Notes under the pieces: generated by a model
What the model saw: only the letters and a program-made list of their open reading frames with translations
Told to the model about the DNA's origin: nothing
Database searches by the model: none
Shown here: piece by piece, positions 1 through 64,000 of the stretch
Position numbering within the stretch: the stretch's first letter is position 1
Layout of the letters: every line of letters begins with the position of its first letter
DNA from: Perna viridis
Taxonomy: Eukaryota
Reading direction: 5' to 3'
DNA length: 64,000 bases
Assembly (NCBI GenBank): GCA_037379345.1
Contig: CM074511.1
Location: 56,488,862-56,552,861, forward strand
Made by a program: the position numbers and the translations under genes

Positions 1-161
1 GTGGAATTTCTGGAATTCGTTGTTTGTATTTAACCATGCAGTGTAATAAGTGAAATTTCTGGGATACTTTTATTATTTTACCACCAGATGAATATTTTTA
101 TTCAAGACCTGTGAAACTTTAAATCCTCTGGTTACAAATATTTTTTTTGTACTTTTTACAG

Positions 162-3100
162 GAGACATCTAGAAGACTGTTGTACTTTACTGTACCAAGA
201 GTTGTAGCTATATCTCCACAGATGAGACTGGTAGAAGACAATCCAGCTTCTGTGTCGTTACTTGATGTCTACAAACAGGTAACATTTGATATTATGAAGA
301 GAACTTACGTTTAGGGTGAATGCTTTATCTGGATTATTTATTCAGAATTTCTTACTCAGAGTCACAGGAGATAGTTTGCATGCAATTGCTCTGCAAGAAA
401 GACAGAGACATGGAGAACATATATAATTAATGCAGTTACCTTGTTAAGATTTTTAGTTCATTTTCTCTTTTCAGACTAAAATTGTTACACCAACACATTA
501 AATTTGTGTGTATTAAAAATAGGATAATTATTTGGAAAGAATGAGTTAACAAAACATAATCATAAGTGCCAAAGAACACTTAGATTTAATGAGTGGATGA
601 AACTTGTTCTGTTATCTTTAAGAGGTCTTGGCATGAGATTTAATGAGTGGGTGGAACTTGTTCTGTTATCTTTAAGAGGTCTTGGCATGAGTAATTATAT
701 TTTAGTTATTCAGCATTGATTCTCCTATTTATTGTATAGATTCTCCCTTAATTTATTGCTAGTGTGAATTATCGAAATTTTATACAAAGGGAACATTTGA
801 TAAATCACTGCTATCTATATGATTAATCTTCTTCATCATGTTAAGAAATATTGTAATCTTATGCAACTTATTGACTGCTGCACATCCATCCTCCTCTACA
901 GAGATGTGTTAAGAGAGGAATAGAGCATGATGCTCCTATAGCCAGGTACTATGAGAGGCTGGCTACAGTTCAAGCTAGAGGTTCACAAGCTAGTCACCAA
1001 GTCCTTAGAGATGTTTTGAAAGAGGTTCAGAACAACATGGTACCTAGAGGTCTACTGAAGGAGTGGGCTGTTCATACATTTATTACTGCTACTGATTATT
1101 GGACATTTAGGAAAACTGTGAGTGTTTTGTCAATTAGTTAAAATGATTTTTGTGAATAATTATTTTAATAATCTTTCTTGACTGGCATTGAATGGAGAAA
1201 ATTTGAATTTAAAGGCTTTTGATGCCCTAATCTTAAAATTAAATTAAAATGTCAGTCTTATGCAATAACTCTTTTGAACTACTCTAACCAACTAAATCTC
1301 TGTTAGGAGGTTATTAAAAGGGTGACTCAGGGTCTTATCTAGACATTGATGACAAGGAGAAGTTATGTAAATTATGTTTGAAAAATAACAATATTGACAA
1401 TCTGTTACAAAAGCTTCTTCCTATTATAGACAAATGGGAAAAGTGAGCACAAACAAGAAGTTATTGCTCATTTCTCCCTCTAGATTAGGCCCTGGTGACT
1501 GTGAAAGTAATTTATGACTTGATATATTTTCCAGCTAACAATACATTTAGCCCTGATGGGATTTGCTGAGTTTGTACTCCATCTGACTCGTATGAATCCA
1601 GACATGATGTATTTACACCAAGACTGTGGTTATCTTAACATATCTTACTTCAAATTTGATATTGATGATCAATCAGGTAAGAAACACACCACTTTCCTTT
1701 TTTAATAAAATTACATTTATGAATTTATGAAGCTTCTTACTGAAACAGGTTTTGTTTTAGAGCAGAATGTGAATAGTCTTGAAACAAATTACTAGAACTC
1801 ACAGGTCGAAAAAAAATTGATGAATAATTACCTTAAGATTGACATCAGTGTACTGGGCTCACACTACTGTTGTACTTCGGCAAAAAAGTTGCCCTGTTTT
1901 ACTTATTTCACTCTCAGACAACACCAAAAGCGAAGTGAATTCCCCCTCTCATTTTCAGACTTTTTCTGAAGACTGGTACTGTACTCTGTCAAAATACTTT
2001 AAGAAGTAGTATTTTGACTTTCAATATTAATCAAAACAAAAAATGGTGCCCATTGAAGAAGAAACCTATTTTTTTTAAGCCTATTCATGACAAACATAGG
2101 TGATGGATTGAACAGTCTTTACTCTAGGTGCTAGTGAATGATAGTCATGTGTCCCTGGCCCCTCCCCACTTCTCCCTGGTCTCTTTCTGTAAGAGAAGTA
2201 ACTTGAGCCTTGCAATGTAATCATTGATTGTACAGGATTTTGGAAGACTCAGATATTTAAATGGAATGAACAGACAAACTTGGCATAAAGTGATAAATTT
2301 GTGTGTAGATAGTTTTTAAAAAAAAAACATATACATATAAACAAGGAAGTATTAAATATTTGTTAACAAATATCCTGTTATGAATATTTGTAGGTGATCT
2401 TGATGCCAACAGACCAGTTCCATTCAGATTGACACCAAATATTGCTGAGTTCCTTACAACAATAGGAGTAATAGGACCCCTTACAGCTTCTATGGTGGCA
2501 GCAGCAAGATGTCTTGTTCAGCCACAGTATAAACTACCTAGCTTCCTGAAAGCCATTCTGAGGGATGAATTCATCACATGGCATAAAAAGGTAGGGAATG
2601 AGAACTTATTATCCTCCTCATTTTATATCTGTAAATCCTCCCAAAATCTATAAGTCTATATGTTATGGAATCACTGAAATTGGTAAATTCTCCTAAGCTG
2701 TAAGAATGAATGTAATTGTTTTAGTGGGAATTTTTAACTACTGCTTGAAAGGAATGTATTTAGACTTGTCTGTTGGCCACTCTTTTTTGTAACAGTGTTT
2801 TGTTGAAATTTCTTTTCACAGTCACATGATATATTTATACAAGCTTTATGTTGGTGTGTCGTATTTCAGGATTTAGGTTTTGGCTTTGGCAACAACTTCC
2901 TGCTAGTCAACTCATGGTCATACTTTTACCATATATTCAAGTTTGAGTGTGGGGTTTCCTGCGAACTTAATATTGCATTTTCATGTTTAATACAGTTTTT
3001 AAAATGAAAAGTGTTATAAAAATGTCCTTTTACTATGGCAGGTTTAAATTTTATTTTTAGAAACAAGAGGAATTACAGCCAGGGACAGAACCAACAGATA

Positions 3101-3791
3101 TGGAAGGAGAACAGTTGATTACCATGGTTACCAAGGCAGTCCAGGCCATTACCACTAGACTTCATAGTAAGTTATCTACATCGCATAATATTGCAGGCAT
3201 GCATTTTATATTTCTTGTTAGGTACACAATAGTGATACTAAACCAATGCCATAATATCAGCTATTTAGAATAGGTAAAACCTCCTTGATGATCTACTGAT
3301 CTCCTGGTAGTATGTTTACCTCAAGTGAAGGAGGTTTTTAGTAATACCAGAGACTTTAAAAATTGGAAGTCATTGTTGCATATAAGGGATACCATGTCAT
3401 TATATCCAGCTTAGCAATGTCAGTCTAGCACAGATAAAGGTGCATTTGATTGGTCAAAGGTTCTATTACTGAAATGCATCAAATATCTGCCGATGGGTAT
3501 TAAAGCCTCATTAATTAAGTGATTAAGTAGAAAAAGGCGCACTATTTTCTTGTTAAAGTGTTTGATTTGTACTGGTCAAGTTATCATTCTGACAGAAGTT
3601 TTGCATATCAAATCAATAATGCTATTGTAAGAAGGTAAGGTTAGAAAATAATTCAGATTATGATTCATTTAATTTTTGCAGATCTAGCTACATTTGAAGG
3701 AGCTGAGAGTAAAGTCAGTACCTTGGTAGCTGCTGCTAATAGCCATGATAATCTATGTAGAATGGATCCAGCTTGGCATCCATGGTTGTAG
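162..3791 (+). CDS. TRRAP: TRRAP (transformation/transcription domain-associated protein, PIKK pseudokinase), last 6 coding exons; gene is 5'-incomplete in this window
   Basis: GT-AG exons 162-278, 902-1117, 1535-1676, 2394-2590, 3061-3166, 3682-3791 splice in frame. They give ETSRRLLYFTVPRVVAISPQMRLVEDNP...RPVPFRLTPNI...FATC end LVAAANSHDNLCRMDPAWHPWL* (TAG 3789-3791), the diagnostic TRRAP/Tra1 C-terminus. Confidence 0.97.
519..820. mobile_element. Non-autonomous hairpin-type repeat element in a TRRAP intron (same family as 23216-23541), with an internal 54-bp tandem duplication
   Basis: Shares aataggataatt...cttggcatgagt...tcctatttatt and gtgtgaattatc...gggaacatttgataaa.cactgctatctatat with 23216-23541. 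The 54-bp direct repeat starts at 582 and 636. Confidence 0.6.
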
Positions 3792-4702
3792 ACATTTGAT
3801 CAATTAGAATCGATTCTGCTGACTACCCATAACAGATGAAAGTTCTGTGGGTGAAAATGTGTTTAAAATGTAATGCCCTGTGTAGACTGGATTAGGAAGA
3901 CCATTAGATGTTGAGACTCAACTGTGTTCCATTAAAACAATAACTCTCAGTTGTATTTCAAAGATAACTATCGTGTGCGAAGTAGATAAACAGTCTGTCA
4001 AAGGTGTTATTGTAGTAAAAAGACCGAAGGAAGTAAGGCTTGAACTGGTCAATTATTGTCTTGTTATAAGGAAGCTCGAAACACTTACAATTCTACAGCA
4101 TTGTTTATGGAATTGTAGGAGTCATTGTCATGTTATGAGGAAACTTTTGATCAATTGTTGTATTTCATTTGTTAAAATACCACTTTGGTCATGTATTGTT
4201 AAAAAGTATATAAAGAATTTAAGACATGAACTACTTGTGCCAACTTGTTTTTGATCTAGGGCTTTCTTTCATTTCATTGCTCCATCTAATCCCTCATCAT
4301 GTTTCTGGCTATGTACAATAAAAAACTTGCATAACTCTTTTAAAGCAATGAAAAAATATCTATAAATATGCTTCCGTTTATCATTGATCATCATGAAAGA
4401 TGGCCAGAAAACCAAGCAATTACATGTTACTGACCCAGCTGTGTTCATTGTTTTGTAAATGCTGTGCATGCCATATATTTGATCAACTCCATTTTTTTTA
4501 ATGACCAGAAGTTTTAATGGAATAAGATGTGCTATACAAAAAAATTTTTTTGATGATTTTTTTTTAATTTCTTTTTGAAACAATTGATGAATTTGTATAA
4601 ACAAAATATCAAATTGAATTCTGATGAACCAATGGTATTTATATTGAATGGAATTGTGTACAGATATTGATCAATGCATTGTTGTTAACAAATGAGTTAT
4701 TA

Positions 4703-4853
4703 NNNNNNNNNNNNNNNNNNNNNNNNNNNNNNNNNNNNNNNNNNNNNNNNNNNNNNNNNNNNNNNNNNNNNNNNNNNNNNNNNNNNNNNNNNNNNNNNNN
4801 NNNNNNNNNNNNNNNNNNNNNNNNNNNNNNNNNNNNNNNNNNNNNNNNNNNNN
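4703..4853. other. Assembly gap (151 N)
   Basis: Run of N bases. Confidence 1.
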
Positions 4854-5227
4854 ATTTGATCAGGTAATATGACAAGACCCCTTGTTGAAAGTTGTTATTT
4901 TTGGAGAAATCTATCTTAATTCTCAAAATGTGGATAACTGTAACCATCTTCTCCCAAAACTATTAATTGATAGACACTTATGGTTATGTTCTTTCCATTG
5001 GAACTGTTTCCAATTAAAAAAATAACTCTCAAAATGTTAAATTTATGGTTTTAATCTCTTTATAAAACCTAAAAAATATTTGTATTCTTGAGATTATCGT
5101 ACAAAAACAGTAATTTAGCAGTATATTAATGAAATCCATAATAACTGGATTTAAAGAAATAATGTATTCAGTATGGACTTTCTGAAGAAGTTTTGAAGGT
5201 GTTTATATATTTTTGCTACTTGTATGA

Positions 5228-5233
5228 AATAAA
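5228..5233 (+). terminator. Candidate TRRAP polyadenylation signal
   Basis: AATAAA followed by a GT/T-rich tract (5249-5282). An alternative AATAAA lies at 4317. Confidence 0.35.
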
Positions 5234-5591
5234 TCCATAATGAACAAGGTCTTTTGTATCATTTTAGTTTTGCTTTTTGTTTATAAGTGTGGATCTTTTT
5301 TCCGGTGACCAGTACTGCACTGCAAGTCTGCTAACCCCACATGCCATTCTGAGGATTGTGAGCCGATATATGTAGAATCATGCTGATATATAGTCCTCTG
5401 CAGGTTAAAGTTAAGGTAAAGTCCAGAGAAGCCATTGAATATTGTGAAATTAGCATAGAAGCCTATGGGAAGTGGAATTAGTGGTTTTTAGCCTAGAATT
5501 ACCACAGGGCGGGAAAATTAAAGTTGTTGTTTACTCAGTGTTAATAAAAGTGATGGATATATATATATATTTTAAAATTTTAATTAAAATA

Positions 5592-5660
5592 TAATGAATG
5601 TATTCAATTTCTGATTAGTTTATACACTATAACCTAATAAGAAATTGAATACATTCATTA
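5592..5660. repeat. Near-perfect 69-nt inverted repeat (hairpin)
   Basis: taatgaatgtattcaatttct (5592-5612) is the exact reverse complement of 5640-5660. Inner attag/ctaat and ttata/tataa also pair around a cac loop. Confidence 0.85.
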
Positions 5661-7737
5661 AGTGTATAATTCTGAGCTTATGAACACACATCTCAATTCT
5701 TATATTTCAGTCAACATCGTTTTCTAGCGCCTGCATTTAGATAAGTCCTGAACCCAAGTTGAGGTTCTTCATTAATAGACCCGGTAAGAGTTACTCAATC
5801 TAAGCTGCTTTACAGGGATAAGACATGCATGATGCTGTGCTTTGGCGTTCCTGTATATAGCTATGCTTATATAGTGTTGATCAATATTTTACACTTGTAG
5901 TGATTTTAAAGGTCGCATGATATGATTTGAGGATAGAGATAATTTTTTGAAATGGAGACTATACATAACACGCAAGGATGTATTCTTACGTTGCGTGTGC
6001 TTTACTCCTGATCTTCCAGTATATTGGTAACCCGGACTATTTATATGACAATTTAAGTACTTCTCTGTCTAAGAATTAGGCCAAATGTGTATAAGATGTG
6101 GCATATGAAAAAAAAAACGGAGAGATTTTGTTGCATTAACTAAGTATTTGTACCAGTAACCTCCAGAATATTACCATTAAAGTGATTGTAAAATTTGCCT
6201 TTTTCAGATATTGATACGTCAAATTTAGTTGAAATGCACTGTGGAAAAATGGCGGGGATATTTTCCCGCACATTTTTCCTATAAAAGCAGTCATAAAATA
6301 TATTAAGTCAAAGATGCTTCAGGGTAAATTTAAGTAGCTTTTCAGTTATTTTCTATGTTGAAAATGTTTGAGGCGAAAAAAAGACCAAATTGAGAAAAAT
6401 GATGTGCCACGCATTGCCTGATTCTTGCACAAAATGGTACTTTCTGGATTTCTGTGAGTTGATTATCCTGCACAAGCTGAAAAAAGAGAAGTCCAAACCA
6501 AGGATATCTAGATCTGCTATTAAGCCTTGGACCAAATGTCTTGTACCAAAGATCAGATAGGGAAACACCTACGTTCTCCTTCCCCTGTATGAAGGAGAAA
6601 AGAACTTTGCTTGAGTTTTATTTAGTTATTTCAATAATAGGGAAATGTCTACCTTTATTTCTTAAGAATTCCGGAAAAACTGCCTGACTTCAAACGAATT
6701 ATGAAAAGGTGTGAGATGTTATACAACTTGTTCCTTTGGTAACCGTTTTGTAAAGTTGGAAACATATTTTTTGATTGCCGTCGTATCTTTAGAATGTCAA
6801 TGAGATGCCATTCTTTAATTCGTGCCTTTTAATCTGAAACTGAAAGAAACTGAAAATTAAGGGTGTTGGCACTTAATGCATATGATAATGTTCAATTGAA
6901 GAGCCACTTCAATAGATTCGATATAGTGACATACAAAATGGATGAAAAAAAAGAAAATGGTGGTTAAACGAAAGTATTATTTTTTTATTTGAGTTATATA
7001 AGACAAAGTTTATTTGGAAAGTATATCCTTTTATTAAGGACGAATTTACAACCAACTAGCTTTTTTAGATATAAATTTTTGGTCTACATATGTTTTATTT
7101 TCACGTAACAATAGTTCTTTCTGTATTCAGAACTGTATTTGTGAGAAAACCACGCGTGTATCTCCCACTTAAATCAACCAATCAAGAACTCTTGCTAAGT
7201 GTGAATTTCATACACAATCTATATACTCTGATATGCCTCAAAGATGTTTAGACCACAGACATGGTAAAAAGTGATAAACACATAACCAACATTTCATACA
7301 ACACATAGGCTGCATCTATTAAAAAAATGTGAACACTGAAACTAGTCCTATTAGAATCGAAATCACGGAAACTCCATTTTATAATTGTTTTACCACGGAT
7401 TGGCCAGTTATATCCTCATTTAACCCATCGCTATCGCTCGCAGGCGCGTAGCTAGGAAGCCCGGGCTTCCACATTATTTTGCAAAGAATGTGAAATGAAA
7501 TAAACTAAAGAGAGATAGAGGAGAAAAGATGAGGAGGTGGTAATATATTTATAAGTCGAATCGGTCACGTATGGGGGTTTCTATGTTGTTCTTTGATTTA
7601 CTATGTCCTCATTGACTAAAGACACGATTTTATTATGTGGAACTCTAAATCCCATTTTCATGAAGGTAACATATAGACGTTTTATATATGATTTGAATTT
7701 GTAAATGTTTAAGGCAGATCGATTTTAACAATGTCTG

Positions 7738-9597
7738 AAAACAAGAGGCTCCCAGGAGCCTGAATCGCTCATCTGGTTGAATTTGTCTAAGGGCAATAAC
7801 TCTAACAAGGAGTTGTCAGACAATTTTGGCTCCATTTGATTCATTGGACACATTTGTAAGCCTTATAATAAGGATCTTTTCAGCAATTGAAAGCTATTGG
7901 CTAAGCCTAACATATTTTGAGATGTATGCAAAAATCTGCTGTCTGACCCCAATGTTCTATTTTTAGAAACGGCAGCCATGTTTTTTTTTTCAGCAATCAA
8001 AAATCGATCATTTCGTTAAGGATACCCTATAAAACAAAAATGCCATAATTGAATTTTGCAGAATAGTTTCTGAGGAGCAGATTTTTTTTAAAGTAATAAC
8101 ATCAAAAATCAAAAGCAAAAAAATTTTCACCAAAATTTGACCACAGATAGATCTGTTCTTGCTGAGTAATTTTATCTCAAGTCAGATTTTGGTTAAACCT
8201 AACCGTTTTGGAGATATAATAAACAAATCTGCTGTCTGACCACTATGTTCTATTTTTAGTAACAGCAGCCATGCTTTATAACAGATCAAAAATCCAAATG
8301 GTCATTTCGTTAAGGATACCTTTTAAAACAAAATACCAACTTTCATTAAATTCTGTAAAGTAGTTTCTGAGCAGAAGATCTTTTAAAACAATAACATTAA
8401 AAACAGCAAAAAAAAACGCCCAAAAAGGGCAATAACTCAAACATGGGTCAGGTCTCACTAACCACTTCCGTGTCAAATGACCACCCCCCCCCCCCCCATG
8501 TAGTACCAAAAACACACTGAACCTAGACATATGCATTGTAAGTGCATTATTTGCATGTATTATGATTAAAAGTAGTCAAAATAAAACTAAGAATGTGTAC
8601 TTTAAAATCATATATGTAATTAATTACAAAAGTGTATGAATATTGTTTACATGTGTGAGTAATATGCCTCCATGCTGTCAGTTAGCAGAACAAGTAAAAA
8701 TGTGGATTTTCAGTATTATTTATTCAAGTAAATTTTGTGAAGAATTTCTACTATCATCGTACCATTGGCATAATGATTTTGGAATTTTGGAAGCCTTACT
8801 TTCCAAGCTTCGCAACAGTATGCAACTTTAAGATGTCATTTGTCCTGGGAATTCACAGTGAGACTTTGAAAATTACTTTTTTAACATGTAAAGTAATGGA
8901 AACGTTAGAAGTGGTTAGTGAGACCTCAACAGATTTTCACCACATTTTGACCACAGATAGATCTCATCATGCTGAACACATTTAATTCATGTCAGAATTG
9001 GGCTAAACCTAACGGTTTAGGAGAAATATGCGAAAAAGTACTGTCTGACCCCTATGTTCTATTTTTAGTAACGGAGGCCATGTTTTTCGACGGATAAAGA
9101 ATCCCAACATCAGTTCTATGAAGGATACACCAAGGAACATTCATACCAAGTTTGGTTCCAAATGGTCAAGTGTTGTCAGAGGAGAAGATCTTTTAAAACA
9201 ATAACATTAAAAACAGCAAAAACGCCCAAAAAGGGCAATAACTCCAACTTGGATCAACAGATTTTCACCACATTTTGACCACAGATAGATCTCATCATGC
9301 TGAACACTTTTACCCCGTGTCAGAATTTGGTTAATCTAACGGTTTTGGAGAATATTCGAAAACTACTGTCTGACCTGTTCTATTTTTAGTAACGGCGGCC
9401 ATGTTTTTCGACGGATCAAAAATCCACACCACAGTTCTATGCAGGATACCCCAAGAAACATTCATACCAAGTTTGGTTCGAATTGGTCAAGTAGTTTCAG
9501 AGAAGAGTTTTGAAAAATTGTAAACGACGACAACGGACGACGACAGACGCCAAGTGAAGGCAGTAGCTCACCTAGCCTTCGCCGGGTGAGCTAAAAA
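7738..9597. mobile_element. Non-autonomous Helentron-derived (HINE / pearl-like) element with an internal ~290-320-bp tandem array
   Basis: Left end aaacaagagg...atcgctcatctg. Right end has a gacgac microsatellite then the stem-loop tagctcacctagccttcgccgggtgagctaaaaa. The repeat core ctgtctgacc..atgttctatttttag.aacggc.gccatgttttt recurs at about 7940, 8232, 9041 and 9366. Confidence 0.8.
8451..8925. mobile_element. MITE with perfect 18-bp TIRs and a 3-bp TSD (TCA), PIF/Harbinger-like, nested in the HINE
   Basis: ggtctcactaaccacttc (8451-8468) pairs with gaagtggttagtgagacc (8908-8925). TCA at 8448-8450 and 8926-8928. The uninterrupted sister repeat near 9250 reads ggaTCAacagattttcac. Confidence 0.9.
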
Positions 9598-12500
9598 TGA
9601 CATACATGTATACTGTGTGTGTGGACCATTTGTCGTTTCAAAACGGGCTTTCATAATGATAACGATGAATAGACATGGTGGTGTTCAGAGGTATAAGTCA
9701 GCAATATAGACTGGACCCCTAAGAGGTCAATGTCAACGTTGCCCATTTACTAGTACTTTATATCATACATAAAATACAGAATCAAGGTCAGTATAAGAAC
9801 TTGTAATAAAAAGGTTAATGGGTTTTCCATAACAATTTACCAAATTGATGATGATAGCTGAAACTTGATAGTCTATTCTATATTTATGACACGCTGAAAA
9901 AAATTGGTTCTTGGTGCAGATAGGAACCCCGTAACGATCCACGCTTTCACGATGAGTACCATAAAAACGTCAATCTTGTAGCAACATAAAACCTGGTCCA
10001 GAAGCCTAATTGTAAGAAGTCTAGCGCGGTTCAAAAAAAAAATTGCGTAATTACAGCAATTACAGCACTGACATAACGTATGAGTTGTGATATGAAAACA
10101 CCATACGCAGGTGTTGAAGGAATTGGTATTTTAAAAAACACAAATTACAACATATCAAATTATCTCGCAGTAAAGCCCTTTCCTTCATAATTTTTTACTA
10201 ACTTTTATGGTTCTAAAACGCTCCATCATTTTTAGAAATAAAAGCAAATTGTTTTTTTTACATGCATGAACCATCTCAAGTATGATTTTTATAAAGACAG
10301 TCATTTTTAAAAATAGAAAACTTGACAGTGATTCAGGGATTTTGGAAGGGGCTCAGGGACATTATTGGTCTTTTTAGCCGAAAAAATACACAAATTTCAA
10401 ATAAAACGGGGTTAATACACCGCCATCCTTTATGCACTGTAAATTTCGCTGGTTTCTTGTTTCTTCATTATCATAACGCCATGATTAGTCCATACTATAT
10501 TTCGGAAGTCATATATTTGAAAGTTACCCCCCCCCCCAAAAAAAAAAAAGAAAGAAAAAAAGTGTTTGAATGCCCATCAATACTTTGATTCAAACTGTAT
10601 TCGTTATTATGTAACAAGTAGATTATGTCCTTTATTGATGTGAATGTAATACACGCAAAGACGAGACTATTCCAATTCAGTAAGACACATACGATTTAAT
10701 ATTCCTGTACTTAGAATGTTAGTGCAGATGTAGTAAATGCACTTTCTACCGGTACATGCTAATGGAATGCACCAAAACATGAGAATGGATTGGTCTGACA
10801 TTTAAAATAAATTATGCGATTATAATTTTATGGGTATATTAGAATTTCGAAATGGAGACTATTACCACTCATAATAACTTACATTTTCGAGCATAAGGCG
10901 GACCCCTGCCCCACCTCCCCTTACTGGGTCCACGTATATAGGCTACCCGGAAAGATGAGATATTGATGAAGATGCAGTTAAACCATTTAATGCGGCATAA
11001 AGTTTGAGGATTAGAATAAAAACGTTCAAATATTGATCAATATTATTGTAAATATATTTGTTCCGATCTGTGGAGAAAAAGATTAACCATCTAGCAAACG
11101 ATACAATATGATTTTTCTCAAAATTCTAGAAGTATTGAGCTTAAGGGTCCGATCGTGTAGTGTCATGTACATTTAGTTTTTATCACTAAACTACAGACAG
11201 GGTGGCAAGTCTAGGGGGGGGGGACTAGTTGTCGCATAGCTTCAACATTACAGACATTTAAATACACATTAATTTCCATTCAGTATTTGAAGTAAATCCT
11301 CTGCTAATTATTTCTACTCAGTCTCAACCTTAAATGCAAATCCCGTAGTTGTACGAGGACGTACTGGGTGTTTATTTATTCAAGTTTGGCTGTACTAAGT
11401 CAAGTCTGGATGCACTCTTTGTAGTACAGGAGAGTGCACAGGAACATTTAGCTTAAAATGAACTGCTCCAGGATGTGAACAGGATGACTAGTATTGGCAA
11501 AGTGGTAGCGTCAGGTTAATGCTCAGTAAATTATGCAGATGCAATAAAATACTAATCCAGAATTGCGATCATGATCGATCAGTTGATATGAACAATACTT
11601 TTAAAACGAATACTTTACGACAACAAGATTAGAAAACATAAATTAACAAAATTAAAAAAAAATATACAGAAATTATTCAAGATAAATTTCATACACGTCG
11701 ATTGCTTTGTAAAAAAAATAATAAAAATATGTCGTTTATAACAAATGGCTAGTTACTTATGAATATTACAATGTAGAGCCGTTTAAAAATATCGCTGAAA
11801 CGACAAAAACAATACAAATGGCTTGAAAGGGTTGTAATAATATAGAAGTAAGCAACACCCCGTCTTAAAACTGTACTAAAGCGATGTATTATCTACTTTG
11901 CTACTAGTACATGGTTCTAAGTATTGGAGGATAATAAAGAACGATGTAAAAAAAATAAAGTTTACGAGGACATTTTATGTTTAATGGTACAAAGATATCC
12001 TAACTGTAACGAAGACACTCAGACCGTGAAAATAAAGGAACAACACTTAACATTTTAGCCCAAATAAAGAATTTGAAATGCTATGAGGGATAACATTCCA
12101 TAACAGAATTCCCGAAGGAAAAGTGCCAAAGTGGCAGACCAAAAGCGGGACCAAAAGGCACACGGAGGTTGTAGAAGAAGAGATGAATACCACGAACAGC
12201 AACTAGTGTACAATGACGAAGACGGTGACAGACAACGGAAGCTTAATATCCATCACATTAAGAAGAGGGACTTCTGATAGTGAACCCGTATATATTTTAG
12301 AGCTGCTTCATAAAGAATTTATTGTTAAGATTTCAAGTTTCTGCACATAGACAAACTACATGCCAGACAGCATATCAGACAGTCTAAGTATTAAGACAAT
12401 GTGAAGGTTGTATTAATAGCATTTCGGTAAAATGGGAGAGAACTTTGTCATTGTAAAAACACAAAAATTGAACAGATACACCATCGTATGACCTTTATAA

Positions 12501-14799
12501 TAATAGTAAATTACCCAAGGCTCTTCAGTGAGTGTAAACACGTCCAAGTAAGCACAGAAAGACCACGACAACAAAGCAATAAAATTCATGCTAACTTCTT
12601 AAAAATAAACTAAATACGAAGACACAATGTCGAACATTACTGACATTAGAGCGAAATCATCCTTTTCCAACCAAGTATCATGCTGCAAGCGCAACAGACA
12701 ACTTTAAGGTTTAATTGATTCTTGATAGACAACAACTTGGGATCCCAAAGGCTCATTTTGTCCATATTAAGCTCTTAGCACATGTCAGAGGCGAAGCACC
12801 CATATATCGATTGGTGCGAAGGAGAGTTGTTAGGCCATTGAGCATAAAATTCGGACAGAAAGTTAATACAGCGAGTAATCATTATTCTCCAGAATGCCAG
12901 AGACCACAAGTTAGCAATAAAAAGTTAATGTCATGAGTAAAACATACATCTTATATCATTTGTCTCCCCTAGACGCTGTGACCAAAAACAGGTAGAACAT
13001 ATTAGCTGTAAGAATATACAGAAGATGATGAAATATTAAATATGGGCTAAACCAATCAGATGCAATCATTCTAATGGCCGACATGAAGAAAAAAGGGGAA
13101 TTCATATGGGGATTAATGCTATAAGTTGCTGATTTAAGTCCAAATTTGAACAAAATTAACAAAAAATTCCCAACAAAGGGGGTGGGGTGCACCCTGAGCC
13201 CCCCCCCCCCTGTATCCACAAATTAAATGACAACACAAAATATCAATCACTGCAATTATCATGTAGCCATTACAATATTAAAATCAGATGCAGGCATCCT
13301 GTGACAAAAGAACAATTTTGTAGGCATATGATATAGGATTGGTAACCAGATAAAATAACCAAATGCAGCCATTCAGTTGGTAATATAATGATAGGGTGCA
13401 ACCAATATGTGGCCAATAGAATATACAAATAAATGCAACTGTTGTATTAACAAAAGGTTGTAGAAATCAGTGGCAACCATTCTTCAGTTGACAGGATATG
13501 ACAAATTCTGTTGGTAAAAGGCTATTTTAATCAGATGCAAGATGCAATAATTCTGATGGCAACACAATAAAACAATCGAATGTAACATATCTATGGGCAG
13601 TGGAATTAACCAATGAAGGAAACCACTCTGTTGGCAATATGACAGCCAAATGAGACCAATCTGGAAAAAGATATGACATCAAATGCAAATATTTTGTGCA
13701 ACAGGATACAAAAATCTGTAGACAATAGGATATAACTAACAGATCAACCACTGTAAGGGCAATTATACATTATTGATAAGATGACAATATGACAAATCAA
13801 TCTGATCCAAAATATTCTTCACATATTAATCAGAAGAACATTGGACATGTTGTACAACAGGAAATTTATACTGAAATAGTAATAGTCTGTTGAATAGATC
13901 ATTGCTAGACCAAAAATGACAGGATATATAAAAGATAAGGATACCAAAAATAGAAAAGCAAAGACATACTAGAAATACATCAATATAAATGTAATCTTCT
14001 TCTTTATCTTTAAAAATCATTATAATTATGAAATAATCAATTGGAAATGATAAGACAACTATTGAAAACACATAAAGAGAAATGTGTTACCATAGATGCA
14101 AGTGAAGAATTTTTTTTTTAAATATAGGAAAGTCCAATTATCAGTCCAGTAAGCATTGTGACAAACTACCAACATGTGAACACTACACATTTCCTATGAT
14201 ATTTTATAAATCTTTTAAATCATTATCAATTTTGGTATAAAGTCATGTAAGATTTTAAAAAACTGGGATGATTATTTGCATTTGTTTTCATGTTAAGTAT
14301 CATGTATTTTTTTCAAATACAATGTAAGATAAAAGATGGAGTCAATGTAAAACATACATGTACTTCAATACTAATTAATACTAATTAAATCTTCCTTGCT
14401 ATTCATTTATAAAAAAAAATATTACTTGTACTTTATAATAAGTATAACTTCCATTCAAGCTTGAATGAAATGCCTTTTTTACGTCTTTCCAACTTCAAGT
14501 ATCATTGAAAATATAAATAGATGTCTGAAAATTTCAGCAATTTTCTGCACAAACATATTATTAAAATAATTAAAGTCTTGAGAATTAAATTGAAATCATG
14601 CTATAAACTTAACTATTTCAATTATGTATATGGCATTATGAAAGGCATATTTGTTGAATGACTTGTATAAAAAATTACAAAGTAATTAAATAAAGAATCA
14701 TTCATTCAAAGTAAATATAATTTTTCCTGTAAATTATTTTATGCAATGTTTTCTATCCAAGGTCAATTTCAAAATCTTTAATTCATTAAAAATATTGAT

Positions 14800-17700
14800 C
14801 TACATAGAGAGTTGGTCTTTTCCACTCTGTTCTTCACTAAAAGCTTCGTAAATATTGGCCGCAAATGTCTTTGTAGGCTCTAATAATAACAACTCCTGAA
14901 AAATGAAAATTATAAACTTTCATTTTCTTAACTTGTAGAAATGAACATACGAACAGACCATTAAAAGAAATTAATGCAATTTCAATTTAAGAAATGTCCT
15001 ACTTCTGTAAAAATTCTGAAATCTTTATATCATTTGCCATAATATTGTCTACTTTCACTATTTTTAACAATAAAATCCTTAATCTTAAAATGTACTTTTG
15101 CTCATTGATCAAACCTATTTAGGATTACATGTGTTTAATCCTATTCAGTGATGTGTTTGAGAAGTCCCTTTCTATTTGTGTTTTTTAAAGCTTCAAGCCT
15201 GCAAAATTGTGGTGTTTGGATCTAAAATTTCATCTTATGATTATTTCCCCCATATCTCTGCTTTACTATGACAAATATACAATGATGATACAAGTTTTTG
15301 ATAAATGACAAATTAGTAATCCCTCTGTATCAAAATACCTGTTTTAATTTGTAAATGACAAGTTCTGAGGTTTCTTTACACTTGCCCCACACCTTTACTT
15401 CACTTAAGAATTATGAATTTGAATATTATACAACTGATAAAGTATAAACTGTGAGCAACATACCTGAATGAGAGGATTTGGTGCATCACTGCATAGCTTG
15501 TACAGCAAACCACTAACTATAGGGATAAGTTTTGCCATTGGTAATGCAACTTCATGGAAACTGAAAAATATAGAAGACTGTTGGTAGACTATAATTCCAT
15601 ATTAAATATTGATCTTTATTCCGTGAATAGCTTAACCCTTTCCTTCATGGGATTTAGCTGATGTGTCATTTTTTTTACACAAGTGATGCCAGCCTAAATA
15701 CAAAATGTTCTAGATCATTCAAATTAAGTCCCAAAAAACTTAAACTTGGTTCATGGTTACCATAGAGACAGCAGGGGCCCCAAAAGGAAAGAAAAATGTA
15801 TTTTTCGACAATATTTTCACTAAAAATTGACTGATAATTTTTTTTAAATAAGTATTAAATGGTTAAGTCAGAAACCTAATAAAATATAGTTATTGAAAAA
15901 AAAAATTCCGGCTATTTGGCAAAACTGTAAGGCCTCCAGATCAGATGTTACTGTCAGTGAGGGGCTTCAGCCTCTTTGAACCCCTAGGGGATTTATTAAA
16001 TGATTAAGAGTTGAGTTCTATACACGAATAGGATGTCAGCTGTATTAAGGTTCAAACTTCAATCCTGAACCACAGTTGTTTTTATTTAAAATTTGGGTTT
16101 GTTTTTTTTTTAAATTTTTGACAGTGTTTTCTATATGCAGAGAGTATAGCAGCCATTTTGGCGCACAACAAGTCTTGATCTATGAAATGAACATGTATGG
16201 GAACAAAATAAAGCCAATAAGTGAAACTGATTTTATCAAACATTCTAATGAATCCAATTTGCAAAATTTATGAAAATTGCATATTTCCAGACCCCATGCC
16301 GTAAAAACACCACCCACCTCCCCCTTTTAGATGATTCTTTTGATCTGCTGATGAGTTGGATTGTTTATATATTTTTCGTCTTGTAATATGAGAATAATTT
16401 GATTGGATCATTGAAAATTAAAATGTGACTAAACCCATTCAGATTCATTATAGGCAGTTATAAAAATATATAATTTAAATTATACTAGACATTACTCTGG
16501 CCTGGTTGTTATTGTGTCATTACACAATACAAATATATAACATAAATTATACTAGACATTACTCAGGCCTGGTTGTTATTATGCCATTATACTATACAAA
16601 TATATAACATAAATTATACTAGAATAATTCTAATCATGAGATTCTTCATGCTTATAGCCGTTTTTGATTGGTCGAAAACGTCGTTGCCAGAAAGTTCATA
16701 CATGCATGAACTTCGCCAGATTGTTCATACATGCATGAATGCCAGTCAACTTGAAACCAATATGGCGGCCGTGTAGTTTCGAAAGAGTGTGGCAACAAAC
16801 TGAACGGCATAATATACCCGTAAGAATAGTTTATTCCATGCACATTGATTTTACCGGTCGAGTTTGTTTACAGAGAGTAATTTTCAGCTTGGGGAAAGAA
16901 ACTTATAACTGAGTCTTAACTGAACTCTTGAAAATACCTTATTGTAATTTTCCCTATTCCTTGTTGTAATTCCTTAAAAATTTTATTCCTGTTGAATTGT
17001 TTTCATCTCGTATTTTAAATGCCAACTATCATTTCATCCATACCGCCTTCACTGTTGTTGTGCAGCCGATTATGTGTAAATATTCGTCTGCACTCCCATA
17101 CGTGTGCAAAGGAATGTGTGTGTATTGAAGCGTAAACATACACACAGTATGTAAATATAACCAACTGAGGCTCTCTGAGGGTAACTTTGACTATCGGATA
17201 GAATTATAAGGATTGAACAGCTATTTTCGGTTGTTCATGCATGCATTAATGGATCTCTCCACTACCAAACATTACATGAACGGCCTTTGGCTGTTCACTG
17301 AGTTTGGGAGCTCCGAGATCCGTTCATACATGCATGAACGACCGAAAATAGCTGTTCAATCCTATACATTAACCTGGCCTGGTTGCTATTACACTATACA
17401 GATATATAACTTAAATTACACTAGGCATTGCTCTGGCCTGGTTGCCATTAAACTTTACAATTTTTTTAAAAATATTCTTCTACACTAAATCAAAATTGAA
17501 TCTATATTTTTCATATTGTTAGGTGGAATATGAATTCATATCTGATTTGCAGAGCTCTTCTAAGTCAAGCTTGTAATAACAAAAATTGTAAAAATGTACA
17601 TGTACCAGTTCATATATTATTGTCTATTGGGTGAATATAAAGGATGCCTTAAAGTAGACAAAAACCCATCCCATGTTTAAGAAATTTTTTTCATTTCGTA

Positions 17701-20700
17701 AAATTATGGTTTTAAATAATGCAATAGTCATATTCTAACAAAATAAAACGTTTTTATTCTTAAACTGGAACTGGTTGTTAATTGGTGAAACATATGATAC
17801 CCAAATGTGTGTCACTAACATAAAGGCAATAGGAAAGCTTACTTTTGCCTGTGTTGGTCCTGTAGTAAATGTTTATAGTTATCAGCTAAACTGTCTAACA
17901 TCTGAGCAAATCCTCTATCCAGACATAACTTCAGTACACTATGGAAATCAGCACTGCAAGTATTTGTAAAACATTTTTAAGAAAAGAATGATTAATTTGA
18001 CTAGAACTGTAAGGGATCTCAATGTGAGATGTATGTACTCCCTAGCAATATAAATATACTATAAATGTTACATGTAGCCCTTAGTTGGTTTATCTCCCTT
18101 TAGAAGTACATGTATCAGGCAATGATAATACTAAATACTATCTCTAAACTTTTACCAAAATTGAATGAATATACTAGTTGTTGTGGTCACCAGATACAAA
18201 GACAAACAGACAGATAGACAGCCAAGGAAATTCTTATATACCACCGACTTTGTTTGCAAAATAAGGGATAAAAATGTTGAAGTGACTGTTGTAAGTGAGT
18301 TGTTGCAAGTGCAAATAAACAAAAAAAAACCACAACAACAAGCTTATTAATACATTTAATATGCTGCTTAATCAAAGCCATGGAAACACTTAAAGAAACA
18401 TACCTTTCAACAATGTCTTTAGTTTCTGTTTGTAGCTTTTTGTACATGACATCTGTTTCCTGAAATAAATTAACACTAGCGATAAAAGACAGCCAGTATC
18501 TGATATGCTTTCTATAAAGACAATTTAGTGACTATGAAACAATATCAATAGACAGCTAAATCAAAAACAAAGCAAGGTTTAAAATAAAAATAGACAGAGA
18601 TGAGTAAAGGTCATGCTAAAGTGGAATCATTTTTAGAGTATTGGGTTTATTACTACTATAGAAGTACAAGTCAGCAGTTATGCTTTGATACTGTAAAATA
18701 TTTAGAACTGCACAGATTACTCTGAGTAATGTGATGGCTGACAATCACATTAATAAAACTCACATTCCTGAACATCTCCCAAAAACAGGCGGTACAAATT
18801 GCTTTAGGGCACCACAAGGTATAATTGTACAATGATGTCAAATATCTCTGAATGAGAGGATTGATGCAGCCTCGTGACAATTTTATGACCAGGATTATTT
18901 AAATAGTTTTAAAGCCTGTTACTGATGTCCCATTAAAGTAGTTTTAATATATATATCTATTCCATTTTGCATGTGTTTCGATTGTACATTAAGCAGTATT
19001 ATGGCCAAAATTCCTCAGATGTTTCTTCTTTCCTTTCAAGTAGAAAATTCCCAACAAGATAATGGTTTAAAAATTGAGATTTAATTTCTCAACTCATCAA
19101 AAACTGCAAAGCATGAAACTGCATATTTTTAAGATATATTACTGATCTTGTGCAGAAGCTATTAGTTAAACAAGGCTGACCCACAACACTAAATTATATA
19201 ACCAATCTAAAACATGGCACATTGTTTTCTTAAGTTTCAAGATTCCCTTTAACCACACTAAGTTTAATTACCAGAACATAACTTTTTACTGATGGTGTGA
19301 TCCCCATTGAAGTTAAAGGTAATAATTGACCCTAGTTGTGTATTGCATCTAACTACCTATTGATTGACATAACTTCTCGATGTTTATATGGGATAACTGA
19401 TTGCTAAAAATTAACTGTAAAAACAGAAAATCCACAATTTTATGTTATTTATTATCCAAAAGGCAAATTGCAAAATTAAAACCTTGGATTTCGTTACAGA
19501 GGTCTGTAGGCATGATAACATGTATTTAAACAGTTTACTGAGTGAACTCTGAGAAGTACTGTAAAAGAACTTGAATTTGTGGGCACCAGTCTTCATGAAT
19601 AAGGGAAGAAATTCAAGTCTGTTGATTCTTGAATTGTGGTTTTGAGGTTTTCAGTTTACACATCTATGGAAATCCCCTTTTCCTTAGGAACCAAATTTCT
19701 TGGTTTGGCCTTTCCATGAAAACCATGAAAATGGGTACCCCACGAACAAAAGTACTTTCACTGTAATCTACATCTATGAAGATGTAGAAATGATAACCTA
19801 CCTCTATAGAAGTCTGTAGACATGATGACATATATTCACAGTTTACTGAGAAACTCTAAGCAGTAACCTACTTCTTTAGAGGTCTGTAGACATGGTGACA
19901 TATATTTACAGTTTACTGAGAAACTCTAAGCAGTAACCTACCTCTTTAGAAGTCTGTAGACATGGTGACATATATTTACACAGTATAAAGGTAGCAGATA
20001 AATCAGATACATCAGGACTTGTCTCCAGTCTTTCACGTATCTGTTCTATTATTGCTTGTAAATTGTCTATTGTTAGTCTTTCTTTCAATGTTATGCTGTA
20101 AAGATAAATTATTAATTCATCTTCAAATGCAATACATGTAGTGCATATGTATGCTGAAATAAAATGTACAACATAATTTCCTTCCTTTAAGTACATTAGC
20201 ACATATCAACCGGTACTCAACTTGATCAAATTTGCAAAAAATTCTAGGTTCAACTATGAAGTTTCTGTGTACCTAAATTCACTCTACAAGTTTAATTCTA
20301 CAACAATAAGGCAAATGTAAGATTGACTGATTGATTGTAGAAATCTTGTAAGATCCATTGGAATATATTTTTCACATTTAAAGATGGGAAAATTTCATCA
20401 ATTGTGTAGGCCTGTTTTTAATTATCCTCCTCTGTTAAGGTTTGGTCAAGGAAGAGTTATTCTGTAAGAAACTATATCACCAAAATGGACATATTGTTCT
20501 GTAACCAGTCATTACTTACTCCTTAGTTTGGTGGACTTCATAAGAAATAGGGACTACTAATAATAAAGTCTAAGAATCAAGTGGTGAGTGAGCTAAACTA
20601 GCTATATACCTGAGACAGTAAACCAGGAAAATGATATAGAACCAATGTTGGAAAATGATATAGAACCAATGTTGGAAAATGATATAGAACCAATGTTGGA

Positions 20701-23700
20701 AAATGATATAGAACCAATACTGGAAAATGATATAGAACCAATGTTGGAAAGATAACTTAGAAATACAAAATGATTCCTAGTTTGATATTATATCACATAT
20801 CATTTTTTTTACCTTGATACTTCTTTCCTTACCACCTTTTGAACTTCATCTGCTAAATCTGCCATACCTTGAATTACAATCAGAAAAAAATACATCAAAT
20901 CCAAATTATTATGCAACACACATAGCAAAGGTCTTTTTTTCCTGCAAATAACACACATGAAACACAGCCCTATCAACAAGCAAAATAATATATATAAGTA
21001 ATTTATACACAAAAAATTGTCACAACAAAAGCAGTCAAAATGCATAAAGAATTAACGAGAAGTTTCAGATATATCTTTAACAGTTTTACACACCTATGAA
21101 AAATCATTAATGAAACATTCAATTCTTAAATATATCCAAAAATCTTTTACAAACCTGTGCTGAAAAAATTATGGATGTCTGATAAATATTTCTGTTGAGT
21201 TTCTTTTGATATCAATACCTTTTCAGTCTGGAAATAGATAAATTAATACAACTTTGATCTTAGTACAACACTCTCTACTATTGCATTAAATTGATGTATT
21301 GGTACTGTAACTTTCACATATGGGTTTGCATTACAAAACAAGATAACCAGGTAACAAACATATATGATTAACAGGTAGAACAGAGTACTGTAAATTTAAC
21401 TAAAATTTCAGCATGTCATTCTGCCACTGAAGACATAACAAAAGTATTCACTGGATCAACGCTGTTGATATCCAATTTTAACCTTAGTTGAAAGCTAATA
21501 CCAGTAGCTATTTACTTTTCCATTTTGTTGATAAAGGCTGTCTACAAACATGTAACCTCCAATAATGTTGAGCTGAACCCGTAGAAGTAAGGTCATTATA
21601 CTGCAGCTGTACACTATACAAATACTCCTGGCAAAACCTGAAGTAAAAAATCCCCAAGAACATTGATTTTGGCAAAATATAATTTTAAGTGACTTAAATA
21701 ATTAAATGTATACAAGGAATCTGCAACTAGACAGATTACTGTAAAATTTTGTAGCTTGTATACAAAAAAAATTGTTCACATACAATGATACTGTAAAGTT
21801 TAGAGATGTTGTGATCACAAGAAAATTTTATTATTATATTATGATTAAACAAAAAAAATTAAAAAAAAAGATGTTTTCCTCAATTCTCTTGCTTCCCATA
21901 AGGTTTAGAAGTGTGTCCTGGGAAATCAATTCATTTTGAAAATTCAGTATTCCAACTCAACCTTGTCTTAACTCTTATATTTTATACTTGCCCATAACTT
22001 TCAAATCTTCCCATAATTCCATTCTGTTTTCTGGACTAAAATTTAAAACAATGTGATTAGAAAAATCATGTGTTTCCATCAATGCTAAATATACATATAT
22101 TTATATAGTATTCACTCAATAAACTTAATCTTAAAATTACATGTACAGCCAAATAAGTAAACCACATTAATATCTAAGCTACCTAAAGGTATATAACTCT
22201 TACTTGTTTTTCACTTCCTCAGAGAGCTGTTCAGTATTAAATCTCTTTGACAAGACATCTCTAAGTGTTGATAGCATGGAGAGAACTGAAAACAGAACAT
22301 TACTGGCAATGTGGCTTGTTTAAAATCTCTATGTAATTGTTGTTTTATTTCAAACAGTTTAAAATCATAAGAATTTTTTAACAAAATCATTGTGTTTCAA
22401 TTTATTTAAGCACATTTTTTAGCTGATAGGAAGATTTAAACAATTTGACTTTAACTAACGAATAATTCATAGTTCATGTAGTGTGAGTATTTTAAAGTCT
22501 TCCAGTCAATAACTCTTGATTATTATATTTTTTATCATTAAATCCTTCCTGCTCTATTGTCTTTATACCAACCTGACATATTACATGTGCGCTGATTACT
22601 GTCAAAATGATGCTGTTTCCTGTTAATAGAATAAAATTTACATTTGAATTCATGTAAATATGAACTTAATTACTAAACCAATGTCAAGATTCATATGACA
22701 AAAAATGGTTGTCTTTTGATTTTGGTCTTCAAGGTATCAATTGTTTGAAATATATGGCAATATTTGTTTTTTTCTTTTATCAGATTGACATTACTTGCTC
22801 TGATGTTAAATCTCTCTCTCTCTCTTTGTTCATATACAACTGTACAGAAACAACATATATTTATTTGTAATGACTATAACATAAGACCAAAATCAAAATT
22901 AAGTCTTTCCCCTGACCCTACCTACCCATGAAGATAGACCCTACCTACCCATGAAGATAGACCCTACCTACCAATGAAGATAGGCCCTCCTACCCATGAA
23001 GATAGACCCTACCTACCAATGAAGATAGACCCTACCTACCCATGAAGATAGACCCTACCTACCCATGAAGATAGACCCTACCTACCCATGAAGATAGGCC
23101 TTACCCAAATAATTTTACGACCATTCTCTGACAAGATTTAAAAAAAAACAATTATAGCAACATTTTTCATTTTTGATCATGTTTTATACAGATTCATGTG
23201 AACTATCGGGGAATAATAGGATAATTAATTGGAAGGAGTGAATAACCAAAATATGATCTTGAGTGCCGAAGAACGCCTAAATTTAACGAGTGTTAAACAA
23301 GTTAAATCTTACTGCATCCTTGGCATGAGTGATCATATTTTGGTTATTCGTGATAACCAATTGATTATCCTATTTATTATATCGATTTCCTCGATTATTC
23401 GTTGCTATTTTCAACATAAATTTCAAATTTTGTGAACAGCAGATTGATATCAAAATTGTGATGTTTTGGCAGGAGAAATTCTGTGTGAATTATCATAATT
23501 TATTACACTGGGAACATTTGATAAAACACTGCTATCTATATAATAAAATATTATTCCTACCTACCCAAATCCAAGACATAGGGTTGGGTAAGAGGAAATG
23601 AACATTTCATTTATTGTGGCCTTACTAATCTCAATCTAATATTTAATTGGTAAATAAATGTAAAATATAGGTGGTCACACTTGTATGTGTAATCGCATGA

Positions 23701-26700
23701 TATTTTGGGGAAATTAATCTCAATTGTGATATTCATAAAACTAATTATTACTGATAACAGTACTTTACAAAAACTGCAAGCTAATACATAACAATTGTTA
23801 AGTATTTTGAGAATTTAATTATTTCACTGAAGAGTAAGACCAAAATTAATACTAAGTGTGTTTCCCCTTACCCTACCAACCCATAACTAGACATTGCCCC
23901 TAACAGGCAATATCCCCCCCACCCAGCCTGTTGAACCCTGTACATTTGGAGACAAATGTGGACATATAATAGATATTGGATACAACTTTTATGGTGGACA
24001 GACAACACACTTTTGAAACACAATTTGCTGCCATTTCTAAAACACCCAACTCCAAACAGCAATCAGTACTATTTTTTGTTGACAACACAATTACAGAATA
24101 TGACTTATTCCTGACAATATGCACACCTCCATATGGTAATCTAACACTCCATTGAGTTTCATAACAATCCTGAAAGTTTTTAAGGAGGAGTTGTGAGCAA
24201 CACATCAGACCAATTGTTGCTGAAAAATGTGTAAGTTCCAAAAGCCGTCACTTCTACAAGTTTCTGATAATATGCATATCTCCATATGGTAATCTAACAC
24301 CCCATTAAGTTTCATAACAATTCTGCACATCATTGAGGAGGAGTTGCTGACAACATATCAGATCAAGTATTGCTGAAAAACACATAAGTTCAACAGCCAC
24401 CATTTCTACAGTTTTTGTCAAAATATTTAATTCTTGACAGTATGCACATATCCATGTAATTATATTACATTCAAAAAAGTTTCATTACAATGCAGCCAGC
24501 TGCTTAGAAAATAAATTGGACAGACGGACAGAAAGAGTAAAACCTATATACCACCAAAAACTTCTTTGCAAGGGTATAAAAGTTGGCTCTACCCAAATAA
24601 TTTTATTGCTGTTCTCTGACAAAATGTGATTTTAATTTTCAAAGCAACATTTTTCACTTCTTTGATCTTGGTTTTCACAGAACCATAACAACTTTGGAGA
24701 AAATTTTTTTTCCCTACCTACCCACCCAAGTAGGGTCAGGTAAAGAGAAACACACATTATTTTAAGTGTGGCCTAAATATCAAAACATATTAAATTCCCC
24801 AATAAAACCATGTTACCTTGCATGAGCTAAACATTCTGCTGACTCCTTCTCTTGTATTTCCTTAACCTTTTGTTGCAAATATCTATAAAAATATACTCCA
24901 CCTGATAAAAAAAAAGACCAGGAAAAAACATTAGGTTACACAAAATTAATTTCATAACAATTAATTAATCATTGTCTACTATACATGACAAATATGTTGT
25001 CGTACCAGCAGACAAAGCCCAAAACAACATTGTTTTTGTCTGCAAAACATTTTATATCTAATGTTTATTATCAGAGGTAGATGTAGAAAATAATAGCAGT
25101 GATAAGACCTACACTGCTACCACTCTCTCCAAAGAAGAGATTGTGGAAAACCATAAATCTGTGCTATGCTCTTTTGGTCTCTCTACCAAGGACGATGATT
25201 GTGTTTTACCATCTATGCACTGGATTCCTAAATTTCACAAGAATCCATACAAACAACGTTTCATAGCTGAATCTGCAAAATGTACCACCAAACCTCTATC
25301 AAAATTTTTAACTTCTATACTCACAACTGTCAAAGAGGGTCTACAGTCTACCACAACACTTGTTACTCACGTTATGGTATTAATTCAATGTGGATCCTGA
25401 AAAATTCGAAAGATCTTTTGGAGACTATCAGTTCAAGACTATTATCTGAATATAATAGCATTAAAACCTATGATTCTTCAACACTGTATACTTCTATTCC
25501 CCATACTCAGTTAAAATCCTGACTTAAAAACATTATACATCGTTGTTTTTCCAAAACAGATGGTACACCTAGATACAAATATATAGTTCTTGGTAGAGAT
25601 TCCTCATACTTTGTAAGAAATAATTCCAAATCATCTTCCAAGTATACAGAGGAAGATGTTTACAAAATGCTGGAATTTTTAATCGACAACATATTTGTCC
25701 AGTGTGGTGGACGTGTTTTTCAACAAATGGTCGGCATTCCAATGGGAACAAATTGTGCTCCTTTATTTGCTGACCTATTCCTTCACTCTTATGAGGCTGA
25801 CTTTACAGCTGATCTAATCAGAAAGAAAGAATATTGTTTGGCTAGATCCTTCAATCTCACTTTCCGCTATATAGATGACGTATTATCTTTAAACAATCCT
25901 AATTTTGGGGATTTGATACATCGCATCTACCCAAAAGAACTTGAGATAAAGGATACTACAGACACTGTGAAGTCAGCCTCATATCTTGACCTACACTTAG
26001 AAATCGATGATAAAGGAAAACTATTGACCAAACTTTACGACAAACGTGATGACTTTTCATTCAGAATTGTCAACTTTCCTTTCATCTGTGGCAACATCCC
26101 TTCGGCTCCTGCGTATGGAGTGTTCATATCACAACTCATACGTTATGCCAGAGCTTGCCGAAACTACGCAGACTTTTTGTACCGCGCTAGAACTCTAACA
26201 AATAGGCTTCTGGAACAGGGTTATGTTGCTACAAGATTGAAGTCATCACTACAGAAGTTTTATGGTTGTCATCATGAACTCGTGGATCATTATGGTGTAT
26301 CCATCAGCACCATGAAAACTGATTTATTCAATGGGTCATAATTTCCTTTCCTCGTTTGTCTACCCTGGACTTGACTTTTCATGAGCAACTTGGCGGGTGT
26401 TTCTAGAAAAGCAGAGGACGCTTACCCTACCGGTGCACCTGGTCCTTGCTCCCAGTTTTTAGTGGAGTCCGAGTTGCTCATTTACTTTTGTTACTTTGTA
26501 TGTATAATTTTAGTTACTTTATGTTCTTTGTTGTGTATGTCTGTTTTCCATGTCTGGTCTTTGTCCCTGGATTACATTCTTTTGATTACCGCTATAACCT
26601 TGGTTCCCTTGATTACTCTTTGACAGGAAACCAAAGAAACGAATTGTCATAAGCAAGCAAAACATTTCTATATATTTTTCCAACACAGTCGGTATAGTTT

Positions 26701-27941
26701 CGTTTTTTACCCTTTGACTTTAAAGACACTCTTCCATGCATTATTTATTGATAAAAATTATAAGTAAAAAGAACAAATTTTACTGCATTGGCTATCTTTT
26801 TTATACATAGTACTTGTTAAATAGATGTTCTTGATTTTTCTAACTGATTCATACACAAAATTATTGTCACAAAAGAAAACGTTGAATCCAGAATAGAACT
26901 CATGAGAAAATAATTGGTTCAATCAATGTTGACATCAAACTGATTTTGACTTCGTCAGGTAACATTATAGAATAAGCTTATTTAAATACAAAATCAAGGG
27001 AGTCAGTGCATTCATTCTGAAGGAAAAACTGAAGTACTCATTTACATCCCCACTGCTTGTGAGGACTTCAGTAGTTTTACACACAAAAGATTAACAAAAT
27101 GAATATTTACAGGGATGGTCACAGAGTAGGAAACTCACTCAAATTTTAGCCAGTCCTGTATACAATTTTTCAATATGTTTACTGTATGGCTATATAGATT
27201 TTTTCTAAAATTAGCCAGCCCTGCCAAAAAATAGCCAGTCTTGGGCTGGCACGCAGGCTACTATTTTTAACTCTGGGACGGAGCTATTCAAAATCTTTCT
27301 GTTGGAAGTGACATATTTAAGAAATGACAGCATGCATTATTGGAAGTTTTGCATATTCCTGTTGAACAAGATACCCGGCAGTGATATTACAACATAGGAA
27401 CAGGAATCCACGTTCATTTGTCCTAATCTTCACCCTAGTACCGGTTTTCCCTATTAAATTTTTAGTCCTCAGTCCGTTCGCTCTACATGTATATATATAA
27501 TTTTCAGGTATATGGTTTTAAGTAAAAATATCTGATCCTGAATAATCAGGACAACGAAAAAAGTAAAATACTAGTATATTGTTATGCAACAACCAATCAC
27601 AATGGTCCATTTCATTGTTTAAGCATTTCCTGTATAATACCAATTCTTCTAATATACATTGGGCAAAGGACCCCAAGGGAAGGCAGACTCCAGGCAAACA
27701 AGTTTACAAGGCACACAGGCCTAATACCACAACATATCTGTGTATTATCAACAAATCCAAAACTATTTGAGTAGATATAGCTCTGTCCTTCATACGCAAA
27801 GCTTAACATCATATCAAGTTTTATTTTGATTACAATTCACAATTCATGTAGAAAAAAAGTACCTCCAGCTAAAAATCCTCCGAAGATGAATTTTCTTTTG
27901 TGCCTTTTAATGAAGTTCAAAAGTCCTCCTATTCCCAACAT
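14800..27941 (-). CDS. PEX3: Peroxisomal biogenesis factor 3 (peroxin-3), complete, 13 exons, 366 aa
   Basis: Exons (minus strand) 27941-27863, 24901-24817, 22619-22573, 22285-22204, 22035-21992, 21637-21516, 21227-21155, 20867-20813, 20095-19942, 18459-18404, 17953-17843, 15560-15464, 14895-14800 total 1101 nt with all phases consistent. Translation MLGIGGLLNFIKRHKRKFIFGG...KQHHFDSNQRTCNMSVLSML...ELWEDLK...LLRVQLNIIGGYMF...LPMAKLIPIVSG...FAANIYEAFS carries the PEX3 hallmarks. Confidence 0.96.
16468..17450. repeat. 67-bp minisatellite interrupted by an inserted element
   Basis: Unit anchor tatactaga at 16481, 16548 and 16615 (period 67). The array resumes at 17367 (catt..tggcctggttg) after the insertion. 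Confidence 0.85.
16624..17366. mobile_element. TSD-less non-autonomous element with a long terminal hairpin (Crypton-like, tentative)
   Basis: Splits a minisatellite unit (ctaga|catt) with no clear duplication. Carries 49-bp inverted arms (45/49 identical) at 17209-17363 and the motif gttcatacatgcatgaa at 16694, 16723 and 17322. Confidence 0.6.
19497..19981. repeat. 70-bp tandem repeat made from the PEX3 exon 9 3' end plus its donor site
   Basis: aacctac (donor GTAGGTT on the minus strand) at 19795, 19865 and 19935. Further degenerate units lie at 19497-19556 and 19766-19794. Confidence 0.85.
19557..19765. mobile_element. Short TA-flanked MITE
   Basis: Left end tactgtaaaagaacttgaatttgtgggcacc resembles the reverse complement of the right end, tacagtgaaagtacttttgttcgtggggtacc. 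It is inserted at a TA inside a 70-bp repeat unit. Confidence 0.65.
20626..20750. repeat. 24-bp minisatellite, about 5 copies
   Basis: (ggaaaatgatatagaaccaatgtt)n. Confidence 0.95.
22914..23106. repeat. 23-bp minisatellite, about 8 copies
   Basis: (gaccctacctacccatgaagata)n. Confidence 0.95.
23216..23541. mobile_element. Hairpin-type repeat element (same family as 519-820)
   Basis: Inverted arms aataggataattaattgg..gaataaccaaaatatgatc and gatcatattttggttattc..ccaattgattatcctatt. The 3' tail is shared with 764-820. Confidence 0.6.
23835..24776. mobile_element. TIR non-autonomous element, copy 2, with a nested pearl/HINE-like element (about 23885-24581)
   Basis: Termini taagaccaaaattaatactaagtgtgtttcccctt and aaagagaaacacacattattttaagtgtggcctaa. 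The nested part has ~155-170-bp repeats (ctgacaatatgcaca... at about 24111, 24264, 24434), a gacagacggacaga microsatellite and a gggtataaaa end. Confidence 0.6.
24981..26620 (+). mobile_element. 5'-truncated Penelope-like retroelement (RT with no C-terminal endonuclease; Naiad-like), degenerate, in PEX3 intron 1 (antisense)
   Basis: HDKYVVVPADKAQNNIVFVCK, WIPKFHKNPYKQRFIA, IKTYDSSTLYTSIPH, QMVGIPMGTNCAP, FRYIDDVL, YLDL, LYDKRDDF, SQLIRYARAC. Disrupted by a TAA near 25059, a frameshift near 25349 and a TGA at 25520. The longest intact piece is ORF 25667-26341. Confidence 0.9.
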
Positions 27942-29023
27942 TCTGCAACTTTTTTACTGCAGCTGAAAGTCGTCTTTTTTGTTTTTGTTTTGTTTTTTAA
28001 TGTAAAATCTAGATGATATATGGTATATTCTGTTGCAAAAAAGAGAAAAAAAAATCAGTTCTGGGTGGGTTGTGAGGTCTAATAGTGTAAGGGACTGAAA
28101 TGGAGTGAAATGCTTTTACATGACGTTCATTTCGTACCATACGTCATTTGGACCAATTTATACTATTCCAAATCAGGAACAATATAATATCTAATTTAAA
28201 GTGGAATCTAGATTGTTTGTTTAAAGTGCAAAATTCTATTAACTTTTTCTGATACGGTATGTCTGTAAACAGATCTACAGAGCTTGTGTTTCTGTCTGTC
28301 TTGGTCCAGAAAGCAGTTCTATCATATTTTCCTCATCCTTATACCATAGACCTGTTTATACTAAATAAATACTTTTTGGCACAAACTCTTCAACAATATA
28401 TGGTTAATGCAAGCCTGACAATTGTTAAAAATATAAATGAACATGATTTAATTCAATAAAAATTGTAAGTTTTATTGAAATAACATTAATAAAGATTATG
28501 TTTGTATTACTTAAGTAGACTCTTCCAAATATTCGAACAGTTTGATGTGAAAGTAGAAGCCAAAATCCAAGAAGTTTAAATGATTTATGATTTAATAAAG
28601 AAAGACATATGGACTTTTGTTATAATTTTGCTTGACATTTTGGGGTGTTCACTAGACAGGAACTTTTAAGTCCCAATTCTAGAAAACAAGTGGATAATTA
28701 CCTTACTGGGCCAAGTTCCCATTCTTTATTTTGTGTGAAGTCTGGGTTGCTTATTTACCTGTCAGTTTTTGTGTGAAGTTTCGGTTGATTACTTACCTTT
28801 CAGTTTTTGTGTGTTTTCTTTCAGTTACATAACATACCTTAGCATAGGCTGAATTGCATGACAAATGTATTGTATATGAAAAAGACTGTCATCTCATTCC
28901 TATATACAGAAGGAAGCTTCCTTCCCTTTATTTCACGCACATGTAATATTTCTATTTATCTATGGTTAAAAGGCAGATTTAGTGTATAAGACAATTTGCT
29001 TTAGCGTAACCCCATAGTGATTC

Positions 29024-30109
29024 AAACAAGAGACTCTCAAGAGCCTAAACCGCTCACCTGATTCACGGTTATAGCTTTAATAAGTTGAATACATGCAAAA
29101 CCTATAAATAGTCAAACACCTTTCACCAAATTTGCACAGATGATATTTTTGTCACGATACTGAACATTTATGCAATAATCATTATTCTACTTATGTTAAC
29201 TGAATAACATACTACAAGTGCAAAAATCAATAAAAAATGCAATCAATAGATTTTTCCAAAGTTAGCACCAATCATAGATCTTACATACTTTTAAATATAT
29301 ATTTTTTTTTAATTTACATTAATGATCAATTAGCTATTATTTTGTTAACAACAGGCAAAAACAGGGAAAATAGTCAAAATGACACTTTCTGGGGCCATAA
29401 TTCCAAGAAGTGTCTGCATATTTTTCTGAACTTAGCTCCAAATTTAGATATTGAAATACTGAACATTTTATCAATTTACAATAATCATCAGACAATCTGC
29501 TTTCGTTTTCTAAATAATAGGCAAGAACTGACAAATACATCCAAAATGACACTTTCAAGGGCCATAACACCAAGAAGGGTCAACAGATTTTTTTTCTCAA
29601 ATTTGCACCAAAAACAGATATTGAAATACTGAACATTTTTATCTATTTGCATTCATCATCGACCTGCTTTCATTTCATAAATACAAAATTTAATATGCAA
29701 AAACTGATAAAAACTTCTTAAAAAAATTACACTTTCAAGGGCCACAACTCCAAGAAAGGACTACAGACTCTTCTGAAATTTGCATAAATAATAGATATTG
29801 TAATACTGAACACTTTATAAATTTACAGTAATCATCAATCTGCTTTTGTTTTCTAAATAATAGGCAAAAACTGCCAAAAAAAGGTAAAATTAGCTAAAAA
29901 AAAAAAAAGAAATATAAACAAAAATATATCGCCATGTTTTTTTTGGCAAACGACTGAAACAGACATAATTTTGGGAGTTTTATCAAGTTCTATTCAGTGG
30001 TTTCAGAGGAGGAGATTTTTAAAAAAAAGTTTACAATGGATGACAATGATGATGGACGCCAAGTGATGAGAAAAGTACTTATGGCCTTTTAGGCCAGGTA
30101 AGCTATAAA
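29024..30109. mobile_element. HINE/pearl-like non-autonomous element with ~170-180-bp internal repeats
   Basis: Left aaacaagagactctcaagagcctaaaccgctcacctg. Right gacgccaagtgatg...ggccttttaggccaggtaagctataaa. The core acactttc..gggcca.aa...caagaa recurs at about 29382, 29549 and 29729. Termini resemble 7738-9597. Confidence 0.75.
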
Positions 30110-32885
30110 GCCTAGGTAAGGTTTTTCCAGACAATTACTGCAATATTCGCTGTCACAAGAAATGAATACCAGGTAATGCCAACAACAGGTCCAGTTATGT
30201 ACCAGAGGTATAATACTTCATTGATAATGTATCATGTTGGGATTGATTTAAAACATACAAGTATAATTTTAGCATAAGTAGCTGAACGATGAATCGGTCA
30301 TCTTGAATTTATTCCTATAAAAGTGGTATCTACATAGATATACCAGTGTAAAGCCTCCTGAATATAAATGTGCTGGGTACTTGTAATTAAATGAAAAAAA
30401 TGTTTCCATAGCAGCATCATCTAAATGAAATGCTCCATAGCGTACAAATTGATATGACCACAGAGGTTCAACAATTGAAGACTGAGAATAGACACAGTAT
30501 TCATGCTTCAAACAACTCTGAATTCAGATTGTGATTAAATGTTTGCATAGCATAGGTTTCTGATACATAATGAAAGTGAATTAATAATGCATTGTTAGTT
30601 TTGGAATATTTAAATGCCCTAGTTGTTTTTTGTGGTATGGCAGCTTGTGGTGAGTTGTGATACAATTTCATAGAGATCCATACACTCATATTCCATTTAT
30701 TGTTGAGGAACAGAATGTCTACTGACAACTATAATGACAGCAGACATGACAACACTGCACTAACATTGTATGTCTGCAAATTTTGTAAGGTTAAATTAAA
30801 ACTGATTTTCTCTTTTATACCAGTAGAAGGCTCTTACTTTGCACAATGGCACAAGAAATTAAGAACAGTATAGCTGAAGTGTACAGAACATTTCTATGAT
30901 TTATTCATCATAATTATCATGTTATTTTATTCAGCCAATGAACATATGATCATATATACTACATCACAGTAAAATACTACATATGTATTGACATTTGAAG
31001 ATTGGATAAAGCTTCAATTTAATAAATATAATTTAAATAAATTTAAAAACATATATCATGCCGAATATTTCTTGAAAAAAAAGACATGAGAATGTGTCTA
31101 AATGACACAGATGCTCACTTTAATGTAAATAATTGTTTCTTTTTTTTACTCATTTATACATTACTGGGTAAAATGTTACTGACATACCCAGACCAAACAA
31201 TTTGATAAAGCTTTATCTCATGAAATAGCAGGATATGTGATGCCAAATAATTTTATGAAAACTGAATCTTCAATGTCCCTTAGAACCCTTAATTATTCAT
31301 CAATATTCCATTGGAGGTCATGTCAGAGGTTAACATGAATACATAAACTGACCAATCATGAGATTGTAACCATCATGCAATTACAATTTACTAATTCAAT
31401 TACTAAACAGGATAGAGAGAATCTGCAATGTATTCAGACAGGATCTCAAATGGCATGCTTTGCTTCTTCTGTGATTCCAAATTTTAATAAGGGGTTGTGA
31501 CTAAAAGAATTAGTTTTTTAGACTGACACCCAAATAGATAATTTGTTAAAAAAAAAAACTGAAATTCTTAATATACAGGATGTATATATTAATGCTTATT
31601 GTCATAACTGCAAACATTTTCTTCAGCATTGATGCCACAAAAATAAATTTCTACTAATGAGAAAATCTCTTTTTATACACTGTACCAACAAAAATTTAAA
31701 CTGATCAAAATAAGAAATCCTGCAGCCAGATTGGCAATTAGAGAAACAACTATCAGAACACATACGGTAGAAAAAAAACATTAAAAATGAAAAATAAATA
31801 ATCCTCAATTGCTTATATACATAGACGGTATGTACAAATCATCTAAAATTATCAAAGTCCTACTCACTGCATAAAAATTCTACAGTAAAACATCACATAT
31901 TCATTTATCTTAAAACTCTGTCACACTTATTCTTACATTTGATTTTAATTGCCATTACAACACTTTAATTTTCATAATGCTCAATATCCTTAACATTGGT
32001 GTCATATAAGAAATAATGCAATATTCAACAACAAAATATTGTCATGATCTGAATGAAAATCAAAACATATTAATGAATGTTTAATTAATTCTTTTTTGTG
32101 AAAATAAAAATTACTCTGATCATTTTGTTGACTATTTTACAATAATACAATGTAACACTAGTACAGAAAATAAATACGATCCTTCATACCATCTTCAGAA
32201 TGGACTCAATTGTAACTTATATACACATCAATTTTGACAGCAATTACATTCAAACATTTGATTTCTACTACTTCATTCATACAAAATAATCCAAAACATC
32301 TCAACATGCATAGTCATGTCTTAATGAGGTAATCAAATGTAAAAAACTGAACAATTCATATAGCAAAGTTTCTTCACATACATTTGTAGGTCCTATCTTT
32401 GGAAGATACAATGTACAAGGTCAAAAATAAAAATCGTGAAGTTCAGCACTTGAAAGCATTTAATTCAAACTTATTTGAAACAATTTTAAACAAAGAATTA
32501 ATATTCATGTCCAAATGCATGTATTTATTTCCATAAACACACACACATGTATGTATGTTTTACTGACTGTCCTTTATTGGTATAAATGTATTTAAAACTT
32601 TTTCACTGTTAAAAATTAAAACATTTAAAACACATTTCATGAAGACAACTACATGATAAAAATATAATCTCTATGCAAAAAAGCTCATCATATGAATATT
32701 TGAAAGTCTTAAGAAAAAACAGCATACTCAAATCCCACTTTTCTGACAATTTTTTGTTATCCAATGATTTCACACATTAGAGGATACATTTTAAACTTAT
32801 CTGTCCCTAATTTGCATTGAATTGTGTACGATAATAAGCATTTTTTATCCAATTCTTTAATTAAGATGTTCAATTAGGTGATATG

Positions 32886-32968
32886 ACTAATATGAAAGTG
32901 GTGGTGATAAGACTGATAACTAATATGAAAGTGGTGGTGATAAGACTGATAACTAATATGAAAGTGGT
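32886..32968. repeat. 33-bp tandem repeat, 2.5 copies, in the ASXL 3' UTR
   Basis: actaatatgaaagtggtggtgataagactgata at 32886, 32919 and (partial) 32952. Confidence 0.9.
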
Positions 32969-33081
32969 GTTGTTTGTCTGATTCTTACCACATCATACAT
33001 TAAAATAACTTGATACTAAAATGCAAGTAGAAAATAATTTACACATAATATAAAACACAATTCTACACTTTCAAAATAATC

Positions 33082-36000
33082 TCATGTTTTGACCAGACAA
33101 TTAACACAAACTTTAGCAGGACTAATACAATCATGGTGACAGAAAGCTCCACATTTATTACATACCATCAGAGCTTTCAGATTACATGCACAGTTTGAAC
33201 TGTCTTTTGTCACATTAGTGGGTTTAAGTGATTGATTTACTTGGACTTGGTTTTGTATTTTAGCAGGATTATGTTTCACACTAAGCTGTTGAACGAGTTG
33301 AGCGGCACTGCATACCACAATTTTTGTCACCTGTTTTTCTCCTTCACGACTGGCAGAAGCTGGTCTTTGGATAATTATTTGAGGAGTTTTACGTCCTGAT
33401 GTGGTAACAGTGCCACTCTTGGATAAAAAATTCAACTGTTCTGGTGAGAGATTTAACACTGTGGAATCATTAGCTGATGTATTTGGCTGGGTCATTACAG
33501 AATTGTCACTGATTCCAACACTTGCAGATCGAACTAAATTCTGAATAGCTACATTGTTTACAGGTGGAGCACTAGCTGCTCGTGCTGGGGATGATGGCAC
33601 ACTTGAAAGTCCTTGTGATGAATTTATCAATTGCATTAAGGCTTGATTTGTCAATGCAGTTGAGCCAAGATTTGCAGGTATATAAAACTTTGCATTTGTT
33701 CCTGGCATATTCACAATATTTGCAGGTTGCACAGGTGATGGCATAGAAATGACATATGATCCATCTTTCTGGACAACTGTTGTTGATGTGCTTGATGACG
33801 AATGAACAGATAACACTTGTGTTGCATCTAAAGCACCAACTGTTGAAGTCTGTGTAGAATGAGCACTACTATTTACTAAGTTAGATGAGGTCTGTACAGT
33901 TGATGGATTTGTCAGTAACAATTTCGAGGCACTTAAGTGATTAGCAAGTGGAACTAATTTAACAGGTGACTGAGATTTTTGAGATATATTGCACATTTCA
34001 GGAGCATTTTGGTGAGTCTTAACACCAGGCTCAACTTGAGTCAGAGTTTTCTGCATGACACTTTGACATATTTCATAAGATCGCTTGATATTGATTCCAG
34101 AACTACTCATTTTGTTGCAAATTTCCAAGGAACGTTTTAAATTAACTCCATCCTTGTTTAGTTCTTCTCTGTCACGTTCTAACTTTACAGGTGTCTTAAT
34201 TCCAGGACTTGCTCTACCAACAGGAGATTGCTTTTTGACCACATTTTGTATCATAATACTAGGAACATGTCTACTTGGAGAACCTTGGTCACTTTGCGGA
34301 CTTAATTGTGCATTACGCATTTGTACTCTAGCTTTTGTTTGGGCCTTTATTTGAGCCAATGTCCGTGTTCCTTGCATACGAATGGCATTAGCATTCTTGA
34401 TTTGAGCAAGTGTCCTTGTTTGGACTGGAGGTCTTATAATTGGAATACTATTATGCAGCAATGAAGTTGTCCGTGGAGGCTGATTGAGGGCAGCTTGAAG
34501 AGAGGTATGTTTGACAAGAGGAGGTTGAGATAGTGAGGTAGTCAGTGCTGTTGTCAGTAAAGAGACATGAGGTTTGGACATAACAGCCTCTGATACCTCT
34601 GATATGAGGATTGGATGGTTCATTGTTCCCAATGGCTGGGAAGTAAGAGGAGGTGTCTTTGGTTTCTTCACAGGACTTGAAACTTCAATCTCATCCTCCT
34701 GCTTTATAGATGTTGGTACTGGGCGTTTCACAGTATGTGATTCACTCTTACCATCTTTATGAACAACCTTAAGTAATAGACCTCCTGGAGTGTCATGATT
34801 GTCTTTCAGTCTATTTACAGTCTGGAAAATAGATCTTTGTTTTAACATATTGGCCACTATAGTTGCTTTCTTGATCTGAGGCTTTCTACTGACTACTGGC
34901 TGAACTTCTGATGTAGGCGATGGCATGTCAGCCTTTGGAACTTCATGTTTTATTCTCCTGAAAATAAATTTTGAGGTTAAGTGTTGTACATATGCATTAG
35001 CTTGAGTATGACTAATAGCTTCCTCTAATCTGATAAGGCCAGTTTGTCACTACTTATTTCATTATTCAGATAAATTTTCCCTTGCTCTACCAACAGGACA
35101 CTGCTTTTTTATGGCATTTTGTATCATAATACTAGGTATACGTCTACTGGGAGAACCTTACAAACAATATTTTTATATGAATAATTTCTTTACCAAAATG
35201 CTGTAATTGGAAAAGCGTGTCATATTGAATTCAAGCATCTTTTTTTAAAGTTATATTCCATTTTTCCAAGGTGATATGTTCTCACAATTTGTTAGCATTT
35301 GGGAGTGAATATAAAATCTGTACTAATTTCAGTTTCTTATTTAAGAATTACCTCTTTCCCCATACTGGTTCAAAGTGTTTCACCTGAAAAAAAAAATCAT
35401 AATACAGAAGAGTGTAAGGATGGAACCCAATAAATACAAAATATATTTTTTGTTTATTTAGAACAGAATTAATGTTTATAAAGTATATGTCACAGTTTTG
35501 TATGTTATTACATTCTCTCATTTGTAACAAAGAAATCTAACTATGTCGTGCTTGTAAGAAGATAATGTAAAAAAGTATGCATTAAGAAAAATCGAAAACT
35601 TAATTTTTTAAAGTCCCTAATCGTCAAATATTCTCTGCCACTGATTTTGCTCTAAAATCGAGTGACTTTCGCTAGAATCTTGGTTCCCTTGATATGATTC
35701 CTCTTTCGTAACCGTGATGACCCAAATGTTTTCAATCAAAACAACTAGTTATCAGGAACCAAATTAAACAACTGGCAATGTCTATATATAGATATCTGGG
35801 CCGTGATAATGTATATGACCTATATAGTCACTTGTAACAAGCCCCTGTGTTTAAATCGGAAACTTGGATATATTATATACATTCAATGCTAACCCACCAT
35901 TTCATCCTTTAATGTAAACTTCCCGTACTCATACAAACAAAAACCACACACAGACATGTGTATGATATTTTTTAAAAGAGGTACATTTTAGCAATCTATG

Positions 36001-39000
36001 GGTCGCTTATATAGACCAAGAAACCAGATTAGGAACCACATTAAACAACTGGCAATGAATATTTATAGATATCAGGGCCCTGCTTATGTATATGACCTAT
36101 ATAGTCTTTATATAGAAGTGCCCCTGTGCCTGAATTGGAAACTGGGTAATGTTCAATGCTAACCGATTATTTCATGTAAATTTCCTGTTCTCATACAAGC
36201 AAGAAACACACATAGAACACATGTGTATGATATTTAAAGAGGTACATTTTTTCTTTGTAGGCCGCTAGAACTATGGCAATAAACACAGCAAAGATCTGCA
36301 GCATAATGTGGAGTAGTGATATATAATTATACAAATCATATGCCAATATAAAGTACTGAAGTTACAAATGCAAGAAGTTGCTAACAATATTAGTGACTTA
36401 AAAATAAAAGATGCTAATTTTCTTAAATATCATTTTCAACAATAAAATCATAACAAATATATATTAATCACTATCACCAAAATAAAACAAACATGAAAAT
36501 ATCAACTTTCAGCTGTTTTTTGTTTTTTTTTCAGGTTGTTTTTTTGTTGTTGAAATCATCCCTACCTTCCATGGATCAAGTTTACTCATTTCCTTTTCTT
36601 CCTCTTGTTTTAATCTAGCCTGATTTTCGGGAGTTAATTCTCCTGAAAAAGAGGAATCTTTTTAGCTAACACTGAATCATTTAAATTTTGTGAAGAAATT
36701 GCTACATGTAGCCACAAAAAGAGCGATTTGAACAAAATTCATTGAAGTCCTATAACTTTAATAAAACTTGTTCAACAAAAATGGTTGTGTAATATAATGT
36801 CTTAACCAGCCTACAAAATTAAGCAAACTGTCGCAGATGGCATCACATGAGTTATCCAAACAAAGTATATGGCTGACAACATTGATACAGATGATTAATG
36901 AATCCTGTAGCAGAAGGGGACAAACATGCATCCCAGGCATCCTTACTAGACACACTTTATGTATCAAACAATTTCTTTCAATATACAAATGCCACACAAC
37001 TCTCTATTTTAGTCACAAGACTTGTGGTCTAAGTTGGTCAAATTTGGTTAAGAGCATGCATATAAAACAGCAAAACTTAGGTTCAATGATAATTGTATAA
37101 TTTATGGAGGAACATTTGATAAAACATGACAAATACAAAACTCTGCATTTATTTTGATATTTACCTGACAATTGCTGTAAAAATGATTTTGGTCTTAAAA
37201 GGATTGCTATTGCACAGCTACTAAAACTGTATATAGGTAAATAAAATTGCATTCTGTCTTAAAACAGGCTTACGCAGCACACACATCATTATTTTTTTTT
37301 TACTTATCAATACAATGTTACAAACCATCTGCTAATCTTTGGGTCCATTCTTGACATGCTTTGGCAAAAAATTCATTGTTGAAAGCTGTACAACTTAGCC
37401 TGAAAAAAAAAATTACCTCTGAATGTCATACTAAATTAGAAGTTGTTTTTTTTTTCATTTGATGGGTAGTTTATATTTCGTTTGCTATATTTTCAAACCA
37501 ACAAGAAAAACTGTGAGAAAAGTTCACTTTTCAAGTGTGGGGTATACAAATACTACTAGAACAGTGAGTAGACTGGCAATGAGATACCCTTGACATAAGA
37601 ATTTAAGACTAACCTCATTCCATCATCTTTTCCAATACATCTATCACATTCAGGGAGCAATTGTAAAAGTTTGTACTGGTAATTTGGTGGAAGTAAATCA
37701 AATGTATGTCTGTCAATCAATGTCTAAAATATAAATATATTGTATATTGTATGATTTACTGATGATGAAAAAAAAATAAACTATAAAAATTAAATGATGT
37801 ATACAAATAAGAAAGTTCATAAATTAGGTAAAAAATGAAAAAAAGTATAAAAGTTTGTAAGCCATGTGCTTCCAGGGTCTTCTAGGACAGAAATAAGTAA
37901 AAATAATTGGTTTCCATATAATCTATTAAGATGCATGTATTTTGTGCAAGCAAGTACATTCTGGCAGCATTCTCCTTAATCAATCTCTGTACAGGGTTCT
38001 CCTAGGGATTTTCAGACAGCACTGTATTCAGAGCATGTGACACGATGTTAATATGTCTCGTGTCTAAACATGCCACTTTGTATTTAATGTATTATATAAA
38101 GATTGATCAGTGTATTAAAAATGTACATTTGTACATTGCTGTTTCTCTTTACATGTTATTTGTAGGTAAATATTTTACCTTTTTTTTTTCTTTTGCAGTA
38201 ATTATAACTTTAAAACCATTTTTTATTTTTCCTTTTTAAATTAACAAAAAAATTTAAGATATTCTATCAAATTATAATAAGTAATTCTTCTTAAATATTT
38301 TCTTTAATTCATACACACCCAGTGTTCTTCAAATTTTTGCTGACAGCAGACCCTAAGAAATTACAATTTTTCATTTATGGGGCCTCAATGGCTCATTTGT
38401 ATGTGATATTCATTTGATTAACAGCAATCTCTATTAAACTCTTTTTCTAGTCTCAGTAACTTTCAATATATCTATATCTTTAGAATATTATCTAATCAGG
38501 TACATGTAAAAGACTACTCTTAATATTCATGTTTCCAAAAAATTTCAGGAAGAAGTGTGGAGTTGACCTTGTTATACCAGGAAAAAACATAAATCTTATT
38601 CTTGTTATTTAAAGTTGGCACACTAGTTGTTTTGTTTTGTTTTTTAATTTTATGTTTATATGTAGTTTATTCATGACAAAAACCCCATATCATGATTTAC
38701 AAAAAAAATTTTTTTCCCCCACACCTGTTGTACAATTTTTAAACCTGGGGGATTTTACGATCGATTACTTAACTAATTTTCCCTGCAAAAAAAATGTGCT
38801 CTAGATACACAACAACATGGCAATGTAAACAATAGACGGCCATTTCTTTTCATATTCTTTTCAATATGTTTTTTATAAGGTAAATCAGCTTCTTAATGTT
38901 GAAAACGTCATGTGATTGTGCGATTATTCAACTTTGCATTTATAAATAGCCACATGCTTTTGGTCTGGGTTGAGTGAATTTCTACCACAGTCAGTTTTGA

Positions 39001-42000
39001 TTGGTTCAGTATCAGATATTAATATCTGATTGACACCTTCATTACCATTTATTTGTGGCGAGGTGGGGTGACTGATAAAGAATCTTGTCGGTAATGTCAC
39101 AGGCTTCAGACACGCGGTGATCAACTGACCATTGCGTGTTTACTGCTAATTACCTTGTAGGATGCTGTAAATGACCTTTGGGGCATATGTTTCCTGTCTT
39201 CATTGATTTTTAATCCTCAAATTTAAGTTTATAGCACAACGCTGGTAGCAAGATAGCACAGTACTGATCTTGATAGCACCGTAAAGCACAGCGCTTTATG
39301 GGCCTGGGGAGAACACTGCTCTATGATGCATTTAGATTAAACAGCTCTGCTGTATACTTACCCTTAGATTGGTAGTAACCAGAATAGAATCAGGTGTCTC
39401 TAAATCAATACATCCCTCCTTTGTTTGGGCTATCTGTGCAGCATGACTTAATTTCTTTGTTCTCTTTCTCGGCTTTAAAAAAAATAAGTTTTTAATGAGG
39501 TAACCATGGCGGGAGCATGTACTTTTCAACTGGCCCTACTTATTTTATAGGGTTCAACCTTTCTCATCAAAAGAACGATAAATTACAATGAATAAGAGAA
39601 CACTGAGCAATACGAGAACAAAAACTCTATAGTTTTTGCATCAAGAATCTTCTTCACAACTGAAGTTTTATTCAGACTTTTAAACCAGAAGTCATCTTTT
39701 ACGATTTGTAAACAAAAATCAGCTGGAAGTTATCATAAAGTCCATTTCAGAACTTTTTATCTTTTACAATAATTACTGATCATGAGAGGTGATGTAGAAG
39801 CAAATCCTGGGCCCATAAAAACCCATGCCTCTCCTGTTCCAAAGCTGTGAGGGAAAATCAAAAAGGGCTACTGTGGGATTTCTGTGACGTCTGGGTTCAT
39901 TTAAAATGCAAATCATCATCACTTAAGCGATACAATGAACTAGATGGCACACCTGAACCATACTTTTGTGAGACCTGTGATGATCGCCTTCCATACTTCA
40001 CAAAACTGTTTTTTTCTTCTAGCCAAACACCATCCCTGTTAAATGACTGAGTACCAAGAGCCTAAACTCAATCAAATTACATCAGACATAGAAACATCAC
40101 ATGGAAGATCTTTTGAAATATCAGATGATGACTCAGTCTCAATTGGTATGGGCACACATGAGGACATTTATCAAGAGCTGTCCTATATGAGGAAAAAAAA
40201 CACCCAAAGCAATTACAATGTGCATACCTTAACATCAATAGCCTTAGAAATAAAACATGCCATACAAAAGAATGAGGCACTGTTGATGTGCTTAACCTTG
40301 TGGAAACAAAATTTGATCATTCTTTTGTAAACTGTCAATTCAGAGTAGACGACTACACCTTGTGGAGAGCTGACAAAATGCAAATGGAGGAGGAGTGGCT
40401 ATGTACCTAAGATCAGACATTGCTTGTGGCAGAAAGAAAAACCTTGTATTTGAGCAAATAGAGTCAATAGGTATAGAACTTATCTTAACACCAGAAAATG
40501 GTATAATTGTGGGGCATATAAGCCACTGTCAATGAATGACTAATAGTGTTTTCTCCAATGATTTTACAAAATACACAGATAAATTGACTTGTAACTTGGA
40601 GATTTGAACTGTAATATTCTAAATATAGAAAAGAGTTCTCCATTGAAAGACCTATGTGATATTTTTGATCTTACAAACCTTATTAAAGAACCTACATGTT
40701 TCTGTAAAGGGGAAAACCCTAAGTTTGGTAGATGTTATTTTTACAAATAGACCTAAATATTGTAGTAATACATGTAATTTTGGAACAGGCATTAGTGATG
40801 TCCACAATCTAATTGCCTTTCAATTCAAAGTAGAAATTCCACCTAAAGTGAAAACTACTAAATTTTATAGAAGTTTCAAAAATTTGGATAGTGAGCATTT
40901 TTTAAGAGGCTCAGAGCAGTCAGATGTTGGCAATTTATAATATACAAATGTAAATGAAGCATATGATGTTTTTAACAACAACTTCATGGATGAATATAAT
41001 AAGCGTGTACCATTGAAAAGGAGAAATACTGTAAGAGCTGAGCACCAGTTCCTTTTATGAACCGCAAATTGTGGCAAGCTGTATTTAAGAAAAGAATGCT
41101 TCATAATACATTGTATATTTAAAAGCAAAGGAGACTCTAAATCATAGGAAAATTATTGAGTACAAAGAAATTTGGTAAATAAGATCAAGCATGAATCTGT
41201 AAAAAAAGTATTTTATAGAATGATGTGCAGGTGGTCCCAAAAGTAAAGACTTTTGGCCCACCATAAAACTTTTTTTTGACTAATAATTTTGTATCAGATA
41301 CTGTAATTAGAGAAAATGATCAACTGTTAACAAATCAGAAATATATAAGCTGTGTATTTAATGATTTTTTAATCAATGTAGCCAAAGACATAAGAAATGG
41401 GACAATTCAAATAGATAACAACCACCCCAGCATTACTAACATCAAAGAAAATGCCACTTCAAACCTATTACAGAAGCATTCACACAAAAACAGTTCAACA
41501 AAACAAATGTAAAAAAGGCTACTGGTTTTGATGAAATTTCTCCTAAAATTCTGAAAATAGCTGTGCCAGTAGTAAAACGTCCAATTACCAACCTGATCAA
41601 CATGACTTATGAGACTTCAGTTTTCCAGACAAATTTAAAATAGTACAGGTAGTACCAATTCACAAGACAAACAGCACACTAGAAAAGAGAAACTACAGAC
41701 CAGTCAGTCTACTACCGACCATTACAAAACTTTATGAAAGAGCTACTGAATCTCAGACATGTGAATTTTTTTAAACCAGATTTAACATTTTCTTGTCAAC
41801 TTTTAGACATGGCTACAGTTGTCAAGATATTTTGATCAAAATTATTGAAGACTGGCATAAATCTTAGATAAAAATAAATTCACTGCTGCTATACTGACAG
41901 ATCTGTCAAAAGCGTTTGTCTACCGCATGATCTGCTCCTATTGAAAAAAAACAAACAAAAACACTATGGTTCGTCTGAAAACCCTACCTTTTTTAAATAT

Positions 42001-45000
42001 TTATCTTAAAAACAAGAAGCAGTGTGTTAAAATTGGTTCTATATGCAGTCCGTTTTTGGACATTTATAGAGGGGTTTCACAGGGGTCAATTTTGCGACCT
42101 GTCCTTTTTAATATTTTTAACAATAACTTTCACTTTATTTGGAAAAGTGACTTATACAACTATGCTGATGACAATACATTATCATATAGTAGAAATGATT
42201 TACAAGATATTGTAAACACTCTGGAACAGGAGAGTAGTATTTTAATCAAATGGTTCTCAGATAATCATATGAAAACCAATCCTGACACATTTCAGGCTAT
42301 TGCAATTGGCAGTAAGACTCAAAAAGAGAACATTACTTTTAACTTAGATGGAAATGAGGATGAGGATGAGGTAAATTTACTTGGAATAACATTTGATGTT
42401 AAAGTGAACTTTAATAGTCATATCTCTAATATATGTAAAAAGGCATCACAACAATTAAATGTATTAAAAAGAGTTGGTCATCATCTCAGTAAATTTGGTA
42501 AACTTACAATATATATATTCTTTTACACTAGCAAGTTTCAACAAATTGTCCATTAGTATGGCATTTTTGTAATGAGAGCTGTACAAAAAAGTTAGAAAAG
42601 ATTCAAGAAAGAGCTTTGCGCTTTATTTATAATGATGATAAAAGTACATATGAAGAGTTGTTAGTAAAGTCTAAGATGCCATCCTTAAAGAATTAGATGA
42701 TAAAGACAAGATATATATAAAATAATAAACAAGCTTACTCCTGTATACTTACATGATATGATAACTGTTAAAGAAAGTTCTTACTCTTTTAGGTATACAA
42801 ACTTGGTGAACATACCAAGAGCAAACACAACCAGGTATGGACTGCATTCTGTCAGTTATGGGGCAGCTAAACTATGGAACCAACTTCCACATGAATTAAG
42901 AGGGGACATGGGCCATGATCAATTTAAAAGTTTTATAAATAAGTGGGAGGAGAGGGATGCTCTTGCTCCTTTTGCCAATAGGTTGGCTAACACAACTGAC
43001 AGATGCAACATCATCTCCTTAAAATCTTTCATTTATTATTTTAATTTGTTGGCATGTTGTCTTTAATACTTTTAACTGCTCTTTTCTATTATATCAAAAT
43101 TTCAAACAAATGTAAAAGTGTTTGAATGAACTGTAAATAAGTACCATGGTGTCATAATTAAGAGTGGTTCTAATCTATATTCAAAACTGTTACATTACCG
43201 TATTATAGATCAAGTCATAATAGTTTCTCATTAAATAACAGCTCATGTTTGTATACATGTATGGTAAAAAATACTTTTGAAAGAAAGCAATTACCTGGTC
43301 TAAATTTAGTTTTTAGTAGGTTGATTATACAGGTATTTGAAAAATAATATTTTTGGCTATTGTACTCTCTGTTTTCGTGTCTTATCTGTTGAATAACATC
43401 CTGAGTATTCTTGAATTCACTACCAAGTCCACAAGATTGTTTTAGAAAACATAGAACTACCTACTCTCATACTTAAGCCTGGAATACCAGCCAGTATTTC
43501 TCTCATAGTCTGAGGTCTCTGAGGTTGTGTCACTTCAGGCTCAGACTCCTCTGAGTTCTGACTGCCATTCTGCTGAACAGGAAGTGCTACTTTCTCTTGT
43601 ACTGTAGCAACTTCTTTCTTTGGTTCTTCTTTCTTTTCTGTGTAAGAAGAAAAACCAAAAGTAAGTAGACTAAATCTAAAAGTTGATTTCAAAAAGATAT
43701 CATCAATTTATATGCAATGTACAAATACTGGCATGCACTAAAGCTTGAAATATCTGCCAAATACAAAACATTCTGGAAACCTTTACATAGTTAACTGTTT
43801 TTCCAGGTCTCCCTAGATTACAATTTTCATAAATATACAGGGAAATAGTAAAGAAAAATAGAAAAGGCCAAACATTCTGCCCTATGTTATCATCTACTAT
43901 AAAAGACTGAATATCCATGAATAGATCAAAACACATATATAAGAGAAACTACATGCAAAATATAAGAAATCAAACTGTCTAAAATACTAATACAATGCAT
44001 TAATAATATTGCAGCACATTCAATCTAAAAATTTAAAATGCTCTCAAAATCAATCTAAATAAAACCATGTAGGAAAAGATATCATAAAGTATTCTTAATG
44101 CATGTGAAGTGCTTCCTTGTTTACCTTCTTTGGGTGGAGGAGGGATAGGCTTAATTATAATTCTTGGATATTCTAATTTCTTCTTCATCTGTCGCAAGGA
44201 CTGCCTTATACTTCTACGCAGGCGTGTTGGCTGTGAATTAGTATTTTTTGTATTGTCCCCATTGATTTGAGACTTGGTAGTTTCTTCTTCATCTTCATTT
44301 TCTTCTTCATCTGTGGCAGGTATAGTTGTTATACCACTTGGAAGTTTAACATATACCACTGAAAAGCCAATGCATAGCTTCATTGATAAAACACACACAC
44401 ACACACACACACCATAGCTGTCTTTTCACTTACACTAAAATTCAGTATGATCAAAGTTTGAACTGCTATAGTAGAAAATATCAAAACCCCTTTTCACCTT
44501 CAAGCCAGCTACTAAATTTTAACCAAAGACAACTTCAACTAGATTTATAAATTTAAAAACGAAGGTCATGATTTACGGCCAAGACAGTAATATTACTATA
44601 AACTATAGGTAGAATGTTTTCCTTTCATGCGAGTGTGTGTGCTTAGCAATCATTCTTAAAATACTACACACAATATTTTTTTAATTCTGAATTCAATTAT
44701 TTGAGCAAAAGCAAACCAATTTCAAATACTATAAAAACTGTAAGCAATGCTCACTAATTTGATACCCCCACTCCCCATTTAATAACATGCACCTTTTGAC
44801 CTCCATAGTGATTTAGAACAAATCAAAAATTGAAGATGCACAAAGGGAACATGTAATAAAGATTCTTTGAAAGTTTCATTCAATACCATTCAGTGGTATG
44901 TGAGGAATAACAGATGAGAGATGGGTCCTTAATATTCAGAATGACAAAGTCCAGGTTTTGCTATGTGAAAATCCCCAAATTGATTCAGATCAAATTTGAA

Positions 45001-48000
45001 AATAGGAGGTGCACAATGGGAACATGTAATGAAGATTCTTTAAAGTTTCATTCAATTCCATTCAGAGGTATAGGAGGAGAAAGGATAAGAGATGGGTCCC
45101 CCCAGTGTAACAGAAGGAAGGAGACCCCTATCACTATATACCTCCAAGTTTGCAAGAATAATAAAACGTAACATATTTCACAAACAAGTTACAATGGCAG
45201 TTTTAAGCAGCTCCACAGAGGAGCTTTTAATTTACAAGTGCTAAAAAACATTTGTCATTTGTAAAGGTAAATTCTGTGAACAGCCATCCCATTCAATCAA
45301 GAACTAATAGTTGGCCATATGTACATGTCCTTCTATACATTCTCAGTATTACATTCTTACCAAATTTAGTTAAAATCAGCCAATTGTTAAAAGCAGTTGA
45401 ACAATATTCTACCAAAAATTATGTAAATTTCCTCCTAGAATTCTAGATTTTTGTGTGCTTGTATGGAAACTGATATCATATCACTTGTCACAACTTACAA
45501 TTCTCTTTCTTTTGATCAGGAAAGTTACTATCTGTAATCTGAACATCTTCATCCTCTTCCTTCACTTCCACTACCTCAGAACCTTCAGGCAAATCACTCT
45601 GAAAACATACAATTGTCAGTCATAACTTGAGCATGGAAAGGTCAATATCTGTGACAACATTCATTCAGCATCTGCCAGAGCTTACCATAACTACACAGAC
45701 TTTTTGTACCGAGCTAGACTTCTTACAATTAGCCTTCTGAACCACGATTATGTTACTTCAAGATTGAAGTCATTACTACAGAAATTTTATGGTCCTTGTC
45801 ATGAACTTGTGGATTATTATGGTGTATCCATCTGCATCATGAAAACTGATTTGTTCAACATGTCATTCATGTAGTTTTTCTTCCCTCTTTCGTCTACCCT
45901 GGACTTGACTATAAACAACTCGGTATATGTTTCAAACAAAGCAGAGGACGCTTACCCTACAAGTGCACATGGTCCATGCTCCCAGTTTAATAATGGAGTC
46001 CAAGTTACTTTTGTTACTTTGTACATATTATTTTGGTTATTACATATTCTCTGTTGTGTATGTATGCTTTCTATGTCTGGTCTTTGTCCCTGAATTACAT
46101 TCTTTTGATTTCCACTAAAATCTTGGTTCCCTTGATTACTCACCTAGTAAGTTAATTAAATGGTTGAATAGGCTAATTTGTAAGGGATATAGTTATGATG
46201 TTGTTGTCCAATCGTTAAAAATAGCATTTTTTTTGTATTACCACTGACTCGCTCATCGGGGCTTTACAAAGAAACTAAACACACTATATTTAAAAGCAGT
46301 TTCCAGCATGACATGGGTTGTGTCCTTAATGTATGACTTATGATATACCATGATTCTAACCCCACATGGGAAAATTTAGAAATGATATTACATACATTGA
46401 GGGCATAACTTTTTGTCAGTTTAAACTAGTCAGGTGCTGGTAGTCCTCTATTTGTAAATATTTTTTCCACTGTGGCCAGAATTAAAATGGGAAGGGTTGA
46501 GATCATGCCAAAGTCCTTTTTTGTGTGAGTCCCAAGTCAGAAATTTCAGGCCCCTGTGTGTATTGTTTCGTTGTCAATTTCAGTTTACTTTTATGTTACT
46601 GGAGTATATGGGGCAACTATTGTGCTACACCTGTGTATAATGTTTTTTTTTTTTTGAGACCAGCTGCTGAATGCCCTGTGGTGTATTGTTTTCCTCGTCA
46701 TTTACTGAAGACCCTTGGGTGGCCTTGAGCTGACATTTTTCATCCCAGTTGGGTTGTCTCTTTGACATATTTACCATAATCATTCTTGTTATATTCAATG
46801 CTTCAAGAATAGTAGAACTTTTTTGTTCAGTTTATTATCAATATACCACTAAGGTAAGCTGTTAAAATGCACCCTGTTGTGTTAACCTTAAATAGACATT
46901 TGATCCAGTAACGATCAGAGTTTCTTTGGTCATAAAAGTCTACACTGAAAATAACAATTGAAATTTACATGTGTAATGACACTGACACAATTGCAAAATG
47001 TATAGTTCTGTAGATCACAGTATTATATAGACATGGGGAAAACTTAGCAACTTATGCACTTTTATATTAGAGAAGAAAGTGGAAATGGGGAATGTGTCAA
47101 AGACCCCTTCCAAACTGTGAATAAAACAGCCAAGGGCAGTCCATTGGCCTAACCTAATATATTTACCTTTAATCCATAAACATCTGACCTTCCAAACACT
47201 TTGTAAAATATACTGTCTTTTCCTCTTGAGTTGGTATCAAGACAGGAATTCAAACAGGCTAATGGTACTGAGCCACTGAAATGTCATCTTCCAAGTTAAT
47301 ATTCATTTGTATACTGAATTGTAGCAATAAAACTTGTTAGTCTGAAATATCTGTTTTCATTCATATGAAAGTAAAATATAAATTTATTTTAATACAAAAA
47401 TATCAATCATATAATTTACTGATAACACATCAGCAGCCCCACATCAACAGCATTTGAATCAAATACAAAAAGAGATCTAGATCCATCAATTGCATACAAG
47501 TAGGACTCAAAACCAAAATATTAAAATACATGTACAAAACCAAACCCAGTACTCCCATGGGCAACACAACAAATGCATGTAAATAGAAGCACTGATACTT
47601 TCTTGAATGTATACATGTAACTAAGCTTAAAAGATGTTTCAAAGTTTTATTTTACCTTTAATGAGTTATACAAGAGTTCAATCTTAGGAACATTTTTATT
47701 CTCTTTCTAATTGTAAACTTGTCAAATTGTTTTTTTTATTATGCAGCTGCTTTAACCATACACAAAATGCTGTATCAAATTTTATCTTTTTTATGTTACC
47801 TAGATACACTGAAGTTGACTGAAAATTTATGAATTTGGTGATGATTGTGTCAAAATAGAATACTAGTGTATGCAGTTGACTTTTACTTCCAGACCTCATT
47901 ATGTTATGACATTGCCTTAACAGATGCCAACCATGGTTAAAATAATGTTATGTTCCTACATTGCTGCAATATTTACAACAGTACATGCTACATACGTGTA

Positions 48001-51000
48001 TAGATTACAACTTCAGGAAAAACTAGTGTTATGTTATTCTTCTACCTTCTGCAATGGATACATTATAAACATGCACCACAATTGCTCTAAATATATATTA
48101 CCTTATGTCTTTCAAACTGTCATCTTTGATCTTTTGCATAATAGCCTTACAGTTCATTGGGGTTTGAGGTTTGCTTTCTAACACCTGTAATGCAGATCAA
48201 GCCAAATCTTGTTAATCTCAAATCCTACATGTATATATCAATGATATCATCTGCAAAGCATTAATGATACAAAATAACATGTAGCTTAAGAAATTAAACA
48301 AAGTAATTTATAACGAATTTCGCTCTACTGTATATCATCTGAAATTTTTTTCATTTGTATGTCAGACTAATTGTTCAATAAAAGCTTTGCGGAATGCAGC
48401 ATATGACTTCAGTGAGTTGGGGAAAGTGTGGACACAATATTAGTTTTTTACACACTTCAGCATAGGTCTTACGATTCATTATGGACACAACAACACTATA
48501 TTGCACAAAATTTGAAATTCAAATAAAACTTTTCAAATCAGACCAAAAATAAAAAAGTCCTTTTTTTGGGGTGTGGTCTCTTTGACCCTTAATAACTTAA
48601 AAACTAGAAGAGATATCTGAAATCTGATTGAAAAATGCAGACAAAATTTTTTTTACAGAATCCAATAAAAAAAATTTGAAATCGGATCATAAATAAAGTT
48701 CTTTTTCTTTTTTGGTGTTGCCCCTTTGACCCCTTATAATTCGAAAACAGTCCAAAACACATCAAATCTGCTGATACATAAAATAAATAGACCGGATTTA
48801 AATAAGGAGCACAACAGAAGAGGAATAATCAAATCGGATGAAAAACAAGCATTCTACATGGGTTTTACTAATACACCTATTTTGACCCTTTTTGGCCCCT
48901 TTTTCTAAAAAGGTAAGGGCCACTAACTCTAAAATAAATAGGAATCTTCTTTTGGTGGTAAGTAAAATCATATCAAAATTTCATAACAATTGATCAACTA
49001 CAACTAAAGTTAATGCACGGAAACAAAGTGTCCACAAATAACAACAGTGCCGATGACTGTAACATTGTATAAAATGACCACCTGGACATGAGATAAAATA
49101 AGATACAAGTAGTAGATTATGTCAGACAACCAATATTTATAATACAATACATTTACTTCAATTATAATTAGATGTTTTACCAAATTTCTTATTTTTCATT
49201 TAATCTTAATTACAGAGACTGTCTGGAGAAATTTTCAAGTAGGTACATAGGTAAAATAAAAGTTGCAGATGGGCTTATATTAATGCATGTCCAAACCCAA
49301 TTTTTTTCTCTACAACTGTTTATTACACACATGATGTTTCAGTGTAAACAAAACTGAAAAGAAGTTTAAACCAACCTAAAGTTCTGTAAGATTGCACAAT
49401 AACATTTGTAGTAAAAGGTCCATCTATCAATTTAGATAAATCATACTATTATAGAATAAAAATTAGTGTATCATCATCGAAGGATGATTGATGTTTGAGA
49501 GTTTTATTAGGATGACCCTTAAATACGTACTGCTAGAATGCCTTAATTACCTATTTAAAATATTAATAATTATCTAAATCTCCTGTAAATGTGTGAAATC
49601 ATCATCAGTAAAGCCATTTGTTGGCTCGAGTCCTGTCCATCAGTCAACAAATAGAATTTGTCCAATGTTACATTTAAAAATAGAATAAATTGCCTGTCAA
49701 CAGAAAGATAAATAGTCTGGTCAGATAAGAGATAAGATGACTTCAAAAAGAAGGATAAAAACAAAATCTTTATATTTTTACGACATAAATGAATCCATCT
49801 TGATATCTTGAAATCAATCAGCAAATTGAAGCTCCCCTAACTACCCATAATTCTATGTTCCCAATGATCAATGCACCACTAGTAAGATTAGTCTGCCAAA
49901 AATTGGATCAGACCTGTCCATTGTCAGTATCTACAGGACCTATTAGTATTATCTGATGGACATGACAATGATTTTGTGCAGCACTGAGAAACATGTTGAA
50001 TGGACAACACTAGGCATCTTAATGGGAGTCTCCACAACAATTTCAGGAAACATGCGTTTCTGTTTTTTTTTCATTAAGTTTCATAAAGTCTGTAGAAAAA
50101 TATAAAATGGTTCCTTCCAATTTTTTTTTAAGATCTTTTTTAATAATTGATGCTTTAAATTTAAAATTATGATATCCAGACTATCAGATTACATGTGACT
50201 TAGGACATGTACATTGTTCTTTTTACTTCCAAAAAAATTAAACAAATATTTTTTAATTCAATTTCTTCTTTTATTTAAGTAACACATTTATACGCTTTTT
50301 ATTTGCTTAAACATGCAATAATTTTTATTCTGAATATATTGTTAACATGTATTTATTTAATGAGTTCTTCACTAATTAAATTTGACGAACTTTTGTTAGT
50401 ATGATATCAAAATTTCTAACTATTCATTTTTTTAATTACACTTTCTTAATTATACAATCAATGCTCTGATTAAATCAAGCAAATAATAATAGGCCCAGTG
50501 CCAGTATTAAAATCATTATTTTAACTGTCAATAATACCATTAAACACAATATCTTTACATTGTATTTTTAATGAAAATGTACATGTGCCTACATAAATAA
50601 TAAACATTGTAATACATATTAATATTGTACTTTAGTAATGCAAGATGACAAAGTGGTTGTTATACTACAGAAAAATACAGTTACTGAAAACTCATAGTGG
50701 TAATTCTCTAATGTAATTAAGGAATGTGAGATGTCATCTTTAACATTGTTGAATCTTACACGGCCAAAAGTAGATTTTTCTGGTTTTGTCTGTAGAATGG
50801 GGTTGAAATAAAAATTTATAATTAATTTGATTAAAAACAGAAACAGAATTGCTTTAGGTTACATGTAATAGCCCTTCTAAGTTCTAGTCTGATTAAGATT
50901 GATTAATACTATATGCACATCATGTTAAATTTAGTCAATGGAAAGTCTAAAAAAAATATTAACCTCTTTTAAATAATGATGGTAACCTATCTTGAGATAG

Positions 51001-54000
51001 AGAATTCAGGGATCTCCATGCATCAAAATGAACACATGGCTCAATCTCTGGTTGGACAAATTTTTATTGTGGCGTGTGTCCTTTCGTGCAGAAAATAACT
51101 TGCCAAAAAAGTATATGGCTGAATATGACATTTAATAGCACAAGCTACAACATAGAAAACAACAATATTTTTTTCTGCCTGTATTGTCTATTTCAATTAT
51201 ATATAACAAGGTAAAGTACTCCCTTTCCTAGGCTTGATCATTGGTCCACAGCTCTAGAGAAATTAAAACCACTGGTACATGTAGGTGTGGTCATTTGTTG
51301 ATACCATTAAACCATGTACATTTAACAAGTTCTTTATAATTTAACCACAAGAACTTAGACAGTAAAACGTTGTTATTGTCCAAATTGGGTCTTTAAACAA
51401 TTCTTTAGAACTTTTTAGAGTCTGTCCATCGCATTTTCATAAAAGTCAGGCAAATTGAAATGCTTTCCTGTGTCAGATAATTGCCGAGATCGTTATGATA
51501 TTTTTGTATAAATTAAGATCGTTTTCCTCCCTCTCTGATCACATCAATCTTTATCAAATTGAATTGAACTCTTGATACTTTCTATATTTTATTAAATGAA
51601 AAGTTTTCAAATTTTGTTCATTAAAAATAAACAGTAGAAATCATCCAGTTTTTTTTAATCTTACTGATTTTGCCAATGATAATAATCATAAATTCGACAG
51701 ATCCAAGATGTGTTTACACATGCATTTCACTCCCTGACACATTAAACCCCCGTAAATTACCAATAAAAACATTGAAATTACTGTTAGAATAAACACACAT
51801 GCCAATCATATAGATTTATGACAGGTATAGGTGATTAATAAACAAGAGTAATTGGTAAATACGGTGCTGATTTACAAAGGAATACAGTGCTGCTTTGCAA
51901 AGCATGACGCAAAAATGAATACATGACGTACGCCATATGAACATGTGGCGCTCGTTTTGAATTCATGGCACAAGGAAAGTAACACATGGTGCAGCACCAT
52001 GCAAAAAGAGGCCGTGGAGAACCCTGAAAATTGGAATTACTTAGTTACCTAAAGTATTGATTTTATTTCTTGAATTTGTTTTCAAATAAAATACTTGTTA
52101 CATTAAAGTATTGATGTGTTTGGTTTTTTTTTATTCAATCAATTAACACATAACAATTGACAAGAAAGACAACTGTAACTTTGAGAAAATCACTGGTTAG
52201 TTCATAAACAAATTTTAACTAATGTAGAGTAAAGCAAATATTTATATGCTCCCTAAATGTAAATGGTAGCTGAAAGACATGAAAATTCATGTTAGGAGCC
52301 CAATAATTATTCATAAATATTTCAATATTTATGCTGTGATCTTGCAAAATTTGAAAAAAGACACAATGACAGATAGGAGTCCATAAGACACAAATTTTGG
52401 TACCAGTTGTTAATATGATTATACTGTTTTACAATGTGGTACATTATAATCACTGTCTTTATATTAAAAAAAAAGAAACTCCACGTATTTTAACTTATTT
52501 TTTCTAAAAGGAAAATCTATGAATACATATTTTAATCTATTTCTAAGATGATGCGGTAGACCAATGAAATAGTTTGTCCAAGAATTTTTATAGCCTACTG
52601 TAATAATCCTTAGTTTGACCCAACTTGCCAAAATGAAATCTTCCAATTTCATTTTGATGTGTCTTATAGAACCATTTAACTGCCATTTTTTTTAAATTTT
52701 ACCACATTTTCATGTTTATTGGAGTACACTGTATCTGGATAAAAAGACTCTTCTGGCACATGACTCATACCACACGATTTCATGACATCAGAACAGAAAA
52801 GTTGGCCAATAATGTTACTGGGCCATGGAACTCTGAGACTAATTGGGTGTACATGTATGTGTCAAAGAAGTTCCTCCATAACACAAGTTCCAAAAGAAGA
52901 AATATTACAGAATAAAATTTCTCTGGAAATTTGATTGTAATATACAAATGTATGTTCCTTGACAAAATAATCTATATGAAACAATCCGTTAATACTTCTG
53001 TTATAAGGAACAAATATACAAATATACATGTACATTTGTATGTCCACATATGAACTGTTCATTTGATACAATTGTATATGTACCAGTGTTTTATGTTTTA
53101 CCTATTGTTCTTTTAAGCATTTATAATGATCGTCTGTTCCCCAGGTTTAATTTGAATGGAATGCTACAGCAAAATAAACAAAACTGAAATTAGACACTTC
53201 ATTTGAAACAACAAATCAAAGTCTGCCTGCTGATGAACTAATCAATTTGGTAGGTTCTAAAATGTGTAACCCATACCCATACCAACTTTTCCCCATAACC
53301 AAATAATAATTTGCTAAAATACATGTATTCATTCTTACGGTATGTTAAGAACTGAAAATTACATGTATATGAGATTTGAAAAAGTCAGTTTCCATTCATT
53401 TCTACTCAAGAAAATGATGTATATTCTTCTAATGTTTCTTGTTTGATTGGTTTTCTGAAATCAAAAGGTCTAAAATGTGAAACCAGAAGATACCATACCA
53501 AACTAATTATTGACTATTTCTCACTTTCCTATTCAATTTTTCTAAAATCATTAAAATGTTAAAACTTTACCGAAGACTTTGGATACAGATTTGATATTAT
53601 TTTAAAAAAGAAGTGATTGAGTATGAATTTGGTACCATACCTGGCTTCAATCCCTGTATCAGCAAAGAACTGATATGATCTTATCCAGAATGAAAAAAGA
53701 AAGTCTCATAAACAGTCTGATGCGATTTTCACCATTAATGAAAATTTTAATAATGTAATGATGTTAAAATGATGCATTGAAACTGTACAGATAACAAAAA
53801 TGCCAGACTTTGATTTTGGGTATGAGAATTTCTTAACACATTTTAGACCTTTTGAAAACAGAAAATCAAATAAAATCAATCATTCCCCAATCATTTTAAA
53901 AATCATTAATTCTAGCCTAACCAATATGCCATTTTGTGAAAGTGTACAAACTTTCAGCTGGTAATATCAAGTAATAATAAAGAAATTGGCAAAATTGTAT

Positions 54001-54334
54001 TTTGGTACTAAGTCAGTTTTGTATGGGTTACACTTTTTAGACCATACCGATCAATTCAGATTTATGAAACTGTCAGGGTCAATAAACCTCAACTGACACA
54101 CATAACATTGTATCCAAACTTCCCCATTTAAATTCGTTTTGATTGTGGAAATGAAATGAGTTTTTAAGACTAACAAAAGGCAAATACAGGAGAACAATTC
54201 GAATTTTTTGGGGAATCCATATTTTTTCCATTTGTTGGTAAACATCAAATTATGCTCACAACTTTCGCTGCTTCCATCCATGTTCTACTTTTCTTCTTCT
54301 TTGATAACTTATCTCGGTTCAGGTCACTCTGCAT
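33082..54334 (-). CDS. ASXL: Additional sex combs-like (Polycomb/PR-DUB subunit Asx/ASXL), complete, 12 exons, 1017 aa
   Basis: Exons (minus strand) 54334-54260, 48184-48102, 47275-47167, 45598-45499, 44358-44125, 43637-43465, 39472-39362, 37723-37614, 37399-37326, 36642-36566, 35383-35352, 34957-33082 total 3054 nt in frame. Domains: HARE-HTH ([17 protein letters not shown]...[19 protein letters not shown]), DEUBAD ([28 protein letters not shown]...[26 protein letters not shown]...[13 protein letters not shown]), RTLAQIKA motif, C-terminal PHD ([32 protein letters not shown]). Confidence 0.96.
35081..35159 (-). repeat. Intronic 79-bp duplicate of ASXL coding sequence 34208-34286
   Basis: 69/79 identical, no indels, same orientation. 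Confidence 0.9.
35754..36249. repeat. Tandem duplication with period ~277 bp
   Basis: aggaacca.attaaacaactggcaatg...tatgacctatatagtc...gaggtacattt starts at 35754 and at 36031. Confidence 0.85.
37992..39318. mobile_element. Possible old hAT-like non-autonomous element
   Basis: Ends cagggttctcc and ggagaacactg are near-complementary. The TSD is not clean. Confidence 0.4.
39600..42985 (+). mobile_element. Degenerate CR1/L2-clade LINE ORF2 (2A-like motif, PHD, APE endonuclease, RT) in ASXL intron 6, antisense
   Basis: GDVEANPGP (39788-39814). PHD remnants [24 protein letters not shown] motifs [51 protein letters not shown] motifs [46 protein letters not shown]-terminal [19 protein letters not shown]. 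Many stops and frameshifts. Confidence 0.9.
44826..45100. repeat. Two ~177-bp satellite-like units (HINE remnant)
   Basis: gcacaa.gggaacatgtaat.aagattctt..aaagtttcattcaat.ccattcag...gagatgggtcc occurs twice. Confidence 0.65.
45673..46141 (+). mobile_element. Second, heavily 5'-truncated copy of the Penelope-like element (RT C-terminus plus 3' UTR) in ASXL intron 3
   Basis: Collinear with about 26146-26619 (tgccagagctt...agactttttgtaccg...gcagaggacgcttaccctac...cttggttcccttgattactc). Both copies end at the same 3' sequence. Confidence 0.9.
51007..52026. mobile_element. Possible TIR non-autonomous element (CAGGG...CCCTG)
   Basis: cagggatctccatg versus the reverse complement of the right end, cagggttctccacg (12/14). 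The TSD is uncertain. Confidence 0.45.
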
Positions 54335-54673
54335 TATGTATTTTTGTCATAATCAATTTAAATATTGTTGTAAAATCCTGATTATAAAGGGTACTCAGAT
54401 CCTCGACAAAAAAGAAAATAGTTTACGCCATTTTGGCAAAGTCACGTGATCCTACAGAAAAGCGAATCAAAATTTGCGTTACAAAATTATCCTTAGAAAC
54501 TGTGAAGGCGTCAAAATGGTGGATTGAATCAACATTATCAAAGTCTCTTCATGATTTTTTTTAACACAATGTAATGTTTAACTAGAAAGAAAAGATTTAT
54601 TTTGTCCATAGTTCAGATTTATAGGAAAGACAGTGATGTAAATTTCCTGGTCGGTCATCAAAATTAATGTCAG
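54335..54673. promoter_or_regulatory. Putative bidirectional promoter between ASXL and the CCDC178-like gene
   Basis: Lies between the divergent starts. YY1-type cgccattttg at 54426, palindromic E-box gtcacgtgat at 54441, aaaatggtgg near 54513, and a CAG|GTAAAT donor at 54673 that could end a non-coding first exon on +. Confidence 0.55.
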
Positions 54674-55131
54674 GTAAATATGCTTACAGAATAGAGTACA
54701 TTCATAGAATCATATATTTACTTTCCAAGTTTCGCCAGAAAATCAGGATCAGGTGTCAAGATTTACTTTGAGACTCCAAATACTTACAGACTACATTGAA
54801 CACAAAAAAAAATGTTATTTAGATTTATTTTTTAGTTCAACTTGTCTTAAAAGTACACATAATGAAAAAAGAACAAGATAACTGGCATACAAGACAAGTG
54901 ATTAAATTACAGTCGACAGGAGAGACAAAGCAGTGTCAAGCAAGACACAATATACTTACTTGCATAAACAACATATAATTTTTTGCCATTATTTGTTAGC
55001 ACTGGTAACAGAAATTAACTTTTATAACCAAAAAAGAGTAATAAACAGCTACTGTTCTGTATGAAAAACAATGCATAAATCAACTTGAACCTTTGGCAGT
55101 AATTAATATTGAATGATTTTTTTTTCAGGAC

Positions 55132-58100
55132 ATGTCGCAGACAAAAGTTGTTAAAGTTGAAGAGGTAGAGAAAAGATTAAACAGTGGCATTCTTGGACAA
55201 AGGTCAACAAGTCAAGATAAATTTAATGCTGCTGTTCGGGAGGCTGAAGGTGAGTATTTGCAATAAAAAGGGAAAATGGAATAAGTTAAGTAACTGCAAA
55301 TATCAGATTCCTATAATTCTTAAATTACAGCTTGATATTTATGTACTTTTTTTGGTGAAATTTGTTTTGACATGAAATATTAACATATCCAGCTCAAAAA
55401 TAGTGAAAACATGATTGATTTAACTACATAAATTAAGTACTGTAAAAATATTAATTTTCGCTATTTTTGCGGTTGCCTCAAAAACACGAAAATTAGTACC
55501 AACATTAATATATTCATATTACCAAGTCGTTTGACTGTTCTAATCATGGTTTCCACGATTTTGAATAGAAATTTTGTTTTGTGTAAGGGTCGTATCATTC
55601 AGTACAATCAAGTATGAATTTATACTCAATCTATTATAAAAACGTATGAGGTAAAGGTATATGGGTTATAATTTCTAAATTCATGATCTTGTTTACATAT
55701 TTGTATCAATGGCAAAGAGTATCTGTAACATCAAAGAATAGAAATAAATATTGTGCAAACATTTTATTCACAAAAAGAACAAGATGTTGGTGTTAGCACA
55801 CATTAGGGTAATCACCCATAAAAGATTACCATTAAATACACATGCTTAGAACTGACATTAAAAAGTTAACCCGTAAACATGCAATTGAAGTGTCAAAAGT
55901 TAATCCCTACAATTAGCCACGGCTTGGACAATTAAGTGAGTTCTTTTGAGTTTTAATTAACAATACACTATAAGATTAAAATGGCCAGAAGAAACTATGT
56001 GGACTTGTCAATTTGTTGATGTCGTAATAACAGCCATCATTAATACTATTGAAATATTAATGGTAAAATAACTGATCAAAAGAGAGATCACACACTGCGG
56101 AGACTATTCAAAAACTTAATTTCTTCAACCTTGAGAACTGTGAAAATTAATACCTGTGAACATGGTCACTTTTCAGAAACCGCGAAAAATAGCCGCTGTG
56201 AAAATTAGTACGTTTACAGTATACTTCCTTCAGAAATTTTTTTCACTTGTGAAGTTAAAGCTGAAAATTTAACTGTGTAGACTAAGCAATAAACATTATA
56301 AATTTTAAGGTGATAACTACCAATCAAGCGTGGATGATTTGAAAGAAGATGAAAATACTGAAATCGAAGGTAAATGTCTGAACACAATGCTGTTAGATAA
56401 CTAATCATTGAAGGTTAGATTTATAAATTTTTAAATAAAATGTGCAAATTTTTGACATGGTGTAAAGTTACACTACACTCGGAGACATTTGTTTCTCTAA
56501 CACTCAAGTTTGAGTTTTAAATCCTTGTTAGTAGACAAAACACCTTGTCAGTCAGATTTTTTCATAGTGAAATGTGAGTGTTACACCTACCCATCTGGGA
56601 TATTGTATATTCCGGTTGTTAATTGTGTATGGAGTATCACTGACCTGGGTGTGAAATTCACCCAGCACAGTGAAGTTTATCTCATTGATCTCTACTGACA
56701 ATATGGGCATTAGTACCCAAACTCCAAGGTCACTGACCTAAAAAATTCATTGGGGACCCCTGAAAATCACAACAAGGGAGTCCAGGGGACTTGTTTTAAC
56801 CATCATTGCTGTTTTCTTGCATTTCATAGCTTGTATGAATAACCACAACAAGCTTCTTATTTTTCTCTCAAAATATGCCATCCTAATCCTAACTTCTTCA
56901 CCTGTGTGCGGTGGAGTGTAAAATATATAACAGCAGGAGCCCAACATTTCCTCAGACCCATCATCATTTAATTATCAAATAAGAGATCTATTTAAAAAAT
57001 GAAAACAATTGTCACTAATCCTTTAATCCACTTGATGAACTGTTTCCAGATCTCAAACATCAATACACAAGCTTGGCAAATTAAAACATTATTTTTATAA
57101 ACGATCGAACTTGACACCATTGTTTTAGTGAAATACTTGATTTGTATACGAACAGGAAATGTAAACATTTTAGCTGACTCTGTGAATGGATCCAAAACAT
57201 CACTGTATTTTAATCAGTAAATGGCTTGCGAACACAGGGAAATACAAAAAAAACACTTTTAAAAAGATTAATGATGAAAGGAAACCCATTTCAGGGAATT
57301 TACCAGAATCCTTTCATTTCAATATGGTCTTCTACAGGTGATTTTTCCTCACTTCCCAGGGCCCGTTTTATACGGAAACTTTTTTCGTCGATCTCCTTTG
57401 CCAGGAAGGGGGTGTGCAGTATACTAAGAATGTGCACAATACACAGAAGAATACAGAACAAAACTTTTTCAAGTTGAAATAAAAACAAGTCACAGATATA
57501 TGCAATTCCTTTTTAATTTGTTTGCTTTATAAATTTTGCTTTTTTATTAATTGTAGATAAAGTATATCCCCTTCCCGAAAACTGGCCTAGGATACCTCAA
57601 ATATTTCGCAGAAAAAGTTGTGAACTAACCAAATCAAGTTCACCATGTGTAAAAAAAGCTGTATCTCACCTAGAACTGATCCAAAACATTATAGAAGAAT
57701 GGTTCAGAGAAAAGGAGGAAGAAATGAAAAGTCGGCCTCCTTCAATAAGACCTGGTATGTAGTGTTTGTTGAGTGTGTTTTTTTTTCTCATGATTGAATG
57801 AAGTGTTTACTGCACATTTTTCTATTTATTGTCATGCCCTTTTAGTGTGGAATAGAAATCATTGTGCATTTTGCCTGTTTAAAACACATTATACCATTGT
57901 TAATATACATATTTAAAGACAATTGACCACTGAAATCATTTTAACTCTTATTATCAGAAAGACATTATCAGAAAGGTTCCTTCTTCTTTACACAAGAATA
58001 TTACTATTAATTCAAGTCAAGTTTTAATTTCGAATTTGTACATAAAACTATCAGTAATGCTTAACAGTGATGATTTGGTAATTGTTCATCTTCTGTAAAC

Positions 58101-61100
58101 TGTGGCATATACACATATGGCATTCACTGTTTTTTAGTTGCCAGCAAAAAACAGTTGAGATTCTCCAATGACAAATCAGAAAACCAAATTGCTAAAACTG
58201 CCAGTAGTGCTAAAGGGAGACAACTCAGTGCTGCTTCTGGTAGAACAACAACAACATTATCATCACCCCAACCACTGTCAGTATCGGGTGTGGGTGTAAT
58301 TAAAGGTCAGTTTACAAAAAAAATAAAGGATAATGAAAAGATATGTATACCAATCCATTTGATGTTCTAGTTGAATATTGAGAAATTTGATATGTTATAC
58401 TTTGACCTGATGTAATATTTTAATGTAGAAAAGAAACTGCCCATTGTAACTGATAGAAAGAATTTGTTCAGTTGAAAATTGCAAAAGCCATGCAAATCAA
58501 ATTTTCCCTTGTCATCACCAAATGCATGTATTAGATATCTTTTTTAGAGGAAGAAAGTTGTTTACTACCATATCTTGGGGCAGAGGATGTATTAGATGAA
58601 GTGGTTACTTTACTTGCCAGATTAGAAAATGACAGACTTGAAACTCTTCAGGGCTTACACAATGAAAAGGACAGAGTTGTCAAACTTAATGAGAAAATAG
58701 ATCATTTGTGTTTAGTAAGGATGAGGGAACTTCCTATAGCTGTGCAGAAAGGTATCAAAACCCTGGATAGTTTATTTTGTTTGTCACATGTAAAGTAGCT
58801 CCTGTATGACTGGTTTGGAATGACATTAATCAGAACCTGGGATTACTTAAGGATGTTTGTTTTGATATAGCAAAAGAAAAATCATTATTGCTGTAAAGGG
58901 AAAAAATATAATGACTGCATGTAATAATTTCTGAATTTATTTTTAAGATATGAAATATATTAAATTGAAACTGTCAGTAATTTTACCATTCCTGAATTTG
59001 GATTTCTTAATGATTGCAAAAATTTAAAATGCATAAACCTCTGAATTACAAAAACTATATTGATAAATGCGTACAATATTTTCTGAATTTACATTTTCTT
59101 TTTTTGAAATATAAATGTGATGAATGAAAGTACATGCCAATGTACTGGATTTTTTTTTAATTGCTCCCCTTTAATATTGAATTTTTTTGTTATAGAGCAT
59201 GAGGCTTGTATAATGGACTTGAATGAGCTTCAGTGGCATGTTTCCTATAGCAGTAGAACAGAGAAAAGAATTCATGGTAGAACTCACACAGCTGAAGTCA
59301 ATAACAAAAGGCTCAAAGAAGAAATAGCATTTGTTAAAAGACATATGTAAGTTTATTACTTAAGGCATATATGCAAACAAATGTCTAGTTTTTAAGCCAC
59401 TTTTAAAAAAAATAATGAGGAAGTGTTTTTTTGTTGTTGTTAGAAGCAAATAGACAACTTTTTTTGAGAATTATTTCATGATTATATACCGCTTAAGCTG
59501 GAATGGTCTCACCATTTCTTAATAGTTGTTTCTAATTATACATTTCAGAAAAAGTTCATGTTATCACCTATTTTTATATGTGGAGGAAAAGTTGTGAATG
59601 ATACTCTATGGCATCAAAATCTTGCTAGAGAAAATCTGGCACAAAATTAGAATCATTGTCAAGTAACTGCACCTGCTGAACCTCTTTTGAACCTTTCCAT
59701 CAATTGCAAAATGATCCCAATGACAAAAAATCTGGATTAAAAAAAAAATGAAACTAGCTTCTTTAATCTTTTTTTTTCAATAAGACTCCCATTTTAACAA
59801 AGTAATGTAAGATAGATATTGTGGTGTACTTTATTCTGATTGGTTACATTTTTTTATTTGAACTTTTCAGTCCATTGGTGAAAGAGAAATTACAATTAGA
59901 AATACAAGCCATGGAGAGTATCAAAAATGCTCAAATGAAGGTAGATATAATTATAAATTTGAGAAGAATGCTTCATGTCAAATACATCTAAACAGATTGC
60001 AACATACTTTCCCTACATGTTTTTTTTAATTTCTTTTTTTTTTGTGAAAACAGACAATTCTCATATTAATATATTGGAGTCTGTTAAACTTTGAAATAAT
60101 GATTCGAAGGATTTAAAAATAAAAGCCTTTTTTATGTTCACATCTGTTTTGTTGTTGTATATTAATTTCCCAAGATAATGAGAGATTAACTGTACAAGAA
60201 TAAAGATTTCTTTATGAAAACAAACTTTTCTCAAAGTAGTAAAAAAAACAGAGATCAATGATGAATTGGGCATATAAAATAAAAACATCTGTCACAAGTT
60301 CATTAGTAACTGACCAATTATGTTTAAAGAAGTCTGTCTACCAATTTTTTCACTCTGCTATTATACCAACTGTATAATTGTTATGCATGATTTAATCCCC
60401 TGGAATTGTTACATTTTCTGTAGACAAATGTTGAATTGGATAATACACAGTCTCGACAACAGAAAACTGAAGCCAAATCTAATGATGCCGTTGCTAAAGC
60501 CACAACAGAGAGAAATCATATCAAACGTGAACTTGATGTGGTGAAAGAATCTTTAGATAAAATCAAGTAAGTTAAAATTGTTGTACTTTTCTTTTTTTGT
60601 GTAACCTATGAGAGAAATTTGATGTACTTTCCAACAGAAAATCAATGTTTATTAGTCTTTGTTTAATTGTCACTTCATCTCTTTTTTGTTTCAGTTTTAT
60701 GAATACAAATCAGAGTATGCAGTGCATGCTTAAATAAGAAAATGTCATATTCGCCTCTTATAAAATGTTTGTGTGTTTATATGTTGACTGAAATAACGTA
60801 CTTTATCTTGAAGCATTTACTATTTCGTTGTTAGGTTATACGTGGGTGCTTTTGTTGCAATTCACCATATCTGTTTCTTTTTCTGTGCATTATTACATTT
60901 CCAATTTATGTTTTCAGTGATGATTATAACCAGTCTAGAATGACATTTGATGCCTATACTGCACAGATAAATGATATAAAAGCCAAACTTATATCCAATG
61001 ATCAAGAAATGAAAGTTTTACAAGTCAAAAATGAAAATATGAAAGTGGCAGAGGAAATGAAGGCAAAACAGGTAGTTTTATAAAATTAAAAATACAAAAA

Positions 61101-62973
61101 CTTGATGAATTAAAAGTTTGTTGTGCTTGTTTTAATGTGCAATGACAGATTTATAGTCTTTTGTATTACATGTAATACTTGTGTAATTCAATTTTTCAAC
61201 AAAAAAAACCTATTTTGTAGGAAATATTTTTGTCCCCTGTGATGTGTCACGAGGGGACATGGAAATGCCTGACGTCCGTCCGTGTTTTCCACACTCTTTT
61301 TTGTAATGTTTTTACCAAATAAGTTTGTTTTTGGTATGTGGCCTTATTATGAAGAGTTACAGATTGAGTTCCACTTCGGTTATGGTTGAATGATTTTTAC
61401 AGAAGTTACAGCCCTTGGACTTAGAAAATTTCAGTGAATTTAAAGTTTTCCTCACTTTTTTTTTATGCGGGGGACATTGGTATGATGTTTTTTTATTGTG
61501 GTGGCAAGTCTATCTCAAAAACATGTGTAACGACCATTTTTTGAAAAACGTTCCATGTATTTGGTTGTGTGATTTTCACAGGTTAGGGAGTTACAGACCC
61601 AGATTACAGAGGCCGACTTTGAACATGACAGACTTTTGAATGAAAACATACAGCTACAGTCAGAACTGGATACAAGGGTAAGAACTATACATCTAGTTTT
61701 CAGGGATGATTTTTTCTGCTTTTTAGCTGAATTCCGCTATTTCTAATCTAGATTTTACCTTTACAATTCTTATTTTCACTTTCAATTTTGCCAAAATCTG
61801 CTTTGTTTGTTGACCTCGTAAAATCATTCCTGAGTTTTAGGAGTTGCTTAGGAAGTGTTTTTTTTACCATGTAAGTATTTTTTAATTTTTTATCAAGTAT
61901 AGTATTTGAAATGACTTAGTGTTGGAACTGGTTTTTTTGGGGTTTTTTTTATACTTAGTGGAAAAGTATGTTTTTGTCCCCCACTGCTACATGGAAGAGG
62001 ACGTAAAAATATTGATGTCCTTCTGTCCCGTCACACTTGATGATGCAACTCTTTGGTAACTGCTTGATTGATTTTGTTAAAATTTCATAGGATTATTAGT
62101 CACCATTTGAAGTTGATCTTGCATATGTTGCTTTTTTTTTTATTTCTACATGATACACTATAGGAACACTTTGTGGACCTAACTCCTCGGATACCACTCA
62201 ATGGATTTTGTTTGACTTTCATAGCATTGTTATTCACCATAAGTAATTGATCATATTGCTCCGCCATTTTTATTCGACATATTTTATAGGAGTTATGGAA
62301 CTTTGTTGAAACTATCGGAACGCTATGTGGCATCAACTCTTAGGATACTGCTCAACAGATTTTGTTACAATTTTGTTCAATACAAACTGCCCTGCCATAT
62401 GTCAACAAATTTTACTGGAATTATGGGACTATGTTTATTTTGTAATTCTACACTATAGTAGCTTTTTGTGGATGCAACTCCTCGGATAGCCCTCTATAAA
62501 TTTTGTTCGAATTTGCAACCATATGCAGTTGATCATATTGCAGTCAATTTGATTTGACAAAGACAAATTTTACTGAAGATATGGGACTTTTGCACGTCAA
62601 CCTTTTTGGCAATGGCAGGGGACATATGGCTACAAGTTGCTTGTTGTATTTAAATTAATTGACAGAATAGGTATGAAATTACCTGAGAAATGTCTTTTTA
62701 GGCTACATTAGTACACATAAAGTTTTAACTCAACTGTACATAGAAATTGTAATGATTGATGTCTGAGTGGATTTATTAGATTTATTAGATATTGATGTGA
62801 AGCCAAGTACACTGTTTTTTTTTATTCTTTATTTAGAAAAGGAAAATGGACCACAGAATTGCAGAGTTAGAAAAAGGTGCTAAACTTAGAGACACCAAAT
62901 TGAGAAGTATTCTATTAAAGAATCAGGAGGCTGAGATGGAAGTCCAGGATTACATGGATAAAATCACTGACTG
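55132..62973 (+). CDS. CCDC178: Coiled-coil domain-containing protein 178-like, 5' part (continues beyond the window)
   Basis: In-frame GT-AG exons 55132-55249, 56310-56369 (symmetric, less certain), 57557-57754, 58138-58305, 58548-58751, 59196-59346, 59871-59940, 60424-60566, 60918-61071, 61582-61677, 62837-62973. FRRKSCELTKSSSPCVKKAVSHL resembles the recalled CCDC178 segment RRHSC...PCVNKMISHI and is followed by a long coiled coil. Adjacency to ASXL supports the call. Confidence 0.8.
55438..56221. mobile_element. TA-flanked MITE with ~40-bp imperfect TIRs
   Basis: Left tactgtaaaaatattaattttc-gctatttttgcggtt versus the reverse complement of the right end, tactgtaaacgtactaattttcacagcggctatttttcgcggtt. 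Confidence 0.75.
61971..62645. mobile_element. HINE/pearl-like non-autonomous element with internal degenerate repeats (related fragment at about 61227-61475)
   Basis: Begins tttttgtcccc and ends ggcaggggacat...cttgtt. Repeated (c)aactc...ggata...gattttgt units at about 62045, 62181, 62334 and 62475. Confidence 0.55.
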
Positions 62974-64000
62974 GTAGGTTTGATCACAAAATGCACAGGA
63001 CAGATCAGTTAAATTGCTACTGATTTTGGCATAATATTCATAAGTATGGTTATGCAAAACCTGATATTTTTAAGTATCATTACATGTATTTATTTCATTT
63101 TTTTTTGCAACAATTTGAGAAATTTCTTCATCTATATTTGTTAAAGTCATAAATCAGGAATTATTATCATATTAAGAAAGAATTGTAGATAGAATATTGT
63201 TTAAATTATTTTCTATGTTTTAGTGGATATTAATGATAATTTTTTTGTTTTAATGTGCCTAAAATTAAAAGGTTAAAGGAGTAAGTAGTTGTGTGCCTTA
63301 ATATGATTTATTTTTTACGGATGTTATGAAAGTTAGGAGTAATGTAGTTACCAGTAGATCATACCTTTGTTTGATATACTTTTTAAGTACTTTAATTTGT
63401 TAGATCAAGTTTCATGGTTTGTAAATACTCAATTGTCAGTGGAATAATCGAATTGTTGATGTCATTTGGCTGTTGTTGATTTAAAATGACAAAATAAAAA
63501 CATGAGTTTTTACTCCATGAAAATTGATACTTCAATAGTGAATTAGAAGGATGTGACTTAATTAAGTAGTCAAAAAATCAAATCTTGTATTTGAAAGTAG
63601 TGTAAATGAATTTAACAATATACCTTATATGATAGATAAGTTTGATTTTATATTGCGAATTCATACTTTTACCAACAAGACAAATTTCAATAATTTTTTA
63701 TTTTAGGTCTGAATTTTGCCCCCTTCTCAATTAGAAGCATGCTCCAAATTTCCAAAAATCTGTAGTGAAATTCCCCATCACTGTGTCTCAGTATTTGTAC
63801 ATAATTACAATAGAGATTGATACAATGTTCCCTGCCTTTACTGCATCAACTTTGTAACCCAGAGGTCACCTCTAGGACTTCAATACAAATTAATTGTAAT
63901 GGTCATCATCGAGGATTTTAATAAGAAATTATTTTTTTAAATACTGTATAGAAATTCTTGCACTCAAATATATAGATTATTTTACAAAGTCACAACTCTC

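What the first reader, a model, noticed from the sequence alone, without database searches (positions are those of the whole stretch)
54260..55249. ASXL and CCDC178 head-to-head on a tiny shared promoter: candidate ancient bilaterian microsynteny
Seen: the ATGs are about 800 bp apart on opposite strands (54334 and 55132), with YY1-like and palindromic TCACGTGA motifs between them and a probable non-coding CCDC178 first-exon donor at 54673. Established (from memory): human CCDC178 and ASXL3 are adjacent and divergently transcribed on 18q12.1, far more widely spaced. Inference: the pairing predates the protostome-deuterostome split and may have been held by a bidirectional promoter coupling a Polycomb deubiquitinase subunit to a testis/cilia coiled-coil gene. 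It would also mark ASXL3 as the paralogue that kept the ancestral neighbour.
Basis: partly seen in the sequence, partly recalled or inferred. Interest (0 to 1): 0.7.

Follow-up and report, generated by a model that had tools for sequence, protein, structure and literature searches.

The report
Ancient shared ASXL–CCDC178 promoter
In this mussel a chromatin gene (ASXL) and a sperm/cilia gene (CCDC178) start back to back under 100 bases apart; the pairing is ancient and already listed in published tables, and a shared promoter, not joint regulation, likely kept it together.

Summary
A mytilid bivalve has single-copy ASXL (minus strand, ATG 54334) and CCDC178 (plus strand, ATG 55132). Stranded RNA reads confirm the non-coding CCDC178 exon (donor 54673, 70 reads, 4 of 4 runs) and put the two 5' ends about 55-80 nt apart, around a TCACGTGA palindrome, with a YY1-like word at each start. 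Orthology is supported. The linkage is ancient but already tabulated. Touceda-Suárez 2020 lists ASXL3=CCDC178 as an ancient chordate pair (ASXL1/2 unlinked, human gap 137,895 bp). Robert 2022 lists both genes in one block in Lingula, Capitella, amphioxus and Acanthaster. Amphioxus CAGE (Marlétaz 2018) flags both promoters bidirectional and YY1-positive, 234 bp apart. Added here: 11 of 11 testable bivalves share a scaffold; two of three other animals' ASXL loci carry TCACGTGA at the same offset; one, probably not a mollusc, shares a 13-mer at the CCDC178 start that occurs only 6 times in this genome. Co-regulation is not supported: the CCDC178/ASXL read ratio ranges 0.8-12.7. Verdict: a real ancestral bidirectional promoter of a known kind, better read as a shared promoter than as the enhancer-based block it was filed under. 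The scan's notes held nothing on this pair.

The parts
33082..54440 (-). ASXL gene: HARE-HTH, ASXH/DEUBAD and PHD exons; 13 exon matches collinear with Mytilus edulis ASXL (1029 aa)
   Evidence: Pfam ASXH and PHD_3 over cut-off; HARE-HTH below cut-off on single exons; tblastn; single copy in G000
54260..54440 (-). ASXL exon 1: 5' UTR plus 25 codons from ATG 54334; spliced to 48184; 5' end approximate
54426..54435 (-). YY1-like word at the ASXL transcript start; also opens a 2-codon uORF
   Evidence: YY1 consensus recalled; GCCAT at offsets 80-95 in L007, L008, L011
54442..54449 (.). Palindromic E-box TCACGTGA, 110 nt upstream of the ASXL ATG
   Evidence: same word at 99 (L007) and 109 (L011) nt, absent at that offset in L008
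54444..54509 (.). Shared core promoter: the gap between the two 5' ends (about 55-80 nt)
   Evidence: zero read depth 54452-54487 in 4 of 4 runs
54507..54519 (+). 13-mer GGCGTCAAAATGG spanning the CCDC178 start (54510), holding the second YY1-like word
   Evidence: identical in L011 at offset 198 vs 175 here; 5 of 2000 shuffles, 3 of 1248 window controls; 6 copies in 723 Mb, control 3
54510..54673 (+). Non-coding first exon of CCDC178, 6 upstream ATGs (3.5 expected)
54674..55128 (+). CCDC178 intron 1 (455 nt, GT-AG); 54770-54949 is 68% alike to one other place on C1
55129..62973 (+). CCDC178 coding exons 1-11 (ATG 55132; 499 codons open); nine more exons lie beyond the window, ending about 11 kb past it
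   Evidence: 78% identical to Mytilus CCDC178-like; single copy in G000

Best explanation
ASXL and CCDC178 are transcribed in opposite directions from one core promoter under 100 bases long, an arrangement also recorded in amphioxus and so likely inherited from the bilaterian ancestor. Shown: the two stranded transcripts, the gap, orthology, adjacency in many bilaterians, and YY1-flagged bidirectional CAGE promoters 234 bp apart in amphioxus. Inferred mechanism: ASXL's broadly active promoter (a palindromic E-box for a USF/MiT-type bHLH-ZIP factor, and a YY1-type word at each start) keeps one open chromatin patch from which polymerase fires both ways. CCDC178 uses the same patch but is raised separately in ciliated or sperm-making cells. 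A break between the genes would have to fall in a very short stretch and would cut shared elements, so the pair persisted without its products needing to be co-ordinated. After the vertebrate genome duplications only the ASXL3 copy kept CCDC178, and the gap grew to about 138 kb in human.
For: Mussel RNA. Amphioxus CAGE rows: ASXL + strand TSS 3,150,943, ubiquitous, YY1 yes, bidirectional yes; CCDC178 orthogroup gene - strand TSS 3,150,709, YY1 yes, bidirectional yes (gene ids). Adjacent rows in Lingula (g7489/g7490), amphioxus, Capitella and Acanthaster. 11 of 11 bivalves with both proteins share a record length, three of them scaffolds of 357-678 kb; 5 of 6 with ids seen have consecutive ids. 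E-box at the same offset in 2 of 3 other animal ASXL loci and a shared rare 13-mer in one. Uncoupled output. Human pair and unlinked ASXL1/2.
Against: No reporter, CAGE, ATAC or binding data in the mussel; 5' ends come from RNA-seq of 4 runs in 2 studies, tissues unknown. Orientation and gap were seen only in the mussel and amphioxus; the other species give order only, and the human strands are recalled. Touceda-Suárez found the pair in only 2 of 5 non-vertebrates; limpet, centipede and urchin were likely the misses (order inferred). Pinctada ids are 574 apart. In L007 and L011 the gene on the other strand was not identified (contigs end 328 and 552 nt upstream of the ATG). 25% of amphioxus neighbours share bidirectional promoters, so slow decay without selection is possible. 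The human pair survives 138 kb apart, so a shared promoter is not what holds it there.
Confidence: 0.7

Rival explanations
1. Genomic regulatory block: enhancers for ASXL lie inside CCDC178 introns, so CCDC178 is a bystander that cannot be separated. This is how Touceda-Suárez 2020 filed the pair.
For: Listed as GRB pair 2521. The human pair persists at 137,895 bp, where a shared core promoter cannot act.
Against: That paper defined a GRB only as a GO-defined developmental regulator next to another gene, without using orientation or enhancer data, and calls the split debatable. A search of its supplement for ASXL and CCDC178 showed no row from its duplicated-element table S4. Amphioxus ASXL is classed ubiquitous, with a 234-bp bidirectional promoter. 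It may still explain vertebrates secondarily.
Confidence: 0.12
2. Neutral leftover: the genes became neighbours once, and with so small a gap and slowly rearranging genomes no break has happened to separate them; the motifs are ordinary housekeeping-promoter words.
For: Bidirectional promoters are common (25% of amphioxus neighbours). Uncoupled expression. The third gene of the old block, a 26-29-p cathepsin, was lost from the mussel's side: the nearest of 12 I29 matches is over 5 Mb away.
Against: Persistence in bivalves, brachiopod, annelid, echinoderm, amphioxus and human; a 13-mer found 6 times in 723 Mb recurs on the same strand at a similar offset in another animal. This rival differs from the best explanation only in whether selection acts on the shared elements.
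Confidence: 0.13
3. Functional coupling: the promoter co-ordinates a Polycomb deubiquitinase subunit with a sperm/cilia protein because both are needed together.
For: Shared promoter; both transcripts are present in 4 of 4 runs; weak positive trend in amphioxus (rho 0.49).
Against: Junction-read ratio CCDC178/ASXL is 12.7, 0.8, 2.7 and 1.0; different CAGE classes in amphioxus; mouse CCDC178 is testis-predominant and acts in the manchette with IFT88/KIF3A. n is small (4 and 6).
Confidence: 0.05

Closest known systems
ASXL3=CCDC178, GRB_ID 105 / pair 2521 in Touceda-Suárez et al. 2020 (PMC7530604, Suppl. Tables S1, S3)
   Same: The same gene pair, called ancestral to chordates; ASXL3 linked, ASXL1 and ASXL2 unlinked; human gap 137,895 bp.
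   Different: Filed as a putative enhancer-based block; no orientation, promoter or protostome RNA evidence given in the rows seen.
Microsyntenic block 1091 in Robert et al. 2022 (PMC8851819, Suppl. file 4)
   Same: ASXL and CCDC178 in adjacent rows in Lingula, amphioxus, Capitella (mislabelled Capsaspora) and Acanthaster.
   Different: The block includes a 26-29-p cathepsin, which the mussel lacks nearby; Exaiptasia and Acropora have CCDC178 in the block without ASXL. ASXL is not in the main text.
Ancestral bidirectional promoters of amphioxus (Marlétaz et al. 2018, PMC6292497) and 5'-5' conserved pairs such as HSPE1-HSPD1 (Irimia et al. 2012, PMC3514665)
   Same: Head-to-head genes with short gap and YY1 words; this pair's amphioxus promoters are flagged bidirectional; such promoters were mostly pulled apart in vertebrates.
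   Different: HSPE1-HSPD1-type pairs are co-expressed and still under 1 kb apart in human; here output is uncoupled, the human gap is 138 kb, and the mussel gap (55-80 nt) is tighter than amphioxus (234 bp).

Membership tests
ASXL/Asx family | ASXH (DEUBAD) and C-terminal PHD domains, N-terminal HARE-HTH | tested here: met
   ASXH and PHD_3 over cut-off; HARE-HTH weak on two single exons; collinear with M. edulis ASXL that carries all three
CCDC178 orthologues | Full-length similarity to named CCDC178 and a tree that follows the species tree; single copy | tested here: met
   78% to Mytilus, E 2e-49 to axolotl, 5e-22 to mustelid CCDC178; quick tree of 26 rows groups it with Mytilus (100), bivalves (96), spiralians (100) (no non-CCDC178 outgroup); single copy. 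Human protein itself not fetched.
Bidirectional promoter (head-to-head, starts within 1 kb) | Opposite-strand transcripts whose 5' ends lie within 1 kb | tested here: met
   55-80 nt in mussel RNA-seq; 234 bp in amphioxus CAGE
Bidirectional promoter (head-to-head, starts within 1 kb) | Shared cis-elements needed for both directions | not testable with these tools
   Needs dual reporter; only motif conservation seen
Conserved ancestral microsyntenic pair (Irimia 2012) | Unrelated genes linked with 4 or fewer genes between them in 4 or more major lineages | tested here: met
   Mollusc, brachiopod, annelid, echinoderm, cephalochordate, vertebrate. Whether it is on Irimia's own list is unknown: supplements unreadable.
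Co-regulated 5'-5' pair (HSPE1-HSPD1 type) | Correlated expression above matched neighbours | tested here: inconclusive
   Ratio varies 15-fold over 4 runs; amphioxus rho 0.49, p 0.33, n=6; leans against, no matched control
Genomic regulatory block | Enhancers of the regulator inside the bystander's introns | not testable with these tools
   No chromatin-contact or enhancer data; no S4 row seen
RFX X-box ciliary promoter | X-box near the start above chance | tested here: inconclusive
   One-mismatch match at 54487-54500 to a recalled consensus, but such matches occur 2.5 per kb in the window

The most novel reading that the evidence does not exclude
The core promoter's letters themselves, the E-box about 100-110 nt upstream of the ASXL ATG and the 13-mer at the opposite start, are orthologous cis-elements kept across animal phyla for over 500 million years. 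The pair would then be a sub-100-bp test case of cross-phylum regulatory sequence conservation, and of how a housekeeping chromatin gene's promoter lends a start site to a cilia/sperm gene that vertebrates later moved 138 kb away.
Probability: 0.35. Interest if true: 0.6.

Novelty: already known. Interest (0 to 1): 0.32.

Why it matters
The headline (old linkage, ASXL3 kept the neighbour) is already in supplementary tables, and ancestral bidirectional promoters are a described class, so a specialist would not be surprised. What this adds is modest but usable. The pair was filed as an enhancer-based block, while mussel RNA and amphioxus CAGE point to a shared core promoter. The mussel version is small enough (under 100 bp, three candidate elements) for a decisive dual-reporter test. 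Touceda-Suárez notes that orthologous cis-elements are almost never seen across phyla, so the shared E-box and 13-mer would be worth having if wider sampling confirms them.

Tried and rejected
X-box at 54487-54500: chance level (159 one-mismatch hits in 64 kb). Upstream ATG excess in the CCDC178 leader: 6 vs 3.5 expected, not persuasive. A CpG rise around 54250-54450 (7-8 per 300 bp, about the window's 95th percentile) is weak. KIF3 as a further ancestral neighbour (from the human ASXL1/2 loci): not seen among ORFs of 55 aa or more in the 19 kb after CCDC178, read by eye; the next gene matches DUF4523. 26-29-p cathepsin beside the pair: none of 12 I29 matches within 5 Mb (counts are lower bounds). 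Multiple alignment of four upstream regions was uninformative and did not bring the motifs into register. The spaced pattern E-box...CAAAATGG has 26 genome matches, many in a repeat family (control 8), so it is not specific. 6 of 9 metagenome hits (L005, L006, L009, L010, L012, L013) were not animal ASXL and were dropped; L008 was called ASXL from its exon-1 peptide alone, with no tblastn hit at E 0.01. Longest shared words with L007 and L008 (9 nt) are chance. No ASXL was returned for Lingula, Tubulanus, Ptychodera, amphioxus, Antedon, coral or gastropods (120 of 148 hits listed, many arthropod), so those could not be tested by accession. Irimia 2012 supplements could not be read; the list of 372 ancestral bidirectional promoters was not found in the 4 Marlétaz files held. 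Scan notes: nothing on this pair. No listed RNA holder among indexed runs; the 2026 raw-read runs were used instead.
Full report
Setting. The window is G000:C1:56,488,862-56,552,861 of a 723-Mb, 46-contig genome. Its proteins are closest to Mytilus, so it is a mytilid bivalve.

The two genes. On the minus strand, an ATG at 54334 opens a 25-codon exon ending at a GT donor. tblastn with M. edulis ASXL gives 13 collinear exon matches from 54337 to 33085. Pfam finds ASXH and PHD_3 over cut-off and HARE-HTH weakly on two single exons. On the plus strand, 11 GT-AG exons from 55132 to 62973 give 499 open codons, 78% identical to Mytilus CCDC178-like; nine more exons lie in the next 11 kb. Each gene had one match in G000. 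A profile of 25 homologues found 106 proteins at E up to 1e-30. Of 20 looked up, 15 clusters carried a species name; 14 of these had a member named CCDC178 or CCDC178-like (Lingula, Tubulanus, Ptychodera, Saccoglossus, amphioxus, Antedon, coral, Hydra, Sycon, lamprey, axolotl, mustelids and so on), and the rotifer one was hypothetical. A quick IQ-TREE of 26 rows places the window protein with Mytilus (100), bivalves (96) and spiralians (100), with vertebrates as one group. It has no outside root and several long branches. Orthology is supported; the human protein itself was not fetched.

Promoter anatomy. Four stranded RNA runs (2 studies, about a fifth to a quarter of each read) were laid on the region. 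10 of 10 predicted coding introns in the window appear as joints. ASXL exon 1 joins 48184 in 4, 8, 4 and 10 reads on the other strand. At 18-bp resolution, ASXL depth fades over 54416-54451, CCDC178 depth rises at 54506-54523 (6 molecules end at 54510 in one run), and 54452-54487 is empty in all four. The 5' ends are therefore about 55-80 nt apart. TCACGTGA (54442-54449) sits at the ASXL edge of the gap, and each transcript begins with a CAAAATGG word, YY1-like by recalled consensus.

Is the pairing old? In bivalves, 11 of 11 species for which both proteins were returned share a record length, including scaffolds of 357, 416 and 678 kb. Ids are consecutive in 5 of 6 species where they were seen: Potamilus, Dreissena, Mya (GenBank ids; its RefSeq ids are not consecutive), Mactra and Pecten. 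Pinctada's are 574 apart, which is inconclusive. Robert et al. 2022 (PMC8851819; passages and supplement rows seen, file cut when stored) put ASXL and CCDC178 in adjacent rows of block 1091 in 4 of 4 bilaterians with a CCDC178 row: Lingula (g7489, g7490), amphioxus, Capitella and Acanthaster. In 2 of 2 cnidarians with a CCDC178 row there is no ASXL in the block. That fits a bilaterian origin. ASXL is not named in that paper's main text. Touceda-Suárez et al. 2020 (PMC7530604; main text parts 1-4 of 5, supplement rows and parts 1 and 3 seen) list 'ASXL3=CCDC178' as an ancient pair with ASXL1 and ASXL2 unlinked, found in 2 of 5 non-vertebrates, with a human gap of 137,895 bp. The human strand orientation is recalled, not checked.

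Is the shared promoter old? Marlétaz et al. 2018 (PMC6292497; passages and supplement rows seen) give amphioxus CAGE promoters. ASXL (BL09354) is on + with TSS 3,150,943, ubiquitous, YY1 yes, bidirectional yes. The CCDC178 orthogroup gene (BL19080) is on - with TSS 3,150,709, late-embryo, TATA and YY1 yes, bidirectional yes; they are 234 bp apart. The paper reports that 25% of amphioxus neighbours share bidirectional promoters, and that most of 372 ancestral ones were lost in vertebrates. One metagenome scan for ASXL exon 1 gave 9 hits, 3 of them animal ASXL loci. TCACGTGA lies 99 and 109 nt upstream of the ATG in L007 and L011 (110 in the mussel; 11-18 of 5000 shuffles each) and is absent there in L008. 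L011 also shares the 13-mer that spans the mussel CCDC178 start, on the same strand at offset 198 vs 175, followed by a GT donor. 5 of 2000 shuffles and 3 of 1248 window controls reach 13, and the word occurs 6 times in 723 Mb (control 3). L011 is probably not a mollusc: its third exon reads LNAML, where 21 of 23 stored ASXL proteins with this motif, among them the named bivalves and the chiton, read LNSCL. The gene opposite ASXL in L007 and L011 could not be identified. The proper null, other promoters of those animals, was not available.

Is output coupled? Junction reads give CCDC178/ASXL ratios of 12.7, 0.8, 2.7 and 1.0. Amphioxus CAGE values over six samples give rho 0.49, p 0.33. Mouse CCDC178 is testis-predominant and needed for the manchette (PMC11327391 and PMC12123824, passages). 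Coupling is not supported, on small numbers.

Mechanism. The most likely reading is one small open-chromatin region kept by ASXL's broadly active promoter, firing both ways, with CCDC178 boosted separately in ciliated or sperm cells. A rearrangement would have to hit a very short stretch and would split shared elements. The factors named (USF/MiT-type, YY1) are inferred from recalled consensus words; none was tested. The enhancer-block label in Touceda-Suárez follows from a GO definition, not from enhancer data; it may apply secondarily in vertebrates.

Literature check. Full-text searches for CCDC178 with ASXL3 (6 papers, listing only, none on synteny by title or abstract), TCACGTGA with bidirectional promoter and YY1 (0), ASXL with microsynteny terms (27, 15 listed) and ASXL3-DT (one irrelevant hit) found no main-text treatment of this pair's promoter. 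Two ASXL reviews (passages) list human neighbours without CCDC178. Irimia 2012 was seen as passages only; PMC5838959 as passages.

Verdict. A real feature, correctly read, of a known kind and already catalogued as a pair. The increment is protostome RNA evidence, the case for shared promoter over enhancer block, and a candidate cross-phylum promoter footprint. Interest 0.32.

Noticed in passing
window 123-3273 (+): Last exons of a PI3K-related kinase gene, recognised from recall as TRRAP (weak Pfam PI3_PI4_kinase); it faces the 3' end of ASXL about 30 kb away.
   Followed up: partly
L002:6013-6372 (+): DUF4523 exon (E 6e-14; recalled as TEX56/C6orf201-like, another testis gene) about 5 kb downstream of the CCDC178 stop.
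   Followed up: partly
window 19906-21051 (-): Two exon-like coiled-coil stretches of an unidentified gene; no Pfam match.
   Followed up: partly
window 25062-26623 and 39793-43066 (+): Broken reverse-transcriptase retroelement copies; the second lies in an ASXL intron on the opposite strand.
   Followed up: no
window 54335-54440 (-) and 54510-54673 (+): Both leaders open with a 2-3 codon uORF inside the YY1-like word, and each has an out-of-frame uORF overlapping the main ATG.
   Followed up: partly
L007 and L011, 110-140 nt upstream of the ASXL ATG: These two share a further ETS-like stretch after the E-box that the mussel lacks (ETS consensus recalled).
   Followed up: no
L008 upstream of ASXL exon 1: AT-rich, microsatellite-rich locus without the E-box at -100 or the 13-mer; may be a lineage where the pair broke.
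   Followed up: no
PMC8851819 supplement file 4: Capitella teleta rows (CAPTE ids) are labelled Capsaspora owczarzaki; block 1091 shows an older CCDC178 - 26-29-p cathepsin linkage in cnidarians, Lingula, amphioxus, Capitella and Acanthaster.
   Followed up: partly
P0092/P0345, P0079: CCDC178 homologues are named in the sponge Sycon and in Hydra, so the gene is older than its link to ASXL appears to be.
   Followed up: partly
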